A stretch of 64,000 nt of DNA, taken from the NCBI GenBank assembly GCA_036002485.1, contig DASYTI010000019.1, positions 11,990 through 75,989 on the forward strand, in the 5' to 3' direction. A program made the position numbers and the translations under genes. Origin of the DNA: Candidatus Methylomirabilota bacterium. GTDB lineage: Bacteria > Methylomirabilota > Methylomirabilia > Rokubacteriales > CSP1-6. Within the stretch, counting starts at the first letter, position 1, and each line of letters starts with the position of its first letter. Under the pieces are notes generated by a model. The model was not told the origin of the DNA. It ran no database searches and was given only the letters and a program-made list of their open reading frames with translations. This document shows positions 1 through 64,000 of the stretch, piece after piece.

Positions 1-1
1 T

Positions 2-385
2 CCAGTACCAGCCGATCACGCTGACGCCCGAGGGATACGCCCAGGGGAGGAAGATGGCCAGGAAGACGAGGGCGCGGCCCCGGAACGGCCGGGCGAGGAG
101 CAGGGCGAAGCCGAGTCCGAGAGCCAGTTTCGCGGCGCTCGTGACCACCGTGTAGACGACGGTGACAGCCGTCGCGCGCCAGAACTGGGCGTCGCCAAAC
201 TGCCGCCGGTAGTTCTCCGACCCGACGAAGGCGGTGCCGCCCTCTTGGAGCGGTGACAAGCTGGTGAAGCTCGTCCAGATCTCCCAGCCGAGCGGATAGG
301 CCAGCACCGTGAGGAGCAGGAGCACAGCGGGCGACATGAGCAGATAGGCAGTTCGGATATCGCGCTGACGCTGCGTTCGCCTCAT
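2..385 (-). CDS. Carbohydrate ABC transporter permease (MalF/UgpA-like), N-terminal fragment; the gene runs off the window start
   Basis: Minus-strand ATG near 383-385 opens MRRTQRQRDIRTAYLLMSPAVLLLLTVLAYPLGWEIWTSF..., a typical N-terminus of a sugar ABC permease. There is no stop before position 1. It is absent from the ORF track because it is truncated by the window edge. Confidence 0.45.
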   Translation of the reverse strand, partial: MRRTQRQRDIRTAYLLMSPAVLLLLTVLAYPLGWEIWTSFTSLSPLQEGGTAFVGSENYRRQFGDAQFWRATAVTVVYTVVTSAAKLALGLGFALLLARPFRGRALVFLAIFLPWAYPSGVSVIGWYW

Positions 386-493
386 GGTCGCCCGGACCAT
401 ACCTCGGCTCCGACCTCTAGAGCACCAGGAGGGTAAGCACGAGCGCGCCCCGGAGGGCGCGCTCGGCGAGACGTATCACGGTGGGCCAGGTGC

Positions 494-1588
<1,095 letters not shown>

Positions 1589-1697
1589 GGGCGACCTCAC
1601 TCGTTGAGCCGGGATTGGTGGCTACCGCGGGCGGGGCCCGGAAGCCCGCGCGCAGGATACTAGCATAGTTAGGCGATTGTGGGTATCAGTCCCCTGG

Positions 1698-2549
1698 CTA
1701 CCCCTTGACGGAGCCGGTCAGGCCCGTGACGTAGTACTCCACGAAGAACGAGTACACCACGGCCACCGGGATCGAGCCCAGCAGCGCGCCGGCCATGAGC
1801 TGCCCCCAGAAATAGATGTCCCCGCGGATCATCTCCGACACCACACCCACGGGGACCGTCTTCTTTTCCGGCGACGAGAGGAATACGAGCGCGTAGATGA
1901 ACTCGTTCCAGGACAGCGTGAAGGCGAAGATGCCCGCCGAAAGGATGCCGGGGACGGCGATCGGGAAGATGATCCTGATCATGGCCCCGAAGCGCGTCGC
2001 GCCGTCGATGCGCGCGCACTCCTCCAGCTCCTTCGGGATGGTCTTGAAGTAGGCCATCAGGAGCCAGGTGCAGAACGGGATCAGGAAGGTCGGATAGGTC
2101 AGGATGAGCGCCCACGGCGTGTCGCCCAGCTGGAAGGCACGGATGATGTTGGCGAGGGGGATGAACAGGAGCGTCGGCGGCACGAGATAGGTCACGAAGA
2201 TCGCCGTGCCGAGGGTGCCGGCCATCGGGAACTTGAGCCGGCCGAGCGCGTAGCCGGCCAGGAGCCCGCAGAAGAGCGAGATGGCCGTGGACGCGCAGGC
2301 TATGAAGAACGTGTTCCAGAGCCAGTGCGGGAAGGTAGTCTTGGCGAAGAGGTCCTGGAAGTGCTCGAGCGTCGGGTGGAGCGTCCAGAAGGGCGCGTTG
2401 TTGGCCGCCCGCCAGGACCGGTAGAGCTCGGAGTCGGGGCGGATGGCCGTGATCAGCATCCAATAGAAGGGGAAGAGCGTCCCGATCACGAAGACCGTGA
2501 GGGGGATATAGAAGTACACCCACCGCTTCCACTTCTTCTCGATGACCAA
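1698..2549 (-). CDS. Carbohydrate ABC transporter permease (MalG/UgpE-like)
   Basis: 283 aa, 6 TM, with the EAA-loop motif region (ARIDGATRFGAMIRIIFP) typical of binding-protein-dependent permeases. Confidence 0.88.
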   Translation of the reverse strand: MVIEKKWKRWVYFYIPLTVFVIGTLFPFYWMLITAIRPDSELYRSWRAANNAPFWTLHPTLEHFQDLFAKTTFPHWLWNTFFIACASTAISLFCGLLAGYALGRLKFPMAGTLGTAIFVTYLVPPTLLFIPLANIIRAFQLGDTPWALILTYPTFLIPFCTWLLMAYFKTIPKELEECARIDGATRFGAMIRIIFPIAVPGILSAGIFAFTLSWNEFIYALVFLSSPEKKTVPVGVVSEMIRGDIYFWGQLMAGALLGSIPVAVVYSFFVEYYVTGLTGSVKG

Positions 2550-2552
2550 GTG

Positions 2553-3521
2553 CTAAGCCCCCTCGAGCCTGCGGACGTACCGGAGCTGGAGCCAGACCAC
2601 GATGAAGAGGACCGGGAGCATGAAGAGCGAGATCGCGGCGCCCTCGCCCAGGAGGCCCGTGGCGATGCCGATCTGGTAGGCGTAGGTCGCGAGGAGGTGC
2701 GTGGCGTTGGCCGGGCCGCCGCCCGTCAGCACGTAGATAAGCTGGAAGTCGGAAAAGGTCTGGATGATCGAGAACACCACCACGACCACGGTGACGGGCT
2801 TGAGAAGGGGCCAGGTCACGTGCCAGAAGCGGTACCAGCCGTTGGCGCCGTCGAGCGAGGCCGCCTCCTGAAGGTCCGGGCTGATGGTCTGCAGCCCGGC
2901 CAGCAGCGTGAGGGCGAAGAAGGGCATGCCGCGCCAGGTATTGACGACGATCGCGCACCACATGCCGTATGTGCCATCAGAGAGGAAGGGCAGCTTGGTC
3001 GTAATGAAGCCGGTCTGGTAGAGAAGCCAGTTGAGCACGCTGAAGGTTGGATCGAACATCCAGCGCCACGCGAAGGTGCTGAGCACGGTCGGCACGATGA
3101 AGGGCAGGAGCATGGTCGCCCGCACGATGCGCTTGCCGCGGAAGCTGCGGTTGAGCAGGAGGGCGAGCCACATCCCGAGAGCCAGCTTGAAGATGGTGGC
3201 CCAGAACGTGTAGAAGAACGTGTTCCCGAAGGCCGTCCGGAAGATCGAGTCATTCCACGCCTTGACGAAGTTGCGAAACCAGACGAACTCGCCGACATTG
3301 CCCACGCTGGTGTTCGACAGCGACAGCCATACCCCCATGACGAATGGATAGGCGATGAACAGCCCGAGCAGGAGAACCGCCGGGGCGAGCAGGAGCGTGG
3401 CGAGCAGGCGCTCGCTCTCGAGCCAGCGGGTCATGCGCCCGGGGCTGGACGCCCCCGCCCGGGGCAGCGCCGTGGCGATCCCCGCGGTGCCCCCAGATCC
3501 TCCGGCGATCGGTTCCTTCAA
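2553..3521 (-). CDS. Carbohydrate ABC transporter permease (MalF/UgpA-like)
   Basis: 322 aa multi-TM permease with EAA loop (EAASLDGANGWYRFWHVTWP). 3 bp from the downstream permease. Confidence 0.85.
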   Translation of the reverse strand: MKEPIAGGSGGTAGIATALPRAGASSPGRMTRWLESERLLATLLLAPAVLLLGLFIAYPFVMGVWLSLSNTSVGNVGEFVWFRNFVKAWNDSIFRTAFGNTFFYTFWATIFKLALGMWLALLLNRSFRGKRIVRATMLLPFIVPTVLSTFAWRWMFDPTFSVLNWLLYQTGFITTKLPFLSDGTYGMWCAIVVNTWRGMPFFALTLLAGLQTISPDLQEAASLDGANGWYRFWHVTWPLLKPVTVVVVVFSIIQTFSDFQLIYVLTGGGPANATHLLATYAYQIGIATGLLGEGAAISLFMLPVLFIVVWLQLRYVRRLEGA

Positions 3522-3525
3522 CCGA

Positions 3526-4881
3526 CTACCCGTAGATCTTCCCTAGCTCGTCCGCCGCCCACTTGACCGCGTCCTCGGCCTTGGTGCCCTGGCAGGCCTT
3601 GGCGTACATGTCGGTCAGGATGTACTTCGAGTAGACCTCGGTGGCCCGGGCCGACGGCGGCCCCGCGTAGCCGATCATCCGCGAGGCGGCGGCGGCCTGG
3701 CGGTAGATTCTCATCGGCGCGTCAATGGTGTTCCACATCGGACTCTGCTCCCAGTACTTCGTCGAGCCGACCGAGAAGCCGTCGGCGACGAGGAACCATT
3801 TGCCGAACTGCTCCTTGCCGTGGAGCCACTTGAGGAAGTCCTTGGCGAGCTTCGGGTTCTTGCCGTACTTCATCACGGCATGAGAGAAGGCCACGTGGTA
3901 CGCCCACGTCCCCGCCGGCCCGTTCGGGATGGGCCCATGCTGGATGTCCTTGACCATGGGCTCGCCCTTTTCGTCCTTGATCTTGTCCTGGCCCCGCTTG
4001 GCCGCGATGTAGATGCTGGCCCCGTTGAGGGTGGCCGCGATCTCGCCGGAGAGGAAGGCCCGGTTGTTGCTCGTGTCGTCCCAGGCGAAGCCGCCCTCGT
4101 CGCAGGCGTCCTTCCAGAAGGCCTGCATGAACTTGACCGCCTCGACGGTCTCCTTGCTGTTCAGCACGACCTTCTTGCCGGGTTTGTCCACTTCCGCGCC
4201 GCCGAAACCCCAGGTGAGGGGATAGGCCCAGGCCGGAGCGTCACCGAAGGTGTGGCCGAGCGTCTGGCCGATGGGGTGGCCCTTCTTCTTGAGCTTCATC
4301 CCGACCTGGCGCAGCTCGTCGAGGGTCTTCGGCCACGACGTCTGGCCCACCTCGTCGAACCACGACTTCCGGTAGGCGAACTGGAGCCCCACGATGCCGT
4401 GGGGCAGGGCGAGCCAGCGCTTGCCGTCCTTGGCGGCCGCCTCGGACTGGGCGTAGTAGCCGCCCTGGTCCTTGCCCTGCCACTCGCCCAGATCGGTCAC
4501 GTCCACGAGGCCGTTCTGGTAGAGGTGCGGCCAGTTGTGCAGCATCTGGATGATGTCCGGTCCCGCCCCCGACTGCATGGCGGCGGTGATGCGTGGCTGC
4601 AGGTCGTTGCCGTTGATGAACTCGAAGACGACCTCGGCGCCGAGCGCCTTCGAGGCCTCGGGCGCCTGGCGCTTGAGCTCTATGTCGCAGGCGGGGATGA
4701 AGTCGACCCAGCGCAAGATATTGAGCCGCGTCCCCTGCGCGAAGGCCGGCGCGCGGCGCGCCGCGAGTATTCCCTCGATACCGGTGGCCGCCATCCCCAC
4801 CGCAGCCGACCCCGCGATGAACCGTCGACGCGTCACGCCGGACGTTACGCCGTGCCCATCGAGTTCTGGATTTTGCATCAT
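3526..4881 (-). CDS. ABC transporter extracellular solute-binding protein (family 1, sugar-type), Tat signal
   Basis: MMQNPELDG..VTRRRFIAGSAAVGMAATG twin-arginine signal. AAGGAG RBS 6 nt upstream of the ATG at 4881. SBP-family fold throughout. Confidence 0.85.
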   Translation of the reverse strand: MMQNPELDGHGVTSGVTRRRFIAGSAAVGMAATGIEGILAARRAPAFAQGTRLNILRWVDFIPACDIELKRQAPEASKALGAEVVFEFINGNDLQPRITAAMQSGAGPDIIQMLHNWPHLYQNGLVDVTDLGEWQGKDQGGYYAQSEAAAKDGKRWLALPHGIVGLQFAYRKSWFDEVGQTSWPKTLDELRQVGMKLKKKGHPIGQTLGHTFGDAPAWAYPLTWGFGGAEVDKPGKKVVLNSKETVEAVKFMQAFWKDACDEGGFAWDDTSNNRAFLSGEIAATLNGASIYIAAKRGQDKIKDEKGEPMVKDIQHGPIPNGPAGTWAYHVAFSHAVMKYGKNPKLAKDFLKWLHGKEQFGKWFLVADGFSVGSTKYWEQSPMWNTIDAPMRIYRQAAAASRMIGYAGPPSARATEVYSKYILTDMYAKACQGTKAEDAVKWAADELGKIYG

Positions 4882-4957
4882 CGCTCCTTGCCACGCCTCG
4901 CGGCGCTCTTGACCTGCCCCCGTTCGAGCGCCGACTCTGCCGGCGCAATCCGCTCTT

Positions 4958-4998
4958 GGGGGGAGGCTTCGGAAGGGGGGCAAAGCCCCCCTCCGAGT
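4958..4998. repeat. GC-rich palindromic hairpin repeat (REP-like), copy 1
   Basis: tggggggaggcttcggaaggggggcaaagcccccctccgagtt. Directly abuts the stop codon of the minus-strand SBP gene. Near-identical copy at 62019..62060. Confidence 0.7.
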
Positions 4999-6357
4999 TT
5001 AAACTTCATAGATTTTCTTCAGCTCGCCTTCCGCCCACTTCACGGCATCCTCGGCCTTCGTGCCCTGACAGGCCTTCGCGTACATATCGACGATGATGTA
5101 CTTCGTGTAGGACTCCGTGGCCTTGGCCGAGGCGGGGCCGGGATAACCCAGCATCCGGGTCTGGCGCGCCGCCTGGCGGAAGACCTGCAGGGGCTTGTCG
5201 ACCCGGCTCCACATCGGATCATCCTCCCAGGCCTTGGTGGCGCCGACGGTATAGCCCTCGTTCACCTGGAACCACTTCCCGTAGTTCTCCTTCTGGTGCA
5301 TCCACTTGAGGAGTTCCTTGGCCGCCTTCTGGTTCTTCGAGTATTTCATGATCGAGTGCTGGAAGGCGCCGTACAGCGCGAATTGCCCGCCCGGCCCCTT
5401 GGGAAGCAGCGCCTCGTGCTCGATGTCCTGGTACAGGGGCTCGCCCTTCTCGTCCTTGAGCTTGTCCTTCTGCCGCTTGGCCACGATGTAGATGGAGGCG
5501 CCGTTGAGGGTGGCGGAGATGTCGCCGGAGTGGAAGGCGCGGTTGTTGTTCGTGTCGTCCCAGGCCAGCCCGCCTTCGTCGCAGGCGTCCTTCCAGAAGG
5601 CCTGCATGAACTTCACCGACTCGATGGCGCCCTTGCTGTTGATGACGACCTTCTTGCCGGTCTTGTCCACCTCGGCGCCCCCGAAATCCCAGAGGAGGGG
5701 ATAGGCGAAGGTCGGCGGATCGCCGAAGCTGTGGCCGAGGGCCTGGCCCACCGGCTTGCCCTTGGCCTTGAGCTTCTTGCCCACCTCGCGCCACTCGTCC
5801 CAGGTCTTCGGGAACTCCTTGACGCCGATCTCGGCGTGCCAGGACCGGCGGTAGGCGATGGCGTTGCCACCTGTGCCGTGCGGAACGGCCAGCCAGCGAT
5901 TGCCGACCTTCGCGGTGCTGGAGAACACATCGTAGTAGCCGCCCTGCGCCTTGCCGATGGGCTCGGCCACGTCCGAGACGTCCACCAGGCCGTTGGCATA
6001 GAGATGCGGCCAGTTCCAGAGCATCTGGATGATGTCGGCGCCGCTGCCGGACTGGATGGCGGCGGTGATGCGGGCCTGCAGATCATTGGCATTGATGAAC
6101 TCGAACGTGACCTCGGCCCCGAGCGCTTTCGAGGCCTCCGGCGCCTGGCGCTTGAGCTCCACGTCCGCCTCGGGAATGAAGTCCACCCAGCGCAGGATGT
6201 GCACCTTCGTGCCCTGGGCGAAGGCCGGCGCGCGCCGCGCGGCCAGAATGCCCTCGAGCCCCGCGGCTGCGAGGCCCGCCGCGGCGGACCCCGCGATGAA
6301 CCGTCGACGCGTCACGCCGGGAATTGCCGTCTGCCCATCGAGCCCTGGAGTCGTCAT
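4999..6357 (-). CDS. ABC transporter extracellular solute-binding protein, tandem paralog of 3526..4881, Tat signal
   Basis: 452 aa, roughly 65-70% identical to the downstream SBP along its full length (VTRRRFIAGSAAAGLAAAG..., FMQAFWKDACDEGG..., DMYAKACQGTKAEDAVKWA). Confidence 0.85.
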   Translation of the reverse strand: MTTPGLDGQTAIPGVTRRRFIAGSAAAGLAAAGLEGILAARRAPAFAQGTKVHILRWVDFIPEADVELKRQAPEASKALGAEVTFEFINANDLQARITAAIQSGSGADIIQMLWNWPHLYANGLVDVSDVAEPIGKAQGGYYDVFSSTAKVGNRWLAVPHGTGGNAIAYRRSWHAEIGVKEFPKTWDEWREVGKKLKAKGKPVGQALGHSFGDPPTFAYPLLWDFGGAEVDKTGKKVVINSKGAIESVKFMQAFWKDACDEGGLAWDDTNNNRAFHSGDISATLNGASIYIVAKRQKDKLKDEKGEPLYQDIEHEALLPKGPGGQFALYGAFQHSIMKYSKNQKAAKELLKWMHQKENYGKWFQVNEGYTVGATKAWEDDPMWSRVDKPLQVFRQAARQTRMLGYPGPASAKATESYTKYIIVDMYAKACQGTKAEDAVKWAEGELKKIYEV

Positions 6358-6580
6358 CGACCCTCCTCGTCACGCCTGGCGGCGTTCCTCACTGGTCAGC
6401 GTTCGAGCGCCGGATCCGCCGGCGCAACCCGTTTCGAGGCAGTTCTCCTGAACTGGTGAAACCTTGAATGGTCTTGGGGGCATCAAGTGATCTCGAAGTG
6501 GTGAGAAATCCGGCACAAATCGTGTCGCATTTCTAGCAGGAAAAGCGCGCAGTGTCAACGGCGATCGGGCCTCGCCGCCC

Positions 6581-7792
6581 TCATGCAGGATGGCCCGCCG
6601 CGTCAAGCCGCCTCGATCCCGCGGTGGGATGTCGAAGACTCATGGCAAGCACGAAGGCCATCCCCCCGATCACGCTCGAAGCAATGAAGAGCCATGCGTA
6701 CGAGCCCAGCGTGTCGTGGATGGCTCCGCCCGCATAGGAGCCCAGGCCCATCCCGATGCAGGAGATGAAGAAGATGAAGCCGTAGGCAGTGCCCACGCCG
6801 CGCTCGCCAAAGTACTCGCGCGTGAGGACGGCGTAGAGCGGCATCGCGCTGCCGTAAGCGAAGCCGAAGATACCCGCGAGACCGTAGACGGACTCCTGAC
6901 TGCGCGCGAAGAGATACAGGAAGATCACGCCCGCCTGAAGCGCCAGGGCCGCCAGCATCGTGCGCTTGACCCCGACGCGGTCGGCGACGATCCCCGTCCC
7001 CACCCGGCCGAAAATGGACGTGAAACCCGAGAGGCCGAGCGCGCTGGCCGCGGCCAGGGCGGGCACTCCTTGGTCGATGGCGTGGGAGACCATGTGGAAG
7101 ATCGGTCCCGAGTGCGCGGCACAGCATCCGAAGTGAGTGAACACGATGGCCCAGAAGGGCCAGCGCGTGAAGACGCTCCGCGCCTCGGCGGCGCCGGCGA
7201 CCATGTGGGGCGCCTGGGCGATGCCGTCGGCGCGGTCTCTCAGAAGCAAGGCGGCGGGAATGACCACGAGGGCCGAGACCTCGGCGAGCACGACGAAGGC
7301 CGTCCGCCAGTCGAAGGAGTCGATGAGCCAGCGCGACAGGGGCGAGAGGGCGAGGGTGCCCAGCCCATTGCCGGAGGACACGACGGCCGCCGCCATGCCT
7401 CGTCGCGTCTCGAACCAGCGAATCACGGTTACGGTCAGCGGGACGTAGAAGCAGCTGACCCCCGCTCCCACGAGGACGCCGAAGGTCAGATAGAACTGCC
7501 ACAGATCGCTCACGCGACTCGAGAGGAAGAGTCCCGTGGTCAGCAGCACCCCGCCCGAGAGCACGACCACGCGTCCACCCAGGCGGTCCGAGAGGTATCC
7601 GGAGGCGAACGAGCCGAGGCCCATGACCAGCCAGTTGAGCAGCGCGATCGTGCCGACGCTCGAGCGCGTCCAGCCCATCGAGGTCTCGAGCGGCTGCTGG
7701 AAGACGGCCAGCGTGAACAGGGTGCCGATGGCCATGGTGATGATGGCGAAGGCCGCGCCCAGCACGACCCAACCATAGGACTTGTCGGTCAC
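6581..7792 (-). CDS. MFS transporter
   Basis: 12-TM MFS sequence (VTDKSYGWVVLGAAF...SGYLSDRLGGR...). GTG start overlaps the TGA of the upstream MFS gene (GTGA). The N-terminal 172 codons of the track ORF are Arg/Gly-rich and non-coding-like. Confidence 0.75.
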   Translation of the reverse strand: MTDKSYGWVVLGAAFAIITMAIGTLFTLAVFQQPLETSMGWTRSSVGTIALLNWLVMGLGSFASGYLSDRLGGRVVVLSGGVLLTTGLFLSSRVSDLWQFYLTFGVLVGAGVSCFYVPLTVTVIRWFETRRGMAAAVVSSGNGLGTLALSPLSRWLIDSFDWRTAFVVLAEVSALVVIPAALLLRDRADGIAQAPHMVAGAAEARSVFTRWPFWAIVFTHFGCCAAHSGPIFHMVSHAIDQGVPALAAASALGLSGFTSIFGRVGTGIVADRVGVKRTMLAALALQAGVIFLYLFARSQESVYGLAGIFGFAYGSAMPLYAVLTREYFGERGVGTAYGFIFFISCIGMGLGSYAGGAIHDTLGSYAWLFIASSVIGGMAFVLAMSLRHPTAGSRRLDAAGHPA

Positions 7793-8979
7793 GGGGTCTC
7801 CATGCGTCCTTCGCGGACGGGAATGAGCAGGCACAGGGTGGCGACCATGGCAAGGCCGAGGCCGACCCAGGGTACGGCGAAGCCGCCGAGACGCTCCACG
7901 GCCAGGCCGAAGAGCGGCGGGCACAGCGTGACCCCGCAGGAGGAGACGGCGAGTCCGAGCCCGACCGCGGTGCCCGCCGCCCGGATGCCCACGATCTCGG
8001 CGAGGAGCGTGTGCTGGACGCCGTTCCAGCCGATGCCGACGAACCCGAAGCCGAGGGCGAGCGCGGCGAGCAGCCACCAGCTCGTGCCGGGTCCCGTGCC
8101 CGCCATGGCGAGCGAGCAGGCGGCTGAGCCCAGCCCCGCGATGGCAAGGACGATGCGTCGGCGTCCGCCGAAGACGCGATCCGAAAGCACGCCGAAGGCC
8201 ACCCGGCCCACGGCGCCCGTCACCTGGGCCATGACGAGGAAGCGCGAGGCGGAGATGAGCGGCATCTTGACGATCTCCGCGAGGTAGAGCACGAGGAATC
8301 CCATCCACACCGTCTGCATGCCCGCGAACGTGAAGGTGGCGGCCGACACGAGCCAGAGATCACGGCTAGCCAGGACCACCCGCAGGGCGACCGGCCTCGG
8401 CGAGGCCCTGCCGTGCTCCGGCTCGGGCGCTTCGCGGTAGAGGAACCACGTGATCACGGCGAGGAGGGCCACCACGGAGGCCGCGAGCGCCACGGCGCCG
8501 CGCCAGCCGACACGCAGAGCCAGCGGGGGCAGGAGCGAGGCGCCGATGGCGCCGCCCAGGGGCAGGCCGACCTGCTTGAGGCCCGTCACCGTGCCGCGCT
8601 GGCGCCGTGGGAACCACGCGATGCCCGCCTTGGTCGTGGTCGGGTTCAAGATGCCGTAGCCGACACCCGCGGCGATCATGAGGACGACAAGGGGCGTGAA
8701 GGAGTGCGAGCCCGCCACGGTCACGAGCCCGATGGCGATGAGAGCTTGACCTCCGACCATGCTCGGCCGCACGCCCCAGCGGTCCGCGATCCAGCCGGCG
8801 GGAAGAGACATGAGCGAGGGGCCGATATAGTAGGCGGAGATGAACGAGCCGGCCTGGGCCATGGACAGTCCCAGATCCTCGCGGATGAGCGGGGCAATGG
8901 ACGGGATGCCGAGCGGGCCGACATTGGCCATGGTCTGGGCGGCCATGATGAGAGCGAGGATGCCCCAGCGGCTCGTCAC
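7789..8979 (-). CDS. MFS transporter
   Basis: 396 aa, 12 predicted TM, MFS signature (GWIADRWGVRP, SDRVFGGRRR). GTG start overlaps the kdsB stop by 4 nt. Confidence 0.8.
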   Translation of the reverse strand: MTSRWGILALIMAAQTMANVGPLGIPSIAPLIREDLGLSMAQAGSFISAYYIGPSLMSLPAGWIADRWGVRPSMVGGQALIAIGLVTVAGSHSFTPLVVLMIAAGVGYGILNPTTTKAGIAWFPRRQRGTVTGLKQVGLPLGGAIGASLLPPLALRVGWRGAVALAASVVALLAVITWFLYREAPEPEHGRASPRPVALRVVLASRDLWLVSAATFTFAGMQTVWMGFLVLYLAEIVKMPLISASRFLVMAQVTGAVGRVAFGVLSDRVFGGRRRIVLAIAGLGSAACSLAMAGTGPGTSWWLLAALALGFGFVGIGWNGVQHTLLAEIVGIRAAGTAVGLGLAVSSCGVTLCPPLFGLAVERLGGFAVPWVGLGLAMVATLCLLIPVREGRMETP

Positions 8980-9707
8980 GAGGGGCGCGATGCGACGAGA
9001 GCGATAACGGCCTTGAGGTCCTCCTCGGTGTCCACACCGATGGTGGGCTCGCGAGTCTCGAGCACGCGAATGGGGACTCCATGCTCGAGGAGGCGGAGCT
9101 GCTCCAGCTGCTCCGCCTGCTCCAGGGACGAGGCGGGCAGCGAGTGGTACATCTCGAGCACGGAGCGTCGATAGGCGTACATGCCGATGTGCTTCCAGTA
9201 GGTGATGCCGCCGCCATTGTCCCGATCGAAGGGGATGGGTAGCCGCGAGAAGTAGAGCGCGTCACCGTGCCGGTTCGTCACCACCTTGTTGGCGGTGCGG
9301 GTCGCGACCTCTTCGGGGGTCGCCCGGATCTTGAGGGTGGTCACCTGGACCTCGGGCTCCTTGAGGAAGGGCCGGACCAGCGTCTCGATGTGCCCCGTGG
9401 TCACGAGCGGCTCGTCCCCCTGGATATTGACGTAGACGTCGGCCATCCGCGCGCGCGAGACCTCCCAGAGCCTGTCCGTACCCGAGCGGTGATCCGCCGA
9501 GGTCAGCACGGCGGGCACGTGATGCGTGTGGCAGGCCTCGACGACCTCCTCGCTGTCGGTGGCCACCAGGAGGTCCGAGAGCATCCGGCAGGCCTGAGCG
9601 CGCTGGAACACGTAGACCACCATGGGCAGGCCGCCGATCTCGCGGAGGACCTTGCGGGGCAGGCGGGTCGACTGAAGCCGCGCGGGGATGACGCCGAGGA
9701 TATTCAC
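8976..9707 (-). CDS. kdsB: 3-deoxy-manno-octulosonate cytidylyltransferase (CMP-KDO synthetase)
   Basis: MNILGVIPARLQSTRLPRKVL...IQGDEPL is the canonical KdsB N-terminus with catalytic motifs. Confidence 0.9.
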   Translation of the reverse strand: MNILGVIPARLQSTRLPRKVLREIGGLPMVVYVFQRAQACRMLSDLLVATDSEEVVEACHTHHVPAVLTSADHRSGTDRLWEVSRARMADVYVNIQGDEPLVTTGHIETLVRPFLKEPEVQVTTLKIRATPEEVATRTANKVVTNRHGDALYFSRLPIPFDRDNGGGITYWKHIGMYAYRRSVLEMYHSLPASSLEQAEQLEQLRLLEHGVPIRVLETREPTIGVDTEEDLKAVIALVASRPS

Positions 9708-9897
9708 GCCGCTAGGCTAGCAGAAATCTTGGGGGCCGACAGAAAACGCGAGGGCTATCAGAAAGCGCGCGGCGCTGAAGGCTGCGTCCGTTCTCAGTCA
9801 CGGCCGGCCCGGGCCGATCGCTTCTGGGAGCCTTGTCAGAAGGATCTGGTCGTAGCGCTCTTTCCCTACGGCGTTGTTTGCCTCCCCCGCGGCCCGT

Positions 9898-10821
9898 TCA
9901 GCCCACCAGCCGTCCCCCACCCCCGCGCAGGCGGGGATCCAGGAGGTCGCGCAACGCGTCGCCGAACATGTTGAAGCCGAAGACGGCGAGGGAGATCGCC
10001 GCTCCCGGGAACAGCGCCATCCACGGCGCGTGGAACATGAACGAGCGGCCCGAGCCCGAGAGCATCCCACCCCACGACGGATACGGCGGGGGAATGCCGA
10101 AGCCGAGGAATGAGAGCGCGGACTCGGCCAGGATGACCGTGCCCAGCCCGATGGTGGCCAGGATGATGATGGTGGCCATCACGTTGGGAAGCACGTGGCG
10201 CAGGATCACGCGGGCGTGCCCGGCGCCGAGGGCGCGAGCCGCCTCAACGTAGGGGTTCTGCATGGTTGACAGCGCGGTCCCGCGGATCACGCGGGAGGTG
10301 CCCGCGGCGATGAGAATCGATAGCGCGAGGATCAGGTTCAGGAGGCCGGGCCCGAGGGCAGCCAGCAGCGAGAGGACGATCACCAGCGGGGGGAAGGACA
10401 TCCAGGCGTCGACCACGCGCTGGACCACGATGTCGTAGGCGCCGCCGAGATACGCGCTCGACACCCCGATGACGGCGGCGAGCAGCGTCGCCAGGGCGAC
10501 GGTGGCGAACCCGACGGTCACCGAGATCCGCGCGCCGTAGACCACGCGGCTCCAGACGTCTCGCCCGATATTGTCGGTGCCCATCCAGTACTGGACGCTG
10601 GGCGGCTTCATGCGGGCGCCGCGGACCGACTCGTCGTACGGGTAGGGCGCGATGCGATCGGCGAAGGCGGCCATCACGAGCAGGCCGACGACGATGACGG
10701 CGCCGATGGCGCCGAGCGGCTTGCGGCGGCAGAACCGGAGGAACCCCGCGAGGGCGCCGGGCAGCCTGAGCGGCCGGGACAACGTCTCGGGGACCGGAAT
10801 GCTCTCGACCGAGTTGGCCAT
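9898..10821 (-). CDS. Peptide/nickel-type ABC transporter permease (DppC/OppC-like)
   Basis: Real start MANSVESIP at 10821. Permease fold with EAA region (EAARALGAGHARVILRHVLPN). The upstream 236 codons of the track ORF are a GC-rich spurious extension. Confidence 0.85.
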   Translation of the reverse strand: MANSVESIPVPETLSRPLRLPGALAGFLRFCRRKPLGAIGAVIVVGLLVMAAFADRIAPYPYDESVRGARMKPPSVQYWMGTDNIGRDVWSRVVYGARISVTVGFATVALATLLAAVIGVSSAYLGGAYDIVVQRVVDAWMSFPPLVIVLSLLAALGPGLLNLILALSILIAAGTSRVIRGTALSTMQNPYVEAARALGAGHARVILRHVLPNVMATIIILATIGLGTVILAESALSFLGFGIPPPYPSWGGMLSGSGRSFMFHAPWMALFPGAAISLAVFGFNMFGDALRDLLDPRLRGGGGRLVG

Positions 10822-10829
10822 CGAGCGCC

Positions 10830-11789
10830 TCAGTACCGGATGCGCGGATCCATCACGGCGTAGGTCAGGTCGACCAGGAGGTTGGTCGCGACGATGATCA
10901 GGACCACGAGGAGGTTGATGCCCTGGATCACCGGGTAGTCGCGCTGGATGATGGCCTCCACCAGGAACTGCCCCATGCCCGGCAGCCCGAAGATCTGCTC
11001 GATGATCACGGCGCCCCCGGCGATCTGGGCGACCTGCAGGCCGAGCACCGTCACCACCGGGATGATGGCGTTCTTGAGACCGTGCTTGAACACGACCACG
11101 CTCTCGCGGAGCCCCTTGGCCCAGGCGGTGCGGACGTAGTCCTGCCGCAGCACCTCGAGCAGCATGCCGCGGGTCAGCCGCATGATCCCCGCCGCCGAGG
11201 CGATGCCGAGGATGATCGCGGGCAGGAGGAACTGGAGGAGGTACCCCGCCGGATCGTTCGACAGGTCGGTGAACCTCATCAGCGGGGTCCATCCCCACCA
11301 CATGGCGGGGAGCAGGATGACCACGATCGCCTTCACGAAGCTCGGGATGGACAGCCCGAGGATGGCGCCGCTCCGCGCGAAGAAGTCGAGCACGCCGTCC
11401 TGGCGAACCGCCGACACGATCCCGACCGGGATGCCGATCAGGATGGCCACGGCGATGGCCATGCCGCCCAGCGTGAGCGTCACCGGCAGGCGCCGGGCCA
11501 GCTCGCCGAGCACCGGCCGGCGCGTCCACAGCGACTCGCCGAAGTCACCGCGGGTGATCTTCCCCATCCACGCGACATACTGCACGGGGATCGGCCGGTC
11601 GAGCCCGAGCTTGGCCCGAAGCTCCGCCAGGTCCTTGCCGTAGGCCTTTTCCTCGAGCATGAGCTGGACCACGTCCCCGGGGATGAGGCGGGGCAGCGCG
11701 AACACGATCACCGATGCGAGCAGCAGCGAGGGGATGGCGATGAGCAGCCGCTGGAAGACGTAGTTGCGCACGCGCGGGTCGGGGGCCAC
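10830..11789 (-). CDS. Peptide/nickel-type ABC transporter permease (DppB/OppB-like)
   Basis: 319 aa, with N-terminal YVFQRLLIAIPSLLLASVIVF and an EAA loop. Confidence 0.85.
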   Translation of the reverse strand: MAPDPRVRNYVFQRLLIAIPSLLLASVIVFALPRLIPGDVVQLMLEEKAYGKDLAELRAKLGLDRPIPVQYVAWMGKITRGDFGESLWTRRPVLGELARRLPVTLTLGGMAIAVAILIGIPVGIVSAVRQDGVLDFFARSGAILGLSIPSFVKAIVVILLPAMWWGWTPLMRFTDLSNDPAGYLLQFLLPAIILGIASAAGIMRLTRGMLLEVLRQDYVRTAWAKGLRESVVVFKHGLKNAIIPVVTVLGLQVAQIAGGAVIIEQIFGLPGMGQFLVEAIIQRDYPVIQGINLLVVLIIVATNLLVDLTYAVMDPRIRY

Positions 11790-11826
11790 GCCGCCACGCC
11801 CGCGGGCGGCGCGGCCCCGGCTCCTC

Positions 11827-13491
11827 TTACTTGTCGATCCAGGCCGCCATGAGCCTTCCGCCGTAGTCGAAGCCGTTGTTCGGCATGTAGTTCTTGATGT
11901 AGGGCTCCCAGGCCGAGACGACCTTGACCGATCCGTTGACGCCGAACAAGGCTTGCTCGGCCAGGTACCGCTGGATGTCGTAGACGATCTGCTTGCGCTT
12001 GACCACGTCGAATGTCCGGCGCTGCAGGTTGATCATGTCGGTCAGCTTGGGGTCGTTCACGTTCATGACATTGAGCGGCTGGCCGGGCATGTAGGGGCGG
12101 TAGAAGTAGGCCTCGGGGTCGGTCCAGGCGCCCCGGAGCCCCAGGTACAGGTGATCGAACTTCCCGTAGATCGTGCTGGAGATGAAGGCCCCGTACTCCT
12201 TGAGCTTCAGCTCGGCGTCGATGCCGGCCGCCTTCCAGTTCTTGACGGTGATCTGCACGCCGTCCATGAAGTCGGGGCCGTAGCCCGTGCCGGGCGCCTC
12301 CACCTGCGTCTTGAACCCGCTCGGATGGCCGGCCTCGGCCAGGAGGCGCTTGGCCTCCGCAGTGGAGTGCTCGTAGAGCTTCCGCCCCTCTGGACCGAGC
12401 TGGTCGATGGGGATCGACCACTCCGCGGCGGCGGCCGGGACCGCGGGGTTGGGAGTCCAGTGGCCCTGGGAAAACGCGTTCGACTCGAAGATCTCGGCCA
12501 GGCTGACCGCGCGGGAGAGCGCGCGGCGGACGCGCACGTCGTTGAACGGTGGCTTGTCGATCTTCAAGCCGGTGGCTCCGCTGGTGAACCACGTGTACTC
12601 GGCGGTCTGCAGCCCGGGCTTCCGCTGCTTGGCCACCGCCAGATCGAGGCGGCGGACCACCTGCTGGTACTCGGGGCCGAAGTCGATCTTACCGGAGAGA
12701 AAGGTGGCCAGGCGGGACGACGGGTCCTTGTCGATGACCACCTCGACGCCGTCGGCGTACGGGAGCCCCGGGACGAAGTAGTTCGGGTTCCGCACGTAGA
12801 CGAGCCTCACGTTCGGCTCCCAGCGATCGAGCATCCACGGCCCGGTGCCTACGACCGACTCGGCCTTCTTGAGATCGCCGAACTTCTCGACGCACTCTTT
12901 CGCGACGATCCACGTCGACGTCGAGGCCAGCAGGTCCAGGAACCAGGCGTTCGGCTCCTTCAGCGTGAACTTGACGGTGTGCCTGTCGATGACGTCGATC
13001 CTGTCGACGTACTCCAGCACGGGCTTATTGCCGTTTCCCGTGATCGTGAGGAATCGCTCGTAGGTGTACTTGACGTCGTCGGCCGTCAGCTCGCGTCCGT
13101 TGACGGGGGGCTTGGGGTGCCAGCGGACGCCCTTCTTCAGCTTGAAGATGTAGGTCTTGTCGTCGGGCTGGGTCCACGACTCGGCCAGGTCGGGCTCGAT
13201 CGGGTAGGTCATCGGCTTCACGGACGGGCCCGCCTTCACCTTGACCAGGCGGCTATAGGCGAAGGAGAGGGGGATCTGCGTCAGGAACGAGATGCTCTGG
13301 TGCGGGTCGAGGCCGGTGACGGGGTCGCTCTGCAAGGCGAGGCGCAATGTCCCGCCCCGCTTCGGCGTCTGGGCCCTGGCCGCTTCCGGGGTGAGGAGGC
13401 CAGCGCCGATGGCGAGGCCGGCGGCGGCGGTGCCAGTGGCCTTGAGGACATCACGGCGGGTGATGGCGGTTGGAAACGGTGGACGGTCCAT
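11827..13491 (-). CDS. ABC transporter substrate-binding protein, family 5 (peptide/nickel type), Tat signal
   Basis: Start MDRPPFPTAITRRDVLKATGTAAAGLAIGAG (twin-arginine), followed by an SBP_bac_5-like sequence. Confidence 0.85.
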   Translation of the reverse strand: MDRPPFPTAITRRDVLKATGTAAAGLAIGAGLLTPEAARAQTPKRGGTLRLALQSDPVTGLDPHQSISFLTQIPLSFAYSRLVKVKAGPSVKPMTYPIEPDLAESWTQPDDKTYIFKLKKGVRWHPKPPVNGRELTADDVKYTYERFLTITGNGNKPVLEYVDRIDVIDRHTVKFTLKEPNAWFLDLLASTSTWIVAKECVEKFGDLKKAESVVGTGPWMLDRWEPNVRLVYVRNPNYFVPGLPYADGVEVVIDKDPSSRLATFLSGKIDFGPEYQQVVRRLDLAVAKQRKPGLQTAEYTWFTSGATGLKIDKPPFNDVRVRRALSRAVSLAEIFESNAFSQGHWTPNPAVPAAAAEWSIPIDQLGPEGRKLYEHSTAEAKRLLAEAGHPSGFKTQVEAPGTGYGPDFMDGVQITVKNWKAAGIDAELKLKEYGAFISSTIYGKFDHLYLGLRGAWTDPEAYFYRPYMPGQPLNVMNVNDPKLTDMINLQRRTFDVVKRKQIVYDIQRYLAEQALFGVNGSVKVVSAWEPYIKNYMPNNGFDYGGRLMAAWIDK

Positions 13492-13652
13492 GATCGCACC
13501 CTCCTCAGCGGCCACGATGGAGGCCGCGATCGCTGTCCGGACGCTTTCCTGGCCTCGGGGAGACGATGAACGCGCCCCGGGAGATTGGCGCGATACTGCT
13601 CCGTCGCCGGTTGCCCTGTCAAGGCCCTGTGGGCAAGTTGTGCTGCCGCTCC

Positions 13653-14795
<1,143 letters not shown>

Positions 14796-14927
14796 TCACG
14801 GAAAGCCGCCTAGTTCGGCGGCCACCACCAATCCTGTCGTGAGCGTGCGCGCGCATCGGCCTGCATGGGGGGTATCTTGCCACGACCGGACCAGGCTCGT
14901 CAATGCGCGGCCATGGTCGGTAGTGTC

Positions 14928-15356
14928 TCAGTTTGATCTGAGTAAGAAGCTGCCAGCTGCGATCAGCCCTATCGCGAATAGCTTCGTCCAGGTGAAGGGT
15001 TCCTTCAAGAACATAAACCCAACGAGCAGCACCAAGACCGTCGATGTACCCCCGATCACGAACGACGACGTCACTCGGAGTCCGCTCGCATAGGCCAACA
15101 GCGTGAACAGGTTTACGCAGGCGGTCGCCACCCCTACCAGGACCATGAAAGAGAACCCCTTCATGGAGAAGGCGACGGGCGTACCGGTGGCCCTGATCGA
15201 GAGCGTCACCATTGCGGTTATGAGGAAGGCAATGCCAGTGATTATCGCGGTACCGAGTGCGGGATGAATGCCTGGTGATGCCATCCGGGCCCCGATGATG
15301 TATGTGGCCATCGACACGCCGGCGAGAAGCGCATACGCGAAAGCGAGATTCAACAT
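14928..15356 (-). CDS. Small 4-TM membrane protein, EamA/DMT-superfamily-like
   Basis: 142 aa, four hydrophobic helices. Local GC is clearly lower than the flanks. Confidence 0.55.
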   Translation of the reverse strand: MLNLAFAYALLAGVSMATYIIGARMASPGIHPALGTAIITGIAFLITAMVTLSIRATGTPVAFSMKGFSFMVLVGVATACVNLFTLLAYASGLRVTSSFVIGGTSTVLVLLVGFMFLKEPFTWTKLFAIGLIAAGSFLLRSN

Positions 15357-15660
15357 GATGGCTCCTAGTCAACTAGCCGGGCGACCTCTTCCAGAGACCA
15401 CACGTGATCCGCCTTCCCGGCTTCCATGGCCGGGGTGACCCGCAGGGGAGCTTGGCAAGCTGTCAGGTCTCGGGGCCTCTCTGGAAGCTTCGCCACGGCC
15501 GGAGTATGCCACAGCTAGGCATGGAGCTTGCCGAGCCTCAGTTTCCAAACTGAGACACTACCCCCGAACCCGCACCGTATAGCTCGGTCATGGTCAGTGC
15601 TTGCGACATCCGAACGCATCTGCTTTACTCATGCGCAACGCGACCTCCGGGGAGGCCTCC

Positions 15661-16875
15661 ATGCGAGCACGACGGCTCTGGTTTTTGGCTACCGCAGCTC
15701 TTGCCCTTGCCCTCTGCGCGGGCGCGGCGACCGCCCAGTCGCCCATCAAGATCGGCGAGATCAACTCCTATAGCGGCATCGGCGCTCCGTTCACGGGGCC
15801 GTACCGCGCCGGCGTCGAGATGGCCGTGGAGGAGATCAATGCCAAGGGCGGCGTCCTCGGGCGCAAGCTCGAGGTCGTCTTCCGCGACGACAAGGGGCAG
15901 CCCGCGGAGGCGGTCAAGCATGCCCAGGAGCTCGTCGAGTCCGAGAAGGTGGCCCTGATCGCGGGCACCTTCCTCTCAAATGTGGGGCTTGCCGTCTCGG
16001 ACTGGGCCAAGCAGAACAAGACCATGTTCGTGGCCGCCGAGCCCCTGACGGAAGCGCTCACCTGGGCCAAGGGGCACGACTACGTCGTCCGCCTCCGCCC
16101 CAATACCTACGAGCAGGGGCGCATGCTCGCCGAGAAGGCGAGCAAGATGAAGTACGTGAAGTGGGCGACCATCGGCCCCAACTACGAGTACGGCAAGCGG
16201 GCCTGGGAGACCTTCCGTGACCGGCTCAAAGAGCTGAAGCCGGACGTGCAGGTGGTGGGCGAGCACTGGCCGACCCTCGGCAAGATCGAACCCGGTCCGC
16301 TCGTCACGGCGATCATGAGCCAGAATCCCGACGCCCTCTACGTCTCGCTCTTCGGCAGCGACTGGCTGGCCTTCGTGCGCGAGGCGCAGAAGCGGGGGCT
16401 CTTCCAGAAGACGTTCGTGGTGGGCATCCTGCTCGGCGAGCCAGAGTACATCGACCCCCTCAAGCTCGAGGCGCCCGAAGGCAATCTCGTGACCGGCTAC
16501 CCCTGGTACGACATCAAGAGCCCGGCGCACCAGGACTGGGTGACGCGCTACACCAAACGGGGCGACAAGCATCCGGTGCTGGGCTCGCTCATCGGCTACG
16601 TCACCTACGTCTCGATCGCGGAGGCGATCAAGAAGGCCGGCGGCACCGACACGGCCAAGCTCGTCCAGGCCTTCAAGGGCCTCAAGGTCGAGACTCCCAT
16701 CGGCCCCATCACCTTCCGGGCCTCGGACGGCCAGTCGACCATGGGCGCCTGGGTGGGCACCACCAAGCTCGATAGCCAGCGCGGCGTGGGGGTCATGGTC
16801 AATCACGAATACATTCCCGGCGAGAAGGTGCTGCCCTCCGACGACGAGGTGAGGAAGCTCCGCCCGGGCTCGTGA
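15661..16875 (+). CDS. Branched-chain amino acid / amide-type ABC transporter substrate-binding protein (LivK family)
   Basis: Signal peptide MRARRLWFLATAALALALCAGAATAQSP, then a Peripla_BP_6-like sequence (IKIGEINSYSGIGAPFTGPYRAGVEMAVEEINAKGGVLGRK). GGGGAGG RBS upstream of the ATG at 15661. Confidence 0.88.
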   Translation: MRARRLWFLATAALALALCAGAATAQSPIKIGEINSYSGIGAPFTGPYRAGVEMAVEEINAKGGVLGRKLEVVFRDDKGQPAEAVKHAQELVESEKVALIAGTFLSNVGLAVSDWAKQNKTMFVAAEPLTEALTWAKGHDYVVRLRPNTYEQGRMLAEKASKMKYVKWATIGPNYEYGKRAWETFRDRLKELKPDVQVVGEHWPTLGKIEPGPLVTAIMSQNPDALYVSLFGSDWLAFVREAQKRGLFQKTFVVGILLGEPEYIDPLKLEAPEGNLVTGYPWYDIKSPAHQDWVTRYTKRGDKHPVLGSLIGYVTYVSIAEAIKKAGGTDTAKLVQAFKGLKVETPIGPITFRASDGQSTMGAWVGTTKLDSQRGVGVMVNHEYIPGEKVLPSDDEVRKLRPGS

Positions 16876-16895
16876 GCTGAAGACCGCCCCCTCAT

Positions 16896-16945
16896 GATCT
16901 CAGCCCTCGCCTCATTCGAGGCGAGCCTCGGCTCGAAGTGCGGCC
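16896..16945 (-). repeat. Single copy of the same ~45-bp repeat family (inverted orientation)
   Basis: ctcagccctcgcctcattcgaggcgagcctcggctcgaa is the reverse complement of TTCGAGCCGAGG..GAGGCGAGGGCTGAG. Confidence 0.6.
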
Positions 16946-17001
16946 CTCTCCCCCGATTGTGGAGAGGATTTCTTGACTCCCTCTCCTCTCTGGGGAGAGG
17001 G
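16944..17001 (+). promoter_or_regulatory. Two stem-loops between livK and livHM; the first has a T-tract (partial terminator or attenuator candidate)
   Basis: The first stem-loop is ccctctc-ccccgattgt-ggagagg followed by atttctt. The second is ccctctcc-tctctgg-ggagaggg, directly before the RBS and GTG at 17023. Confidence 0.4.
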
Positions 17002-17022
17002 GCGGGGTGAGGGGAGCCGCCC

Positions 17023-18867
17023 GTGTCGCTTCTCCCGCTTCTCCTCGTCCAGTTGCTGAGCGGTCTCGCCAACGCGATGTTCCTCTTCCTCATCGCGTCT
17101 GGACTGTCGCTCATCTTCGGGGTCACCCGGATCGTCAACTTCGCCCACGGCTCGTTTTACATGCTGGCGGCCTATCTCACGTACTCGCTCACGGCGGCCC
17201 TGCCCTTAGGGCCCAACGCCTTTTACGCCGCCGCGCTGCTTGCCGCGCTTCTCGTCGCGGGGCTCGGCGGGCTCGTGGAGGCGCTGCTCCTTCGCCGCGT
17301 CTACCGCGCGCCCGAGCTCTACCAGCTCCTGCTGACCTTCGCGCTCGTCTTGATCGTGGCGGATGCCGTGCGCTATCTCTGGGGCGCCGACAACAAGACG
17401 GGGCCCGCCGCCCCAGGTCTGAGCGGCTCCGTGTCCATCGCCGGACAGCTCTTCCCGAGCTATGACCTCGCCGTCATCGTCTTCGGCCCCCTCGTCGCCC
17501 TCGGGCTCTGGGGCCTTTTCCATCGCACGCGCTGGGGTGTCCTGATCCGCGCCGCCACCCAGGACCGCGAGATGGTCGCGGCCCTCGGCGTGGATCAATC
17601 GCGCCTCTTCACGGGCGTCTTCATCCTCGGCTCCTTCCTGGCGGGACTCGCGGGGGCGCTCCAGGTGCCGCGGCTGGCCCTGACCACCGTGATGGACACC
17701 ACCGTCATCGTCGAGGCCTTCGTGGTGGTCGTCATCGGGGGCATGGGATCGGTGTGGGGGGCGCTGCTCGCCTCGCTCCTCATCGGCGTGCTCAACGCCT
17801 TCGGTGTTCTCGTGCTGCCCAAGATCTCCATCGTGCTCATCTTCGTCGTCATGGCCGTGGTGCTGATCGTGAGGCCCTGGGGTCTCCTGGGGCGGCCGGA
17901 GATCCAGCTGCGCGCGGCGGGGGGCGCCGTGGCCGAGGTGAGGCCGTCACGCGCCGGCCGATCATGGAACAAGGCATGGCTCGGGGCCGGAGTCCTGCTG
18001 CTCGCGGCGCTGCCGTGGGCGCTTCCGACCTTCTGGGCGTGGCTCGTCGTGGAGATCTTCGCCTTCGTGCTCTTCGCGGCGAGCCTCCACCTGCTCATGG
18101 GCCTGGGCGGCATGGTCTCGTTCGGGCATGCCGCGTATTTCGGGATCGGCGCCTACGCGGCCGCTCTCCTCCTCAAGCTCGCGAGCTGGCCCATGCCGCT
18201 GGCCTTTCTCGCGGCCCCCCTGGTGGCGGCGCTGGCCGCCGTCGTCTTCGGCTACTTCTGCGTCCGGCTCACGAGCATCTACTTCGCCATGCTCACCCTC
18301 GCGTTCGCCCAGATCGTCTACGCCGTCGTCCATCAGTGGGACGAGGTCACGGGGGGCGACAACGGCGTACTCTCCGTCTGGCCCCCCACATGGCTCGCCT
18401 CTCCCATGCGCTACTATTACTGGTCGCTGGCCGCGACCCTGGGGGGAGTGATCCTGCTCCGCGTGGTCGCCGGTTCGCCGTTCGGCCTCTCCCTGCGGGC
18501 GGTGCGCGACCATGCCCGGCGCGCCGAGGCCGTGGGCATCAATGTCCGGCTGCTGCAGTGGACGGCGTTCATCGTGGCGGGGTTCGTGGCCGGCCTCGGC
18601 GGCGCCGTCTTTGTCTTCCTCAAGGGAAGCGTCTTTCCCGTCTACACCGAGACGCCCATGTCGGTGCAGCCTCTCGTCATGGTCCTGCTGGGCGGGGTGG
18701 GCTCGCCCTCGGGTCCGCTGATCGGCGCTGCCGTGTACAAGCTCCTGGACACCGTGATCACCCGCTACACCGATTACTGGCAGTTCGTGCTGGGCGGCAT
18801 CCTCATCCTCCTGGTCCTGGCTTTTCCCCGCGGCATCGCCGGCGCGCTTCGCCCGAGGCGTCCATGA
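17023..18867 (+). CDS. Fused LivH-LivM type ABC transporter permease (two permease domains in one 614-aa protein)
   Basis: The N-terminal half resembles LivH (GLSLIFGVTRIVNFAHGSFYMLAAY). The C-terminal half resembles LivM (GLGGMVSFGHAAYFGIGAYAAALL). GTG start. Stop overlaps the livG start (ATGA). Confidence 0.8.
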   Translation: MSLLPLLLVQLLSGLANAMFLFLIASGLSLIFGVTRIVNFAHGSFYMLAAYLTYSLTAALPLGPNAFYAAALLAALLVAGLGGLVEALLLRRVYRAPELYQLLLTFALVLIVADAVRYLWGADNKTGPAAPGLSGSVSIAGQLFPSYDLAVIVFGPLVALGLWGLFHRTRWGVLIRAATQDREMVAALGVDQSRLFTGVFILGSFLAGLAGALQVPRLALTTVMDTTVIVEAFVVVVIGGMGSVWGALLASLLIGVLNAFGVLVLPKISIVLIFVVMAVVLIVRPWGLLGRPEIQLRAAGGAVAEVRPSRAGRSWNKAWLGAGVLLLAALPWALPTFWAWLVVEIFAFVLFAASLHLLMGLGGMVSFGHAAYFGIGAYAAALLLKLASWPMPLAFLAAPLVAALAAVVFGYFCVRLTSIYFAMLTLAFAQIVYAVVHQWDEVTGGDNGVLSVWPPTWLASPMRYYYWSLAATLGGVILLRVVAGSPFGLSLRAVRDHARRAEAVGINVRLLQWTAFIVAGFVAGLGGAVFVFLKGSVFPVYTETPMSVQPLVMVLLGGVGSPSGPLIGAAVYKLLDTVITRYTDYWQFVLGGILILLVLAFPRGIAGALRPRRP

Positions 18868-19631
18868 TGACGGACTCGCTGGCGACCGGGCCCGTCCTCG
18901 AGACGCGGGGGCTCTCGAAGGCCTTCGGCGGGGTCCAGGCGGTGGCCGCGGTGGACCTGGCGATGCCGCGCGGCGAGGTCCGGGCTCTCATCGGCCCGAA
19001 CGGCGCGGGCAAGACCACCTTTTTCAATATGCTGACGGGCCAGCTTCGGGCCGACGCGGGCGAGGTGCGCTTCAAGGGCGAGCTTCTCTCCGGCCTTCCC
19101 CCTCATGCGGTATGGCGCCGCGGCGTGAGCCGTACCTTCCAGATCACCGCGACCTTCTCGTCGCTGACCGCGCTCGAGAACATCCAGGTCGCCCTGTAGT
19201 CTCACCGTCACGAGACCTATGCGCTCCTGAGCCGGGCGGCCCGGCTCGAGGTGGGAGCGGCGCGGACGCTTCTGGCTCAGGTCGGGCTCGAGGGGCAGGC
19301 GGACAGGCCGGCGGGGGTGCTCGCCTACGGTGATCTCAAGAAGCTCGAGCTCGCCATGGCCCTGGCCAATGAGCCCGATGTGCTGCTGCTCGACGAGCCG
19401 ACAGCCGGCATGGCTCCGGCCGAGCGCGGCGCCCTGATGGCGCTCACCGAGCGAATCGCGCGCGCGCGCTCCCTCACCGTGCTCTTCACCGAGCACGACA
19501 TGGACGTGGTCTTCTCCGTGGCCGACCGTATCATGGTGCTGCACCAGGGTCGGGTCATCGCCGAAGGCAGCCCCGACGAGGTGAGGGCCGACCCGGAGGT
19601 CCAGCGCGTGTATCTGGGGGATAGCGAATGA
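18864..19631 (+). pseudogene. livG: LivG-type ABC ATPase interrupted by an in-frame TAG at 19197-19199
   Basis: The two track ORFs 18864..19199 (Walker A GPNGAGKTT, Q-loop) and 19251..19631 (signature LAYGDLKKLE, Walker B LLLDEPTAGM, H-loop) are in the same frame, with no other stop between them. The TAG sits where homologs usually have Gln or His after the ENI.VA motif. Confidence 0.75.
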
Positions 19632-19640
19632 GACGCGCCC

Positions 19641-20330
19641 GTGCTGACGCTTGACGGCGTCGAGGCGGCCTACGGACCTTCACGCGTGCTTCACGGCGTC
19701 TCTCTCGAGGCGCGCGAGGGCGAGGTGGTGTCGCTCCTCGGACGCAATGGCGCCGGCAAGTCCACCACGCTCAAGGCCACCATGGGCTTGGTGGATGTCA
19801 TCGGCGGCTCGGTGCGTCTCGACGGCCGAGAACTGAGGGGATTGCCGACCCACGAGATCGCCAGATTGGGTGTGGGCTGGGTGCCGGAAGACCGGCGCAT
19901 CTTCAGCGATCTCAGCGTGGAAGAGAATCTCCTGGTCGGGGCCCGGAGCGCGGGAGGGCAGAGCGTCGATCGCGTCTATGAGCAATTCCCCGCCCTCGGA
20001 CGGATGGCGGCGCGGCGAGGGGGAAGCCTCTCGGGCGGAGAGCAGCAGATGCTCACCGTCGCGCGCACCCTCATGGGCCATCCGCGCATCCTCCTCCTCG
20101 ACGAGCCGTCGGAGGGGCTGGCCCCCGTCATCGTCCAGGCCCTCGGCCAGCAGATCGCCGCGCTCAAGCGGGAGGGCTTGACCATCGTGCTCTCCGAGCA
20201 GAATCTCAAGTTCGCGGCCCGGCTGGCCGATCGGGCCTACATCATCGAGAAGGGCCAGATCCGGTGGGAAGGGCCCATGGCGCGGTTGATGGAAGACGAA
20301 GTCGTCCGCCGCGCGTACCTCACCGTTTAG
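19641..20330 (+). CDS. livF: LivF-type ABC transporter ATP-binding protein
   Basis: Walker A GRNGAGKST, signature LSGGEQQML, Walker B LLLDEPSEGL. GTG start. Confidence 0.88.
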   Translation: MLTLDGVEAAYGPSRVLHGVSLEAREGEVVSLLGRNGAGKSTTLKATMGLVDVIGGSVRLDGRELRGLPTHEIARLGVGWVPEDRRIFSDLSVEENLLVGARSAGGQSVDRVYEQFPALGRMAARRGGSLSGGEQQMLTVARTLMGHPRILLLDEPSEGLAPVIVQALGQQIAALKREGLTIVLSEQNLKFAARLADRAYIIEKGQIRWEGPMARLMEDEVVRRAYLTV

Positions 20331-20339
20331 GGAGCTCGC

Positions 20340-21515
20340 ATGAAGACGCTGATCAAGAATATCGGCGTGATCGTCTCCGGCGACATCGCGCGCCCGCTCC
20401 TCGAGGGCGACAGCATCGCCATCGCCGACGGCCGGATCGCCGCCGTGGGGAAGGGGCTCGAAGATCAGGCCGACACCGTCATCGACGCCAAGGGCAGCGC
20501 GGTGATCCCCGGGCTCATCGATTCGCACTGTCACCCCGTCTTCGGCGACTTCACCCCGCGTCAGCGAACCATGGACTTCATCGAGTCCGGGCTCAACGGC
20601 GGAATCACCACCATGATCTCGGCCGGCGAGGTGCATCTCCCGGGGCGACCCAAGGACATCGTGGGCCTCAAGGCCCTCGCCGTGGTGGCCGCCAAGGCCT
20701 ACGCCAATCTTCGGCCGGCCGGGGTCAAGGTCCACGGCGGGGCGCCCATTCTCGAGCTCGGCCTGGTCGAGGCGGACTTCGCCGAGATGGCCAAGCACGG
20801 CGTCAAGCTGGTCGGCGAGATCGGCCTCGGCTCGGTCAAGACCGGCAAGGACGCGGCGCCCATGGTCCGCTGGGCCAAGAAGCACGGCATGACCGTGACC
20901 ATTCACACGGGGGGGCCGTCCATCGCGGGCTCGAACCCCATCAGCGCCGAGGTCGTGCTCGAGGCGGATCCTCACGTCGTCGGTCATATCAATGGCGGCA
21001 CGACCTCCATGAGCGAGCGCGAGATCGACTCGCTGGTGGCGACAAACATGGCGCTTGAGATCGTCCACTGTGGCAATGGCAAGACGGCGCTGCACACGCT
21101 GGAGCGGGCCACCGAGGCCAAGGCGCTTCACCGCATCATCATCGGCAATGACGCCCCGTCGGGAACGGGCGTGGTGCCCCTGGGCATCGTCCGCGTGATC
21201 GCACATCTCGTCTCGCTGGGCGGGGTGAGCGCGGAGATCGCGATCTGCATGGCCACCGGGAATACGGCGCGCGTCTACAATCTGCCCGTCGGGGTCATCG
21301 CCACCGGCCGCGAGGCGGATCTCTGCATCGTGGACGCGCCCGTGGGATCGGTGGGCAAGACGGCCCTCGAGGCGCTCAAAGCCGGCGACCTCTTCGGCAT
21401 CTCGATGGCCCTCATCGACGGACAGATCAGGATAGGGCGCAGCCGTAATACGCCGCCGGCCGCCCGCGCCGCCGAGGTGATCAAAGGGCACGGCCCCTCG
21501 GGAGGAGGACACTAG
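20340..21515 (+). CDS. Enamidase-like amidohydrolase (metal-dependent amidohydrolase superfamily)
   Basis: The N-terminus MKTLIKNIGVIVSGDIARP...IAAVG and the C-terminal block CMATGNTARVYNL...GREADLCIVDAPVGSV closely recall enamidase (6-oxo-tetrahydronicotinate amidohydrolase) family proteins. Confidence 0.75.
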   Translation: MKTLIKNIGVIVSGDIARPLLEGDSIAIADGRIAAVGKGLEDQADTVIDAKGSAVIPGLIDSHCHPVFGDFTPRQRTMDFIESGLNGGITTMISAGEVHLPGRPKDIVGLKALAVVAAKAYANLRPAGVKVHGGAPILELGLVEADFAEMAKHGVKLVGEIGLGSVKTGKDAAPMVRWAKKHGMTVTIHTGGPSIAGSNPISAEVVLEADPHVVGHINGGTTSMSEREIDSLVATNMALEIVHCGNGKTALHTLERATEAKALHRIIIGNDAPSGTGVVPLGIVRVIAHLVSLGGVSAEIAICMATGNTARVYNLPVGVIATGREADLCIVDAPVGSVGKTALEALKAGDLFGISMALIDGQIRIGRSRNTPPAARAAEVIKGHGPSGGGH

Positions 21516-21516
21516 A

Positions 21517-21726
21517 CTTTCGAGCTGAGCCGCTGCCCCGCATTTCGAGTTGAGCGGTGGCCGATGGCCGCCGCGAGACGAGAGCTGAGTTGATTCGAGG
21601 TGAGTGGCGGCCAGCGGCCATCGCGAGACGAGGGCTGAGTGGAGCGCGCAGGCCGCAGTTCGAGCTGAAGGGCGAAGCCCTGAGGCGAGGGCTGAGTGGA
21701 TCAGCGGCGAGGCGAGTGCTGAGACA
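21517..21726 (+). repeat. Tandem array (about 3.5 units) of a ~45-50 bp intergenic repeat, consensus TTCGAG(C/T)TGAG...GCGAG(A/G)CGAGGGCTGAGTGG
   Basis: Units at roughly 21541-21591, 21592-21641, 21642-21698, and a partial unit at 21699-21722. Lies between the amidohydrolase stop and the PF06684 gene start. Confidence 0.75.
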
Positions 21727-21738
21727 AGGAGAAAGATT

Positions 21739-22308
21739 ATGCATATCCGGAAGCTGCTGACCGTGGTGGAGGAGATCTACGAGGACGGCGGGAAGAAGGC
21801 GGCCAGGCCCATCAAGAAGGTCGCGGCCATCGCGGTGATCGAGAACCCCTTCGCCGGACGCTTCGTGGAGGACCTGCAGGAGCTCGTCAAGACCGGCGAG
21901 GAGCTGGGCGATCTCCTCGGCCGCCGGGCCGTGGCCGCCCTCGGCGCGCCCGCCCATTCCTACGGCAAGGCCGCCATCGTCGGCGAGCAGGGCGAATACG
22001 AGCACGCCGCCGCCATCCTTCACCCTACCCTGGGCGCTCCCTTTCGCGCAGCGGTGGGCGGGGGCCAGGCCATCATCCCGTCGACGAAGAAACTTGGCGG
22101 GCCCGGCGCGACCATCGACGTGCCGCTGCACTACAAGGACGCGGCCTTCGTCCGGACTCATTTCGACGCGATGGAGGTGCGCCTGGGGGACGCTCCGCGC
22201 GCCAACGAGATTCTCGTCGCCCTCGTCGTCACGGATGGAGGCCGGCCTCACCCTCGCGTGGGAGGCCTGACCGTCGACGAGGCCAAGAAAGAGGACGGGT
22301 TGAGATGA
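21739..22308 (+). CDS. PF06684 (amino-acid-synthesis / DUF1185) family protein
   Basis: MHIRKLLTVVEEIYEDGGKKAARPIKKVAAIAVIENPFAG. GGAG RBS. The in-frame upstream part of the track ORF is a tandem repeat array, not protein. Confidence 0.65.
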   Translation: MHIRKLLTVVEEIYEDGGKKAARPIKKVAAIAVIENPFAGRFVEDLQELVKTGEELGDLLGRRAVAALGAPAHSYGKAAIVGEQGEYEHAAAILHPTLGAPFRAAVGGGQAIIPSTKKLGGPGATIDVPLHYKDAAFVRTHFDAMEVRLGDAPRANEILVALVVTDGGRPHPRVGGLTVDEAKKEDGLR

Positions 22309-23291
22309 AATTCGGACTCCGCATCCCGAGCTTCGCGCTCGGGCCCCAGACGACGACCCTGGCCGAGATGGGCGCCTATCTCCGGCGGGCCGAGGACCTG
22401 GGCTTCGATTCCGCGGTCAGCATCGATCACCTGCTGCAGACCCCGCCCGCCTATGCCTGCACCTGGCTCGAGCCCGTGGCGCTCCTCTCCGCGCTGGCGG
22501 GCGTGACGCGCACCATCAAGCTCGGCACCATGGTGCTGGTGCTGCCTTTGCGCAATCCCGCCTACTTCGCCAAGGAATGGGCGACCCTCGATCTCCTGTC
22601 GGGCGGCCGCAGCATCCTCGGGGTCGGGGTGGGCTGGCACGAGGAGGAGTTCGGGCTCATGGGCATCCCGCACAAGGAGCGGGGGCGCCGCATGGACGAG
22701 ATGCTGGAGCTCGTGACGGCGCTCTGGGCCGGCGACAACGTCACGTATGCCGGCAAGTACTACCAGGTCAAGAACCTGACCATCGATCCCAAGCCGGCCC
22801 AGAAGCCGCACCCGCCGATCTGGATCGGCGGCGGCAGTCAGCCCTTCGAGAAGGTGTACGGCCAGACCGTGACGAACATCGATCCCGTGCTCATGCGGAT
22901 CGCCAAATACGCCAAGACCTGGGTGCCTCACTCCTCCGCCACGGCCGACATGGTCAAGGACGACTGGGACAAAATCCAACGCTTCATGGTGGGGCTGGGC
23001 CGAAAGCCCGACGACATGACGAAGGTCTATTCGAATTTTGTGTACGTGCTGAAGAAGGGCGAGAAGCCCGAGGTGGCGGCGCCCCACTTCGAAGTCTACT
23101 CGGGCATGGACTTGCCCTACTGGCAGGAATACTACCTTCTGGGCGAGGCCGAGCCGGTGGCCGAGAGGATCCGCGCCAAGGTTGCCTCTCTGGGCGGCTG
23201 CGAGCACATCGTGCTCAACCCGCTCAACTGGGGGACAGAGCAGCTCGAGCTCCTGGCCGGCGAAGTCTTGCCGCGGGTCGCCAAGCCCTGA
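22305..23291 (+). CDS. LLM-class flavin-dependent oxidoreductase (luciferase-like monooxygenase family)
   Basis: 328 aa TIM-barrel LLM-like sequence (FDSAVSIDHL, GRSILGVGVGWHEEEF). Start overlaps the upstream stop (ATGA). Confidence 0.8.
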   Translation: MKFGLRIPSFALGPQTTTLAEMGAYLRRAEDLGFDSAVSIDHLLQTPPAYACTWLEPVALLSALAGVTRTIKLGTMVLVLPLRNPAYFAKEWATLDLLSGGRSILGVGVGWHEEEFGLMGIPHKERGRRMDEMLELVTALWAGDNVTYAGKYYQVKNLTIDPKPAQKPHPPIWIGGGSQPFEKVYGQTVTNIDPVLMRIAKYAKTWVPHSSATADMVKDDWDKIQRFMVGLGRKPDDMTKVYSNFVYVLKKGEKPEVAAPHFEVYSGMDLPYWQEYYLLGEAEPVAERIRAKVASLGGCEHIVLNPLNWGTEQLELLAGEVLPRVAKP

Positions 23292-23435
23292 CGGCTCAGG
23301 TCGGCGCGTGAGCTCGGCCACGGTGCCGCGCTGAGCACGGCCCCTCGCCTCACCGGCGCGCGCGTCAAGCGCGTCGAGGATCCGCGCTTCCTGACCGGGC
23401 GGGGCGCGTACCTCGACGACCTCCAGATCCCGGGA

Positions 23436-25640
23436 TTGCTTCACGCGGCCTTCGTGCGCAGCGCCCATGCGCATGCCGTGCTCCGCCACGCCGAGGTGGG
23501 TCTCGCCCGAGGGACGCCCGGGGTGGTTGCCGTTCTCACCGCGCATGATCTGGTGGAGTGGGTGAGCCCGCTCGCCCCGCGACTGGAAGGCGGAGGGTTC
23601 TGGCCTACCCGGTGCCCGGCTCTCGCGGTGGATCGGCTTCGCTTCGTCGGCGAGCCGATCGCGACGGTCTGCGCGGTAAGCCCGGGCCAGGCCGTGGACG
23701 CGGCCGAGCTCGTGGCAGTGGATTGCCAGCCCCTGCCCGCGGTTGTTGATGCAGGGTCGGCGCTCGCGGCGAACGCGCCCCTCGTCCATGAAAGCGTCCC
23801 TGGAAATATTCTGTTCCATCGCGACTATCGTCACGGCGACGTCGAGGGAGCTTTCGCGCGAGCGCACGTCGTGCTGGAAGAGCGATTCAGCCATGGACGC
23901 TGCTCGGCGGCGCCGCTCGAGCCCCGCGGCCTCATCGCCTCGTGGGCGGGCGAGCGGCTCACCGTCTGGACGGGCACCCAGGCGCCGCACATCTATCGCG
24001 CGGCCCTTGCTCGCGCGTTCGGCGTGCGTGAGGATCAGGTCCGGGTGATCGTGCCCGATACGGGTGGTGGCTTCGGCCAGAAGATGCACGTGCTCTCCGA
24101 GGATCTCGCCGTGGCTGCCCTCGCCTGGGTGACCGGGCGTCCCGTCAAGTGGATCGAGACACGCCGGGAGAACCTGGCCTGCGCCTCTCAGGCCCGTGAG
24201 GGGCGCGTGGACCTCGAGGCGGCCGCGGATGCGCGTGGCATGCTTCTGGCTCTGCGCGCCCGTGTCGTCTCTGACAACGGCGCATATCACGTCTATCCGC
24301 TGACCGCCGCTCTCGAGCCGCTCGGCATTGCCGGGATCATTCCCGGGCCCTACCGCACGCCGGCCTACGAGTGGGAAGCCATGGGCGTGGCGACCAACAA
24401 GCCGCCCCTGGGCGCCTACCGCGGCGTGGGGATGACCATGGGCGCCTTCGTGATGGAGCGCACCCTCGATCTTCTGGCGGAGCGGCTCCGCCTCGACCCG
24501 GCCGAGATCCGACGCCGCAACCTGGTCCCGCGCGACGCCTACCCCTTCAGGTCGGCGGCGGGCTTTCTCTATGACAGCGGTGACTACCCGAAGGCGCTCG
24601 AGATGGCTCTGGAGCTGGCCGACTACGAGGGCCTGAAGCGCGAGCGGGAACATGGACGCGCGCGCGGGCGTCTCCGCGGCGTGGGGATTTCCTGCTACAC
24701 GGAGTACACGAGCATGGGCTCGGCGACCTTTCGGAGCCGCGGCATGAGCGAGGTGCCCGGCCACGAGGCGGCGCGCGTCTCCATCGAGCGGGACGGCGCC
24801 GTGCATTGCCGCCTGACCATGCCGTCTCAGGGACAGGGACACGCCACCACGGTGGCCCAGATCGTGGCCGACGAGCTCGGCGTGCCGCTCGAGAGCGTGG
24901 TGGTCAGCCAGCCGGACACCGACACGACGCCGGCAGGCAGCGGCACCTTCGCGAGCCGAGGGGCGGTGGTCCAGCGGGGCGCGGCCGGCGCCGCGGCCGT
25001 CTCGCTCCGCCAGAAGGTGCTCGATCGGGCGGGAGCGCTCCTGGAAGCAAATCCCGCTGATCTCGAGCTTCGCCACGGTCGGGTGACCGTCCGAGGCGTG
25101 CCCGACCGCGGCGTGACGGTGGCCGAGGTCGCCGGCGCGGCCGGCGAGGGGACGCTCGCGGTGACGGAAGAGTTCGATCCGCCCGGACCGACGTTCTCGG
25201 GCGCCGTCCATGTCGCCTCCGTGGAGGTCGACGCCGAGACCGGGCGCGTCGTGCTCCACCGCTACATCGTCGTCGAGGATTGCGGCCCGGTCATCAATCC
25301 CGTCATCGTCGAGGGCCAGATTCACGGCGCGCTGGCCCAGGGAATCGGCGAGGCGCTGGGCGAGCGGCTCGTCTACGACGAGTCGGGGCAGCTCTTGACG
25401 GGCAGCTTGATGGACTACGCCTTGCCCACGGCGGCCGATCTTCCGCTCTTCACGCTGGGCCACCTGGAAACGCCCTCCCCCCTCACCCCCGGCGGCCACA
25501 AGGGCATGGGCGAGGGCGGCACCATCGGCGCTCCCGCCGCCATTGCCAACGCCGTGGCCGACGCCGTGCAACCGCTCGGCGTGCGTGTGATCTCACTGCC
25601 CATCCAGCCGGAGGTGCTGACCACGGGGGCGGACCGATGA
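23436..25640 (+). CDS. Xanthine dehydrogenase / CO dehydrogenase family molybdopterin-binding large subunit (CoxL/aldehyde oxidase-like). The true start is probably upstream, around 23331.
   Basis: Ald_Xan_dh_C and C2-like sequence throughout. The conserved family N-terminus ARVKRVEDPRFLTGRGAYLDDLQIPG is encoded in frame upstream of the first ATG/GTG/TTG (see findings). Confidence 0.8.
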   Translation: MLHAAFVRSAHAHAVLRHAEVGLARGTPGVVAVLTAHDLVEWVSPLAPRLEGGGFWPTRCPALAVDRLRFVGEPIATVCAVSPGQAVDAAELVAVDCQPLPAVVDAGSALAANAPLVHESVPGNILFHRDYRHGDVEGAFARAHVVLEERFSHGRCSAAPLEPRGLIASWAGERLTVWTGTQAPHIYRAALARAFGVREDQVRVIVPDTGGGFGQKMHVLSEDLAVAALAWVTGRPVKWIETRRENLACASQAREGRVDLEAAADARGMLLALRARVVSDNGAYHVYPLTAALEPLGIAGIIPGPYRTPAYEWEAMGVATNKPPLGAYRGVGMTMGAFVMERTLDLLAERLRLDPAEIRRRNLVPRDAYPFRSAAGFLYDSGDYPKALEMALELADYEGLKREREHGRARGRLRGVGISCYTEYTSMGSATFRSRGMSEVPGHEAARVSIERDGAVHCRLTMPSQGQGHATTVAQIVADELGVPLESVVVSQPDTDTTPAGSGTFASRGAVVQRGAAGAAAVSLRQKVLDRAGALLEANPADLELRHGRVTVRGVPDRGVTVAEVAGAAGEGTLAVTEEFDPPGPTFSGAVHVASVEVDAETGRVVLHRYIVVEDCGPVINPVIVEGQIHGALAQGIGEALGERLVYDESGQLLTGSLMDYALPTAADLPLFTLGHLETPSPLTPGGHKGMGEGGTIGAPAAIANAVADAVQPLGVRVISLPIQPEVLTTGADR

Positions 25641-26110
25641 GCGTCGAGATCGAGAGGAAGTTCCTCGTGACCTCCCTGCCGGAGGCGATGGATCGGTATC
25701 CCCATGAGCGCATCGTGCAGGGCTATGTCGTGCTGGGCGCGGACGGGGGCGAGGTGAGACTGAGAAGAAAAGGGCTGAAGCATTTCGAAGCGGTCAAGAT
25801 GGGTCGGGGGGAAATCCGGTCCGAGCTCGAGGTCGAGCTCACCGCGGCCCAGTTCGATACCTTGTGGGAGGCCACCGCCGGACGAAGAATCGAGAAGACG
25901 AGGTACGAGATCCGCCATGCCGGAGCGATCATGGAGCTCGACGTCTACCACGGGGAGCTGGCCGGCCTCGTCACGGCGGAGTGCGAGTTCGCGTCACCCG
26001 AGGAAAGTCGGCGCTTCGTTCCGCCGGACTGGCTCGGGAGGGAAGTCACGAACGACCCCGCCTACAAGAACCAGAGCCTCGCGGTTCGTGGACGGCCGCT
26101 CGAGACGTAG
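25637..26110 (+). CDS. CYTH-domain protein (CyaB/thiamine-triphosphatase-like)
   Basis: MSVEIERKFLV is a hallmark CYTH N-terminus. 157 aa. ATG overlaps the coxL-like stop (ATGA). Confidence 0.8.
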   Translation: MSVEIERKFLVTSLPEAMDRYPHERIVQGYVVLGADGGEVRLRRKGLKHFEAVKMGRGEIRSELEVELTAAQFDTLWEATAGRRIEKTRYEIRHAGAIMELDVYHGELAGLVTAECEFASPEESRRFVPPDWLGREVTNDPAYKNQSLAVRGRPLET

Positions 26111-26111
26111 A

Positions 26112-26149
26112 GAGCCCGGAGGCGGAACCGGTGTACCGCCTCCGGGCTC
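26112..26149. terminator. Perfect 14-bp inverted repeat between convergent genes (bidirectional terminator candidate)
   Basis: gagcccggaggcgg-aaccggtgtac-ccgcctccgggctc begins 2 nt after the CYTH gene stop. Confidence 0.5.
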
Positions 26150-26444
26150 GGCATGTTGCGCACAGGCCCACGCCTGCGGCATGACCCGGCGCGAGCCGGG
26201 CTCTCTCGTGATGTGCTACGCGACGCTGCGCACCATCAGGAGCTCACCGCGCCCGATGGCGCCCTGTTGAGCCAGGCGGAGTCTTCTCCATGACACCTCC
26301 CCGATTGTGAGCGTCAAGACCGGAGGTGGCGCCTCCACTCCCGTCACGTTCAGTCAACTCCGGCCGGACGTGTGCTGTCAAGCCCTCGTGACGTGGCGCG
26401 CGAGCTGCGCGGGCTTCGCATCACGAAAGCTTGACGCCCTGGCC

Positions 26445-26882
26445 TCACTTCGGCGGCACGGACACCGACAGCGTCTGATCCGGATTGCGTTTCAGCTTCA
26501 AGGTCACCGCCCTCGCATGCAGGGGGAACAAGGTCAAGGACGCCGTGTCTTCCTGGTCGAGGGTGAGAAGAATGGGACGGCGCTCTATCTCCACCACCCG
26601 GGAGGCGGGCTTGCTGAATTCCTGGAAGATGACGAAGATGTGAGCAGTTCGCCCGTCCGCCCCCGCGAAGTACCAGATCGCGCTGCCGCTCGCCGGCGGC
26701 TCGGACCATCGCGTTTCGTTTGCGATCACGCCGCCGGGGGGGACCCGCTCGAGATTCACTTTCAGTGAGAACGACCAGTGGAATCCCGCTCGCCCCGTCT
26801 CGATCACCGTCCACTCCGGCTCGGCAAAGGCCGGCGATACCAGCGCCATCCCAAGAAGCCATGCCCCAAGGAGCCGCATCAT
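26445..26882 (-). CDS. Secreted hypothetical protein
   Basis: Signal peptide MMRLLGAWLLGMALVSPAFA. 145 aa. An AT-rich promoter island lies upstream (26883-27060). Confidence 0.6.
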   Translation of the reverse strand: MMRLLGAWLLGMALVSPAFAEPEWTVIETGRAGFHWSFSLKVNLERVPPGGVIANETRWSEPPASGSAIWYFAGADGRTAHIFVIFQEFSKPASRVVEIERRPILLTLDQEDTASLTLFPLHARAVTLKLKRNPDQTLSVSVPPK

Positions 26883-27119
26883 GATCCTGATCCCCCTATG
26901 ATGAGATTGCTCTGATTGAACAAGAGGGGCCCAGTCTATCGCAATGGAGTCTGGTACGGGTCGCAGGAGTAGTGCGGAAAAAATCCCGCTCCGACCAATC
27001 CCCGGTATCCTCCCCCGATTTTTGTCGCCCCTCGCGGCAGGGGCTCATCACGCCCGCCTGAACTGACGGGCCTTTGCGCGAGAGGAGCCAATGGAACGCC
27101 CCTTGCTCCACGGGTGAGC

Positions 27120-28388
27120 ATGCGCATCGTGCATGTGACTCCCGGCTACTGGCCCCGGCGGGGAGGCGAGCAGGTCTACGCTCGGAGGCTATCCGAAGGG
27201 CTGGCCTCGCGCGGGCACCACGTGACCGTCCTCACGGCGCGAGGCCTTGAAGCGACGGACGGGGTCCCGCCTCCGCCGTCGGGGCTCCCCCACCCGCCGC
27301 AAGTTCTGCATTTCACCGAGAACGGCGCCTTCCACCGCTTCTTGAAGGTTCCCGGGGCTCAGCGCCTCCTGGGCGCCCTTCTCCCCCAGGACCGAATCAG
27401 GATGATGGACGGCGGCCCGCTCAGCGCGCGGCTCTTCGTGGAGCTCCTGCGGAGCAAGGCGGACATCGTGAGTGTCCTCGGATGGCGGGCAAGCCTTCTG
27501 CCCTTCAAGGTCGCGATGGCGAAGAGGCTCAGGAGATGGCGGATGGTGGGGATTCCGATGTTCCACACGGAGGAAGCCTGGAGCCGGGAGGATGTCTACC
27601 CGCCCCTGCTCAGCCGGTGTGACGCCATCGTCGCGAACACCGGCTACGAGAAACAGTTCGTCGAGGGCCGCATCTCTTCGCCGACCCGGGTGCTCGTCGG
27701 GGGCGCCGGGATCGATCCGCACGCCTTCTCCAAGCGGGACGGGCGAAAGATCCGAAGCCGCCATGGCCTGCGTGGGGGCCCCGTGGTCGGCTACGTGGGC
27801 CGCGTCGTTCCCTCCAAGGGCGTCACCGCGCTCATCAAGGCCATGCGCGTCGTCTGGCAGTGGAATCCCGAGGTGCGGCTCGTCCTGGCGGGGCCAAGGA
27901 TGTCGGGGGGGAGGGCGGCGGATCGGGAGGTGGAGCTGGCCCTCGCCCGGCTGCCGGAGGCGGAAAGGTCTCGAGTCCTCTTGCTGGGCGAGTTCGACGA
28001 GGAAGACAAGGCCAGCATCTTCGACAGTCTCGACGTGTTCGCCATGCCATCGATCGGAGAATCGTTCGGCATCGCATACCTCGAGGCGTGGATGTGTGGC
28101 AAACCGGTCATCGGCGCCAACGTCGGATCGACCCCCTCCGTCATCCGAAATGGCGTGGACGGCCTCCTCGTGAACCCGCAGGACCCACGGCACATCGGAG
28201 AGGCCATCGTGAGGCTGCTGAAGGATCCTCCGGAGTGCGCTAGACTCGGCCAGGCTGGCTACACACGGACGACGTCCGAGTTCACGTGGGACAGAATCAT
28301 CGACCGGATCGAGGGCCTCTACAAGGAGCTGGCATCTCCCGAGCCTATCCCGGCACCCGCGGCGGCAGCCCGGCGGGCTTCCAGCTGA
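27120..28388 (+). CDS. Glycosyltransferase family 4
   Basis: MRIVHVTPGYWPRRGGEQ N-terminus. C-terminal GT4 motif region (GESFGIAYLEAWMCGKPVIG). Confidence 0.85.
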   Translation: MRIVHVTPGYWPRRGGEQVYARRLSEGLASRGHHVTVLTARGLEATDGVPPPPSGLPHPPQVLHFTENGAFHRFLKVPGAQRLLGALLPQDRIRMMDGGPLSARLFVELLRSKADIVSVLGWRASLLPFKVAMAKRLRRWRMVGIPMFHTEEAWSREDVYPPLLSRCDAIVANTGYEKQFVEGRISSPTRVLVGGAGIDPHAFSKRDGRKIRSRHGLRGGPVVGYVGRVVPSKGVTALIKAMRVVWQWNPEVRLVLAGPRMSGGRAADREVELALARLPEAERSRVLLLGEFDEEDKASIFDSLDVFAMPSIGESFGIAYLEAWMCGKPVIGANVGSTPSVIRNGVDGLLVNPQDPRHIGEAIVRLLKDPPECARLGQAGYTRTTSEFTWDRIIDRIEGLYKELASPEPIPAPAAAARRASS

Positions 28389-28485
28389 GGGAGGGGCAGC
28401 CGGGCGGAGGCGCCGAGGACGTGATGTCCCGTCCGCGCGCTATCAGATCCTCGTCGTTCGGAGTCTCATCATCCAAGAGGGTAAA

Positions 28486-30123
28486 TTGATGCGGCGCACG
28501 TGTATGGTAGCGGTGGTGTTCCTCGTACTCTGCGGCACCGCTCACGCCCAGCATACCCACCACGCCACCAAGCCGAGCGGGCCGGAGACACCCGCGACGC
28601 TCGTGCGCGGTCTGGGCTCGCATCATCATCCCGTCTCCACCACCAGCCCCGAGGCGCAGAGATTCTTCGATCAGGGCCTGCGCTTCGTGTATGCCTTCAA
28701 TCACGACGAGGCCGTGCGATCGTTCAGGCGCGCGGCCCAGCTCGACCCGCAGATGGCCATGGCCTACTGGGGCATTGCCCTCGCCTTCGGTCCCAATATC
28801 AATCTGGAGGCCGAGCCGGAGAGGGAGAAGGCGGCCTACCAGGCGGTGCAACAGGCCCTTGCCCTCGCCGGGAAGGCGCCGACAAACGAGCGCCTGTACA
28901 TCGAGGCGCTCGCCAAGAGATATACGGCCACGGCAGGCGTCGAACAGGGAAAGCTCGCCCTCGACTACCGGAACGCCATGGGCGAGCTCGTCAAGCGCTA
29001 TCCCGACGATCTCGACGCGGCCACGCTCTTTGCCGAAGCCGGCATGAACCTGCGCCCCTGGCAGCTCTGGACGGCTGACGGCAAGCCCGCGGAGGGCACC
29101 GAGGCGATCGTGGCGACCCTGGAGTCCGTGCTGAGGCGAGATCCGAACCACGTCGGCGCGATCCACTACTACATCCACGCGGTGGAAGCGTCACCCAATC
29201 CGGAGCGGGCCCTCGCCTATGCTCCCAAGCTGGCCTCCCTGGCCCCGGCGGCCGGACATCTCGTCCACATGCCTGCCCATATCTATCAGCGCACGGGAGA
29301 CTACAAAGCCGCCGCCCGGAGCAATCATGAGGCGGCGCGCGCGGACGAGGCGTATATCAGGTCCCGCGGGGTGCAGGGTCTATACCCCGTGATGTACTAC
29401 AGTCACAACCTGCATTTCCTCGCCGTCGCGCACAGCATGGCGGGACGGAGCGCCGACGCCTTGGCTGCCGCGAAACGACTCGAAGCCCATGTGGTCTCGC
29501 AATTCAAAGAGATGCCGATGGTTGAAGGCTTCATCCCGACGTCGACCCTGCTCCTCGTGCGCTTCCGGAAATGGAAGGAGATCCTCAAAGTCCCGAGCCC
29601 CGATCCGTCGATGCTCACCACGTACGCTTTCTGGCACTTCGCTCGGGGATCTGCCTTGGCGGCGCAGGGCGAGGTGGCCAAAGCCGACAGCGAGCGCACG
29701 GCATTCCGCGAAGCCGTGAAACGCGTTCCCGAGGACGACGGCGCGCAGGCGACGCTGAAGGTCGCCGAGCGGATGTTGAGCGCCCGGATCGCCGCTTCGA
29801 AGCGCGAGAACAAGGCAGCGATCGAGCTCCTTGGCAAGGGTGTGGAGATCGAAGACTCGCTCCCTTATGGCGAGCCGCCCGCGTGGTACTCGCCGGTACG
29901 CGAGTCTCTGGGCGGGCTGCTGTTGCGAGAGGGACGGTATGCGGAAGCCGAAGCCGTATTTCGCGCCGACCTCGAGAGAAACAGACGTAGCGGTCGATCT
30001 CTCTTCGGCTTGATGGCCGCCCTGAGGGGTCAGGGGAGGGCCTACGAGGCCAAGCTCGTCGAGGGGGAATTCGAGAAGGCCTGGGCGGAGGCAGACACGA
30101 GGCTGAGCGTCGAGGATCTCTGA
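28486..30123 (+). CDS. Secreted TPR-like repeat protein
   Basis: Signal peptide MMRRTCMVAVVFLVLCGTAHA. A 545-aa helical-repeat protein (AMAYWGIALAF... repeats). Confidence 0.7.
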   Translation: MMRRTCMVAVVFLVLCGTAHAQHTHHATKPSGPETPATLVRGLGSHHHPVSTTSPEAQRFFDQGLRFVYAFNHDEAVRSFRRAAQLDPQMAMAYWGIALAFGPNINLEAEPEREKAAYQAVQQALALAGKAPTNERLYIEALAKRYTATAGVEQGKLALDYRNAMGELVKRYPDDLDAATLFAEAGMNLRPWQLWTADGKPAEGTEAIVATLESVLRRDPNHVGAIHYYIHAVEASPNPERALAYAPKLASLAPAAGHLVHMPAHIYQRTGDYKAAARSNHEAARADEAYIRSRGVQGLYPVMYYSHNLHFLAVAHSMAGRSADALAAAKRLEAHVVSQFKEMPMVEGFIPTSTLLLVRFRKWKEILKVPSPDPSMLTTYAFWHFARGSALAAQGEVAKADSERTAFREAVKRVPEDDGAQATLKVAERMLSARIAASKRENKAAIELLGKGVEIEDSLPYGEPPAWYSPVRESLGGLLLREGRYAEAEAVFRADLERNRRSGRSLFGLMAALRGQGRAYEAKLVEGEFEKAWAEADTRLSVEDL

Positions 30124-30452
30124 GCCGGCACGCCATCCGGGCGGCCCTCGCCACGAAGACCGGGCATTCGAAACCGTAGGATGTTGTAGGGGAACCCGAC
30201 AGTAGCACGAGAGAGTTACCCGACGGAATTCACGAGCAATGGCAGTCGTTTGCCCAGATACCAGGGAAAATCATCCAACGATGTTCCAGCGAGAACGTCG
30301 GAAGAGTTTACGCGCAACCAATAGATCATTTGCCAATTGAACTGAAGTTGCTGTTTTGACGGCTTATTCCTTCGTACGACCATCTTGGCATAGTGTCTGC
30401 TCATACTCGTGGCCGGTGTCGAACTTGACCGTAAAAGGAGCTACGTGACCCT

Positions 30453-31061
30453 ATGCCGATAAAGAATTCTCTCGGAAGAGCGAAGCCCGCGGGGGTCCTC
30501 GTGGCCCTCGTGCTTGGACTGACTCTTTCCACCACAGCCACTGCGGCGCCTATCTTGGGTCAGCAGATCTACTACGAGGGCGGGGATGTCCAGGTCACCG
30601 TCTTGCCGTATAGCGCGGCCTACACCAGTCAGGTGATCCTGTTTTCGACGCCCTCTCCCCTCGTCATAGCCAACAGCTCGCAGGTGGGGCAGGTCGTGAA
30701 CCTTGGCAATCTGGCCGCCCTGTACGGCATCACTCCAGGAAGCGAGCTCATCTTCGGAATCCTCGTCCTGAACACGGGAAATACCTTCAAGATGGGGCCC
30801 GGCGGACGGAATCCCGATGGTGTCGAGCACGTCATGGTGGACTATACGGAAGGCGCCAGCGAAGACTACGCGTTTCTGGGATTTGAAGATCTCTTCGGAG
30901 GTGGCGACCAGGACTACAACGATGCCAACTTCCAAGTGGAGGGCGGAATCGGTTTTGTCCGGACGCCCGAGCCTTCTTCGCTGGCTCTGCTCGTGCTTGG
31001 TCTGGCCGGTCTAGGCGCCTGGTCCCGTTCGCTCTCCAAGGGAGCTCGTCTCAATATCTGA
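30453..31061 (+). CDS. PEP-CTERM sorting-domain protein with DUF4114-like domain
   Basis: N-terminal signal peptide. DQDYNDANFQVEGG (DUF4114-like). C-terminal PEPSSLALLVLGLAGLGAWSRS is a PEP-CTERM anchor. AAAAGGAG RBS. AT-rich upstream region. Confidence 0.8.
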   Translation: MPIKNSLGRAKPAGVLVALVLGLTLSTTATAAPILGQQIYYEGGDVQVTVLPYSAAYTSQVILFSTPSPLVIANSSQVGQVVNLGNLAALYGITPGSELIFGILVLNTGNTFKMGPGGRNPDGVEHVMVDYTEGASEDYAFLGFEDLFGGGDQDYNDANFQVEGGIGFVRTPEPSSLALLVLGLAGLGAWSRSLSKGARLNI

Positions 31062-31290
31062 GGGGCTCTCTGAAGTAGTTTCGGTAGTCCTGCCACACTG
31101 ATACTTCGTCGGGCATTACGCCAACGTAGTCCCCACCTCCCTCGGGCAGCCTTCCAGCGCCCTGTCAAACCGGTCACGCGCAAGTCATTGACATTGCGTA
31201 TGGAGACGAGCTGGCACGGCTTCTGCGTTACGGGGGCCCAGTTGACGGGCTGCCCAAGCTACCTGGTGCGATGAAGAGGAGGAAGCGGCC

Positions 31291-31500
31291 ATGGAACTGG
31301 AGACACTGGTCGGCTACCTGGTGGCGCTCGCTCTGCCCCTCTGGCTCCTGGTGGAACTCGTCACGCACCCGTGGAGATCGGAGCAACCCGAGAAGCCTCG
31401 CGAGTCGGATTGGCTCCCCGGCCCGCCTGTCCCTAAAGAGTCATCGACAACCCACCGCGTTCGGGCCACGAAGCTGGAGCATCCGCGCAGAGCCGCATAG
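31291..31500 (+). CDS. Small hypothetical membrane protein
   Basis: 69 aa with one TM helix (LVGYLVALALPLWLLVELV). AGGAGG RBS 8 nt upstream of the ATG. Confidence 0.35.
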   Translation: MELETLVGYLVALALPLWLLVELVTHPWRSEQPEKPRESDWLPGPPVPKESSTTHRVRATKLEHPRRAA

Positions 31501-31647
31501 CGAATCCTGGCGTCGACCTCAGATAGACGCTTTTCTCTCTCAGTAGCTCGAGAGGCATCGCCCCGCCCACTACGATGGCCGCTTGATCGCTGAAGGTGCG
31601 AGCCGTCGATCCGCCGGCGCACACGTCGACCGACTATAATCGACGGG

Positions 31648-32712
31648 ATGAGGTGGATGGTACGGGCTCGTGCTGTGGGTTTCCTCGCGACCAGCCTCAT
31701 GACCGGCCTGGCGGCGGGGCCCGTTGCTCCGGCCGCTGAGCCCGCGGGTAGTGAGGTGCTGGACCTCCTCCAGATCTCAGCCGCAGAGGGCCGCCGTCTC
31801 GTCAGCGGGGAGATCGTGTCTTATCCGGTCAGCGAGTTCAGCGAGAGGGAGCTGGCAGTGGGGCTTGCCATGTTCGTGCCGGGCCCGGTGAGCCGCGTGG
31901 CCGAGTATTTGAGCTCGGGGCAAGTGATAGCCCGTGACACCACGATCTCCGAGTTCGGGATCGTGCCGGAGCCCACGGGCACGGAGCCTCTCCCGGGAAC
32001 CCCGCTCGTCAAGGGCGATCGGGACGAGGCCGGCAGCCTTCTCGACGCCTCGCCCGGCACGCGATTCAACCTGTCCACGGCCGAGATCGCGACGCTGCGC
32101 GCGCTCCGGGACACGACGGGAAGCATGTCGCAGGCGGGAACGGCCGAAAGGGTCTGGGACGTGTATCGCGGGCTCCTGCGGCAGCGGCTGCAAGCCTATC
32201 AGCAAGGCGGTCTCGCCGCTCTCGCCCCGTATACGCGGAGCGGGGGAGCGATCACCGACCCCGCGACCGAGTTGCGGTTGGCCATCGCGGATGTCGATCG
32301 CGCAGGACGCGACGGTCCCGAGCTCCACGACACGCTCTTGCGATATCCCGCCGCTCAGTCCCCGCGCCTGCTCCATCGCTTCTACTGGCTCAAGCGGCAA
32401 GTGCAGAGACGGCCGGATCTCAGCCTGCTTCATCAGATCATCGCGGCGGGCTCCGGTCCGACCGTCCATGTCGAGCGCTACTTCTACGTCGGGCACTCTT
32501 ACAATGCCGCGCAGATCATCACCGGCGCCCTCGCGTACCAGCACGGCGCCGTGGTCTTCTGCACGAGCCGTTTCTCGACCGATGAGGTCCTGGGCGTGGG
32601 GAACCAGCTGAAGCGGTCGATCGGACGCACCCAGCTCCGAGACGAGATGCGCAAGCGGCTGGAGGGGATCCGTGCGTTCCTAACCCGCCCCCCCTCCACC
32701 GAGAGCCCCTAA
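31648..32712 (+). CDS. Secreted hypothetical protein
   Basis: Signal peptide MRWMVRARAVGFLATSLMTGLAAGPVAPAAEP. 354 aa. I recognise no family. Confidence 0.6.
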   Translation: MRWMVRARAVGFLATSLMTGLAAGPVAPAAEPAGSEVLDLLQISAAEGRRLVSGEIVSYPVSEFSERELAVGLAMFVPGPVSRVAEYLSSGQVIARDTTISEFGIVPEPTGTEPLPGTPLVKGDRDEAGSLLDASPGTRFNLSTAEIATLRALRDTTGSMSQAGTAERVWDVYRGLLRQRLQAYQQGGLAALAPYTRSGGAITDPATELRLAIADVDRAGRDGPELHDTLLRYPAAQSPRLLHRFYWLKRQVQRRPDLSLLHQIIAAGSGPTVHVERYFYVGHSYNAAQIITGALAYQHGAVVFCTSRFSTDEVLGVGNQLKRSIGRTQLRDEMRKRLEGIRAFLTRPPSTESP

Positions 32713-32739
32713 ATTTCCCGCAGGCGGCTCCAAAAGGTC

Positions 32740-32830
32740 CAGATGCGAGGCGGCGCCCGAAGGTCGCACGCGAGGCGTAGTTCTCACTCAGCCCTCGCCT
32801 CGCGGCTGCGTCCCTCAGCTCGAACGGCCA
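32740..32830 (-). repeat. Copy of the ~45-bp repeat family (inverted orientation) between convergent genes
   Basis: The reverse complement of 32784-32829 is GGCCGTTCGAGCTGAGGGACGCAGCCGCGAGGCGAGGGCTGAGTGAG, nearly identical to unit 3 of the tandem array. Confidence 0.65.
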
Positions 32831-32891
32831 TGTACGTTGAGCGTGCGACCGAGTGCGCCAACGAAGCAGATGGGCCTTTTTCAGCCGCCGC

Positions 32892-34153
32892 CTAGGGATA
32901 GAGGCCGCGGACCTGGTGGGCGTCGGCCACGCGTCGCACGCCCTCCATGAGGGCGGCCGTGCGCAGGTCGACGTGCTCTTTCTTCGAGATGTTCCACACG
33001 CGGGCGAACGCGCGCGCCATGATCTCCTGCAGGCGGCTGGTGATCTCACTCTCTTTCCAGAAGAAGAACTGCAGGCCCTGCACCCACTCGAAGTAGGACA
33101 CGACGACGCCCCCGGCATTGGCGAGGATGTCCGGGATGACCAGGATGCCGCGATTGTGAAGGATGACATCGGCCTCGGGCGTGGTGGGGCCGTTGGCGCC
33201 CTCGACGACGATCTTGGCCTGGATCCGGTCGGCGTTGTCCTCGCGGATCTGCGACCCCGTGGCCGCGGGCAGCAGGATGTCGCACGGCTGCTCGAGGATG
33301 TCCTTGTTGGAGATGGCGTCGGCTCCAGGGAAGCCGCTGACGCTCCCCGCCTCCTTGCTGTGCTGCTCGAGGGCCCGGACATCCAGCCCCTGGCTGTTCC
33401 AGACACCGCCTCGGTAGTCGCTCACGCCCAGGATCAGGGCCCCGTCGCGCCAGAGCATGCGCGCGGCCACTCCGCCCACATTGCCGAAGCCCTGGACGAC
33501 GACCTTCCTGCCTTTGATCTCTTGTCCCAGGCGATGGACGGCCTGGTAGAGCACGTAGACGATGCCGCGTCCTGTCGCTTCACGGCGACCCGCGGAGCCG
33601 CCGACGAGGAGCGGCTTGCCCGTGACGACGCCCGGCACGCTCTTCCCCTGGGTCATCGAGTACGTATCCATCATCCAGGCCATCGTCTGCTCGTCGGTGC
33701 CCAGGTCGGGGGCGGGGATGTCGAGATCGGGACCGATCATCAGGATGATCTCCGCCGTGTAGCGGCGGGTCAGCGCTTCCAGCTCTCGCTTCGACATGTT
33801 GCGCGGGGTGCACCGCACGCCGCCCTTGGCGCCGCCATAGGGCAGGCCCATGAGCGAGCACTTCCAGCTCATCAGCATGGCGAGCGCGCTCACCTCGCCC
33901 ATGCTGACCTCGGCGTCGTAGCGCAGGCCGCCCTTGGTCGGGCCGAGTGCCGTGTTGTGGTGGACGCGATAGCCCATGAAGACTTCCGTGTGCCCGCTGT
34001 CCATTCTGACGGGGACCGAGACCACCAGGGCCCGGCGCGGGTAGCGGAGGCGGATGTGCGTGTCATGGTCGAGATGCAGACGCTCCGCCACCTGGTCCAG
34101 CTGAGCCACGGCGGTCCGGTGCATCTCGGATTCGAATTCCGGCATCTCGGCCA

Positions 34154-34154
<1 letters not shown>
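32892..34154 (-). CDS. gdhA: NAD(P)-specific glutamate dehydrogenase
   Basis: Start MAEMPEFESE. Conserved GLPYGGAKGG catalytic Lys-Gly motif and the GFGNVG Rossmann motif. ATG overlaps the glgX stop (TGATG). Confidence 0.9.
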
Positions 34155-36307
<2,153 letters not shown>

Positions 36308-36312
36308 GGAGA

Positions 36313-38514
36313 TCAGCCCTCGCTCGGGGAGAGCCACACGGCGGCGAGCGGAGGGAGGGTAAGCAGAACCGAATGAGGCTGGCCGTGCCAGGGAACCGGC
36401 TCGCCGACCACGCCTCCGCGATTGCCCATGTCGCTGCCGCCGTAGTAGGCGCTGTCCGTGTTGAGGATCTCCCGGTAGAATCCGCCCCGCGGCACGCCCA
36501 CGCGATACCCGTGCCGCGGCACCGGCGTGAAGTTGCAGACGCACACCGTGAGGTCGCCCGGCCTCCGCCCGAATCGCGCGAAGGCCACGATGCTCTGGTC
36601 GGCATCGCTACAGTCCATCCAGGCGAATCCCGCGGCCTCGCAATCCAGTTGATGCAGCGAGAGCTGCCCCCGGTACTGCCGGTTTAGGTCCGCCACCAGC
36701 CGCTGAACGCCTCGATGGTACGGCCCCTGGTCGAGCAGGTGCCAGTCCAGGCTCTTGTCGTGGTTCCACTCGTCCGACTGTCCGAACTCCCCGCCCATGA
36801 AGAGGAGCTTCTTGCCGGGATACGCCCACATGAAGCCGTAGAGCAGGCGGAGGTTGGCGAAGCGCTGCCAGTCGTCGCCCGGCATCTTGCGGGCGAGCGA
36901 GCGCTTGCCGTAGACGACCTCGTCGTGGGAGAGGGGCAGGACGAAGTTCTCCGTCCAGGCATACAGCAAGCCGAAGGTGAGCTGGTTATGGTGATACTTC
37001 CGGTGGACGGGCTCGTTGCGCAGGTAGTCGAGCACGTCGTGCATCCAGCCCATGTTCCACTTGAGCCCGAACCCGAGTCCACCGAGATGGACGGGCCGCG
37101 AGACCATGGGCCACGCCGTCGACTCCTCGGCCACCGTGACCACGCCAGGGTGCACGGCGTACACGACCTCGTTCAGGCGCTTGAGAAAGGCGATGGCCTC
37201 GAGATTCTCGCGTCCACCGAAGACGTTGGGCACCCACTCGCCGGCCTTGCGTGAGTAATCGCGGTAGATCATGGAGGCCACCGCGTCCACGCGCAGCCCA
37301 TCCACGTGATAGCGCTCCAGCCAGAAAAGCGCGTTGCCGAGGAGAAAGTTCGCGACCTCGCGCCGACCGAAATTGAAGACGCGCGTGCCCCAGTCGGGGT
37401 GCTCGCGCTCGCGCGGATCGGCGTGCTCGTAGAGGTGCGTGCCGTCGAAGTACGCGAGCCCATGCGGGTCCTTGGGGAAGTGGGCGGGCACCCAGTCAAG
37501 GAGGACCCCGATGCCGCGCCGGTGCAGGCGATCCACAAAGGCCATGAAGTCGTGGGGGCGGCCGTAGCGGCGCGTGGGCGCGTAGTACCCGATGGTCTGG
37601 TATCCCCACGAGCCGTAGAAGGGGTGCTCCATGACGGGGAGCAGCTCCACGTGGGTGAACCCCATCTCCGTGGCATGGTCCGCGAGCTGGTCGCCCAGCT
37701 CCTGGTAGCTGAGGAACCGGTTGCCCTCCCCCGGCACTCGTCGCCAAGAGCCCAGATGCACCTCGTAGACGCTCATGGGGGCATCGAGAGCCTGGCGGCG
37801 GGAGCGCTCGGCCAGCCAGGCGCCATCCCCCCAGGTGAAACCGTCGAGCCGTTCGACCACGGAGGCGGTGCGCGGCTCCTCTGGCTCGAAGCCGAAGCCA
37901 TAAGGATCACTCTTGAGGGCCAGGGGCGCGCCGGATCGGGACACGATTTCGAACTTGTATCGGGCGCCTTCGGGCACGCCGGGCAGGAAGAGCTCCCAGA
38001 TGCCATTGCCGGGATGGAGCCGCATCGGATGGCTGCGCCCGTCCCAGCCATTCCAGTCGCCCACCACGGATACCCGCTTCGCATTCGGCGCCCAGATGGC
38101 GAAGATGATGCCCCCCACGCCTTCGAGCGTCGCCGCATGCGCGCCCAGCTTGTCGTAGATGCGGTAGTGGGTACCCTCACCGAGCAGGTGGAGGTCAAAG
38201 CCCGAGAGGGTCGAAGGGAAACAGTACGGGTCTTCAATCTCTGCCGTATGTCCCCCGCCGTACGCCGCGCGGAGATGGTACCGGACGGGAAGGCGGCCGG
38301 GAATCTCACCCTCCCAGAGACCGGCGGGATGCAAGGATTTGAGCGGGTGCGAAAGCTTGGTGCCGTCGAGCGGGACCACGGACACCTCGACGGCGCCGGG
38401 CAGGAAGGCCCGGACGATGACCCCGTCCGTGGCGGGATGAGGGCCCAGGATGGCGAAGGGATCGCCGTGCTCTCCGCTGACGAGGGCCTGGACGGTTTCG
38501 CGGGAAAGGCTCAT
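36313..38514 (-). CDS. glgB: 1,4-alpha-glucan branching enzyme
   Basis: 733 aa. N-terminal CBM48 and GH13 motifs ([25 protein letters not shown]). Confidence 0.9.
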
Positions 38515-38545
38515 GAACGTCGATCCCGGTCCGGGGACGGCGGAA

Positions 38546-39901
38546 CTAGAAGGAGCGGATGAGGCGCTCCACCCGCTCGTCGTGGCTCTGGAACGGGTCC
38601 TTGCAGAGGATGGTCTCGCGCTCGGGGTCGTTGAGCTTCAAGTACACCCAGTCCACGCGGTAGTCCTTGCCTTTGAGGTTGGCCTGCCGGATGAACTCGC
38701 CGCGCAGCCGCGCGCGGGTGGTCTGCGGCGGGATGTGCTTGGCGCGCTCGATGATGTCGTCGCTGGTGATGCGATCCACCATGTCGTGCTTCACGAGCTG
38801 GAAGTACACGCCCTTGTGCGGCCGGATGTCGTGGTACTGCAGGTCCATGAGCGAGACCTTGGGGTCGCGCCAGGACAGGCGATGCTTCTCCATGAAGGAC
38901 TCGATGATGCGCTTCTTGATGACCCAGTCGACCTCGCGATGCAGCTCCATGGGGTCCGTATGCAGCGCCTCGATGACGTGGGTCCAGCGCCCGAGGACGT
39001 CCTTGGTCACGGGGTCGGCGTCGATCGACTGGACATATCGCGTGGCGTGCTCCAGGTATTCCGTCTGCAGCTGGAGCGGGGTGATGGTGCGCCCATCCTT
39101 GAGCCGGACCGTCTCGCGCAGGGAAGGGTCGTGGCTGATGTCCCGGATGGCCTGGACGGGGGACTGCAGACTGTAGTCCCGGTCGAAGAACCCGTCCTCG
39201 ATCATGTCGAGGATGAGGGCGGTGGTGCCCACCTTGAGGTAGGTGGCGACCTCGGACATGTTCGAATCGCCCACGATGACGTGGAGGCGGCGGTACTTCT
39301 CCGCGTCAGCGTGGGGCTCGTCGCGCGTGTTGATGATGGACCGCGAGGAGGTGGTGGCCCCCGAGATCTCCTGGCAGATATGCTGCGCCCGCTGCGAGAG
39401 ACAGTAGTGGAAGCCCCGGGGGGTCTGCAGCACCTTGCCCGCGCCCGCGAAGATCTGGCGGGTGACGAAGAAGGGGATGAGGCCCTCGGCCAGACGCTGG
39501 AACGACACGTCGCGGCTGACCAGGTAGTTCTCGTGACAGCCGTAGGAGTTGCCGGCGGAATCGGTGTTGTTCTTGAAGAGGAGGATATTGCCGGAGATCC
39601 CGTCCTCGCGAAGCCGCTTCTCCGCCTGATGCAGGAGATCCTCGACGATGCGCTCGCCCGCCTTGTCGTGGATGACCAGGTCGGCGATGTCGTCGCACTC
39701 GGGGGTCGCATACTCGGGATGGAAGCCCGTGTCGAGATAGAGCCGCGCCCCATTCTCGAGGAAGACATTGGCGTTCCGCGCCCCCGGGATGACCTTCTCG
39801 AAGAGGTAGCGGGCGACGTTGTCGGGCGAGAGACGCCGCTGGCCGTTGAGCGTGCACGTCAGACCGTACTCGTTTTCCAAGCCGAAGATGCGGCGTTTCA
39901 T
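38546..39901 (-). CDS. pafA: Pup--protein ligase PafA
   Basis: [37 protein letters not shown] matches the PafA N-terminus. Carboxylate-amine ligase fold. Lacks the Dop-specific insertion. Confidence 0.85.
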
Positions 39902-39968
39902 GTGGGCCTCAGCGTAGCAGGGGAGAGGACGGGAGGCAAGGATTGCCTTTGGCCGTCGGGCGGATGCG

Positions 39969-40661
39969 CTACTTGTCGTCGGCGAGGAGCTGATGGAGCA
40001 CGGCGGGAGGGATCCGGCGGAACTTGCGGCGCTCCTTACCGCGGTCGAGCACGGCCACTTCCAGGTCACGCTCGGTCAGGGTTTTGTTCTGGGTCACCAT
40101 GAGGGCCCGAACTCCCAGCTTGACCGCGCCCGAGAAGTCCAGGCCTTCCTGATAGTTGTCCTTGAGATAGCGCCGGATCTCGTCGGACTGCCCACCCATG
40201 GCCGCGTAGTTCTTCTCGTCCTCGATGGTGCCGTCATAGAGGATGTGGTAGATCTCATTTTTGGTGCCGTCGCTGTCGCCCACCTCCACCACCAGCACCT
40301 CGACCTCGAAGGGCTTGATGTCCTGGGTGAAGATATTGCCGAGGGCCTGGGAGTAGGCGTTGGCGAGGGACTTGGCCGTCACGTCCCCGCGGCTGTACGA
40401 GTAGCCTTTGATGTCCGCGTGCCGGACGCCCGCCACTCGGAGGTTCTCGAACTCGTTGTACTTGCCCACGCCCGCGAAGGCAATCCGATCGTAGATCTCC
40501 GAGATCTTGTGGAGCAGGGCCGAGGGGTTCTCGGCCAGGAGCAGGACGCCGTCGCGATACTCGAGGGCCACGATGGCCTTGCCGCGCGAGATGCCCTTGC
40601 GAGCATACTCCGCCTTGTCCTTCATCATCTGCTCGGGCGAGACGTAGTAGGGCAGCGGCAT
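39969..40661 (-). CDS. prcA: Proteasome subunit alpha
   Basis: [33 protein letters not shown] is a canonical bacterial 20S alpha-subunit N-terminus. Confidence 0.9.
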
Positions 40662-41473
40662 CAGCTACCCCCTCGCTCGGCGAGGATGGCTTCGCAGTAG
40701 CGGCGGATCTCCTCGTCGGAAACCTCTCCGAAGCCCGAGCGGGTGATGGTCTTGACCGTGGGATAGATCCCGCGCTGGAGATCCGGCCCCCCCGTGCCCA
40801 GATCTTCGTCGGCCGCGTCCATCAGGGCCTCGATGGACACCCGCACCGCCTCGTCTTTGGACAGGTCACGCTTGAAGCGCTTCTTGAGGGAGTCCCGCGC
40901 GTCCTTGCCCCCCGAGCCTTGGGCGAAGTAGTCGGTCTCCTCGTACCGGCCTCCCGTGACGTCGTACTTGAAGAGGCGCCCCACCCCCGCGCGCTCGTCG
41001 AAGCCCGCGAAGATGGGCACCACCACGAGGCCCTGCATGGCCAAGGGCAGGTTCATGCGGATCATCTGGCCGAGCTTGTTGGCCTTGCCATCGAGCGAGA
41101 GATTCTCACCCTCGACCTTCTCGTAGTGCTCGAGCTCGGTCTGGAAGAGACGCGCCATTTCCATGGCGGGCCCCGCCGCGCCCGCGATGCCGATACCAGA
41201 GAGATCGTCCGACCTGAAGATCTTTTCAATGCGACGGGAGGCGACCTGGTACCCCTCGCTGGCCTGGCGGTCGCCTGCCATGATCACGCCGTCGCGGTAT
41301 CGGAGGGCGAGAACCGTGGTGCCGTGGGGGACGGTCGGGGGACTATTCGTCTCCCTCGGCACGTCCTCGCCCTGAGGAAGTAGGTGAGGCGCCGAGTGTC
41401 GCAAGACGTCCGCGAAGCTCGAGGTGGCGTACCCGAAGAACACGCCTTCCCAGCGGCTGGGCTTGTCGTTCAC
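40661..41473 (-). CDS. prcB: Proteasome subunit beta with propeptide
   Basis: About 52-aa propeptide followed by catalytic Thr in GTTVLALRYRDGV. GTG start overlaps the dop stop (GTGA). Confidence 0.88.
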   Translation of the reverse strand: MNDKPSRWEGVFFGYATSSFADVLRHSAPHLLPQGEDVPRETNSPPTVPHGTTVLALRYRDGVIMAGDRQASEGYQVASRRIEKIFRSDDLSGIGIAGAAGPAMEMARLFQTELEHYEKVEGENLSLDGKANKLGQMIRMNLPLAMQGLVVVPIFAGFDERAGVGRLFKYDVTGGRYEETDYFAQGSGGKDARDSLKKRFKRDLSKDEAVRVSIEALMDAADEDLGTGGPDLQRGIYPTVKTITRSGFGEVSDEEIRRYCEAILAERGGS

Positions 41474-42969
41474 ACGTCCCCCGCGGGCTTGCCGAGGTTG
41501 CGGAGAAGATCGCCGGCCGTGGGGCTGTCGGCGAAGAGCTGGCGGACGTGCGCCTCGGTCCCGCGAAGCGGCTCGAGCATGAAGATCTTCTTGAGCGGGC
41601 CTTCCTTGAGGTCGAAGATCACCGAGTCCCACGAGGCGGACACGACTTCGTCGGCGTACTTCTGCAGGCACATGCCGCGGAAGTAGGCCCGGGTGTCCTT
41701 GGGCGGGTCATAGATCGCCTTGGTCACTTCGTCCTCGGTGGTGAGCCGCTCGACGGCGTCGGACTCCTCGAGCTTGTAGTAGAGACCCTTGCCCGGACGA
41801 ATGTCGTGATACTGCAGGTCGATCATGGCCACGCGGGAGTCGGACCACTCGAGCCCGTGCTTGGCCATGTAGCTCTGGATCAGCGCCTGCTTGATCACCC
41901 AGTCCAGCTCCCGATCGAGGCTCATGGGGTCCTTGGCCAGCTGATCCAGCACGGTGCCCCAGCGCAGCATGACGTCGTCGACCCACGGCTCGTGCTCGCG
42001 TCCGGCGTAGTAGCGCTGGGCCAGGGCGAGGTACTCGCGCTGCAGATCCACGGCGGTGAGCGCGCGGCCATCCTTGAGCCGGAACGTCTCCCGGCAGGTG
42101 AGATCCCGCGAGACCTTCCGATACGCCAGCACCGGGCTCTCCAGCGAGAGGTCGCGCTCGATGAAATCGTCCTCGATCATGCTGAGGGCGATGGCCATGG
42201 TGCCGACCTTGAGGTAGTTGGAGACCTCGCTCATGTTCGCGTCGCCCACGATCACGTGCAGGCGGCGATAGCGCTCGGGGTCGGCGTGGGGCTCGTCGCG
42301 GGTATTGATGATGGGTCGGCTGTGCATCGTTTCCAGACCGACCTCGGTCTCGAGGAAGTCGGCCCGCTGGGAGATCTGATAGTCGCAGTGCTCGGTGTTG
42401 TTCTCGGCCCCCACCTTGCCCGACCCCGTGAAGACCTGGCGGCTCACGAAGAAGGGCATGAGGTGCTGGACGATGCGCGCGAAGGGCACCTTGCGGTCCA
42501 TGAGGTAGTTCTCGTGGGTGCCGTAGGAGTTGCCCTTGGAGTCCGTGTTGTTCTTGTAGATGAGGATCCGCTGCTCGGGCGGCGACACCGCCTCCGCCCG
42601 TGAGCGCGCCAGATTCAGGATGCGCTCGCCCGCTCGGTCCCAGATGACGCAATCGCGCGGATTGGTCGTCTCGGGGGAGGAGTATTCAGGGTGGGCGTGG
42701 TCGACGTAGAAGCGGGCGCCGTTGGAGAGGATGAGGTTGATCAGGCGCGACTCTTCCTTGGAGGGCGCCTCCTTCTCCTCCATGTACTCGAAGCCTCGCG
42801 CGTCGCGCAGGGGGCTCTCCGCCTCGTAGTCCCAGCGGATACGTGAGGACCGGTAGGTCTCGTACGAGTTGATGAGCAGGAGAGACGAGAGAATCGGATT
42901 GAAGTCGGGCTGGTTCTTGACCGTGATGCCGTACTCGGTCTCGATGCCCATCACCTTCGGAATCGCCAT
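41470..42969 (-). CDS. dop: Pup deamidase/depupylase Dop
   Basis: MAIPKVMGIETEYGI plus the Dop-specific RWDYEAESPLRDARGF region. 499 aa. Confidence 0.85.
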   Translation of the reverse strand: MAIPKVMGIETEYGITVKNQPDFNPILSSLLLINSYETYRSSRIRWDYEAESPLRDARGFEYMEEKEAPSKEESRLINLILSNGARFYVDHAHPEYSSPETTNPRDCVIWDRAGERILNLARSRAEAVSPPEQRILIYKNNTDSKGNSYGTHENYLMDRKVPFARIVQHLMPFFVSRQVFTGSGKVGAENNTEHCDYQISQRADFLETEVGLETMHSRPIINTRDEPHADPERYRRLHVIVGDANMSEVSNYLKVGTMAIALSMIEDDFIERDLSLESPVLAYRKVSRDLTCRETFRLKDGRALTAVDLQREYLALAQRYYAGREHEPWVDDVMLRWGTVLDQLAKDPMSLDRELDWVIKQALIQSYMAKHGLEWSDSRVAMIDLQYHDIRPGKGLYYKLEESDAVERLTTEDEVTKAIYDPPKDTRAYFRGMCLQKYADEVVSASWDSVIFDLKEGPLKKIFMLEPLRGTEAHVRQLFADSPTAGDLLRNLGKPAGDV

Positions 42970-43006
42970 AAGTCCCCCGGACGCCCTCGTCGAGATGAGA
43001 ACAAAC

Positions 43007-43039
43007 GGCGGGAGGGGGCGATAGCGCTCCCCTCCCGCC
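43007..43039 (-). terminator. Intrinsic-terminator-like hairpin immediately after the mpa stop
   Basis: ggcgggagggg-gcgatagcgct-cccctcccgcc forms an 11-14 bp GC stem. On the mpa transcript it is followed by GUUUGUUCUC. Confidence 0.5.
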
Positions 43040-43046
43040 GCGGCGC

Positions 43047-44876
43047 TTACAGGTACTGGCCGGTATTGATGATGCGCTCGACCGCCCGCTGCTTCTCCTT
43101 CGTCTCACCCATGAGCGGCTTGACGTAGACGATACGCTCGCCCTTCTTGCCCGCGATCTTGGCCCAGTCGTCCGGGTTCGTGGTATTGGGCAGGTCCTCG
43201 TTCTCTTTGAACTCTTCGCGCACGGCGGCCAGGAGGTCGTCGAGGTTGATGCCCTTCTCGCTCGTCTGGATATAGCGCTTGAGGGCCAGCTTCTTGGCCC
43301 GGCGTACCACGGATTCGATCATAGCGCCCGAGGAGAAGTCCTTGAAGTAGAGGATCTCCTTGTCGCCGTTGGCGTAGGTGACCTCGAGGAACCGATTCTC
43401 CTCCTCCAGGCTGTACATCTCTTCCACGGCGGCGGCGATCAGACGATCGAGGGTCGGCTGCATCTCGCCGCCGTGCTGCTGGAGCTCGACCGCGTGGATG
43501 GGGAGGTCGCCCGTCAGGTACTTGTTGAAGATGTCCACGGCCGCGCTGCGGTCCGGCCGCTCGATCTTGATCTTCACGTCGAGCCGGCCGGGACGCAGGA
43601 TGGCCGGGTCGATGAGATCCTGCCGGTTCGAGGCGCCCACCACGATCACGTTCTTCAGGTGCTCGACGCCGTCGATCTCGGCCAGGAGCTGCGGGACGAT
43701 GGTCGTCTCCACGTCGGAGGAGATGCCCGAGCCGCGGGTGCGGAAGAGGGCGTCCATCTCGTCGAAGAAGACGATGACGGGGACGTCCTCGGCGGCTTTC
43801 TCGCGCGCCTTGATGAAGATCTCGCGGATCTTGCGCTCGGTCTCGCCCACGTACTTGTTGAGGAGCTCCGGGCCCTTGATGTTGAGGAAGAAGCCCTTGA
43901 CTTTTTCGCCCCGCTTCTCGGAGATCTTCTGGGCGAGATTGTTGGCCACCGCCTTGGCGATCATGGTCTTGCCGCAGCCCGGGGGGCCGTAGAGCAGGAC
44001 GCCCTTGGGCGGCGTCAGCTGATGCTCGCGGTAGTAATCGGCGTACAGGTACGGCAGCTCCACGGCATCCTTGATCGCCTCGATCTGGGTGGTGAGGCCG
44101 CCGATGTCCTCGTAGTTGATGTCCGGCACTTCCTCCAGGGCCAGATCCTCGACCTCGCTCTTGGGCAGCTTCTCCAGCAGGTACCCGCTCTTGCCGTCCA
44201 TGAGGATGTGATCGCCGACCTTGAGCTTCACGGAGCGCAGGGGATCGGCCACGATGCCGACCTTGTCCTCGTCGGCGCGAAGGGTCACCACGGCGCGGCC
44301 CTCCTCGAGCAGCTCCTTGAGGATGACCACGTCACCCTGGATCTCGTAGCCGGCCGCCTCCACCACGTTGAGGCCTTCGTTGAGGACGAGCTCCTGGCCG
44401 GGCTTGAGGGACTCGGCCTTGAGGGATGGATGCAGGTTGACCTTGACCTTGCGCCCCTGGGACAGCACGTTGATGGTGCCGTCCTCGTTCACCGAGAGGT
44501 ACACGCCGTACGTCGAGGGCGGCGCGCAGAGCTTGTCCACCTCTTCTTTCAGCGAGGTGATCTGCTCGCGCGCCTCGTAGAGCGCATTGACAAGCTTTTC
44601 GTTCTGGTTGAACGCCTGCACGAGCTGGCGATTGGCCTCGCGCAGCTTGTTCTCGAGCACCATGAACTCCTTCGGCGCGTCCTCGAGCTTCTTGCGCAGC
44701 CGACCCGTCTCGGCCTCGAGCGAATGCACGTAGGCCTGCAGGTCTTGGACCTGCACCTCGTACTCCGTCAGTCGGCGGCGGTAGTTGGAGTCGGACATGG
44801 GCAGAAACTTCGACAGTCCCTTCATTCCTTCAGACGACGGCTCCCGGCTTGGAGTCTTTTTCTCGAACTCCTTCAT
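43047..44876 (-). CDS. mpa: Proteasome-associated AAA ATPase Mpa/ARC
   Basis: N-terminal coiled coil, OB domains, Walker A GPPGCGKT, and the C-terminal proteasome-docking motif GQYL. Confidence 0.9.
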
Positions 44877-45314
44877 GTTCGCCCGTTCCTTTCTGGCTAG
44901 TTCAGCGGGCGCTTCCCTGAGAGCGAACCCCCCGCCCTCTGTGGGTGTGGCCGAAAGTTGCGCTCAGTATAGTGGTCCGTGTCGCGGCAAGTCAAGAGAA
45001 TTGGGGCCAATTGATCGTTCAGAGCCATTGAAATCATTCGACTTTTCCCACTTCCTCCCTTCGGCAACACCGATGGGTCTCAGCGATGAAACCCAATGCC
45101 CAAGAGACCCGTTCCTCGCCCATCCTAGATGGGTCTCTACCTTCTGAGCATAAGGGAAGCACGTTCGGTGCCATCGTCTCGGGCCGACGAGAACGCCCGA
45201 CCGAGGGCCGAATAGCGCATGAGTTCGCGATGATATTGCGGATTCGTTGAGCAACCGGCGATCCACGTCGGCGCGTGACGCGCCATGTGTCGGTCTTTTT
45301 GATATAAGGGCTCC

Positions 45315-46886
45315 ATGTTTCGTCAGTTCGGTGTACTCGCGCTCGTCGCGCTCTGTGCCGCTGGTGCGCCGCCGCCCTCCGACGCTCAAGGACCCACGCT
45401 GCGCGTCGGACTGCCATCCATTCCGACCGTTCTCGATCCAGCCACCGCCCTCGAGGGCTCCATGCCCTTCATCGCGCGCCAGGTCTTCGACACCCTCGTC
45501 CAGTACCGCGACGGCGGGAGCGATATCGAGCCCGGCCTCGCCACTCAATGGACCGTATCGCGCGACGGGCTGTCCTGGACCTTCCGGTTGCGCGAGGGCG
45601 TCCGTTTTCATGATGGCACCCCCCTCCAGGCCCGGCAGGTTGCCGAGAGTCTCGATCGCATCATCATTCCCGCCCATCCCCTGGCGCCGAGCCCCAGCCC
45701 CGCCGGCTCGCGGCTCCTTCGCGGCGCTCCCGGGGTAATCAAGGACATCCTCACTCCCGACCAGCGCACGGTGCAGATCAACCTCGTCCTGCCCTATGCA
45801 CCTCTTCTGACGGTGCTCGCCCATCCCGTGTTCTCGATCGTCCACCCGACGACGGGAGCCACGCGCTGGGTAGGAACCGGACCCTTCGCCCTGGGCGAGG
45901 CATACGCCGGCCGACTTGTGCTCGAAGCCAATCCCGCGTATTGGGCGGCGCCGGCCCGTTCACCTCGCGTCGTCCTGAGCGAGACGCCGGACCAGGCGCG
46001 GGCCGAAGCCGACCTCGATGCAAGAAGCCTCGACCTCATCGTTCCTGCCGGGCCGCCCCTCCGCATGCAAGGCGCCCTCTCGCTGCCCGGCTGGCGGATC
46101 GGCTACCTCGCCATCCAGACCGAGAAGGACCCGTGGCGGCGGCGGAAGGTGCGCCAGGCCTTTGCCGCGGCGCTCTCGCCCGCCATGTTGACGTCAGCCG
46201 TCGAGCCGGCCGGCGTGGCGCTCAGAGCTTTCCTTCCACGTGGCATATGGAGCGCGGCGGAGCCGCCTGTCCCGCTCCTCGGCACCGATGCAGGGACGGC
46301 ACGGCGCCTCATGGGGGAGGCGGGGGCGGGGCAGGCGGTGGTGGCCTCGTTGCTGGCCGATGGCTCCATCGGGCCCGAAGTCCCGCGGGTCGTCGACGCC
46401 ATCCGTGCCGCCCTCGGCGCGGCCGGCGTCACGGTGAAGCCGCGGATCGAGGCCGGAGATGCCGCGTTCCAGACCGCACAGAGCGGGACGCACGACCTGG
46501 CATTCTTCGAGGCCCGCGTGGACGGCGGCGACCCCCATCTCCTCCTCTATCCCCTCTCCACGAGCGAGGGCGCGACCCGCGGGCCCAGCGCGACCAACTT
46601 CTCTTTCTATCGCAACGCGCGCCTCGACGATCTCCTGATCCGCGCGAGCCAGATTGCCTTCCGGCCGGAGCGCCAGCGCATCTACGCCCGTGCCCAGGCC
46701 TTTCTCGCCGAGGAGCTACCATGGCTACCCCTCTACGTCCGCCTGAACTGGGCTGTGGCTCGTCCCGAGCTCCGCGGGTTTCGCTTGCATCCGAGCGGCA
46801 ACCATCGCCTCGGCGGCGCCTGGGTCGAGACGGCGACGCCTTCAGCACCGGCTTCTCCATCGATTGCGCCGCCTCGCACCCCCTGA
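45315..46886 (+). CDS. ABC transporter substrate-binding protein, family 5 (orphan)
   Basis: Signal peptide MFRQFGVLALVALCAAGAPPPSDAQ, then an SBP_bac_5-like sequence. No adjacent permease or ATPase genes. Confidence 0.75.
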   Translation: MFRQFGVLALVALCAAGAPPPSDAQGPTLRVGLPSIPTVLDPATALEGSMPFIARQVFDTLVQYRDGGSDIEPGLATQWTVSRDGLSWTFRLREGVRFHDGTPLQARQVAESLDRIIIPAHPLAPSPSPAGSRLLRGAPGVIKDILTPDQRTVQINLVLPYAPLLTVLAHPVFSIVHPTTGATRWVGTGPFALGEAYAGRLVLEANPAYWAAPARSPRVVLSETPDQARAEADLDARSLDLIVPAGPPLRMQGALSLPGWRIGYLAIQTEKDPWRRRKVRQAFAAALSPAMLTSAVEPAGVALRAFLPRGIWSAAEPPVPLLGTDAGTARRLMGEAGAGQAVVASLLADGSIGPEVPRVVDAIRAALGAAGVTVKPRIEAGDAAFQTAQSGTHDLAFFEARVDGGDPHLLLYPLSTSEGATRGPSATNFSFYRNARLDDLLIRASQIAFRPERQRIYARAQAFLAEELPWLPLYVRLNWAVARPELRGFRLHPSGNHRLGGAWVETATPSAPASPSIAPPRTP

Positions 46887-46929
46887 CCGCCTCTGCGGCT
46901 GGACTTGGGGCGGCCCGCATGATAGACAA

Positions 46930-47946
46930 ATGAAGGACTTACGCCATCCTGGCGCCAACCTCATGCTCACGATCAGCGATACCGTCACCGAGATGGTCCA
47001 GTGGGTGTTCCCCGAGCACGCGGGCGCGCCCGGCCAGATCCACGGCGGCCGCATAATGCAGTGGATAGCCACGGTGGGGACCATGGCGGCCGCTCGGGTG
47101 GCGCGCGGCCAGGTCGTGCTGGGGGCCATGGACGACATCGACTTTCTTCACCCGGTCAAGGTAGGGGAGATCGCCGTCTTGCGGGCTCAGGTCGAAGCCA
47201 TCGGGCGCTGCTCGATCGAAGTCGGAGTCAAGGTCTTCGCCGAGAACGTCCAGAACGGTCGCCGCGCCCCGACCCTCAACTCCCATCTCGTCTTCGTGAA
47301 AGTGGACGAGGATCTGAAGCCCGTGCCCGTGCCGGCCACGCTGGTGCCGAGAGGACCAGCGGAAGAGGCGCTCTTCGCCGAGGCGCGAGAGCGTCGGCGC
47401 CAGCGTCTCGAGCGCCTGGCCCGGCGCCGGGCGGCCGCTCTCGACATCGGCGACGAGGCGGAGGAGGAGCCGCGCTGGACGCTCGAATCCTCGCGCGCGG
47501 TGCTGCCCGAGGACACGCTGTTCGGGCACACCATGTTTCCCGGCAAGCTCCTCATGGACATCGACGAGGTGGGAGGCATCCTCTCCATGCGCTACTGTCG
47601 CGGCCTCGTCATGACGGCCTGCCTCGACGCCATGGACTTTTTCGCCCCCATCAACACCCACGAGGTCGTCACGTTCAAGGCGGCGCTGAACTATGTCGGC
47701 AATTCTTCGCTGGAAGTCGGCGTCAAGGTACTGACCGAGGTGCCCTGGTCGGGCGAGGTGCGGCACGCCTGCACGGCCTATCTGACCTTCGTCCACCTGG
47801 GGCCGGACCTCCGGCCGCGACCGTGCCCGCCCTTCACGGCCCAGACGTCGGGCGAGAAGCGGCGCGGGACGGAGGCGGAGGAGCGGCGCGCACGGAGGCT
47901 GGAGCGGGTGAAGCGGTTGAAAGCATCCATTCAAGAAGGAAGGTGA
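46930..47946 (+). CDS. Acyl-CoA thioesterase, tandem hotdog domains
   Basis: Two hotdog-fold halves (GQIHGGRIMQWI... and GHTMFPGKLLMDIDEVGG...), similar to the acyl-CoA hydrolase family. Confidence 0.75.
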   Translation: MKDLRHPGANLMLTISDTVTEMVQWVFPEHAGAPGQIHGGRIMQWIATVGTMAAARVARGQVVLGAMDDIDFLHPVKVGEIAVLRAQVEAIGRCSIEVGVKVFAENVQNGRRAPTLNSHLVFVKVDEDLKPVPVPATLVPRGPAEEALFAEARERRRQRLERLARRRAAALDIGDEAEEEPRWTLESSRAVLPEDTLFGHTMFPGKLLMDIDEVGGILSMRYCRGLVMTACLDAMDFFAPINTHEVVTFKAALNYVGNSSLEVGVKVLTEVPWSGEVRHACTAYLTFVHLGPDLRPRPCPPFTAQTSGEKRRGTEAEERRARRLERVKRLKASIQEGR

Positions 47947-47950
47947 CGCC

Positions 47951-48703
47951 ATGTCCGGACACTCCCGGTGGTCCCAGATCAAGCGTAAGAAGGGCAAGGC
48001 CGACGTGCAGCGCGGGAAGCTCTTTTCCAAGATCCTCCGCGAAATCACCGTGGCCGCGAAGCACGGCGGCGGCGACCCCAAGGGCAATCTCCGGCTCAAG
48101 GCGGCCGTGGAGTCCGCCAAGGCCGCCAATATGCCCGCGGACAACATCAAGCGAGCCGTTCAGAAGGGGACGGGCGAGCTCCCCGGCGAGCAGTACGAGG
48201 AGATCACCTACGAGGGCTATGGGCCGGGCGGAGTCGCCGTCCTCGTGCGCGTGCTGACGGACAACAAGAACCGCACGGGGCCCGAGATCCGGCACATCTT
48301 CGAGAAGCAGAGCGGGCGCATGGGCACGTCGAACTGCGTGGCCTGGATGTTCGACCGCCGCGGGGTCATCCAGGTCGACGGCGAGAAGGCGAAGGAGGAC
48401 GAGGTGCTCGAGCAGGCCCTCGAGGCCGGGGCCACCGACGTGCGCACGGTGGAAAGAGTTTTCGAGATCACCACCGCCCCTGATGAAATGGAGTCGGTGC
48501 GCCAGACGCTCGAGGCCAAGGGATTGCCGGTGCTCGAGGCGCAGGCCTCTATGGTCCCCCAATCCACGGTGCGGGTGGAAGGCAAGGACGCCGCCGCCGT
48601 GCTGCGGCTGATCGAGGCGCTCGAGGAGCAGGACGACGTCCAGGCCGTCTATTCCAACTACGACATCCCCGACGAGGTCTTCGACGCCATCTCTGCGGCC
48701 TAG
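47951..48703 (+). CDS. yebC: YebC/PmpR family DNA-binding transcriptional regulator
   Basis: MSGHSRWSQIKRKKGKADVQRGKLFSKILREITVAAK is the canonical YebC N-terminus. Conserved synteny upstream of ruvC. Confidence 0.92.
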   Translation: MSGHSRWSQIKRKKGKADVQRGKLFSKILREITVAAKHGGGDPKGNLRLKAAVESAKAANMPADNIKRAVQKGTGELPGEQYEEITYEGYGPGGVAVLVRVLTDNKNRTGPEIRHIFEKQSGRMGTSNCVAWMFDRRGVIQVDGEKAKEDEVLEQALEAGATDVRTVERVFEITTAPDEMESVRQTLEAKGLPVLEAQASMVPQSTVRVEGKDAAAVLRLIEALEEQDDVQAVYSNYDIPDEVFDAISAA

Positions 48704-48707
48704 CGGC

Positions 48708-49211
48708 GTGCGCGTGATGGGCGTGGATCCCGGGCTCGTGGACACGGGCTTCGGAATCCTCGAGGCGGGGCCGGGCGCGGTGACGGTCGTGGCGGCGGGG
48801 GTGGTGTCGACCACGTCCACCCTGCCCCTCGAAGCCCGGCTCAATGCCATTCACCGGGCCATGGTCAAGATCATCGAGGAGCGCCGGCCGGCCTTCCTGG
48901 TCGTCGAGGATCTCTACACCGAGTACAAGTTTCCCCGCACGGCCATCCTCATGGGCCATGCCCGCGGGGTCATCTATCTCGCCGCGCGCCAGCTCGGCGT
49001 GGCCGTGACCGCCCTCTCACCGTCGGAGGTCAAGCGCGCGGTGACGGGCAATGGCGCGGCGGGCAAGGCGCAGGTCCAGCGCAGCGTCCAGACCCTCCTC
49101 GGCCTCAAGGACCTGCCGCGGCCCTCGCACCTGGCCGACGCGCTCGGCCTCGCCGTCACCGGTCTCGCCCGCGTCACCGGCATCACCCCACGGGCTCGAG
49201 CGGTCAGATGA
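48708..49211 (+). CDS. ruvC: Crossover junction endodeoxyribonuclease RuvC
   Basis: GVDPGLVDTGFGILE with catalytic Asp/Glu. 167 aa. Confidence 0.9.
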   Translation: MRVMGVDPGLVDTGFGILEAGPGAVTVVAAGVVSTTSTLPLEARLNAIHRAMVKIIEERRPAFLVVEDLYTEYKFPRTAILMGHARGVIYLAARQLGVAVTALSPSEVKRAVTGNGAAGKAQVQRSVQTLLGLKDLPRPSHLADALGLAVTGLARVTGITPRARAVR

Positions 49212-49218
49212 TCCGCAC

Positions 49219-49881
49219 ATGATCGCCCTCCTGCGCGGACGACTGCGCCGGAAGCACGAGAACCGCGTGGTGGTCGAGGCGGCGGGAGTCGGCTACGAGG
49301 TCGTGCTGCCCCCGGTGGTCCAGCAGGCCATCGCGGGCGCGCTCGCGAGCGACGGAGACGGCGCGGCCGAGGTGACGCTGGAGATCCACTACCACGCGAC
49401 CCAGAACCAGCCCTCGCCCGTGCTGATCGGGTTCCTCTCCGGACTCGAGAAAGAATTCTTCGAGAAGCTCATCACGGTCAAGGACGTGGGCCCGCTGGTG
49501 GCGGCCCGGTCGCTTGCCTCGCCGGTTTCGGAGATCGCCGCCGCCATCGCGCGCCAGGACGAGGCCTATCTTCGGCGCCTGCCGGGTATCGGTCCTCAGA
49601 AGGCCAAGAACATCGTGGCCCAGCTGTCTTCCAAGGTCGCCAAGTTCGCCCTGTCCCAGCCGGGGGCGGTGGTGGAGCACGGCAAGGCCACCGCGCCCGC
49701 TTCCGTCCGTATGGATGAGGATGGCCTGCGAGGCGCGGTCTTCGAGATCATGACCAAGCAGCTGGGCCATCGGCCGGGCGAGGCCGCCCATCTCATCACC
49801 GCCGCCCTGTCCCGGAAGCCGGGCATCACCACCCCGGAAGAGCTCTTCGACGAGATCTACCGCGGGGCCAAGACCCCGTGA
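49219..49881 (+). CDS. ruvA: Holliday junction branch migration protein RuvA
   Basis: MIALLRGRL...GVGYEVVLP N-terminus. HhH motifs (LPGIGPQKAKNIV). Confidence 0.88.
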   Translation: MIALLRGRLRRKHENRVVVEAAGVGYEVVLPPVVQQAIAGALASDGDGAAEVTLEIHYHATQNQPSPVLIGFLSGLEKEFFEKLITVKDVGPLVAARSLASPVSEIAAAIARQDEAYLRRLPGIGPQKAKNIVAQLSSKVAKFALSQPGAVVEHGKATAPASVRMDEDGLRGAVFEIMTKQLGHRPGEAAHLITAALSRKPGITTPEELFDEIYRGAKTP

Positions 49882-50909
49882 CCGACGAAGCCAGGGTCAT
49901 GAGTCACGTCGCCTTGCCCGAGGAGACGCAGGTCGAGCGGCAGCTCCGGCCCCAGCGGCTCGACGAGTATGTCGGCCAGCGGGCGGCCGTGGAGAGTTTG
50001 CGCGTCTCCGTCCTGGCCGCCGGCCAGCGGGGCGAGCCGCTCGATCATGTGCTTCTGTCGGGCCCTCCGGGGCTGGGCAAGACCACCCTGGCCACCATCC
50101 TCGCCAATGAGATGTCCGCTTCGATCGTCACCACGGCCGGGCCCTCGCTCGAGCGCGGGGGCGACCTGATGGGCATCCTCACCAACCTCAATGAGCGGGA
50201 CGTCCTCTTCGTGGACGAGATCCACCGGCTGCCGCGCATCGTCGAGGAGCTCCTCTATCCGGCCATGGAGGACTTCACCGTCAATTTCGTCATGGACAAG
50301 GGCCTGAACGCCCGCACCATGCGGATCCCCCTTCGGCCCTTCACGCTCGTGGGAGCCACCACTCGGCCGGGCATGCTCTCGTCGCCGCTCCGCGAGCGCT
50401 TCGGCATCTTCCACCACCTGGATTTCTACTCGCTGGAGGAGCTCCAGGCCATCATCACGCGCTCGGCCTCCATCCTGGGCGCCCCCCTCCAGCCGGACGG
50501 GGCCGGGGCCATCGCCAAGCGATCGCGCGGGACGCCCCGCATCGCCAACCGTCTCCTGCGACGGGTGCGCGACTATGTCCAGGTCAAGGGCACCGGAGTG
50601 GTGTCGGGGGCCGCGGCCGTCGATGCCCTCAGCCGCGAGGGAGTCGACTCGGAAGGGCTCGATCGGCTCGACACGCGCTTCCTCAAGGCGATCATCGAGC
50701 AGTACGGAGGGGGCCCCGTCGGGCTCGAGGCCATTGCCGCCACCATTAATGATGAAGCGGAGACTCTCGCGGAGGTCGTGGAGCCCTTCCTCCTCAAGAT
50801 CGGCTTCCTCGTGCGGACGCCCACCGGCCGCAAGGCGACGCCGGCCGCGTATGCCCATCTCGGGTTCGCCACGCCGGCTCCGGGCGGGCAGGGCATGCTG
50901 CCGATCTAG
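49878..50909 (+). CDS. ruvB: Holliday junction branch migration DNA helicase RuvB
   Basis: Walker A GPPGLGKTTLA and Walker B LFVDEIHRL. GTG start overlaps the ruvA stop (GTGA). Confidence 0.92.
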   Translation: MTDEARVMSHVALPEETQVERQLRPQRLDEYVGQRAAVESLRVSVLAAGQRGEPLDHVLLSGPPGLGKTTLATILANEMSASIVTTAGPSLERGGDLMGILTNLNERDVLFVDEIHRLPRIVEELLYPAMEDFTVNFVMDKGLNARTMRIPLRPFTLVGATTRPGMLSSPLRERFGIFHHLDFYSLEELQAIITRSASILGAPLQPDGAGAIAKRSRGTPRIANRLLRRVRDYVQVKGTGVVSGAAAVDALSREGVDSEGLDRLDTRFLKAIIEQYGGGPVGLEAIAATINDEAETLAEVVEPFLLKIGFLVRTPTGRKATPAAYAHLGFATPAPGGQGMLPI

Positions 50910-50940
50910 GAGCCGCTCATCCGTGGCCGACTTGGGGAAA

Positions 50941-51150
50941 ATGCTTCTCGGGGTCGGGCTCGTGATGGTACTTCTTGGAGGAATTCTGCTTCTCGTCTCC
51001 AACTTCGCGGGAAAGGTGCCATGGCTCGGACGATTGCCGGGGGATATCTATATCGAGCGGGGAAGCTGGCGGTTCTATTTTCCGCTCGGCACCTCCATCC
51101 TGCTCTCCGTCGTGCTGTCGCTGCTCGTGTGGCTCTTCTCGCGGCGCTAG
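50941..51150 (+). CDS. DUF2905 family small membrane protein
   Basis: MLLGVGLVMVLLGGILLLVS...LPGDIYIERG..FYFPL matches the DUF2905 pattern. An in-frame GTG at 50923 is a possible alternative start. Confidence 0.6.
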   Translation: MLLGVGLVMVLLGGILLLVSNFAGKVPWLGRLPGDIYIERGSWRFYFPLGTSILLSVVLSLLVWLFSRR

Positions 51151-52256
51151 GCCTGGCCCTCCCGCTGGCCCTGTCGGCGCCGGCCTGGGCATCGGGCGAT
51201 ATCCGCGTCGGTCTGGCCGAAGGGCTAGCCACGGTCGAGGTGGGCGGCGGCCCCATGCTCGTCCATGACCTCGCGGGCCGCGCGCTCGCCGAGGAGCCAA
51301 TCACCTGGCTGCGGGTGCTCCGACGGGACGGCGGGCTGGAGTGGCGCGGGCAACGCCTGACGGGTCTTCGTGTGTCCCCGGCCGGGGGCCATGCCCTTCG
51401 CTTCCAGCAAAGGCCCTATCCAGGCGTCCTCGAGGTGATGCTCGGGCCCGAAGGGCTGATGGTGGTGAACCAGCTCCCGCTCGAGGAATACCTGGTCGGC
51501 GCCGTCAAGGCCGAGGCCGGCGACAAGTGGCCCCTCGAGATGCTCAAGGCCCAGGCCATCGTGGCCCGCACCTACGCTGCGTATCACCGGCGGCTCAATG
51601 GGACCAAGCCCTACCACCTGATGTCGAGTACGGCCAATCAGCAGTACGCCGGACAGGTACTCGAGACCTCGCCGGCCTGGTCGGCCGTGCGGGAGACAGA
51701 GGGGCAGGTGCTGCTCTGGGAGGGTGATCTCTTCCCGGCCTTCTATCACACGGACAGCGGGGGCTACACCGAGGACCCGCGCGCCGTGTTCGCCGCCAGC
51801 AACATGCCGGCGCTTCCCCCGGTGCGGGTGGAGTTTCCCTCGGCCTCTCCGCACCACGCCTGGATCCTAGACGTGCCGCTCGCGGATCTCGCCACCGCCT
51901 TGAGGAGGGGCGGGGTCTCGGTGGGCAGCATCGTGGGCCTCCGCGTGGTCGAGCGCAGCACCTCGTTGCGGGTCTCTCGCATCGCCGTCGACGGCACGCG
52001 CGGCACCGCCACCCTGCGCGGCAACGATCTCCGACGCCTGGTCGGCTACGATACGCTGAAAAGCACGCTGTTCGCGGTCTCGGTGGATCGGGCCTATGCT
52101 CGATTCGCCGGGCGCGGCTATGGCCATGGCGTCGGCCTCGATCAGTGGAGCGCCAAGACCATGGCCGAGCAGGGCTATGCGGCCCGCCAGATCGCCCTCT
52201 ACTACTACCCCGGGGCCACGCTCGCTTCGCTGACGGCCAGTCCCTCACTCAAGTAG
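51129..52256 (+). CDS. SpoIID/LytB domain protein
   Basis: Signal peptide ..LLAALGLALPLALSAPAWA, then a SpoIID-like amidase-enhancer sequence (YLVGAVKAEAGDKWPLEMLKAQAIVARTYA). Start codon uncertain, because the long track ORF overlaps the DUF2905 gene. Confidence 0.75.
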   Translation: MALLAALGLALPLALSAPAWASGDIRVGLAEGLATVEVGGGPMLVHDLAGRALAEEPITWLRVLRRDGGLEWRGQRLTGLRVSPAGGHALRFQQRPYPGVLEVMLGPEGLMVVNQLPLEEYLVGAVKAEAGDKWPLEMLKAQAIVARTYAAYHRRLNGTKPYHLMSSTANQQYAGQVLETSPAWSAVRETEGQVLLWEGDLFPAFYHTDSGGYTEDPRAVFAASNMPALPPVRVEFPSASPHHAWILDVPLADLATALRRGGVSVGSIVGLRVVERSTSLRVSRIAVDGTRGTATLRGNDLRRLVGYDTLKSTLFAVSVDRAYARFAGRGYGHGVGLDQWSAKTMAEQGYAARQIALYYYPGATLASLTASPSLK

Positions 52257-52269
52257 CCGCATCCTTTCC

Positions 52270-52602
52270 ATGGCCATCTCGTGGGCAGATTTCGAGCGAG
52301 TGGACATGCGTGTCGGGGTGATCACGGACGCTCAGCCCTTCCCCGAAGCCAAGAATCCGGCCCTCAAGCTCTCCATCGACTTCGGCCCTCTCGGCGTCAA
52401 GCGCTCGAGCGCGCAGATCACGGATCGCTACGCGCCGGGCGATCTCGTAGGACGGCGCGTGGTCGCCGTGGTGAACTTCCCGCCCAAGCAGATCGGACCC
52501 TTCGTCTCCGAGGTGCTCGTGCTGGGCGCCTACGACGAGCATGGCGCGGTCATCCTCCTCCGCCCCGACTTCGACGTCACGCCAGGATCGAAGATCGGGT
52601 AA
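52270..52602 (+). CDS. csaA: tRNA-binding protein (CsaA/Trbp111, Myf domain)
   Basis: 110 aa. DMRVGVITDAQPFPEAKNPALKLSIDFG is the hallmark of the EMAP/Myf tRNA-binding fold. Confidence 0.8.
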   Translation: MAISWADFERVDMRVGVITDAQPFPEAKNPALKLSIDFGPLGVKRSSAQITDRYAPGDLVGRRVVAVVNFPPKQIGPFVSEVLVLGAYDEHGAVILLRPDFDVTPGSKIG

Positions 52603-52648
52603 GCCCGCTCCCCCCGCGTGCCTGTCCGCGAGGGGATGCTAGACTTCG

Positions 52649-53692
52649 ATGGCGATGGATCTCTCCCTGTTTGACTATGAGCTGCCACCGGAGCGCATCG
52701 CGCAGGAGCCCGCGGAGGCGCGCGATGCTTCCCGGCTCCTCGTGCTGGACCGCGGGCGCCACCGCTGGGAGGATGCGCGGTTCTCGGATCTGCCGCGGTG
52801 GCTGCGGGCCGGCGACTGCCTCGTGGTCAACGAGAGCCGGGTCATCCCGGCACGGCTCCTGGGCCTCCTGGAGGGTGAGGACACCGCGGTCGAGCTGCTC
52901 ATGGTGCGGGCGCTCGAGGGCATGCGCTGGGAGGCATTGGTGCGTCCCGGCCGGCGCCTTCGAGTGGGCGCGCGGGTCTCGCTGGCGCATGGCGCCGCGC
53001 GCGTCACCGTGCTCGACCGCCGCCCCGAAGGAGCTCGCGTGGTCGAGATCGAGGCGCCCTGGCCCGTGCAGGAGCTTCTCGAGCGCCACGGGCTGCCGCC
53101 CCTCCCTCCTTACATCGCGCGTCACGACGCGCCCAAGCCCGAGGACTGGGAGCGCTACCAGACGGTGTACGCGCGCCCCCCGGGCTCGATTGCCGCGCCG
53201 ACGGCCGGACTCCACTTCACCCGGGCCCTTCTCGAGCGCCTGGCCGCGGCCGGCGTGGAGATTCACCCCATCACCCTGCATGTAGGACCCGGCACGTTTC
53301 GGCCCATCCGTACGCGCGCCGTCGAGGCGCATCGTCTCGCGCCCGAGACCGCCGAGGTGCGCGCGGCGACCGCCGAGGCCGTGAACCGGGCCCGCGCGGA
53401 GGGCCGCAGAGTCATCGCCATCGGGACCACGGCCACCCGGACTCTGGAGTGGGCGTCCGACGCCACGGGCGTGGTCCAGGGGCGGAGCGGCGAGGCGGAC
53501 CTGTTCGTCTTTCCGGGCCACCGCTTCAGGGTCGTGGATGCCCTCGTCACGAATTTTCATCTGCCTCGCTCGAGCCTGCTCTTGCTCGTCTCGGCGTTCG
53601 CCGGGCGCGAGCTCATCCTCGCCGCCTACGCCCACGCCGTGGCTGAGGGCTATAGGTTTTATTCCTACGGCGACGCGATGCTGATCCTGTGA
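52649..53692 (+). CDS. queA: S-adenosylmethionine:tRNA ribosyltransferase-isomerase
   Basis: LFDYELPPERIAQEP N-terminus. 347 aa. Confidence 0.92.
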   Translation: MAMDLSLFDYELPPERIAQEPAEARDASRLLVLDRGRHRWEDARFSDLPRWLRAGDCLVVNESRVIPARLLGLLEGEDTAVELLMVRALEGMRWEALVRPGRRLRVGARVSLAHGAARVTVLDRRPEGARVVEIEAPWPVQELLERHGLPPLPPYIARHDAPKPEDWERYQTVYARPPGSIAAPTAGLHFTRALLERLAAAGVEIHPITLHVGPGTFRPIRTRAVEAHRLAPETAEVRAATAEAVNRARAEGRRVIAIGTTATRTLEWASDATGVVQGRSGEADLFVFPGHRFRVVDALVTNFHLPRSSLLLLVSAFAGRELILAAYAHAVAEGYRFYSYGDAMLIL

Positions 53693-54849
53693 CGGCGCCC
53701 GTGACCTTCGAGGTGCTGGCGCGGGACGGCGCCGCGCGGGCCGGACGGCTCGGCACGCGTCACGGGGCCGTCGAGACGCCGGCCTTCATGCCCGTGGCCA
53801 CGGTCGGATCGGTCAAGGGCCTCTCGCCGGCAGACGTCCGCGCCTCCGGCGGGCAGATCGTGCTCGCCAATACCTACCATCTCTTCCTGCGCCCCGGGCA
53901 CGAGGTGATCCGCGAGCTGGGCGGGCTCCACCGCTTCATGGGCTGGGAGGGGCCTCTGCTCACGGACTCCGGGGGCTTCCAGGTCTTCAGCCTGTCGAAG
54001 CTCCGAAGGCTGGGCGAGGAGGGCGTGGAGTTCCGCTCGCACATCGATGGCTCGCTGCGCCTCCTCACGCCAGAGGTCTGCGTCGAGATCCAGCACGCGC
54101 TGGGCGTGGACATCCTCCACCCCCTCGACGAATGCCTGCCCTATCCCGCGACGGAGACAGACACGGAGCGGTCGCTCGGACTCACCCTCCGGTGGCTCGC
54201 TCGATCGGTGACGATCCATGCCAAGGGCGATGGCGGCCGAGCGCTCTTCGGGATCGTGCAGGGCGGGAGCTACCCCGTATTGAGGCGGCGGGCCACCGAG
54301 GCGGTCTGCGCCTATGACCTGCCGGGCTACTCGATCGGCGGCCTCGCGGTCGGCGAGGACACCGGGCGTCTCTACGACATGGCGGAGCTGACGGCCGCCC
54401 TTCTCCCGCCGGATCGGCCCCGCTACTTGATGGGAGTGGGCAAGCCGCGGGACCTGGTGGAGGCCGTCGCGCGCGGGATCGACCTGTTCGACTGCGTGGT
54501 CCCGACGCGCAATGCCCGCAACGGCCAGGCTTTCACGGCGAACGGGCCGCTCACCATCAGCCACGCGCGCCACGCGCGTGATCCCGGCCCCCTCGACGCG
54601 GAGTGCCCGTGTGAAGCGTGTCGGCAGTTCTCCCGCGCGTATCTCCGACACCTCTTCGCGGCGCGAGAGCTCCTGGCCTATCGGCTCCTCTCCTTGCACA
54701 ACCTGACCTTCTATCACGGGCTCTTGACGAGCGCGCGTCACGCGATCACGGAAGGCCGGTTTTCCTCTTTCCGGTCTCGGTTTCTCGACCGTTATGGGGT
54801 AGAATCCCTGGGCGGTTCGGACCCCACCTCGATGGTCACGGAGGCCTGA
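53689..54849 (+). CDS. tgt: Queuine tRNA-ribosyltransferase
   Basis: FEVLARDGAARAGRL...TPAFMPV, DSGGFQV, and the zinc motif CxCxxC...H (ECPCEACRQ). Start overlaps the queA stop. Confidence 0.92.
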   Translation: MTAPVTFEVLARDGAARAGRLGTRHGAVETPAFMPVATVGSVKGLSPADVRASGGQIVLANTYHLFLRPGHEVIRELGGLHRFMGWEGPLLTDSGGFQVFSLSKLRRLGEEGVEFRSHIDGSLRLLTPEVCVEIQHALGVDILHPLDECLPYPATETDTERSLGLTLRWLARSVTIHAKGDGGRALFGIVQGGSYPVLRRRATEAVCAYDLPGYSIGGLAVGEDTGRLYDMAELTAALLPPDRPRYLMGVGKPRDLVEAVARGIDLFDCVVPTRNARNGQAFTANGPLTISHARHARDPGPLDAECPCEACRQFSRAYLRHLFAARELLAYRLLSLHNLTFYHGLLTSARHAITEGRFSSFRSRFLDRYGVESLGGSDPTSMVTEA

Positions 54850-54854
54850 AGTCC

Positions 54855-55190
54855 ATGGTGGATCTCGCGTTCGCGGCGGCGCAGTCGCCCAGCGGGCAGG
54901 GCGGCGGCTCGGCCATGGTGCAGGTCGCCTTCTTCGCGGCCATCTTCGCTATCTTCTACTTCCTCCTCATCCGCCCCCAGCAGAAGCAGCGGCGCGAGCG
55001 CGAGTCGCTGCTCACCAAGGTCAAGGCGGGGGACCGCGTGGTGATGTCGAGCGGCTTGCACGGCACCGTGGTCAAGCTCTCGGAGCACAGCGTCACCATC
55101 AAGGTGGCCGACCAGGTGCGCCTCGAGTTCGACCGCACGGCCATTGGCCGCATCGTGCCGTCCTCGGGCGAGGGCGCCGCGGGCTCCTGA
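54855..55190 (+). CDS. yajC: Preprotein translocase subunit YajC
   Basis: AIFAIFYFLLIRPQQKQRRE...VKAGDRVVMSSGLHGTV is the canonical YajC sequence. Confidence 0.88.
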   Translation: MVDLAFAAAQSPSGQGGGSAMVQVAFFAAIFAIFYFLLIRPQQKQRRERESLLTKVKAGDRVVMSSGLHGTVVKLSEHSVTIKVADQVRLEFDRTAIGRIVPSSGEGAAGS

Positions 55191-56743
55191 TGACCCGCCG
55201 TCTCTGGCTCCGCGTCGGCATCGTGGCCGTGGTGGCGGTGGTGTCGATCTTCTACCTCTACCCTCCGAAGAAGACCATCAACCTCGGCCTCGATCTTCAG
55301 GGCGGCATCCACCTCGTGCTCGGCGTGGACATCGACAAGGCTTTCCAGACCCAGGTCGATCGGGTCGGGGACAGCATCCGCGGCGCGGTCGAGAAGAAGG
55401 GGATAGCCCTCAAGGCCGTCGAGCGGCGGGGCACCACGGAGCTCGTCGTGCAGCTAGCCTCCCCCCCGCAATGGGCGGAAGCCCAGACCGCGCTCAAGGA
55501 GTTCGGCGCGCTCGAGATCAAGGAATCCGATCAGACGGCCGGCCGCGTCGTGCTCGCCATGCGCCCGCGCGAGGTCACGGCCCAGCGCGAGTGGTTCATC
55601 AAGCAGGGTCTCGAGACCATTCGAAACCGCGTGGACCAGTTCGGGGTGGCGGAGCCTTCCATTCAGCAGCAGGGCGACAACCGCATCCTCGTCCAGCTGC
55701 CGGGGGTCCAGGACCCCGAGCGGGCCAAGGCTCTGATCGGCAAGACCGCGCTGCTCGAGTTCAAGCTGGTCAACGAGAGTGCCAGTGTCGAGCAGGCGGT
55801 GGCGGGGCAGGTGCCGCCGGGTTCAGAGCTGGTCTATCAGCGCCGCGTCGACAAGGAGACCAAGGAGGAGCGCAAGACCCCCTTCGTGGTCGAGAAGAAG
55901 GCGCATCTCACGGGGGCCGACGTCGCCAATGCGCGCGTCTCCATCGACCAGAACACGAGCGAGCCCTATGTGTCGCTCGAGTTCACGGCGGCCGGCGCGA
56001 AGGCCTTCGCGGAATTGACCACGAACAATGTCGGCCGCCATCTTGCCATCATCCTCGACGGCAACCTCTACTCCGCTCCCGTCATCCGCGAGCGGATTCC
56101 CTCGGGGCAGGCCCAGATCACGGGCGGGTTCACCACGGAGGCCGCGACCGATCTGGCCATCGTGCTGCGGGCGGGCGCCCTGCCCGCGCCCGTGCAGGTG
56201 CTCGAGGAGCGCACGGTGGGACCGTCGCTCGGCGCCGACTCGATTCGCAAGGGCATCGTCTCGAGCGCGGCGGCCGCCCTGGCCGTGGTGCTGTTCATGC
56301 TCGTCTATTACCGGGTGTCCGGGCTCATCGCCGACGTCGCCCTCGGGCTCAACCTGCTCATCCTGCTCGCGGCTATGGCCGGCTTCCACGCCACCCTGAC
56401 CCTGCCGGGCATCGCGGGTGTGGTGCTGACGATCGGCATGGCCGTGGACACCAATATCCTGATCTTCGAGCGCATCCGGGAGGAGCTGCGCGGCGGCAAG
56501 ACGGTGCGCGCGGCCATCGACTCGGGCTTCGCCCGCGCCTTCCGCACGGTCATCGACACCCACGTGACCGTGCTCGTCTCCGCGGCCATCCTGTACCAGT
56601 TCGGCACCGGACCCGTGAAGGGATTCGCGGTCACCCTCGCCATCGGCCTCCTGGCCAGCCTCTTCACGGCCGTGTTCTTCACCCGCCTGGTCTTCGACCT
56701 GATGTACATGCGATCCCGGCGGGTCGAGAGCATCTCGATCTAG
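55190..56743 (+). CDS. secD: Protein translocase subunit SecD
   Basis: 517 aa, a periplasmic domain, and an RND-like 6-TM C-terminus (GIAGVVLTIGMAVDTNILIFERIRE). Confidence 0.92.
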   Translation: MTRRLWLRVGIVAVVAVVSIFYLYPPKKTINLGLDLQGGIHLVLGVDIDKAFQTQVDRVGDSIRGAVEKKGIALKAVERRGTTELVVQLASPPQWAEAQTALKEFGALEIKESDQTAGRVVLAMRPREVTAQREWFIKQGLETIRNRVDQFGVAEPSIQQQGDNRILVQLPGVQDPERAKALIGKTALLEFKLVNESASVEQAVAGQVPPGSELVYQRRVDKETKEERKTPFVVEKKAHLTGADVANARVSIDQNTSEPYVSLEFTAAGAKAFAELTTNNVGRHLAIILDGNLYSAPVIRERIPSGQAQITGGFTTEAATDLAIVLRAGALPAPVQVLEERTVGPSLGADSIRKGIVSSAAAALAVVLFMLVYYRVSGLIADVALGLNLLILLAAMAGFHATLTLPGIAGVVLTIGMAVDTNILIFERIREELRGGKTVRAAIDSGFARAFRTVIDTHVTVLVSAAILYQFGTGPVKGFAVTLAIGLLASLFTAVFFTRLVFDLMYMRSRRVESISI

Positions 56744-56754
56744 GCGCTCCTGCC

Positions 56755-57687
56755 ATGATGCAGATCTTCGTCAACGCCAAGTACGACTTCGTGGGCAAGC
56801 GGCGCTGGTTCTACGCCGTCTCCGGCGGGTCCATTCTCGTGAGCATCATCTGGATCCTCTTCGTGGGCGGCCTCAACTACGGTATCGACTTCACGGGGGG
56901 CGCGCTCGTGCAGGTTCGGTACGACAAGCCAGCCTCCGTTGATCTCGTTCGACGCGGCCTCGACGAGATCAAGCTCGGCACGGCGATCATCCAGCAATTC
57001 GGTGATCCTCAGGAATATCTGATCCGACTGCCGCACGTCGCAGAGAAGCCGGACGACCTCGCCAAGCAGGTGCAGGCGGTCCTGGCCAAGGCCGCGGGCG
57101 CATCGGTGGAGATCCGGCGCCTCGAGTTCGTCGGCCCGCAGGTGGGCCGAGACCTCCAGCTGCAGGCCCTCTATGCCGTCCTGGCCGGCATGGCGGGCAT
57201 CCTGATCTATGTCGCCTTCCGCTTTCATTTCCGCGACGGGGTCATCTCGGTGGTGGCCATCGCCCACGACGTCATCGTCACCCTGGGCGCGCTCTCGCTG
57301 ACCCAGCGCGAGATGTCCCTGCCTGTGCTGGCGGCCCTCCTGACCATCGTGGGCTACTCCATCAACGACACCATCGTCGTCTTCGACCGCATCCGGGAGA
57401 ACCGCGCCAAGGGCCTGCGGAAGGGCCAGACCATCGCCGAGCTGGTCAATACCGCCATGAACCAGACCCTGTCCCGGACGCTCCTGACGTCCTTCACGAC
57501 CTTCATCTCCGCCGTTGTCCTCCTCGTCTTCGGGGGCGAGGTCCTGCGTGATTTCGCCTTCGCTCTCGTGGTCGGGGTGGTCACGGGCACCTACTCGTCC
57601 ATCGCGGCGGCCTCGCTGGTCATGGACTGGGAGACCTGGAGTCGGGTTCGGACCAAGACGGCGGGCAAGGTTCCCGCGAAGGCCTGA
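56755..57687 (+). CDS. secF: Protein translocase subunit SecF
   Basis: MMQIFVNAKYDFVGKRRWFYAVSG...GYSINDTIVVFDRIREN. Confidence 0.92.
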   Translation: MMQIFVNAKYDFVGKRRWFYAVSGGSILVSIIWILFVGGLNYGIDFTGGALVQVRYDKPASVDLVRRGLDEIKLGTAIIQQFGDPQEYLIRLPHVAEKPDDLAKQVQAVLAKAAGASVEIRRLEFVGPQVGRDLQLQALYAVLAGMAGILIYVAFRFHFRDGVISVVAIAHDVIVTLGALSLTQREMSLPVLAALLTIVGYSINDTIVVFDRIRENRAKGLRKGQTIAELVNTAMNQTLSRTLLTSFTTFISAVVLLVFGGEVLRDFAFALVVGVVTGTYSSIAAASLVMDWETWSRVRTKTAGKVPAKA

Positions 57688-57702
57688 AAAAAGCCGTAGC
57701 AA

Positions 57703-57738
57703 CCTCCTGATTTTAGTGGCAAAATCAGAGGTCAACCT
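57703..57738 (+). terminator. AT-containing hairpin between secF and relA
   Basis: cctcctgatttt-agtggc-aaaatcagaggt forms an imperfect 12-bp stem. Confidence 0.3.
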
Positions 57739-57751
57739 CGGAGGGTAAGGG

Positions 57752-59893
57752 TTGACCCAGCTCGAGACGCTCATAGAGGAGATCCCGAAGTACCAGCCGG
57801 GCGCGAACCTGGATCTGGTCAACCGCGCCTACCGCTTCTCCGAGCTCAGCCACCGCGGCCAGCAGCGCGCCTCGGGTGAGCCGTACCTCTCGCACCCCCT
57901 GGAAGTCGCCGGCCTCCTCGTGAACTTCAAGATGGACGTGACGACGGTTACCGCCGGCCTCCTTCACGACGTGCTCGAAGACACCGAGGCGACCAAGGAC
58001 GATCTCGAGCGAGAGTTCGGCCGGGAGATCGCCGACCTCGTGGACGGCGTGACCAAGATCGGCAAGCTCGCCTTCTCGTCGCGCGAGGAGCGGCAGGCCG
58101 AGAACTTCCGGAAGATGGTCGTGGCCATGGCCCACGACCTGCGCGTGCTCATGATCAAGCTGGCCGACCGTCTCCACAACATGCGCACCCTCGACTACCT
58201 CCCGCCCGACAAGGGGCGGAAGATCGCCCAGGAGACGCTCGACATCTACGCGCCCCTGGCCCACCGTCTCGGCATGGCCAAGGTCAAGGCCGAGCTGGAG
58301 GACCTGGCCCTCCGGGTCATGCAGCCCGAGGACTACCAGGACCTGATGCGCCGGGTGGCCAAGCGCCGCCTCGAGCGCGAGGCCGAGATCAACCAGCTCA
58401 TCGCCATCCTCCAGGAGAAGCTGGGGGAGGTGGACATCGAGTCGAAGATCGCCGGGCGGCCCAAGCACTTCTACTCGATCTGGAAGAAGATGCACGAAGG
58501 GGGGCGCGAGTTCGACGAGATCTACGATCTCACCGCCGTGCGCGTGCTCACCAAGACCGTGCGCGACTGCTACGGTGCCCTGGGCGTGATCCACTCGCTC
58601 TGGAAGCCCGTGCCCGGCCGCTTCAAGGACTTCATCGCCATGCCCAAGGTCAACATGTACCAGTCGCTCCACACCACGGTCATCGGGCCCAAGGGCGATC
58701 CGGTCGAGATCCAGATCCGAACCTGGGACATGCACCGGGTGGCAGAGGAGGGGATCGCCGCGCACTGGCTCTACAAGGAGAAGAAGAGCGAGCGCGACCG
58801 CTTCGACGAGGCCTTCGTGTGGCTCCGGCAGCTCGTGGAGTCGCAGAGCGATCTCAAGGACTCGCAGGAGTTTCTCGACTCGGTCCGTCTCGATCTCTTT
58901 CCCGACGAGGTCTACGTCTTCACCCCCAAGGGCGACGTCAAGGCGCTCCCGGAAGGCTCGACGCCGCTCGACTTCGCGTACGCCGTCCACACCGACGTGG
59001 GCCACCATTGTGTGGGCGCCAAGGTCAACGGCAAGCTGGTGCCCCTCCGCTACACCCTGCGCCAGGGCGATATCGTCGAGATCGTCGCCTCGCCCACCCA
59101 GCACCCGAGCCGCGACTGGCTCAAGATCGTCAAGTCGAGCCGCTCCAAGGCCAAGATCAACCAGTGGCTGAAGATCGAGGAGCGCGCCCGCTCTCTCGAG
59201 CTCGGCCGCGAGCTCTTCGACCGGGAGGCCAAGAAGTATCGGCTGGTCCCCGCCACGCTCCTGGCCTCGGAGGAGATGAAGAAGCTCCTCGTGGAGCTCG
59301 GCTTCTCCTCGGCCGACGACCTGCTCGCCTCCGTGGGCTATGGCAAGAGCTCGGTGCACCAGGTCCTGGGCAAGCTCGCGCCCGCCGTGGTCCACGACGA
59401 GCCCGCGCCCGACCGGACGGCCAAGGCGCCGCGCAAGGCCGAGGGCGCTGTTCGCATCCGGGGCGTGGACGACGTGCTCGTGCGCTTCGGCAAGTGCTGC
59501 TCGCCCGTGCCGGGCGACGGCATCGTGGGCTTCATCACACGGGGCCGAGGACTGACGGTGCACGCGCGCGACTGCCTGACCGTAGTCAAGAACGTGCTCG
59601 ACAAGGAGCGGCTGGTGGCCGTGGAGTGGGACGGGGGCGAGCCCGCCACGCGCCCGGTCAAGATCGCCGTCTACATCGGGCGCGACCGTCCCGGCCTCCT
59701 CGCCGAGATCACCGCGGCCATTTCCTCGCGCCACGGCAACATCACCAAGGCGGAGATCACCGTCACCGACGACCGGAAGGGCATCAACCATTTTGTCATC
59801 GAGGTGGAGGACCTTCAGCAGCTGCAGGGCATCATGCAGAGCATCCGCGAAGTGAAGGACATCGTGAACGTGGAAAGAGTCCGCGGGCTCTAG
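57752..59893 (+). CDS. relA: Bifunctional (p)ppGpp synthetase/hydrolase (RelA/SpoT/Rel)
   Basis: HD hydrolase domain (HPLEVAGLL..HDVLEDT), synthetase domain, TGS, and ACT (GLLAEITAAISS). TTG start with GGAGGG RBS. Confidence 0.92.
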   Translation: MTQLETLIEEIPKYQPGANLDLVNRAYRFSELSHRGQQRASGEPYLSHPLEVAGLLVNFKMDVTTVTAGLLHDVLEDTEATKDDLEREFGREIADLVDGVTKIGKLAFSSREERQAENFRKMVVAMAHDLRVLMIKLADRLHNMRTLDYLPPDKGRKIAQETLDIYAPLAHRLGMAKVKAELEDLALRVMQPEDYQDLMRRVAKRRLEREAEINQLIAILQEKLGEVDIESKIAGRPKHFYSIWKKMHEGGREFDEIYDLTAVRVLTKTVRDCYGALGVIHSLWKPVPGRFKDFIAMPKVNMYQSLHTTVIGPKGDPVEIQIRTWDMHRVAEEGIAAHWLYKEKKSERDRFDEAFVWLRQLVESQSDLKDSQEFLDSVRLDLFPDEVYVFTPKGDVKALPEGSTPLDFAYAVHTDVGHHCVGAKVNGKLVPLRYTLRQGDIVEIVASPTQHPSRDWLKIVKSSRSKAKINQWLKIEERARSLELGRELFDREAKKYRLVPATLLASEEMKKLLVELGFSSADDLLASVGYGKSSVHQVLGKLAPAVVHDEPAPDRTAKAPRKAEGAVRIRGVDDVLVRFGKCCSPVPGDGIVGFITRGRGLTVHARDCLTVVKNVLDKERLVAVEWDGGEPATRPVKIAVYIGRDRPGLLAEITAAISSRHGNITKAEITVTDDRKGINHFVIEVEDLQQLQGIMQSIREVKDIVNVERVRGL

Positions 59894-59917
59894 TCCGCCG
59901 CCCCTCGCCGTTCCGCC

Positions 59918-60289
59918 ATGACGCACACGGAGTTCGAGACGCTCGTCGAGCGGGCCCTCCGTACCTTGCCCCGCCGGTTCAAAGACAAGATCAGCAACGT
60001 GGCCATCGTGGTGGAGGACTGGGCGGACGAGGAGACCCTGGAGCAGGTCGGCATCGAGCCGCCCGACACCCTCTACGGCCTCTACCGGGGCATCGATCTC
60101 ACCCGCCGCGACACCTCCTACGGCAATGTCCTGCCGGACACGATCCACATCTATCAAGGGCCGATCGAGGAGGACTGCGCCGATGCCGAGGAGATGGCCG
60201 AGCTCGTGCGCGACACCGTGATCCACGAGATCGGACACTATTTCGGTCTCGATGACGACACCATGGAAGACATCGAAGGCCACGAGTAG
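59918..60289 (+). CDS. Metallopeptidase-like protein (PF06262-type, HExxH)
   Basis: 123 aa, with HEIGHYFG zinc-binding motif. Confidence 0.7.
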   Translation: MTHTEFETLVERALRTLPRRFKDKISNVAIVVEDWADEETLEQVGIEPPDTLYGLYRGIDLTRRDTSYGNVLPDTIHIYQGPIEEDCADAEEMAELVRDTVIHEIGHYFGLDDDTMEDIEGHE

Positions 60290-60366
60290 TCGCCGGGCCG
60301 ATCTGCTTCGCCTGGATTTCCCCGTTCCGTCCCCGGTTGTCCGCCCGCTTCGGCTAAGTTTTTTGC

Positions 60367-60395
60367 TTGACAGCATTTTCATTTGTCCTTATGGT
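60367..60395 (+). promoter_or_regulatory. Near-consensus sigma70 promoter (TTGACA, 17-bp spacer, TATGGT) with an A/T-rich UP-like tract
   Basis: ttgaca-gcattttcatttgtcct-tatggt lies in an AT-rich island 40-70 nt upstream of the ATG at 60433. Confidence 0.55.
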
Positions 60396-60432
60396 TTCAG
60401 CGTACGCTGAAAATTATGGAACAAGTGAAACG

Positions 60433-61479
60433 ATGGACAAAACGCAGAGTATCGTGCGGTCAGCGGCCCAGTGGCTTCGGGACCTCCTTCCGAAAGCCAC
60501 CGGTTGGGAGGAGCATGCCGGTTTCAAGGTCGGCAGCCAAAGGGCCGATCTCGTGATCAAATTCAAATTCGGCGGAGAAGAGCAGACGCTGCTTCTCGAA
60601 ATCACTTCGCTCGGTCAGCCCCGCCAGATCCGGGAGACCATCACCCGTTTGGGGGAGCTGCGCGCCGAACTGGGCGGGGCCTATCCGGTGGCCGTGGCGC
60701 AATACATCAGCCCCCAGGGCGCGGGCATCCTGAAACGGAACGGTCTCGGATATCTCGATCTCTCGGGAAATTGCCATCTGGCCTTTGGCAATGTGCTCAT
60801 CGAGAAGGAAGGCAAGCCCAATCTCCGGCCCTCGACGCGGCCGCTCAAGTCGCTCTTCGCGCCGCGCGCGACGCGCGTGATCCGGGCCCTCCTTGCCGAG
60901 CCCGCCCGCCTGTGGCGGCTCGATGAGCTCGCCAAGGCCTCGCAGGTCAGCCTCGGCCACGCGCACAACGTGGTCAAGCGCCTCGTCGAGCTCGCCTGGC
61001 TGGATCGGGGCGAGCAGCAGCGGATCCAGCTCAGCAAGCCCGCCGACCTCCTCGACGCATGGGTCGACGCCTACACGTACCGCCTCAACGAGGTCTCCAC
61101 CTACTTCTCTCCCGAGCGGATCACCCGCAAGCTCGTGGGCGAGCTCGCCCGCGTTGCTCAGGAGGAGGGCCGGCGCTTCGCTTTCACGCTCCATTCCGGC
61201 GCCGCCCTCGTCGCGCCCAACGTCCGGTTCCCGGCTATCCACTGCTATCTCGAAGGCGATCCCGAGCCGGTGGCGAGGGTGCTGGGGCTGAGACCGGGTG
61301 ATGACGGGGGTAATGTGCACCTGCTCGCGCCCTATGATCCTGGCGTCTTCCACGCGCCCATAACGAAAAGCGGCGTGCCCGTGGTGTGCCTGCCCCAGCT
61401 CTATGCCGATCTCTATCACTATGAGCGGCGTGGCCGTGAACAAGCGGCCCATATCCGCCGCGAAGCCATGGGCTTCTAG
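60433..61479 (+). CDS. Hypothetical protein with central winged-helix DNA-binding region (possibly AbiEi-like)
   Basis: 348 aa. wHTH-like LDELAKASQVSLGHAHNVVKRLVELAWL. A near-consensus sigma70 promoter sits upstream. No family assigned with confidence. Confidence 0.6.
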   Translation: MDKTQSIVRSAAQWLRDLLPKATGWEEHAGFKVGSQRADLVIKFKFGGEEQTLLLEITSLGQPRQIRETITRLGELRAELGGAYPVAVAQYISPQGAGILKRNGLGYLDLSGNCHLAFGNVLIEKEGKPNLRPSTRPLKSLFAPRATRVIRALLAEPARLWRLDELAKASQVSLGHAHNVVKRLVELAWLDRGEQQRIQLSKPADLLDAWVDAYTYRLNEVSTYFSPERITRKLVGELARVAQEEGRRFAFTLHSGAALVAPNVRFPAIHCYLEGDPEPVARVLGLRPGDDGGNVHLLAPYDPGVFHAPITKSGVPVVCLPQLYADLYHYERRGREQAAHIRREAMGF

Positions 61480-61503
61480 GCGGGGAAGGGAGGTGACGCT
61501 TCT

Positions 61504-61575
61504 ATGAAGAAGAAAGCCAAGAAGAAGAGCGCAAAGAAGCGCAAGAAGGCGACGAAGAAGGGGCGGCGGCGGTAG
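61504..61575 (+). CDS. Micro-ORF encoding a 23-aa polybasic peptide MKKKAKKKSAKKRKKATKKGRRR
   Basis: GGGAAGGGAGGTGA Shine-Dalgarno sequence 7 nt upstream of the ATG. Immediately follows the hypothetical gene. Confidence 0.4.
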   Translation: MKKKAKKKSAKKRKKATKKGRRR

Positions 61576-61589
61576 CCGACGTCGAGCGT

Positions 61590-61690
61590 TCGAGTCGAGA
61601 CGGTGCCCGATGTTCGAGTTGAGCGGCGAAGCCGCGAGACGAGGGCTGGGTTGATCCCGCAGGCGTGGCAGTTCGGCTGAGTTGACGAAC
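61590..61690 (+). repeat. Copy (about 1.5 units) of the ~45-bp repeat family between the two micro-ORFs
   Basis: tgttcgagttgagcggcgaagccgcgagacgagggctgggttga matches unit 1 of the array at 21541. Confidence 0.65.
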
Positions 61691-61715
61691 GCAGCGGAAA
61701 GGGGGTGACTTCCTA

Positions 61716-61757
61716 ATGGCGAAGAAGAAGAAGGCGGCCAAGAAGAAGAAGAAGTAG
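61716..61757 (+). CDS. Micro-ORF encoding a 13-aa polybasic peptide MAKKKKAAKKKKK
   Basis: GGGGGTGA Shine-Dalgarno sequence 7 nt upstream. Paralogous in architecture to 61504..61575. Confidence 0.3.
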   Translation: MAKKKKAAKKKKK

Positions 61758-62018
61758 CGTGATCGGTCGGTGGGAGGTGGCGGCCTTCCATCGACGCGTT
61801 CCACGCTCTGTGAGCAGGTCACCCGGCGGGGGGCGGCAACGCTCCTCGCCGGGCTCCTGTTTCCCGGCTAGACGCAGGAGTCTGTCTCAGTAATCTCGAT
61901 GCCCTCACGAGCAGGAATGTCACATTTCGAGCGCCGGCTTCGCCGGCCCAGTTCTCGGATTGCTCGCCTCGGGCGGCGGGGCCCCAGCCCCGCGACGTCC
62001 TCCGGCTCGCACTGGGTC

Positions 62019-62060
62019 GGGGGGAGGCCCCGGAAGGGGGGCGGAGCCCCCCTCCGAGTT
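62019..62060. repeat. GC-rich palindromic hairpin repeat (REP-like), copy 2
   Basis: cggggggaggccccggaaggggggcggagcccccctccgagtt. Directly abuts the rpmB stop codon. The stem GGGGGGC/GCCCCCC is conserved, the loop differs. Confidence 0.7.
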
Positions 62061-62062
62061 CT

Positions 62063-62260
62063 CTAGACGACCTTGACGACCTTTCCGGCTTTCAGGCAGC
62101 GAGTGCAGACGCGCAGGCGCTGGACGGTGCCCGCGTCGCCGATCTTGCCCCGCATCGAGACGAGGTTGACGAGCCAGCGCCGCTTCGTGACATTGTGGGC
62201 GTGACTGATCTTGTGGCCGACGGACGGGCCTTTCCCGCACACATCGCAACGCTGAGCCAT
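62063..62260 (-). CDS. rpmB: 50S ribosomal protein L28
   Basis: MAQRCDVCGKGPSVGHKISHAHNVTKRRWLVNLVSMRGKIGDAGTVQRLRVCTRCLKAGKVVKVV. Hidden inside the long track ORF 62063..62713. Confidence 0.88.
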   Translation of the reverse strand: MAQRCDVCGKGPSVGHKISHAHNVTKRRWLVNLVSMRGKIGDAGTVQRLRVCTRCLKAGKVVKVV

Positions 62261-62342
62261 GCCGACTCCTTGAGGGGATCTGCGCCTGATTTGCCGGACG
62301 CGAGGCCCTTTTATAGCATGATCGGGTGAGCGGAGCAACGAC

Positions 62343-64000
62343 TTGACCCCCACCGGCCCACGATCCCTCGGCGCGGCGTCTGAGCCCGCGGCCAAGCCCG
62401 GGCCCCGCACGCGTCTGGAGGCGCTTCCCGGAGTCGGCCCGCAGCGCGCGAAGCTCCTCGCCAAGCTCGGACTCGTCACCATCGAGGACGCGCTCGGCCA
62501 GCACCTGCCCAGCCGACACGAGGACCGCAGCCAGATCCTCCCCCTCGGGCGTCTCACGGTGGGCGAGGCGCGCACGTGCGCCGGTACCATCGCGGGGATC
62601 AGCCCTCCCCCGAGGGGACGGCCGCGCATGCCCTTGACCGTCATGATCCGCGACGCCAGCGGCTTCCTCCGCTGCGTCTGGTTCAACCAGCCGTACCTGG
62701 CGCGAGTCTTCAAGCGCGGGCAGTACCTGATCGTGCACGGAAAAGTCCAGCCCTATGGCCGTGGTCCCCTCCAGATGCAGGTCAAGGACTACGAGCTCGT
62801 CGAAGACGAGGAGGACGAGACGCTCCACACGGGCCGGCTCGTCCCCGTCTATCCGGCCACCGAGGGCCTGACCCAGCGCCCCCTGCGTCGTTTGATGAAG
62901 CGTCTCGTAGACGGATGGGCCGATACGATCGAAGATCCATTGCCGGCGACCGTCCGCGAGAAGCTCGGCCTTCTGCCCCTGGGCCAGGCCATTCGGGGCG
63001 CTCATTTCCCGGATACGGATGCCTCGCAGTCCCTGGCCCGCGGCCGACTCGTCTTCGACGATTTCTTTCTCCTGGAGATCGGCCTCGCCCTTCGCCGGCA
63101 CCGTGAGGGCCGTCGGCGCGGCCTCGCCATGAATCCCCGGGGCGACCTGGCCCAACGTCTGCTCGCGGGGCTGCCCTACACGCTGACGGCCGCCCAGGAG
63201 CGCGTCCGGCGCGAGATCAAGATGGACATGGCCGAGCCCTATCCCATGAACCGCCTGCTCCAGGGCGACGTCGGCTCGGGCAAGACCGTGGTGGCGGCGT
63301 TGGCCATGGTCACGGCCATCGAAGCCGGCTACCAGGCGGCCCTCATGGCTCCCACGGAAATCCTGGCCGAGCAGCACATGATGACGCTGCAGGCGCTCCT
63401 CGAGCCCCTGGGCGCGCGCGTCGTCCTGCTCACCAGCGCGGTCAAGGGCAAGGCCCGACAGGCGGCCGTGGAGGCCGTGGAGAGCGGCGCGGCCGCCTGC
63501 GCCGTGGGCACCCACGCCCTCGTGCAGGGGGGCGTGGCCTTCAAGCGGCTGGGTCTCGCCGTCATCGACGAGCAGCACCGCTTCGGGGTGGGGCATCGCG
63601 CGGCCCTCCGCGGCAAGGCCGAGAGTCCCGACGTCCTCGTCATGACGGCCACGCCGATCCCGCGCACCCTCGCCCTCACCCTCTACGGCGACCTCGACGT
63701 CTCCGTGCTCGACGAGCTGCCGCCCGGGCGCAAGCCGGTGCGCACGGAGGCTCGCGAGGAGAAGGCCCGGCAGAAGATCTACGCCTTCCTTCGCGACGAG
63801 ATGACGGCGGGCCGGCAGGTCTACGTCGTCTGCCCGCTCGTCGAGGAATCCGAGGTCTCGGATCTCCGCGCCGCCACCGAGGTGGCCGAGCGGCTGCAGG
63901 GGCAGGTGTTCCCGGAGCGTCGCGTGGGACTGATCCACGGCCGGCTGGGTTTCCTGGAGAAGGAGCGCGTCATGCGGGAGTTCAAGGAGGGCGCCCTCCA
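62343..64000 (+). CDS. recG: ATP-dependent DNA helicase RecG (5' part, continues beyond window)
   Basis: Wedge/OB region, then helicase motif I GDVGSGKT, motif II VIDEQHRFG, motif III MTATPIPRT. Candidate TTG start with GGAG upstream. No stop before the window end. Confidence 0.85.
   Translation, partial: MTPTGPRSLGAASEPAAKPGPRTRLEALPGVGPQRAKLLAKLGLVTIEDALGQHLPSRHEDRSQILPLGRLTVGEARTCAGTIAGISPPPRGRPRMPLTVMIRDASGFLRCVWFNQPYLARVFKRGQYLIVHGKVQPYGRGPLQMQVKDYELVEDEEDETLHTGRLVPVYPATEGLTQRPLRRLMKRLVDGWADTIEDPLPATVREKLGLLPLGQAIRGAHFPDTDASQSLARGRLVFDDFFLLEIGLALRRHREGRRRGLAMNPRGDLAQRLLAGLPYTLTAAQERVRREIKMDMAEPYPMNRLLQGDVGSGKTVVAALAMVTAIEAGYQAALMAPTEILAEQHMMTLQALLEPLGARVVLLTSAVKGKARQAAVEAVESGAAACAVGTHALVQGGVAFKRLGLAVIDEQHRFGVGHRAALRGKAESPDVLVMTATPIPRTLALTLYGDLDVSVLDELPPGRKPVRTEAREEKARQKIYAFLRDEMTAGRQVYVVCPLVEESEVSDLRAATEVAERLQGQVFPERRVGLIHGRLGFLEKERVMREFKEGAL

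Follow-up and report, generated by a model that had tools for sequence, protein, structure and literature searches.

A conserved operon from an uncultured soil bacterium (Rokubacteria, Methylomirabilota) probably imports and degrades nicotinate (vitamin B3) or a very closely related pyridine carboxylate (6-hydroxynicotinate, for example) by way of 1,4,5,6-tetrahydro-6-oxonicotinate (THON). The THON route is known from Eubacterium barkeri and Azorhizobium. Our analysis of a 64-kb stretch of DNA (the window) and of related loci establishes the identities of the genes, the orthology of six of them to genes of proteobacterial clusters, the conservation of the enzyme block, and the absence nearby of genes for the reductase Hnr and for Fe-S and FAD hydroxylase subunits. 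The genes and the elements between them are as follows.

15661–16875, + strand: periplasmic substrate-binding protein (SBP), HAAT/Peripla_BP_6 family, with a Tat-like RR signal (Pfam PF13458, E 9e-75)
16941–17004, no strand: hairpin (CCCTCTCCCC ... GGGGAGAGGG) in the SBP-permease spacer (inverted repeat I3, 16-nt arms, 88% complementary)
17023–18867, + strand: fused LivH-LivM-type permease, 614 aa, one ORF with two BPD_transp_2 domains (Pfam PF02653, two stretches)
18864–19631, + strand: LivG-type ATPase with an in-frame amber codon (TAG 19197–19199, codon 112 of 255)
19641–20330, + strand: LivF-type ATPase (Pfam ABC_tran; 52% identity to proteobacterial locus L092)
20340–21515, + strand: enamidase ortholog, an amidohydrolase that opens a cyclic enamide ring and releases ammonia (PDB 2VUN, E 4e-136, residues 2–380)
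21516–21738, no strand: variable spacer with repeated CGAGRGCTGAG motifs (four copies within 21579–21723)
21739–22308, + strand: PF06684 (DUF1185, 'amino acid synthesis' family) protein (Pfam E 7e-73; PDB 2QTP, SPO0826, E 8.5e-72)
22305–23291, + strand: luciferase-like (LLM) oxidoreductase, F420-class family TIGR03619 (197.6 bits, cut-off 166.9)
23331–25640, + strand: CoxL/Qor-type molybdopterin hydroxylase large subunit (open frame 23292–25640; Pfam PF01315, PF02738, PF20256)
25637–26110, + strand: CYTH-type triphosphatase-like protein, NeuTTM-like (PDB 2FBL and 3TYP, E about 1e-34)
26112–26149, + strand: GC-rich hairpin directly 3′ of the last gene, a probable operon terminator (inverted repeat I1, 17-nt arms, 94% complementary, 4-nt loop)

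The gene order on the + strand is thus SBP, permease, livG, livF, enamidase, PF06684, LLM, hydroxylase large subunit (coxL) and CYTH-like. A preliminary description of this DNA had named features that are all present in the sequence, including ATGA overlaps at 18864, 22305 and 25637, which we verified base by base. The genes are co-directional as it stated, though they number nine rather than ten, since LivH and LivM form a single fused ORF. Its interpretation of the locus as a catabolic unit for an N-heterocycle and not a branched-chain amino-acid system is borne out by the enamidase, by an SBP scoring far under the LivJ cut-off and by a transporter orthologous to that of nicotinate clusters; its views that the region is an island, that it may be decaying and that the CYTH gene belongs to the set did not hold. 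Because the GC content matches that of the flanks, the neighbours are housekeeping genes and the block is present in the genomes of dozens of Rokubacteria species, the region is core chromosome rather than an island. Comparison of genome neighbourhoods in relatives, restricted to species-level loci with enough flank, shows the enamidase-PF06684-LLM-CoxL block in 44 of 50, an arrangement far beyond chance. The spacer between enamidase and PF06684 is variable, with lengths between 3 nt and about 220 nt in other species. The motif of the 16941–17004 hairpin recurs between LLM and CoxL in six loci (L021, L022, L024, L036, L038 and L042).

Six window genes (SBP, permease, LivG, LivF, enamidase and PF06684) are 52–62% identical to their counterparts on Sulfitobacter and Comamonadaceae plasmids, in clusters that also encode an annotated '6-hydroxynicotinate reductase', UPF0280, FNR and a hydroxylase with FAD and Fe-S/MoCo subunits. 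A published study assigns proteobacterial clusters of this kind (Azorhizobium caulinodans AZC_2790–2804, Bradyrhizobium blr3818–3830; here represented on Sulfitobacter pontiacus and Comamonadaceae plasmids) to nicotinate degradation and lists a 'putative nicotinate ABC transporter' in them; they share with the window an orthologous HAAT importer, enamidase and PF06684, a Mo hydroxylase, and the same predicted chemistry (PMC3511419). In contrast to them, the Rokubacterial operon has no Hnr, UPF0280, FNR or hydroxylase FAD/Fe-S subunits, contains one PF06684 gene instead of two, lacks adjoining glutarate/CoA genes, and additionally carries the F420-class LLM together with a CoxL-type subunit that stands alone and is only 30–31% identical to the proteobacterial hydroxylase. 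The cluster types form a natural series: locus L089 and the Proteobacteria combine Hnr with a conventional hydroxylase; the Methylomirabilota locus L090 has a conventional hydroxylase (43% identical to that of Sulfitobacter), the LLM and a CoA transferase, with no Hnr; and the window type has the LLM with a lone CoxL. The LLM therefore occurs in the types that lack Hnr, and CoxL in the type that lacks the conventional hydroxylase.

Along its entire length the enamidase aligns with the solved E. barkeri enzyme (PDB 2VUN) at 57% identity. Residues at the canonical amidohydrolase metal-ligand positions (H63, H65, E160, H189, H216 and D271) are invariant in this alignment, and among Rokubacteria the protein is 88–93% identical. 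The THON route has been summarised for Azorhizobium and for E. barkeri, where Ndh, Hnr and Ena follow the same order of hydroxylation, reduction and hydrolytic ring opening (PMC9304392). Unlike E. barkeri, the window lacks Hnr and pairs its genes with an ABC importer and PF06684, and CoxL matches the nicotinate dehydrogenase subunits of E. barkeri only distantly (3HRD, E 1e-28 to 3e-40).

The PF06684 gene, whose ATG is preceded by AAGGAGA, encodes a protein about 60% identical to SPO0826 (PDB 2QTP) and 60–62% identical to one paralog of the pair present in the proteobacterial loci L091 and L092. We know of no member of this family with a defined reaction. Its relatives TgnF and HcdD occur in degradation operons, where they accompany aldehyde-forming steps of other heterocycle pathways (PMC7913881), and we propose that the window protein may process 2-formylglutarate.

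The LLM protein has no close characterised relative, its PDB matches (E 6e-17 or weaker) being a mix of FMN and F420 enzymes. It passes the NCBIfam model TIGR03619 for F420-class LLM proteins and shares the luciferase-like fold family with F420H2-dependent hydride transferases such as picrate reductase, Mer and Fgd. Some members of this family transfer hydride to electron-poor aromatic rings, as in the reduction of picrate (PMC8498797). Genes for F420 biosynthesis were not seen in the 64-kb window and have been reported in Rokubacteria (PMC8498797). We propose the LLM as a putative 6-hydroxynicotinate reductase that would replace Hnr.

The hydroxylase large subunit displays GGGFG, QGQGH and C-terminal GEGG motifs, and its best solved match is QorL of quinoline 2-oxidoreductase (QorMSL; E 1.6e-168); 6-hydroxypseudooxynicotine dehydrogenase matches strongly as well (E 1e-115). 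Both of these enzymes hydroxylate a carbon adjoining a ring nitrogen. Qor works with a medium (FAD) and a small (2Fe-2S) subunit, whereas no CoxS or CoxM motifs occur near coxL in the window or, in about 60 relatives, in the surrounding 10 kb, and Pfam scans of long ORFs elsewhere in the window show no Fe-S or FAD subunit domains. The description of this subunit as an orphan is thus correct for the window and its relatives alike, and its isolation leaves the electron path unexplained, which counts against the pathway we favour.

The importer genes bear on whether the locus could be an ordinary branched-chain amino-acid (Liv) importer merely adjoining unrelated enzymes. The Pfam names (BPD_transp_2, BCA_ABC_TP_C, Peripla_BP_6) would suit such a system, and in older literature the genes around PF06684 were assigned to branched-chain amino-acid metabolism (PMC2954203). 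The window importer does share its ABC subfamily and domain families with LivJ-LivHMGF; however, its SBP, which starts 6 nt after a GGGGAGG, falls far short of the LivJ model, reaching equally low scores of about 100 bits with the LivJ and UrtA models (99.9 bits for LivJ; cut-offs 477–493 bits, 477 for LivJ). Its sole close relative among solved structures is PDB 3I45 (E 1.1e-122, 413 bits), with all others at ≤94 bits and LivJ/LivK structures at ≤67 bits. At 52–53% identity to the binding proteins of L091 and L092, it is an ortholog of the SBP belonging to the 'putative nicotinate ABC transporter' of Proteobacteria. The permease is likewise 53–57% identical to proteobacterial counterparts, and its fusion, which distinguishes it from LivHM, recurs in relatives (607–614 aa) and, at 1893 bp, in the cluster from Comamonadaceae. 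The importer genes have catabolic enzymes as genomic partners. They are joined by the permease/livG ATGA overlap or a 9-nt junction, and among the 53 loci whose upstream flank is long enough, 28 have them linked to the enzyme block. A plain Liv importer is accordingly extremely improbable, although in the other 25 loci the orthologous transporter does not adjoin the block, a point against our own explanation. In a second reading, on balance unlikely, importer, enamidase and PF06684 stay the same, and either the substrate is some other N-heterocycle or cyclic amide or the enzymes have different roles. The LLM might, for example, be a flavin monooxygenase or an aldehyde or alcohol oxidoreductase, and CoxL might oxidise an aldehyde product (2-formylglutarate, glutarate semialdehyde) with no ring hydroxylation. 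The PDB matches of the LLM do include FMN monooxygenases, and JGI names many homologs 'alkanesulfonate monooxygenase'; yet its scores with the RutA and SsuD models are far below that with TIGR03619, and NCBI names its relatives as the same F420-class LLM. Similarly, the best NCBIfam match of CoxL is the archaeal glyceraldehyde dehydrogenase alpha subunit (620 bits, under the 790 cut-off), so an aldehyde oxidoreductase role is possible, but CoxL lies nearer to Qor and Kdh (565 bits) than to the Desulfovibrio and PaoC aldehyde oxidoreductases (≤169 bits). In Thermomicrobium and Rhodococcus, which belong to other phyla, more distant enamidase homologs (43–47% identity) adjoin Rieske dioxygenases, so nicotinate is not the only context of the family. 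Thermomicrobium combines its enamidase-like gene with PF06684 and an XDH large subunit that stands alone, and has no LLM. Against this stand the match of the six genes to Hnr-containing clusters, and L090, where the LLM accompanies a proteobacterial-type hydroxylase and the missing Hnr leaves the reductase step to the LLM.

It is very unlikely that the locus is a decaying, non-functional remnant with a pseudogenised transporter and a 5′-truncated hydroxylase, as the amber codon in livG and the missing hydroxylase start had suggested. The amber codon is present and interrupts livG in the window sequence, which also counts against the favoured function; since a truncated LivG is on record in no other assembly, the codon may be a genuine lesion, private to this strain and disabling its import. 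However, two contigs 99.8–99.9% identical to the window (L001 and L002) carry CAG (Gln) there in an intact 255-aa gene, and eight of the nine differences from them inside cluster genes are synonymous. The amber is thus a single private, recent C-to-T change. As for coxL, no ATG, GTG or TTG lies between the LLM stop (TGA 23289–23291) and the conserved N-terminus, and the first such codon, TTG 23436, falls inside the conserved region. The gene appears to be translated from a non-canonical CTG at 23331, giving 769 aa. Canonical starts are missing in 33 of 60 loci (29 with CTG only, three with ATH only, one with none), while control genes have them in >90% of loci and other species have ATG, GTG or TTG at the homologous position. 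All 20 CTG-only ORFs examined are complete (762–786 codons), and a dN/dS of 0.14–0.36 indicates purifying selection. The absence of a usual start codon is therefore real but, being a conserved CTG start, no sign of decay. Together with the conservation of the block, these findings largely refute decay at the level of the lineage.

The last gene stands apart. Its CYTH Pfam match is weak (E 0.013), and its identity was confirmed by PDB 2FBL/3TYP; an EIERK motif occupies residues 4–8. It is absent next to CoxL in all 80 loci from other species, placing it outside the conserved set, and is a lineage-specific co-transcribed passenger.

From these comparisons we infer the substrate and the individual roles of the LLM, CoxL and PF06684 proteins. 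The HAAT-type ABC importer (SBP, fused permease and two ATPases) would take up the substrate, and the CoxL/Qor-type Mo subunit would hydroxylate the ring carbon adjoining the nitrogen to give 6-hydroxynicotinate. The F420-class LLM would then transfer hydride to the ring to form THON, substituting for Hnr, an Fe-S flavoprotein, and for UPF0280 and FNR, which assist Hnr. Enamidase would open the ring with release of ammonia, yielding 2-formylglutarate, and the PF06684 protein may handle this beta-formyl acid by tautomerisation or by decarboxylation to glutarate semialdehyde, with glutarate metabolism presumably encoded elsewhere in the genome. The pathway itself is already known, and what is new relative to the known version would be two of its enzymes, the LLM and the lone CoxL. 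If this assignment is correct, the LLM would represent a physiological role for F420 outside Actinobacteria and archaea.

Nine closely packed ORFs, each assigned to a family with backing from both Pfam and NCBIfam, occupy 15661-26110 of the window:

+ strand, first ORF of the nine: Peripla_BP_6 binding protein (SBP)
+ strand, single ORF of 614 aa: fused LivH-LivM-type permease
+ strand, two ORFs: LivG-type ATPase and LivF-type ATPase
+ strand: amidohydrolase (enamidase)
+ strand: PF06684 protein
+ strand: luciferase-like (LLM) oxidoreductase
+ strand: CoxL-type molybdopterin large subunit
+ strand, last ORF: small CYTH-like protein
26112-26149, 3′ of the last gene: GC-rich hairpin, the probable terminator of the operon

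A preliminary description had counted ten co-directional genes; the shared direction holds, and the count becomes nine with LivH and LivM as one fused ORF. The features it had picked out are all present in the sequence: ATGA overlaps at 18864, 22305 and 25637, an in-frame TAG within livG, and the lack of a canonical start for the hydroxylase. An Rfam scan of 15000-26600 returned a single chance-level match, a sigma-70 promoter scan found no promoter, and a terminator scan reported intragenic sites only.

Horizontal acquisition, implied when this region was called an island, is rejected because of its GC content and context. GC content is even throughout the window, and the remainder is core chromosome, including sugar and peptide ABC systems, trpS, glycogen enzymes, a Pup-proteasome cluster, ruvCAB, queA, tgt, secDF, relA and recG. 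Where source names are given for homologs of the amidohydrolase and LLM protein, they are Rokubacteria, Rokuibacteriota or Methylomirabilota. The Pup-proteasome set (38549-44963, - strand) comprises two Pup-ligase family genes of PafA/Dop type, a proteasome subunit and an Mpa/ARC-type AAA ATPase. On the 3′ side of the operon (26973-32712) come genes for a GT4 glycosyltransferase and a TPR protein, followed, on a contig matching the window (L004), by one for a DUF4114/PEP-CTERM protein, which suggests an exopolysaccharide or exosortase-related locus.

On the strength of its sequence, the amidohydrolase is a true relative of enamidase (EC 3.5.2.18). It matches the Eubacterium barkeri enzyme (PDB 2VUN) with an E-value of 4e-136 and 57% identity, and the residues at the canonical amidohydrolase metal-ligand positions (H63, H65, E160, H189, H216 and D271) are invariant in the alignment. 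Enamidase homologs found by searching the proteins of annotated plasmids lie in clusters of Sulfitobacter (L091) and a Comamonadaceae strain (L092). Both hold a '6-hydroxynicotinate reductase' (Hnr), a UPF0280 protein, a ferredoxin-NADP reductase (FNR) and two PF06684 proteins, compared with one PF06684 copy in the window. The Sulfitobacter molybdenum hydroxylase consists of an FAD subunit and an Fe-S/MoCo fusion, and that of Comamonadaceae is encoded as separate 2Fe-2S and molybdopterin subunit genes at the locus edge. The Comamonadaceae locus contains all four transporter components (binding protein, fused permease and two ATPases); that of Sulfitobacter, which breaks off early in the permease, otherwise shows only the binding protein. 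Published examples of this type of nicotinate cluster come from Azorhizobium caulinodans, Bradyrhizobium japonicum and Rhodopseudomonas palustris (PMC3511419), and E. barkeri and Azorhizobium are established users of the route through 1,4,5,6-tetrahydro-6-oxonicotinate (THON) (PMC9304392).

Identity of window proteins to their counterparts in the Sulfitobacter and Comamonadaceae clusters (L091/L092)
Binding protein: 52-53%
Permease: 53-57%
LivG: 55%
LivF: 52%
Enamidase: 54%
PF06684: 60-62% (to the proteobacterial paralog)

The importer is thus an ortholog of the proteobacterial HAAT-type 'putative nicotinate transporter', linked to the enzymes in both settings. Its binding protein is, by its sequence scores, neither Liv nor Urt: it reaches 99.9 bits against the LivJ/LivK model NF011933 (cut-off 477) and the same score for UrtA (cut-offs 477-493), and among solved structures 3I45 is its one close relative (413 bits), compared with 67 for LivJ, 55 for UrtA and 30 for AmiC. 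The earlier suggestion that these genes do not serve branched-chain amino acid transport therefore stands. Our literature search found no paper mentioning PDB 3I45 and nothing on nicotinate-binding proteins of Rhodospirillum; a pyridine carboxylate may be bound in 3I45, which was not used as evidence.

The gene combination recurs in relatives. We scanned species-representative genomes and considered the best 80 of 320 loci, nearly all from Rokubacteria/Methylomirabilota MAGs. Among these, PF06684, LLM and CoxL follow the enamidase in 44 of the 50 loci with enough downstream sequence, and an orthologous four-gene transporter lies directly upstream in 28 of the 53 with enough upstream sequence. 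Nearly all loci with sufficient flanking sequence have the LLM and CoxL genes side by side, frequently with an NTGA stop/start overlap. Genes 3′ of CoxL vary (SDR, MoxR/DUF58/transglutaminase, formate-THF ligase, Fe-ADH and others), and the trpS neighbor recurs only in L010, a close relative fetched separately whose enamidase is 92% identical. In a second clade (enamidase 71-77% identical), a DUF1015 (PF06245) gene sits between enamidase and PF06684 in 26 loci (e.g. 11200-12396 of L055), and its product could be a further pathway component. Six loci (L022, L027, L045, L048, L050 and L056) come from MAGs labelled Acidoferrum, Deferrimicrobiaceae, Verrucomicrobiia, Nitrosotalea, Binatia and Elusimicrobia. 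Their enamidases are 77-85% identical to that of the window (83-85% in five), and L022, L027, L045 and L048 show full Rokubacterial synteny; these are probably mis-binned Rokubacteria contigs.

The CYTH gene lies beside the enamidase block in none of the best 80 of 320 other-species loci. Its Pfam match is weak (E 0.013), its matches to PDB 2FBL and 3TYP are clear (E ~1e-34), and the N-terminal ExExK motif is present as EIERK at residues 4-8. This NeuTTM-like triphosphatase gene (25637-26149 region) overlaps the CoxL stop (ATGA), is followed by the probable terminator hairpin, and occupies the CoxL-adjacent position only in the window's population.

Some intergenic spacers carry repeats. A hairpin element (CCCTCTCCCC ... 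GGGGAGAGGG) at 16941-17004 also occurs in the LLM-CoxL spacer of L021, L022, L024, L036, L038 and L042; it occupies different spacers in different species and looks like a small dispersed REP-like repeat. The enamidase-PF06684 spacer (21516-21738) is 223 nt in the window versus 3 nt in many species, and contains at least four copies of CGAGRGCTGAG, which has no Rfam match; further single copies occur at 16899 (-) and 32787 (-).

Two steps of the proteobacterial pathway appear to be filled differently in Rokubacteria. In tblastn searches, the Sulfitobacter Hnr, UPF0280 and FNR queries matched only L089, L091 and L092; neither the window nor any Rokubacteria locus gave a hit. The molybdenum hydroxylase of the window is represented by its MoCo large subunit only: no Fe-S or FAD subunit genes were found in the 64 kb window or, for relatives, within 10 kb, none of the long ORFs scanned elsewhere in the window held a CoxS/CoxM Pfam domain, and a CoxS/CoxM motif search of the window and all loci gave real matches only in L089 and L090. 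L089, a non-Rokubacterial MAG, encodes an enamidase, FAD subunit, Fe-S/MoCo fusion, Hnr homolog (44%), UPF0280 and PF06684. L090, from the divergent Methylomirabilota MAG SMAG_U9985 (1614-14490), encodes a transporter, FAD subunit, Fe-S/MoCo fusion (43% identical to that of Sulfitobacter), enamidase, PF06684, CoA transferase and LLM (61%), with no Hnr; this hybrid cluster links the proteobacterial and Rokubacterial versions. Across cluster types, LLM appears where Hnr is missing, and a lone CoxL where the conventional hydroxylase is missing. Mainly because of this pattern, we propose that LLM would take the place of Hnr in reducing 6-hydroxynicotinate to THON, and that the lone CoxL would carry out the hydroxylation.

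The LLM protein passes the F420-class model TIGR03619 (197.6 bits, cut-off 166.9), and no F420 biosynthesis genes were found in the window. Ring reduction of the F420H2 type is plausible by analogy, because F420 biosynthesis genes have been reported from Rokubacteria genomes and LLM-fold F420H2 enzymes put hydride on an electron-poor aromatic ring in picrate reduction (PMC8498797). The CoxL-type subunit is 30-31% identical to the proteobacterial hydroxylase, and among solved structures it comes closest to quinoline 2-oxidoreductase (E 1.6e-168). By model it is not the CoxL of an aerobic CO dehydrogenase (TIGR02416, 558 bits, cut-off 991). The active-site loop of that enzyme is AYxCSFR; the window protein has AYRGVGM.

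The hydroxylase partners may be encoded elsewhere, or LLM may serve as redox partner. A bolder version, which we regard as improbable, is that the lone CoxL and F420-class LLM together constitute a redox-neutral, self-contained module. The molybdenum center would take two electrons from nicotinate and pass them to the deazaflavin or flavin of LLM, from which they would return as hydride to the newly hydroxylated ring, converting nicotinate and H2O to THON. The subunit ratio would be set by the weak CTG start. If true, the Fe-S and FAD subunits of all known xanthine-oxidase-family enzymes would be dispensable. The main rival, unlikely in our estimate, keeps the same core for another cyclic amide; LLM would then be a flavin monooxygenase or an oxidoreductase of aldehydes or alcohols, and CoxL would act as an oxidoreductase on aldehydes. 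Consistent with this, the best NCBIfam match of CoxL is glyceraldehyde dehydrogenase (below cut-off), more distant enamidase homologs adjoin Rieske dioxygenases, and Thermomicrobium has a lone XDH large subunit with PF06684 and an enamidase-like gene, without LLM. The nicotinate reading, which we favor with some reservation, has on its side the enamidase match to 2VUN and the 52-62% identity of six genes to Hnr-containing clusters; the original idea of N-heterocycle breakdown was right in kind. The operon is real, conserved and catabolic, and orthology and context allow its pathway to be sharpened to a putative nicotinate/THON route.

The Thermomicrobium roseum locus (L093, megaplasmid NC_011961, 3940-11182) has Rieske dioxygenase alpha and beta, SDR, XDH large subunit (41% identical to the window CoxL), PF06684 and enamidase-like genes in a row, making this a second phylum with a partnerless Mo subunit beside PF06684 and enamidase.

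We know of no reaction assigned to the PF06684 family. The window member is ~60% identical to SPO0826. The enamidase product, 2-formylglutarate, is a beta-formyl acid, and the Azorhizobium route, reportedly according to Kitts et al. 1992, has a decarboxylation ahead of glutarate; PF06684 might catalyse or assist tautomerisation or decarboxylation of 2-formylglutarate. Its relatives go with aldehyde-forming steps: in trigonelline degradation, oxidation of succinate semialdehyde is stimulated by TgnF, and HcdD, also PF06684, belongs to a coumarin operon (PMC7913881). The neighbors of SPO0826 were once taken for a branched-chain amino-acid transporter (PMC2954203).

In the window, the stretch from the LLM stop to the conserved hydroxylase N-terminus contains no ATG, GTG or TTG, and the start region is the same in two contigs of the same population (L004 and L005) and in many other species. 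We surveyed coxL starts at 60 loci, of which one is the window and 59 belong to other genomes. An NTG, in many cases with AGC (Ser) behind it, stands at the homologous first codon and often overlaps the LLM stop as NTGA or lies within a few bases after it; N can be A, G or T and is very often C. Candidate starts are CTG only at 29 loci, canonical at 27, ATH only at 3 and none at 1. Canonical first codons are found in >90% of the same loci for enamidase, PF06684, LLM and LivF. In L022, L024, L036 and L038 the coxL frame opens just 1-4 codons 5′ of the CTG, and L042 has ATG at the equivalent position with the same purine-rich sequence ahead. About half of Rokubacteria species are CTG-only, often with CTGA over the LLM stop, and a few have ATA or ATC; besides the window (23292-23436), loci showing this pattern include L012, L020, L022, L024, L025, L032, L052, L055 and L060.

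Joining of LLM and CoxL by read-through or programmed frameshifting was rejected because the frame of CoxL relative to the LLM stop is not constant (28, 26 and 9 loci in the three frames). Starts at TTG 23436 and at a GTG inside KRVED were also rejected: conserved coding sequence lies upstream of both, and the latter codon is GTC in the window. We conclude that coxL probably starts at CTG 23331, with a predicted product of 769 aa. Public gene calls begin at TTG 23436 (734 aa), losing 35 conserved residues; callers that ignore CTG thus clip these residues or suggest a pseudogene. In 20 CTG-only species the ORF is complete (762-786 codons), with pairwise dN/dS of 0.14-0.36. The missing start had been taken as a sign of decay, which these intact ORFs and the 29 CTG-only loci do not bear out.

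The other sign of decay was the TAG at 19197-19199 that breaks livG. Three metagenome contigs 99.8-99.9% identical to the window (L001-L003) have CAG (Gln) here and an intact livG of 255 codons, so that the amber codon is a single C-to-T change relative to them. Eight of nine differences from these contigs within cluster genes are synonymous, and an exact look-up found the truncated LivG product on record in no other assembly. The codon is therefore a private recent variant or consensus error and not long-term decay; if real, it would disable the importer in the window's strain only. At 8 of 9 in-gene differences across 15990-21912, the amber codon included, the window has A/T where these relatives have G/C, which could reflect GC-to-AT mutation bias or C-to-T sequence damage.

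Together, these findings describe a known pathway in variant form. Three of its features are unusual: LLM of the F420 class occupies the place of Hnr, the CoxL-type subunit stands alone, and its CTG start is conserved. The label 'Liv branched-chain amino acid transporter' is an annotation trap, since the genes that carry it here are part of a heterocycle pathway. A conserved molybdenum hydroxylase large subunit without its usual electron-transfer partners is now defined, and the PF06684/DUF1185 family, long without an assigned function, receives a specific chemical hypothesis. If true, the proposed reduction would be among the first physiological roles proposed for F420 outside Actinobacteria and archaea. 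Few catabolic traits have been assigned to Rokubacteria, which are abundant in soil and uncultured, and they would gain a concrete, testable nutrient pathway in which pyridine carboxylates such as nicotinate serve as carbon and nitrogen source.

Follow-up and report, generated by a model that had tools for sequence, protein, structure and literature searches.

A gene for an ABC transporter ATPase of the LivG/UrtD type, located at 18864..19631 on the forward strand of the window (the whole stretch of 64,000 nucleotides analysed here), was found to be interrupted by one in-frame amber codon at a position where every near-identical and related sequence carries a sense codon. This configuration probably represents a CAG>TAG nonsense allele of very recent origin, which would make the gene a nascent pseudogene and affect one Liv-type importer. 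A sequencing or consensus error is the less likely reading, and decoding of the TAG or a functional split gene is far less likely still.

Organization of the interrupted ATPase gene

The interval 18864..19631 (+) comprises 255 codons and ends with a terminal TGA. Its translation revealed only one internal stop, the TAG at 19197-19199, which corresponds to codon 112, and the gene would encode a protein of 255 aa if this codon were CAG. The first-pass annotation had described a single in-frame amber lying between the Q-loop and the signature motif, and this description was borne out by both the translation and the positions of the motifs. When the stop was represented by X, the Pfam domain ABC_tran (2.4e-28) was recognized over residues 29-181, across codon 112, and the LivG-type C-terminal motif BCA_ABC_TP_C (PF12399, 1.8e-12) over residues 230-254. 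The residues surrounding the interruption are NIQVAL-X-SHRHETYALLSR, in which X is the stop.

As defined by translation and alignment, the 5′ part of the gene (18864..19199, +) runs to the premature stop, yields a product of 111 aa, and contains the Walker A motif GPNGAGKT (residues 44-51; 18993..19016, +) and the Q-loop glutamine (Q93; 19140..19142, +). The 3′ part (19200..19631, +) contains the signature-equivalent LAYGD (residues 153-157; 19320..19334, +), the Walker B motif (residues 174-178; 19383..19397, +), the H-loop histidine (H211; 19494..19496, +) and, at its end, the BCA_ABC_TP_C tail. Thus, the set of ABC ATPase motifs is complete in the coding sequence, but it is divided by the stop at codon 112.

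The preferred explanation involves a single C>T transition at 19197, which would have converted Gln112 (CAG) into an amber codon. Translation would then end after 111 residues, releasing a fragment that keeps the Walker A motif and the Q-loop. Judging from the architecture of ABC ATPases, a fragment devoid of the signature motif, Walker B and the H-loop would not sustain ATP hydrolysis in the ABC dimer, and, as the importer needs both of its ATPase subunits, it is predicted to have lost all or almost all activity in this strain. Moreover, early termination may exert a polar effect, lowering the expression of livF, which lies close behind. The event would be very recent and private to the lineage, and would not constitute a programmed feature.

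Codon 112 in conspecific contigs and in homologs

Contigs of the same population were found through the exact look-up of the neighbouring amidohydrolase, in three JGI metagenomes. Two of these contigs, L088 (99.83% identical over 11,542 bp) and L089 (99.91% identical over 8,659 bp), showed no indels relative to the window and presented C at 19197, and the same-population contigs with this base came from JGI metagenomes 3300036863 and 3300036861. In both L088 and L089, the gene was called as uninterrupted, with a product of 255 aa (P0121) that was recorded on four contigs. Codon 112 was the sole difference between P0121 and the translation of the window, so the 3′ part is fully conserved at the protein level. 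CAG was also found at codon 112 in two more distant relatives, L002 (95.2% nucleotide identity) and L001 (93.7% nucleotide identity, with the same gene order). Base 19197 is therefore T in the window and C, giving CAG, in four of the four comparable sequences and, because L002 and L001 carry CAG as outgroups, these alignments indicate that T is the derived state, private to the window sequence.

Homologs retrieved by the protein search numbered in the thousands, with lengths of about 249-255 aa and no interruption, and those most similar to the ATPase belonged to soil metagenomes and to MAGs labelled Methylomirabilota or Rokubacteria. When 131 close full-length homologs were aligned, the site of the stop was occupied by Q in 76, F in 35, S in 14, L in 4 and H in 1, and it was mostly L or I at 80 more distant loci from species-representative genomes; the residues seen at position 112 in homologs were Q, F, S, L, H, I, Y, M, A, V and T. 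It had been proposed from the sequence that homologs usually carry Gln or His at this point. This holds as to Gln for the nearest relatives, but His is rare (1 of 131) and the position is variable. None of the 80 homologous loci from other species harbored an in-frame stop, and no conserved in-frame UAG was found at this site among the 131 proteins and 80 loci, since every homolog presented CAG or another sense codon. A pattern scan for the TAG allele returned no matches in genome contigs and one match in metagenome contigs, which carried CAG, and neither the 111-aa fragment nor LivF gave a match in exact look-ups.

Some database entries resembled products of a disrupted gene. The 90%-identity cluster contained members of 91 and 105 aa (P0125, P0127, P0131 and P0134) starting at the Met of the open reading frame found at 19356 in the window. 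A recurrent disruption among relatives was considered and rejected, given that L086 and L087 proved to be scaffolds in which stretches of N lie immediately 3′ of codon 112, with Q at the site itself, and that the contig of P0127 begins inside the gene. The gaps, at about 2470..2482 in L086 and about 2014..2091 in L087 (equivalent to about 19229..19285 in the window), were found at the same spot in independent ENA scaffolds, and this spot falls where the protein varies most (residues about 120-145). It seems that strain heterogeneity breaks assemblies in this region, leading to spurious 91-aa 'MALAN...' gene calls in protein databases. On the 27,546-bp contig of P0125 (JGI 3300041966), livG and livF are called only as fragments of 91 aa and 149 aa, respectively, in an otherwise intact operon, and these short calls are probably another scaffold-gap artefact.

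Age of the change and reliability of the sequence

Relative to L001, dN/dS was 0.19 before the stop (codons 1-111) and 0.18 after it (codons 113-255), and it ranged from 0.07 to 0.16 in neighbouring genes. Because the two values match, there has been no decay following the stop, and purifying selection has acted on the 3′ part over essentially all of the measurable divergence, up to a very recent time.

The remaining differences between the window and the conspecific contigs were also classified. Relative to L089, eight differences were found, corresponding to seven synonymous third-position changes and the nonsense change, with no missense change, no intergenic change and no indels. Relative to L088, there were 20 differences, including 14 synonymous, four missense bases (which fall in three codons of a tRNA synthetase gene), one intergenic and the nonsense change, again with no indels. 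Apart from the nonsense change, these differences look like real polymorphism filtered by selection and not like random errors. Private synonymous alleles were also found in the window, at 15990, 19169 and 19742, and mark it as a distinct haplotype.

The C>T change at 19197 destroys a CTGCAG site. A base-calling artefact linked to a methylation motif was consequently considered and rejected, as CTGCAG occurs intact 26 times in the window against two occurrences of CTGTAG and two of CTACAG, with no systematic conversion.

Alternative explanations for the amber codon

The first-pass annotation had left a nonsense mutation, a sequencing error and read-through or suppression as options, and the finding of CAG in all near-identical and related sequences narrowed these to the first two. 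According to the error hypothesis, the organism has CAG, and the T results from a base-calling or polishing artefact or from a mixed population collapsed into one consensus. The presence of C in all four independent comparable sequences would be expected under such an error, as would the failure of pattern scans and of exact look-ups of the 111-aa fragment to find the T allele anywhere else, and the gene is otherwise undamaged; the fact that the nonsense change is the only non-synonymous difference relative to L089 fits an isolated error as well as it fits a fresh mutation. However, no indels were found in 11.5 kb compared with independent assemblies, the other differences are overwhelmingly synonymous, unlike random errors, and the intact CTGCAG sites speak against a systematic miscall. 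In addition, real nonsense pseudogenes in a bacterial genome outnumber the nonsense-creating errors in a polished assembly. An error thus keeps perhaps one chance in a few, and we infer that the T at 19197 is a real allele rather than a wrong base call.

Decoding of the TAG, either by a suppressor tRNA (such as a supE-like tRNA-Gln with a CUA anticodon), by pyrrolysine insertion or by near-cognate read-through, would allow some or all ribosomes to produce full-length LivG. Given the variety of residues accepted at position 112, the protein would probably be active whichever amino acid was inserted, and the part downstream of the stop is intact. Nevertheless, this explanation is very improbable. 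TAG is a frequent genuine stop in the window, where about 45 predicted genes end with TGA (22), TAG (17) or TAA (6), so that efficient suppression would extend many proteins, those of livF and relA/spoT among them. The termination of about 17 of 45 genes, including livF, by TAG excludes a codon reassignment and makes an efficient suppressor implausible, and the TAG at 19197 provides no evidence of an altered genetic code. The site is not one of conserved recoding either, as strains 99.9% identical to the window encode Gln with plain CAG and no interrupted homolog was found in 80 species. In E. coli, a U after the stop, as in the TAG-T found here, constitutes a strong termination context, which also counts against read-through. 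The likeness to amber suppression or pyrrolysine decoding is restricted to an in-frame UAG in a conserved gene; unlike in those systems, the UAG is absent from relatives, TAG is a common true stop, and no suppressor tRNA was seen within the window, in which neither tRNA genes nor Rfam matches were found; as a screen for pyl genes, the Pfam scans covered 24 of the approximately 45 predicted genes of the window. No publication connecting Rokubacteria to stop-codon recoding emerged from a full-text literature search. There is equally little chance that the amber is real and partly read through, by a near-cognate or suppressor tRNA, to give a low level of active LivG, in which case one importer would be naturally tuned down by leakage instead of being fully knocked out. 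The least credible explanation is a functional split gene, in which the two halves would be made separately, with re-initiation at GTG 19251 or ATG 19356, and would reassemble into an active nucleotide-binding domain. Both in-frame codons do follow the stop, but no recognisable Shine-Dalgarno sequence was seen upstream of either of them by reading, and a restart would delete residues 112-129 (GTG) or 112-164 (ATG), the latter with loss of the signature motif. Furthermore, none of the 80 homologous loci is split likewise, and the 91-aa database entries that resemble split products are artefacts arising from N-gaps in scaffolds or from the ends of contigs. Other adjacent pairs of open reading frames sharing one frame in the window (1698-3542, 3526-6369 and 57749-60289) were found to be separate genes and not interrupted ones.

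The share of TAG among the stops of the window, about 38%, was observed in a genome of about 67% GC, for which it seems high.

The recent nonsense allele, as the preferred explanation, shows no feature distinguishing it from ordinary strain-specific nonsense pseudogenes, with which it shares a single-base CAG>TAG change confined to one lineage, intact sister strains and the lack of secondary decay; events of this kind are well known and common. At most, then, one strain of an uncultured soil population of Methylomirabilota/Rokubacteria type would have just lost one Liv-type importer, which makes it a small example of strain-level gene inactivation. For annotation purposes, the two open reading frames are best joined in a single entry marked as a pseudogene or possible error, instead of being recorded as two short proteins.

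Family assignment and operon context

By its domain content and operon context, the interrupted gene encodes a HAAT-family ATPase of the LivG/UrtD type, but not an assignable ortholog of LivG or UrtD. The name livG, given to it in the first-pass annotation, is supported by these same features as a family-level label only, because the product scored below both NCBIfam equivalog cut-offs, with 223 bits against 362 for LivG (NF008449) and 231 bits against 304 for UrtD (TIGR03411). MJ1267 matched the ATPase over residues 10-253 (E 2e-36). The combination of ABC_tran and BCA_ABC_TP_C is the same as that found in the HAAT LivG/UrtD ATPases, such as those of E. coli LivJ-HMGF and UrtABCDE and MJ1267 (PDB 1G6H/1G9X/1GAJ), and the order of binding protein, LivH/M permease, LivG and LivF is likewise that of HAAT operons. 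In contrast to these systems, the two permeases are fused here as one protein of 614 aa, the operon is syntenic with amidohydrolase, AA_synth and Mo-hydroxylase genes, and the ATPase gene is interrupted by a stop.

The operon, whose gene order is the same in L001 and L088, includes a Peripla_BP_6 binding protein, a BPD_transp_2 permease and a second, LivF-type ATPase. The gene of the periplasmic substrate-binding protein (15601..16875, +; PF13458, 1.1e-74) probably has its true start internally, at about 15631-15661, and the syntenic genes in L001 and L088 encode 404-414 aa. It is followed by the fused LivH+LivM-type permease (17023..18867, +; 614 aa), which matched BPD_transp_2 in two stretches (1.7e-76) and which, in NCBIfam, presented a UrtB-like N-terminal half and a UrtC/LivM-like C-terminal half. 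Fusions of LivH and LivM permeases were also observed in relatives (608-614 aa). The start of livG overlaps the permease stop (ATGATGA), and livF begins 9 nucleotides past the livG stop. The latter gene, encoding an intact LivF/UrtE-type ATPase (19641..20330, +; ABC_tran, 6.7e-31), ends with a genuine TAG, and its 229-aa product was called alike in L001, L083 and L088.

Downstream of livF lie genes for an amidohydrolase (20340..21515, +), an AA_synth protein (PF06684; 21739..22308, +), a luciferase-like monooxygenase (22305..23291, +) and a molybdopterin hydroxylase (23436..25640, +). These conserved operon neighbours are kept in L001 and L088 over the region corresponding to 15601..25640 (+) of the window. 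Neither ATPase of the operon reaches the equivalog cut-offs for LivG/F or UrtD/E, and the importer may therefore have a substrate other than branched-chain amino acids or urea, for example an amide or an N-heterocycle. A literature search on Liv transporters of Rokubacteria retrieved nothing useful.

Other loci in the window

A Pup-proteasome gene cluster was observed on the reverse strand (38546..44876, -). It comprises an Mpa/ARC-type AAA ATPase gene (43047..44876, -), two Dop/PafA-type genes of the Pup-ligase family (41470..42969 and 38546..40069, -), and a pair of genes for proteasome subunits (40661..about 41470 and 39969..40661, -). Two clearly paralogous genes for sugar-type solute-binding proteins, arranged in tandem (3526..4983 and 4999..6357, -), were also found upstream of a pair of permease genes (1698..3521) and of a gene for a MalK-type ATPase (494..1600), and the two binding-protein genes look like a tandem duplication.

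Follow-up and report, generated by a model that had tools for sequence, protein, structure and literature searches.

RAYTs read REPs, and the TnpA transposases of the IS200/IS605 group read their own hairpins, as folded single strands. Such hairpins are recognised by HUH transposases on single-stranded DNA, as in the case of IS608 and RAYT. REPIN-linked RAYT groups have been described mainly in Proteobacteria. REP palindromes are reportedly flanked by a conserved 5' GT(A/G)G head, as put forward by Nunvar et al. in 2010. The Rokubacteria, an uncultured phylum of soil and groundwater, have genomes that are said, after Becraft et al. in 2017, to be unusually large. REPINs replicate as hairpins made of two REPs in inverted orientation (PMC3337134), and RAYTs are assigned, in the general figures of one report, to at least five groups, found in 24% of the species with a complete genome (PMC5581495). 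In the BOX elements of pneumococcus and S. suis (boxA-boxB(n)-boxC), 0 to n copies of a self-folding module of about 45 nt are hosted between conserved flanking modules (PMC3049150).

A previously undescribed family of repeats is found in the window, i.e. the whole 64-kb stretch of DNA analysed. The family is made of hairpin DNA modules of about 50 bases, present in many copies in intergenic regions of uncultured soil Rokubacteria. It is new, and of the familiar REP/BIME/BOX class: the repeats are restricted to one lineage, modular, indifferent to orientation, and polymorphic between close relatives, in which they come and go like bacterial "junk" repeats. No description of the family was found in the literature on Rokubacteria and intergenic or palindromic repeats.

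Copies in the window and fold of the unit

The unit spans about 50 nt, and is organized as TGGCAG-TTCGAGCTGAG-variable hairpin-GAGGCGAGGGCTGAG-TNGATC. Complete units in the window feature a 5' box (TTCGAGNTGAG), a hairpin of 12 or 20 nt, a 3' box (GAGRCGAGRGCTGAG) and TNGA(TC). The earlier note on this DNA had reported a dispersed repeat at four sites, and all four were recovered by box pattern searches and by the covariance model R1. Run on the whole window with filters off, R1 identified only these sites (E 1e-7 to 4e-18); beyond them and a collapsed copy, no R1 match with E < 0.1 is found in the window. The 3' box (GAGRCGAGRGCTGAGT, up to 3 mismatches) is located at 16898 (minus strand), 21575, 21625, 21682, 21709, 32786 (minus strand) and 61636, four of the seven being perfect, and is absent from the window outside the four sites. 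The 5' box is located at 21519, 21544, 21594, 21659, 16927 (minus strand), 32814 (minus strand), 61589 and 61613; with up to one mismatch, 12 matches are found in the window, where chance would give 4.9. The relevant features are the following.

16893-16943, minus strand: site 1, single inverted unit (R1 33.7 bits, E 1.3e-7)
20340-21515: amidohydrolase gene, upstream of the 223-nt gap hosting site 2
21519-21535, plus strand: site 2, outer unit, 5' half (TTCGAGCTGAG at 21519-21529, then CCGCTG at 21530-21535)
21538-21595, plus strand: inner unit 1, T-type (R1 51.3 bits, E 8.6e-13; exact two-box match), made of TTCGAGTTGAG, the 20-nt hairpin CGGTGGCC-GAT-GGCCGCCG-C, and GAGACGAGAGCTGAG-TTGA
21588-21645, plus strand: inner unit 2 (exact two-box match; TRF period 50 over 21544-21640), made of the 5' box TTCGAGGTGAG at 21594-21604, a 20-nt insert, the 3' box GAGACGAGGGCTGAG at 21625-21639, and TGGA
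21653-21702, plus strand: inner unit 3, C-type (R1 69.5 bits, E 3.7e-18), with the 12-nt insert GGGC-GAA-GCCC-T
21702-21723, plus strand: outer unit, 3' half (CAGCGGC at 21702-21708, 3' box GAGGCGAGTGCTGAG at 21709-21723)
21739: start of the AA_synth gene (PF06684), downstream of the gap
32720-32891, minus strand: site 3, type II palindromic composite (see below) between convergent genes, with terminal inverted repeats GCAGGCGGCTCCAAAAGGTCCAGATGC (32720-32746) and GCAGATGGGCCTTTTTCAGCCGCCGC (about 32866-32891)
32781-32830, minus strand: unit of site 3 (R1 64.6 bits); the mirror slot is empty
61589-61687, plus strand: site 4, degenerate nested element, with a layout like that of L014 6553-6700
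61589-61599, plus strand: solo 5' box of site 4, TTCGAGTCGAG
61607-61656, plus strand: T-type unit of site 4 (R1 56.5 bits)
61666-61687, plus strand: collapsed unit of site 4, TGGCAGTT-c-GGCTGAGTTGA (R1 17.3 bits, E 0.009)

The gap between the amidohydrolase and AA_synth genes features, in order, a solo 5' box, three complete units and a solo 3' box. The 21517-21726 array is one outer unit carrying three inner units in its loop; the CCGCTG tract forms the 5' side of the apical stem of the outer unit, pairing with CAGCGG at 21702-21707 in the RNA MFE structure. The region had been described as a tandem array of 3.5 units at 21541-21722; the repeats are there, but they make up a nested element rather than a simple tandem (TRF, 1.9 copies with period 50). 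The outer unit is followed by ACAAGGAGAAAGATT and by the ATG of AA_synth, at a distance of 15 nt from the array end. The low R1 score of inner unit 2 is due solely to its 20-nt insert. Of all copies in the window, inner unit 3 is closest to the family consensus, and it keeps the modelled fold in the MFE structure of the complete array; the copy at 32784-32829, previously given as about 90% identical to it, is about 85% identical (6 of 41 positions differ, as counted by eye). The unit at site 1 is antisense to the flanking genes (solute-binding protein, permease), and its subfamily has GGGAGAGGG on one side and AGGGGG on the other, both motifs belonging to a second repeat family. Lys-rich mini-ORFs are found beside site 4, and do not recur in the other collected loci. 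The array has no blastn match in plasmid and phage collections, and a promoter/terminator scan found no such sites.

One strand of the unit forms a long hairpin by pairing of the two boxes, with G.U/G.T wobbles in the helix. The pairs follow the order T.G T.G C-G G.A A.G G-C C-G T.G G.A A.G G-C. Three additional pairs are contributed by the unit flanks, as GCAG and a CTGC-like sequence form an outer stem. Two symmetric, nearly invariant CGAG/CGAG tandem G.A motifs are found in each unit helix, both in the 5'-Y-GA-R-3' context. In this context (5'-pyrimidine-GA-purine-3') stable sheared tandem G.A pairs are reported to form, in RNA according to SantaLucia and Turner in 1993, and in DNA according to Li, Zon and Wilson in 1991. 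Above a closing G-C pair there is a freely covarying apical stem of 4-8 bp, with a loop of 3-4 nt. The apical insert is usually 12 nt long (stem 4-5 bp, loop 3 nt), and compensatory variants include CGGC/GCCG, GGGC/GCCC, CCGC/GCGG and CAGC/GCTG. Arms are conserved in sequence, the tip in structure only.

This anatomy was drawn from 154 exact two-box matches and 115 hits of R1. In the alignment collected by the model, which is biased towards the model structure, 90.9% of the cells pair (91-93% for the apical stem continued by the box-box helix); sliding the partner by 1-3 columns lowers this to 32-53%. Double (compensatory) changes occur at six of the 14 pairs, the copies being kin by descent and the counts non-independent events. 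Position 7 of the 5' box and position 4 of the 3' box form CG in 94, UA in 10 and GC in 3 copies; the adjoining pair is UG in 93 and CG in 16, the closing pair GC in 95 and AU in 9, and one more covarying pair GC in 76 and CG in 30. The eight G and A residues of both CGAG/CGAG motifs are 97-100% conserved, and the pairs around them covary, as does the apical stem. The GGGC-GAA-GCCC sequence, formerly regarded as a competing hairpin, is the conserved apical stem itself, and runs on into the box-box helix. The AGCCCT/AGGGCT hairpin proposed by the earlier note for the 3' half turned out to be peculiar to one copy: across 83 copies, 60% of the cells pair, and covariation equals that of shuffled controls.

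The fold is strand-specific. G.U and G.A are replaced by A.C and C.U in the complementary strand, and the sense strand is the more stable in 210 of 211 units (mean -21.0 vs -13.1 kcal/mol). For the array as a whole, folding energies are -111.6 kcal/mol (z -5.3) on this strand and -79.2 (z -1.7) on the opposite one. Single units are unremarkable under DNA nearest-neighbour parameters (z about -0.9), by which G.A/G.U mismatches are uncredited. Helices rich in G.U and G.A pairs are more typical of RNA than of DNA; given this RNA-like helix and an ordinary DNA stability, sense-oriented copies may have a role at the RNA level. With CGAG-N-CTGAG in common, the boxes partly repeat one another in direct orientation. 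GC content is 58-76% in the units and about 67% genome-wide. GTGG is found at positions -8 to -5 in about half of the copies, and is replaced by GCCG/CCGC in the T-type and in the GGGAGAGGG-flanked subfamilies.

Distribution of units, composites and orthologous sites

The exact two-box pattern is found in at least 120 blocks of 8 kb in the GTDB species representatives (596 Gb), in which we estimate that less than one match is expected by chance. Eight Candidatus Rokuibacteriota/Methylomirabilota MAG assemblies account for 116 of these blocks. Among the matches listed, 45 blocks are from DASQAK, 18 from QHSC01, 17 from DASSSH, 16 from JACORX, 10 from JBKOVG, 6 from DATGCY, 3 from JBKPBU and 1 from JACQCN. 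R1 identifies 115 copies in 421 kb of those blocks, and extrapolation from the window alone gives about 100 units per Mb. The window is syntenic with the MAG contig DASQAK010000084 (nucleotide identity 87-92%), and is thus itself Rokubacterial. Typical units, with the flanks usual for the family, are also found in three contigs assigned to other phyla; these contigs are probably Rokubacteria DNA that was mis-binned or mislabelled. A stray match in Aquiluna (L060) lacks the hairpin, scores 22 bits and is attributed to chance. At gathering score Rfam has no hits in the window, and no Rfam family matches the unit; with E up to 10, only chance-level hits to mir-9456 and sX5 are found over the array.

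At least two palindromic backbones, larger than the unit, have defined slots for it as an optional cassette, and units also nest within each other. Type I elements have a palindromic backbone with the ends GG(Y)ACTGGGCCAAGTTGCGAGCCAGA ... TGGCGAAGCAAATTGGCCCAGT(R)CC, the flanks of which are conserved as part of the palindrome. In 29 aligned copies there are three slots, each occupied by one 50-nt unit or by a constant filler of about 5 nt; seven of the eight occupancy combinations were seen, and the length classes are 113, 157, 202 and 246 nt, with 0 to 3 units. Type II elements end with GCAGGCCGCTCAAAAAGGTCCAGATGC ... GCAGATGGGCCTTTTTCAGCGGCCTGC, fall in classes of 128, 175 and 225-243 nt, and host up to two units facing each other, as inverted doublets 28-70 nt apart; L040 and L062 carry both. 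Type I and II composites have terminal inverted repeats (TIRs) of 20-27 nt, and are multi-copy in several MAGs. Type III elements are self-nested, and feature a 5' box, CCGCTG, a T-type unit, a C-type unit, CAGCGGC and a 3' box. They correspond to site 2 of the window, are degenerate at site 4, and are found also at the unrelated locus L014 of another MAG. Direct tandems lacking a backbone are found in L086 (3 copies, period 45), L103 and L010. Singletons, direct tandems and nested copies are as common as inverted doublets.

Placement relative to genes was monitored for 211 units identified by fuzzy matching, in MAG loci chosen for containing a unit and with crude, GC3-based gene calls (78% of the DNA called coding). 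Only two of the 211 units are intragenic. In gaps between co-directional genes 49 units are sense and 42 antisense, or 35 and 26, respectively, when counted per region (p 0.31). Convergent gaps (12/12 by orientation) and divergent gaps (18/18) are equally used, and the density of units per kb of gap is alike in the three types. No significant bias in orientation was found per unit, per subfamily or per intergenic region. The genes adjoining units belong to unrelated housekeeping families. All-against-all clustering of 737 proteins from unit loci yields only the ABC-transporter, luciferase-like, SDR, amidohydrolase and TPR/cyclase families. Placement is unlike that of a cis-regulatory RNA, and adjacent genes are not regulated by the unit.

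The AA_synth protein was used to search metagenomes, and 80 loci encoding proteins 85-98% identical were collected, 68 of which keep both flanking genes. The gap corresponding to the window array takes the following forms.

Zero length, stop and start codons overlapping (cacTAATGaag or cacTGATG): many loci
77-78 nt: one outer unit with a 34-nt insert (L124, L135)
107 nt: one nested unit (L130)
164-173 nt: two nested units (L126, L129, L169)
223 nt: three nested units (window)
about 160-260 nt: one inverted unit inside the second repeat family (L123, L176, L177, L187)
49-212 nt: second repeat family only (L131-L133, L153, L146, L164, L194)

Depending on the lineage, the loop of the outer unit at 21517-21726 hosts 0, 1, 2 or 3 inner units. 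Outer unit included, there is a total of one unit in L124 and L135, two in L130, three in L126, L129 and L169, and four in the window. The outer frame of the window array recurs, with 0 to 2 inner units, in L124, L135, L130, L126 and L169. Occupied alleles finish with CTGAG-ACAAGGAGAGAGATT-ATG, and empty alleles use GGAGGAGG, located within the terminal part of the gene upstream. The same AA_synth ATG serves where the gap is empty, and the flanking genes are translationally coupled in related genomes (TAATG/TGATG). The 10-nt gap at 20330-20340, empty in the window, hosts an element of two to three units in L124 and L169. The syntenic MAG locus L072 lacks the unit of site 1, and has only a CCTCTCCCC/GGGGAGAGG hairpin. 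Filled and empty states therefore denote presence/absence polymorphism among relatives at three sites (the array gap, 20330-20340 and site 1). R1 finds just 21 units in 323 kb of orthologous loci, all in closer relatives.

Spread of the units and rival explanations

The unit is most probably a non-coding DNA module of about 50 nt, belonging to a Rokubacteria-specific family of REP/BIME/BOX-like repeats, and not a cis-regulator. A non-coding element, either REP/MITE-like or a cis-regulatory RNA, had been put forward by the earlier note; the REP/MITE-like reading is supported, and the abundance is far above what the window alone suggests. Units would spread to new sites at the DNA level. Because the arms are conserved, the mismatches invariant and the tip merely pairs, recognition of the folded strand by a protein is suggested. 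As the most likely agent we tentatively propose a structure-specific enzyme acting in trans on the folded single strand, as HUH/RAYT or IS200-IS605 transposases do. Local changes in copy number seem rather likely to result from slippage or unequal recombination between box repeats; as the boxes partly repeat each other directly, such events would readily produce tandem, nested and collapsed forms (e.g. 61666-61687). Host effects would be incidental. Sense-oriented units would add a cluster of stable stem-loops to a polycistronic mRNA, and an element settled in a gap would abolish translational coupling and be followed by a new Shine-Dalgarno sequence (AAGGAG).

No transposase or RAYT gene was found beside the units or in 1.2 Mb of genome fragments. 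In the same fragments, tblastn with an approximate E. coli RAYT query gave no match. Genes with units on both sides encode ordinary enzymes and, in one case, a 269-aa ORF (L006:5102-5911) with no match in Pfam and no resemblance to HUH proteins. Filled/empty comparisons at two sites revealed no consistent or convincing target-site duplication, and, one pair of TIRs 2259 nt apart excepted, no IS-sized segment was found to be bounded by the TIRs of composites.

Units may be true REPs, moved as in REP/REPIN systems by a single-copy RAYT (HUH-Y1) encoded elsewhere, and this we regard as possible though doubtful. Units share with REPs their extragenic location, high copy number and imperfectly palindromic sequence with asymmetric mismatches; GTGG precedes about half of the copies (at -8 to -5), and close relatives differ in their complement of copies, as is the case for REPs (PMC3337134); type II inverted doublets could form REPIN-like hairpins. 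However, units exceed the typical REP length, and two subfamilies miss the GT(A/G)G head. Direct tandem, nested and single-cassette arrangements are common. No RAYT-like ORF was found among the unit-flanked genes or, by the approximate query, in the 1.2 Mb of fragments, and REPIN-linked RAYT groups are known mainly from Proteobacteria.

Comparable weight is given to the possibility that the mobile entities are the larger TIR-bounded composites, MITEs mobilised by a DDE transposase, and that the 50-nt unit is a passenger shuffled by recombination. Units could thus ride TIR-bounded backbones as MITE passengers, an alternative route of spread that we likewise hold as possible without favouring it. 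Type I and II composites have the TIRs, discrete sizes (113-248 nt) and multi-copy status in several MAGs that this reading calls for, and recurrent copies of any one occupancy variant have the same filler in their empty slots, which suggests propagation of whole elements. The same TIRs are missing, however, from units found alone, in tandem or nested (sites 1, 2 and 4; L086, L103, L010). Composites are GC-rich rather than AT-rich and have no identified target-site duplication, and no autonomous element with matching TIRs was seen; a single TIR pair, 2259 nt apart, encloses a segment of IS size.

A bolder view, which we judge rather unlikely, is that the unit is the recognition module of an undescribed mobile or host-recruited system of Rokubacteria. 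Its twin sheared-G.A hairpin, as ssDNA or RNA, would be read by a dedicated protein, and cassettes would be inserted, with neither TIRs nor target-site duplication, into hairpin loops or junctions, those of the unit included. If true, this would be a REP-like system outside the lineages known for such systems, with a different recognition logic, and could help account for the long intergenic regions of these large genomes.

The array at 21517-21726 is sense, lies within an operon and ends 15 nt short of a start codon, and its fold shows strong strand specificity and, with its G.U and tandem G.A pairs, looks like that of an RNA. These features would suit the cis-regulatory RNA alternative of the earlier note, as a riboswitch, attenuator or protein-binding leader acting on AA_synth/luciferase-like genes or an amino-acid transport operon, but such a role is very improbable. 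In most of the 68 relatives, which encode proteins 85-98% identical, the orthologous gap is empty or hosts different repeats, and others have different numbers of units; the empty sites largely refute this reading. Units adjoin unrelated genes in gaps of all types with unbiased orientation, the unit of site 1 is antisense to its own operon, and neither an Rfam family nor terminator-like or promoter-like sites were detected.

One frame is open across units 2-3 into AA_synth (ORF 21604-22308), and could be taken as encoding a repeated peptide (..RAEGRSPEARAE..), either as part of the protein or as MIRU-like small bridging ORFs. This is effectively refuted: orthologues with an empty gap begin at the same ATG, units occur in both orientations, array periods (45, 48, 50, 65 nt) are not consistently multiples of 3, variable inserts shift the frame, and the compensatory changes in base pairs are those of a structured nucleic acid. 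The earlier note had allowed for duplication debris, local to the contig, should further copies be missing and relatives lack the repeat; this is out of the question, as the exact pattern occurs in at least 120 blocks, mostly of eight MAG assemblies, with 115 R1 hits in 421 kb.

Understood as a REP/BIME/BOX-like DNA repeat, the unit provides no evidence for a new regulatory mechanism. As a lineage-specific hairpin module, it bears on gene-start calls, assembly, binning and use as a taxonomic marker, and the family helps account for the drifting apart of tightly coupled operon genes in these genomes. Invariant arms with two CGAG/CGAG motifs and a covarying tip make it an unusually clean natural element for recognition of structure plus sequence, and the twin G.A hairpin is a handle for finding the putative protein that reads the unit. 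A cassette-like, self-nesting twin G.A hairpin in an uncultured, large-genome phylum is worth a short description.

Comparison with known systems

Some known classes of elements were considered and set aside. Integron attC sites are excluded, as the consensus lacks the R''/R' cores (RYYYAAC...GTTRRRY), and units are found in both orientations between ordinary operon genes, not in the same-orientation cassette arrays near intI that would be expected. MIRUs are reportedly, after Supply et al. in 1997, tandem units in operon orientation with small ORFs overlapping the flanking genes. A MIRU-type operon repeat was rejected; orientations are mixed, periods are 45, 48, 50 and 65 nt, and the downstream gene retains its own ATG and has a new Shine-Dalgarno sequence. 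A curated Rfam structured RNA was similarly rejected, there being no hits at gathering score, empty orthologous sites and no orientation bias.

The unit resembles the subterminal hairpins of IS200/IS605 elements (and PATE-like derivatives) in being a strand-specific imperfect hairpin with conserved irregularities. In contrast to these, no tnpA/tnpB genes are found with units, and no conserved cleavage tetranucleotide has been demonstrated. The composites resemble MITEs (Correia/NEMIS, ERIC, Nezha) in size (113-248 nt), TIRs, high degree of base pairing and intergenic location. TIRs are found in type I and II composites, while the unit alone has just hairpin arms. Composites differ from MITEs in being GC-rich, rather than AT-rich relative to the genome, and neither target-site duplications nor a parent IS with matching TIRs were identified; moreover, the unit spreads without TIRs.

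Units share several features with REPs, BIMEs and REPINs. They are short extragenic imperfect palindromes, found in many copies per genome, to which stem mismatches give polarity; they form mosaics with other short motifs, and inverted doublets can form long hairpins. Their content varies between close relatives, as that of REPs does (PMC3337134). Differences concern size (about 50 nt, at or above that usual for REPs), the presence of two tandem G.A motifs, the lack of a universal GT(A/G)G head, and the frequency of direct tandems and self-nesting. Unlike REPs, units do not avoid divergent (promoter-side) gaps. No RAYT was found here, and the hosts are Rokubacteria/Methylomirabilota instead of Enterobacteria and Pseudomonas.

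BOX elements resemble the family in architecture. Both have conserved flanking modules, between which lie 0 to n copies of a self-folding module about 45 nt long; the inner module is common to different flanking modules, its number varies among strains, and elements insert into one another (PMC3049150). The number of inner modules varies here from 0 to 3 at the orthologous site, and from 0 to 3 in the three-slot backbone. The module described here differs in that it is itself a hairpin with conserved arms, able to nest in its own loop, and in that it occupies three separate slots of a palindromic backbone, not one central array. The likeness is one of architecture, by analogy, as the hosts are unrelated (Firmicutes vs Rokubacteria). 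On these terms BOX may be regarded as the closest architectural analogue of the family, and REP/BIME/REPIN as the closest in lifestyle.

Repeats in the gaps bordering the amidohydrolase gene
In relatives free of repeats, the stop codon of the amidohydrolase gene overlaps the start codon of AA_synth, as cacTAATGaag in the orthologous loci L125 and L127, and as cacTGATG in L145, L157 and L172. The overlap implies translational coupling of the two genes in these relatives. It is gone in every repeat-bearing allele, where a new SD, AAGGAG or GAGG, is found at the repeat end or adjoining it.

The gap separating the ABC ATPase and amidohydrolase genes is polymorphic as well. It measures 10 nt and hosts no repeat in the window (20330-20340), but is filled in L124 (1079-1225) and L169 (998-1100) by a nested element carrying two to three units. 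The genes bordering the gap are 89-98% identical between the window and these two filled relatives.

Folding of the array and ORFs flanking repeat site 4
Inner units 1 and 2, the first two units nested in the array between the amidohydrolase and AA_synth genes, each carry a 20-nt apical hairpin (window 21554-21624). The two hairpins share a GGCC-N3-GGCC core and are nearly complementary; therefore, in the predicted MFE structure of the array the two units pair with each other, and neither is folded separately. A mir-9456 match in the array arises from these same hairpins, and was discarded as spurious.

Repeat site 4, a degenerate nested element (window 61589-61687, +), is bracketed by two tiny lysine-rich ORFs, one per side:
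61504-61575, +, mini-ORF MKKKAKKKSAKKRKKATKKGRRR*
61716-61757, +, mini-ORF MAKKKKAAKKKKK*
Each is preceded, a few nt 5', by a ribosome-binding-like motif (GGGAGG/GGGGG). Counterparts were found in none of the other loci examined.

A second palindromic family
Palindromes distinct from the unit feature the layout CCCTCTCC(C)-N4-7-GGGGAGAGGG, often with CGGGGTGAGGGG behind it. They were found at:
window 16946-17014
L131-L133, L146, L153, L164 and L194, in the gap 5' of the AA_synth gene
L072, 3255-3300
This family is apparently more widespread than even the unit family. The two have intergenic hotspots in common, and in some cases are found together. The G-rich tail of the palindromes may also serve as a Shine-Dalgarno sequence.

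Enclosed segments, and units on contigs assigned to other phyla
In the unit-bearing locus L006, one ORF has a unit on either side, the two (4939-4996, +; 5941-5978, -) being inverted relative to each other:
5102-5911, +, 269-aa ORF
It has no match in Pfam and, judged by eye, is unlike an HUH transposase. Among type I terminal repeats (those of the larger palindromic backbone carrying units in slots), a single pair is spaced at an IS-sized distance, 2259 nt; it lies in L048 (5219-7477).

Units are also hosted by contigs labelled as other taxa:
L073 (CAVVDB010000003.1, 1.17 Mb), Chloroflexia
L082, Opitutaceae
L122, Actinobacteria AC_55
The flanks of these units are typical of the unit subfamilies in Rokubacteria, which suggests that the contigs are mis-binned or mislabelled, and also that the unit might be of use as a taxonomic marker.

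Follow-up and report, generated by a model that had tools for sequence, protein, structure and literature searches.

CTG as the probable start codon of an orphan XDH/CoxL-family gene in Methylomirabilota

Bacterial initiation at CTG has been established experimentally for E. coli hda, yfjD, and plasmid RepA, and a conserved CTG start has been reported for rpsL in Deinococcus-Thermus (PMC3531124, PMC2830850). In these cases, a CTG is found where comparison places the N-terminus of the protein, and gene callers give heterogeneous, truncated N-termini. The locus described here resembles them in both respects. It is situated in a 64,000 nt stretch of DNA from a soil bacterium (Candidatus Methylomirabilota bacterium), which was analysed at its full length and is called the window below. 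It contains a gene for an XDH/CoxL-family protein, which very probably represents a further, well-supported case of the already known mechanism of CTG initiation, as judged from the DNA of the locus and its relatives.

Gene model and the sequence upstream of the annotated start

The upstream gene encodes a luciferase-like monooxygenase (LLM; plus strand, 22305-23291; Pfam PF00296, E=6.4e-54). Its ATG start overlaps the stop codon of the AA_synth gene (ATGA overlap), and its stop codon is the TGA at 23289-23291. Beyond this TGA the same frame reads RLRSARELGHGAALSTAPRLTGARVKRVEDPRFLTGRGAYLDDLQIPG in translation and then arrives at the TTG at 23436-23438, and no ATG, GTG, or TTG is found in frame between the two. 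This TTG is used by the public gene calls (P0001, 734 aa), and a listing of open reading frames with canonical starts likewise gives the gene as 23436-25640. The CTG at 23331-23333 is the sole NTG codon in the stretch from the in-frame TGA to the conserved N-terminus. Based on the comparison of orthologs, we consider it highly likely that the gene starts at this CTG and not at TTG 23436. The corrected gene model for the window would comprise 23331-25640 on the plus strand instead of 23436-25640, and would encode a molybdopterin-binding large subunit of 769 aa, the assignment being based on Pfam and on alignment with PDB structures. It would add 35 conserved codons (23331-23435, LSTAPRLTGARVKRVEDPRFLTGRGAYLDDLQIPG) that gene callers omit. 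The initial annotation had reported that a conserved N-terminus precedes any canonical start and lies in frame with the LLM gene across the TGA, and that TTG 23436 is the first canonical codon in frame. The latter was confirmed, and the former was borne out by translation, Pfam, and the alignments with QorL and CoxL. It had listed a non-canonical start at CTG 23331 first among several options without choosing one, and this option is strongly supported by the comparative evidence; the alignment of orthologs that it had suggested for locating the native start points to the same codon.

The CTG-started ORF matched PF01315 (6.2e-20), PF02738 (1.8e-75), and PF20256 (6.6e-83), and the domain order hammerhead, MoCoBD_1, and MoCoBD_2 was present, without an Fe-S or FAD domain. 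When the translation is taken from 23292, PF01315 begins at its residue 35 (nt 23394), 14 codons 5' of the TTG, so that TTG 23436 is already located within the hammerhead domain. The best solved relative was quinoline 2-oxidoreductase (QorL, PDB 1t3q_B; E=1.6e-168, residues 8-763), which was aligned from residue 8 of the CTG-started protein; CoxL (8uem_A) was aligned from residue 10. The motifs DTGGGFGQKMH and HKGMGEGGTIGAPAA are present and were aligned with the same motifs of QorL. In this family, the GGGFG and GMGE (catalytic Glu) motifs serve Moco binding and catalysis.

These results bear on the possibility that translation starts at TTG 23436 and that the upstream similarity is a relic, which would be in line with the public calls and with the annotation of many relatives from similar internal codons. 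However, a start at the TTG would cut off the family motif VKRVEDPRFLTGRG as well as the first 14 positions of PF01315, and the residues lost in this way align with the QorL and CoxL structures. In addition, purifying selection acts at the protein level on the 35 upstream codons, as it does on the remainder of the gene. In comparison to locus L002, the substitutions between CTG and TTG were biased towards the third position ([3,3,12] by codon position), with 11 synonymous and 5 non-synonymous differences, and the undisputed downstream coding region showed the same behaviour. According to a per-codon table of the window-type alignment, the CTG is the point from which amino acids are conserved. 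At the position of the TTG, 13 of the 20 window-type sequences have CTG, 2 have CTC, and 1 has GTG, and because of this variation TTG 23436 is not a conserved start. Finally, the internal "starts" called in relatives fall at 10 or more different positions. Taken together, a start at the TTG is very improbable.

The database entries reflect the same problem. Of the 40 closest database proteins, 35 start downstream of the conserved N-terminus, at no fewer than 10 different internal codons, and the same is true for about half of the top 120. The initial annotation had stated that orthologs beginning at LLHAAF would reduce the upstream similarity to coincidence. Many entries indeed begin with MPGLLHAAF or VRSVHAHA, yet this is an annotation artefact, because their DNA encodes the conserved N-terminus upstream (e.g., P0018/L161). 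The annotated proteins alone would have led to a wrong dismissal of the finding, and questions about start codons need a check at the DNA level. Moreover, such truncations are a source of distortion in alignments, profile models, and predicted structures of the clade. One internal codon, the GTG for Val in "KR-V-EDP", is present in many relatives and is used as the start by NCBI and JGI calls. It was rejected as the native start, as the window has GTC and L009 has CTG at this position, and the sequence 5' of the Val is conserved at the protein level.

Start codons across related loci

The comparison set comprised 164 related loci. The CTG was invariant in all 20 unique window-type sequences that were aligned; at other conserved Leu positions of the same 20 sequences the codons varied (CTG/CTC/CTA/CTT, three to four codons per site). 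Locus L163, which encodes an 85% identical protein, has a GTG exactly at the position of the window CTG, and an in-frame TAG is found two codons before it (TAG ATC GTG AGC CTG GCT CCC, compared with GCG CTG AGC ACG GCC CCT in the window). The predicted GTG start of L163 is forced by this TAG. Similarly, GTG AGC GCx CCx in six loci (L010, L011, L035, L103, L113, L116) was aligned with CTG AGC GCC CCG in two others (L013, L015). Also several CTG codons are closely preceded by stop codons: an in-frame TAG is located two codons ahead of the CTG in L006, L007, L009, L104, L107, and L121, and an in-frame TGA four codons ahead of it in L022. In L009, more than 45 codons are devoid of any canonical start codon.

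About 89 unique start regions were available for the Rokubacteria clade. In 49 of them CTG was found, without a canonical codon in the 16 codons ahead of the conserved Arg, and others use GTG, ATG, or TTG at the aligned site. At least 15 changes of the start codon state were counted on a neighbour-joining (NJ) tree. The homologs of the outgroup, which are mostly actinobacterial, had canonical starts in 34 of 34 cases. A distant subgroup (L134, L141) has CTA or GTA at this site, followed by an invariant ATC, and for this reason another near-cognate start codon may serve there. We propose that the Rokubacteria/Methylomirabilota orthologs have initiated at CUG for a long time, as a trait specific to this gene.

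The distribution of the CTG also bears on the question of whether a sequencing or assembly error has destroyed a canonical start, as the initial annotation had considered, e.g., by changing GTG or ATG to CTG or by an indel that shifted GTG 23323. GTG codons are indeed found at 23308 and 23323 in the +1 frame, a one-base insertion would put the latter in frame, and L002 has GTG where the window has GCG, one codon ahead of the CTG. However, L162, which stems from a separate JGI assembly of a different sample, is 99.86% identical over 3674 nt and equals the window base for base over 23250-23450. All 19 other window-type sequences, from many assemblies, carry the same CTG AGC, and L009, L016, and L022, on contigs of 0.4-2.75 Mb, likewise have CTG at the corresponding start position. 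An error at this site has thus a negligible probability. A frameshift from GTG 23308 or 23323 (+1 frame, ending at TGA 23332) was rejected, as a GTG is missing at this place in half of the window-type relatives.

The start codons of the neighbouring genes were different. For the LLM gene, ATG was found in 60 and GTG in 5 of the 79 tabulated unique sequences from related loci, and CTG never occurred. The LLM, AA_synth, amidohydrolase, and second ABC ATPase genes start with ATG, GTG, or TTG in the same loci. Screens of 45 ORFs of the window and 291 ORFs of related loci flagged essentially only the XDH-family gene; in these screens, which were crude and small, and in the four neighbouring genes, no further gene family showed this signature. 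Among the 45 coding-like ORFs of the window, a sizeable pre-start stretch (48 codons) with a coding-type GC3 (0.90) was found only here, with the exception of the second half of a TAG-split ATPase gene (19200-19631). As the adjacent genes of these loci start canonically, the putative CTG start is specific to the XDH-family gene, and genome-wide usage of CTG was dismissed, as it gained no support from the neighbouring starts or from the ORF screens.

The LivG-like ATPase gene of the same operon contains an in-frame TAG at 19197-19199, at a position where the L161 ortholog has Phe. This TAG might be a sign of decay of the XDH-family gene, or of the entire operon, in this strain, with the lack of a canonical start as part of a loss of function. 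In contrast, the XDH-family ORF is intact for 769 codons and has retained the GGGFGQK, AYRGVG, and GMGEGG motifs, its divergence from relatives is mostly synonymous, and CTG is the normal state of the clade rather than a lesion private to the strain. Decay is exceedingly unlikely on these grounds.

The spacer and the ribosome-binding site

Alignment, blastn, and the substitution pattern indicate that the 39 nt between the LLM stop codon and the CTG (plus strand, 23292-23330) represent a non-coding spacer. In comparison to L001, L002, L082, and L096, substitutions in the spacer lacked a third-position bias ([2,4-6,3] by codon position), and 5-7 changes in its 13 codons were amino-acid-changing versus 1-2 silent changes. 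Bases 23292-23311 (CGGCTCAGGTCGGCGCGTGA) are missing in L081, in spite of 94% nucleotide identity, and in most window-type relatives, leaving a spacer of 19 nt.

The initial annotation had named read-through of the TGA as a less likely option. Read-through or recoding of TGA 23289 would generate an LLM-XDH fusion of roughly 120 kDa with the junction AKP-x-RLRSARELGHGAA. The two genes do share a frame, being separated by one TGA and 13 sense codons, and the same in-frame layout is present in the closest subgroup (L001, L002, L082, L096, L162). However, this layout is confined to the window and that subgroup. In L081, which lacks 20 nt of the spacer, 19 nt separate the LLM stop from the CTG, and the two are not in frame; in most relatives, a 19 nt spacer, a TGAGATG junction, or an NTGA overlap likewise places them in other frames. 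The non-coding substitution pattern of the spacer also speaks against a fusion. No Rfam family was found at threshold anywhere in the window, and the folding of the 101 nt junction RNA was no better than that of shuffled sequences (z=+1.18). Read-through is hardly credible, and the in-frame relation to the LLM gene, which had been the headline of the initial annotation, is real in the window but incidental. An RNA element at the junction was rejected as well, since, in addition to the Rfam and folding results, neither promoter-like nor plus-strand terminator-like sites were detected between the two genes.

A Shine-Dalgarno (SD)-like GGTG is found at 23322-23325 on the plus strand, 5 nt upstream of the CTG. 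The relatives carry GAGGTG, GGAG, or GAGGGG 4-8 nt upstream. The energy of the window-type SD/anti-SD duplex was -5.3 kcal/mol (GGTG only, with an assumed anti-SD sequence that was not read from the organism), and some relatives have weaker duplexes (-2.2 to -3.8). The mean SD energy was -6.3 at 51 CTG starts versus -3.5 at 922 internal in-frame CTG codons (Mann-Whitney p=1e-13), a comparison that ignores shared ancestry, assumes the anti-SD, and takes the better CTG at loci with two candidates.

The GTG within this region opens a mini-ORF (GTG 23323 CCG CGC TGA 23332-23334), and termination at its stop codon could feed reinitiation at the overlapping CTG (CTGA), instead of fresh SD-led initiation. 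Of the 20 unique window-type sequences, 10 carry the respective motif GGTGCGNCGCTGA. In the distant "xIRYTG" subgroup, the start overlaps with the stop codon of the LLM gene (CTGA, TTGA, GTGA), and overlaps of 4 nt are the classic arrangement for coupling (PMC10666635). However, the other 10 sequences keep the CTG without a GTG in that frame (GGAGCCCGCGC, GCGAGCCGGCCG, ACGGGTCGTTCC), and the GGTG is more simply explained as half of the SD consensus GGAGGTG. Reinitiation from the mini-ORF seems quite improbable. Other near-cognate codons were also dismissed: ATT, ATC, and ATA do not occur in the spacer of the window, AGG 23298 lies within the segment deleted in L081, and ACG 23337 is a variable codon (GTC/CTG/CTC/ACG/ATC/GTT).

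For the start at CTG 23331, the following mechanism can be envisaged. The 30S subunit would bind to the weak SD-like GGTG, and the initiator fMet-tRNA would pair with CUG via a first-position mismatch, as with GUG and UUG. This would yield a 769 aa protein beginning with (M)STAPRLTGARVKRVEDPRF, while the 39 nt after the LLM stop would remain untranslated, the common frame being coincidental. Initiation at CUG is inefficient in E. coli, and thus the translational output may be low; a plausible consequence would be a weak or tunable translation of the last gene of the operon relative to its neighbours. It is possible, but rather doubtful, that the CUG start is actively maintained to set the expression level and that the turnover between CTG, GTG, ATG, and TTG, with its many switches, represents lineage-by-lineage retuning, or, in a weaker variant, that CUG starts are better tolerated by Rokubacteria than by model bacteria. 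In the former case, the orphan molybdenum subunit would be kept low, or would be sensitive to IF3 or the growth state, in contrast to the canonically started genes of the operon; in the latter case, further CUG-start genes would be hidden by callers that allow only ATG, GTG, and TTG.

Orphan status and comparison with known systems

The designation of the gene as an orphan CoxL homolog in the initial annotation applies to the window and, as far as their flanks of 2.5-10 kb extend, to every locus of the Rokubacteria clade. A motif scan of the 64 kb window revealed no CoxS (Fer2_2) or CoxM (FAD) motif; the sole FAD-motif match is located inside an ABC ATPase gene and was regarded as spurious. 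No Fer2_2-type (CoxS) motif was present in any Rokubacteria-clade locus scanned (2.5-10 kb flanks), and in L161 no CoxS or CoxM Pfam families were found within 10 kb on either side. In 33 more distant homologs, most of them actinobacterial, the identical CoxS scan detected a CoxS-like gene immediately upstream. The partners may be encoded elsewhere in the genome.

JGI labels homologs of the protein as form I aerobic CO dehydrogenase CoxL. Form I CoxL is defined by the AYxCSFR active-site loop with its Cu-binding Cys. The solved CoxL used for the alignment has this loop, but it is absent from the query (GAYRGVGMT versus AYACSFR in 8uem_A). With QorL and non-form-I CoxL-like subunits, the query has in common the hammerhead, MoCoBD_1, MoCoBD_2 architecture, the N-terminal motif RxEDxRxLTGRGxY, and the GMGE catalytic loop. 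In contrast to these systems, it has no adjacent gene for a small (2Fe-2S) or medium (FAD) subunit, and, unlike in QorL systems, it closes a conserved operon (ABC transporter, amidohydrolase, AA_synth, LLM).

With respect to translation, the coupling of genes by 4 nt stop/start overlaps of the ATGA type (PMC6728339, PMC10666635) has counterparts at these loci, as the LLM stop of distant orthologs overlaps the start as CTGA, TTGA, or GTGA, and the LLM gene itself begins at an ATGA overlap. In tested gene pairs from E. coli and Haloferax, a spacing of about 20 nt almost abolished coupling (PMC6728339, PMC10666635), and because the spacer in the window has 39 nt, translational coupling is unlikely to be the cause of CTG use there. 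A literature search on start codon usage in Rokubacteria yielded nothing relevant.

A further parallel is offered by infC (IF3; AUU/AUA) and pcnB (ATT), in which, as in the query, a weak non-canonical start is kept in one gene while the neighbours are canonical. The likeness to infC is limited to this codon pattern, whereas the weak codon of infC is the basis of a demonstrated autoregulatory loop. The conservation of the CTG across related genomes resembles rpsL of Deinococcus-Thermus. However, the query encodes an accessory subunit of a catabolic enzyme and is not a core gene of replication or translation, and its CTG start is deduced from sequence. Furthermore, in contrast to a fixed CTG, the site alternates between CTG, GTG, ATG, and TTG across the clade. 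The occurrence of CUG, GUG, AUG, and UUG at one homologous site in similar surroundings represents a natural start-codon series, which could be used to study trade-offs between codon identity, SD strength, and stop-start spacing outside the model organisms.

Coding sequence upstream of the first canonical start codon

The luciferase-like monooxygenase (LLM) gene (22305-23291, plus strand; PF00296, E=6.4e-54) ends with TGA 23289-23291, and beyond this stop the same frame encodes RLRSARELGHGAALSTAPRLTGARVKRVEDPRFLTGRGAYLDDLQIPG. The TTG at 23436 is the first ATG, GTG or TTG in that frame, which stays open as far as 25640; the GC content of the window is 66.8%. The product is a molybdopterin large subunit of the XDH/CoxL family, with the three Pfam domains of such subunits (PF01315, PF02738 and PF20256). 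The PF01315 match opens at nucleotide 23394, 14 codons ahead of TTG 23436. With translation begun at CTG 23331, the alignment to the best solved relative, quinoline 2-oxidoreductase QorL (1t3q_B, E=1.6e-168), opens at residue 8 and that to CoxL (8uem_A) at residue 10. Because the Pfam match and both alignments begin upstream of the TTG, the initial annotation was correct in placing a conserved N-terminus ahead of any canonical start, in frame with the LLM gene. The JGI label 'CO dehydrogenase' is a family-level name only, because AYRGVG replaces the AYACSFR of CoxL 8uem_A.

The closest database proteins came from Methylomirabilota/Rokubacteria. Among the 40 closest, 35 begin past the conserved N-terminus, at no fewer than 10 different internal codons (MPGLLHAAF, VRSVHAHA, MTGRGAYLDD, MEDPRLL and others), and only 5 contain APRLTG...KRVEDP. 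Taken alone, these annotated starts would seem to make the upstream similarity coincidental. Therefore, the underlying DNA was compared for 80 genome loci, 80 metagenome loci and 4 loci retrieved by exact protein, all anchored on the invariant KRxEDP motif. The DNA of the orthologs, in contrast to their annotation, supported a CTG start.

Start codons in the related loci

In the anchored loci, the window CTG fell at a conserved (C/G)TG AGC position. In the window-type subgroup (L-S-x-A-P-R-L-T-G), these two codons were CTG and AGC in 20 of 20 unique sequences, whereas any other Leu that is fully conserved there was encoded by three or four different codons. The Ser codon AGC in second place was thus as invariant in its nucleotides as the CTG, with neither AGT nor TCN, and the hexamer CTGAGC (23331-23336) was fixed; an influence of the second codon on initiation, or the TGA within the hexamer, could be the cause. 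In L163, a locus encoding an 85% identical protein, the sequence reads TAG ATC GTG AGC CTG GCT CCC, and its GTG, the sole possible start, aligned exactly with the window CTG. Likewise, GTG AGC GCx CCx in six loci (L010, L011, L035, L103, L113, L116) aligned with CTG AGC GCC CCG in L013 and L015, and ATG, GTG or TTG ahead of (I)RY-x-G (L008, L020, L132, L137, L138) aligned with CTG in nine others (L027, L128, L135, L139, L140, L142, L144-L146). An in-frame TAG stood two codons 5' of the CTG in L006, L007, L009, L104, L107 and L121, and an in-frame TGA four codons 5' of it in L022; in L009, more than 45 codons lacked any canonical codon.

In 34 of 124 unique start regions, the stretch from the in-frame stop to the conserved Arg contained no canonical codon. 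Within the 16 codons before this Arg, 49 regions had CTG only, 72 had a canonical codon and 3 had neither. Because all 34 outgroup homologs, mostly from Acidimicrobiia, were canonical, roughly 55% of the about 89 Rokubacteria-clade sequences were CTG-only. A neighbor-joining tree called for no fewer than 15 switches between CTG and canonical codons.

A different situation was observed in L134 and L141, where the LLM gene ends with TAA, so that the aligned start codons are CTA and GTA, respectively. The following codon, ATC or ATT, is invariant throughout the subgroup to which these two loci belong, and AUC or AUU may therefore serve for initiation in it.

Amino-acid conservation in the window-type alignment began exactly at the CTG, and neither residues nor length were conserved upstream. 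Substitutions were compared between the window and L001, L002, L082 and L096. Counted by codon position (1, 2, 3), the 13 codons from TGA to CTG differed 2, 4-6 and 3 times, with 1-2 synonymous versus 5-7 non-synonymous changes. In the 35-codon stretch that runs from CTG to TTG, the counts were, for example, 3, 3 and 12, and synonymous changes (11) outnumbered non-synonymous ones (5), in agreement with the following 100 codons (8, 11 and 33). Among 45 coding-like ORFs of the window, the XDH/CoxL-family ORF alone combined a sizeable pre-start stretch (48 codons) with coding-type GC3 (0.90), the single exception being the second half of an ATPase gene split by a TAG.

These results bear on three other explanations. 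A start at TTG 23436, which public gene calls use, would remove a block under purifying selection and the beginning of the hammerhead domain, and the codon aligned with it is CTG, CTC or GTG in 16 of 20 window-type relatives. The initial annotation had also proposed a sequence error that destroyed a canonical start. However, L162, from another JGI sample and 99.86% identical over 3674 nt, has an identical junction, and the same CTG is present in numerous other, unrelated assemblies, among them contigs of 0.4-2.75 Mb. Read-through of TGA 23289, which would yield an LLM-XDH fusion, was not supported either: L081 (94% nucleotide identity) lacks window bases 23292-23311, which places the stop of its LLM gene 19 nt upstream of the CTG and in a different frame. 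This short spacer is common to most window-type relatives, the junction in other subclades is TGAGATG, TGAGTTG or an NTGA overlap, and the TGA-to-CTG spacer evolves as non-coding DNA. The in-frame relation with the LLM gene is incidental. The aligned starts, the invariance of the codon and the coding signal from the CTG onward make it very likely that the XDH/CoxL-family gene starts at CTG 23331, one of the candidates first named, with a product of 769 aa.

Initiation signals and specificity of the proposed CTG start

A weak Shine-Dalgarno-like site, GGTG (23322-23325, plus strand), lies 5 nt upstream of the CTG; in close relatives the corresponding sequence is GAGGTG, GGAG or GAGGGG, at a distance of 4-8 nt. 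The mean duplex energy, calculated with an assumed canonical anti-SD, was -6.3 kcal/mol at 51 CTG starts versus -3.5 at 922 internal in-frame CTG codons (p=1e-13, a statistic that ignores shared ancestry). The six loci with the TAG two codons before the CTG share GTG AGG GGC TAG just 5' of CTC CTG, a three-codon mini-ORF; L012 has CAG for the TAG and L022 a 1-nt insertion. The GAGGGG in this group is probably the Shine-Dalgarno sequence.

Coupled translation was considered in two forms. A mini-ORF overlapping the CTG (GTG 23323...TGA 23332) might couple translation, but it was found in only 10 of 20 window-type sequences. Termination-reinitiation from the LLM gene is plausible in the CTGA subgroup, in which the LLM stop and the downstream start overlap, but unlikely over the 39-nt spacer of the window, because about 20 nt nearly abolished coupling in gene pairs tested (PMC10666635). 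The LLM/XDH junction showed no unusual RNA structure, the RNA-element search gave no Rfam family match, and no promoter-like or plus-strand terminator-like site was found between the two genes.

Among 79 unique sequences tabulated from the related loci, the LLM gene started with ATG 60 times and with GTG 5 times, and several ATC/ATA cases have an ATG a few codons upstream. The starts were ATG 47 and GTG 7 for AA_synth, and ATG 17, TTG 9 and GTG 2 for the amidohydrolase; neither these three genes nor the second ABC ATPase needed a CTG start. Of 291 coding-like ORFs in Rokubacteria loci, 13 were flagged, 11 of which were the XDH/CoxL-family gene, and the other two looked spurious or canonical. 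Thus, as far as this small sample shows, the CTG start appears to be a property of this gene and not of the genome. In one MAG (L022), the aligned amidohydrolase start codon, which is ATG, TTG or GTG in other loci, is an ATT preceded by GGAGGAGTC, a possible second case of non-canonical initiation within the operon. For the AA_synth gene of the window (21604-22308), the Pfam match opens at residue 48, and M(H/K)IRKL is the aligned N-terminus of the orthologs, suggesting that the start is probably ATG 21739 and not GTG 21604, the longest-ORF start.

Operon context and comparison with known CTG starts

The XDH-family large-subunit gene is the last gene of a conserved operon (window 15601-25640; 2550-12253 in the related locus L161) that encodes a Peripla_BP_6 binding protein, a BPD_transp_2 permease, two ABC ATPases, an amidohydrolase, AA_synth (PF06684), LLM and the large subunit. 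CoxS and CoxM motifs were absent from the 64-kb window, the CoxS (Fer2_2-type) motif was absent from all Rokubacteria-clade loci (2.5-10 kb flanks scanned), and the CoxS/CoxM Pfam families were absent within 10 kb on each side in L161. The large subunit had therefore rightly been called an orphan, a state shared across the clade, and any partner subunits must have their genes elsewhere. This CoxS motif scan detected a CoxS-like gene directly upstream in 33 homologs that are more distant and mostly actinobacterial, at the place occupied by the LLM gene in the Rokubacteria clade.

Two further features of the operon region were observed. An in-frame TAG (19197-19199, within 18864-19631) splits the LivG-like branched-chain ABC ATPase gene, with Pfam ABC_tran positions 3-79 before and 85-137 after it; the L161 ortholog has Phe at this site (VALFSHQ versus VAL*SHR in the window). 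Possible explanations of the TAG are a nonsense mutation, pseudogene formation or an erroneous base. A 157-aa ORF without a Pfam match (25637-26110), whose start overlaps the XDH-family stop, is also called as a gene at this position in L162 and L163, and L161 and L164 have SDR or TauD genes instead.

A start at CTG 23331 would correct a widespread annotation error, and the gene family would provide a natural start-codon series. No publication on the start codons used by Rokubacteria turned up in a literature search. The mechanism itself is not new: CTG starts are rare but established, with experimental support for E. coli hda and yfjD and for plasmid RepA, and a conserved CTG start has been reported for rpsL in Deinococcus-Thermus (PMC3531124, PMC2830850). 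The genes in these reports show the same symptom as here, heterogeneous annotated N-termini. The comparative support in the present case is unusually strong. Also unusual is the site itself, where CTG is more common than any other codon and has been exchanged repeatedly with GTG, ATG and TTG.
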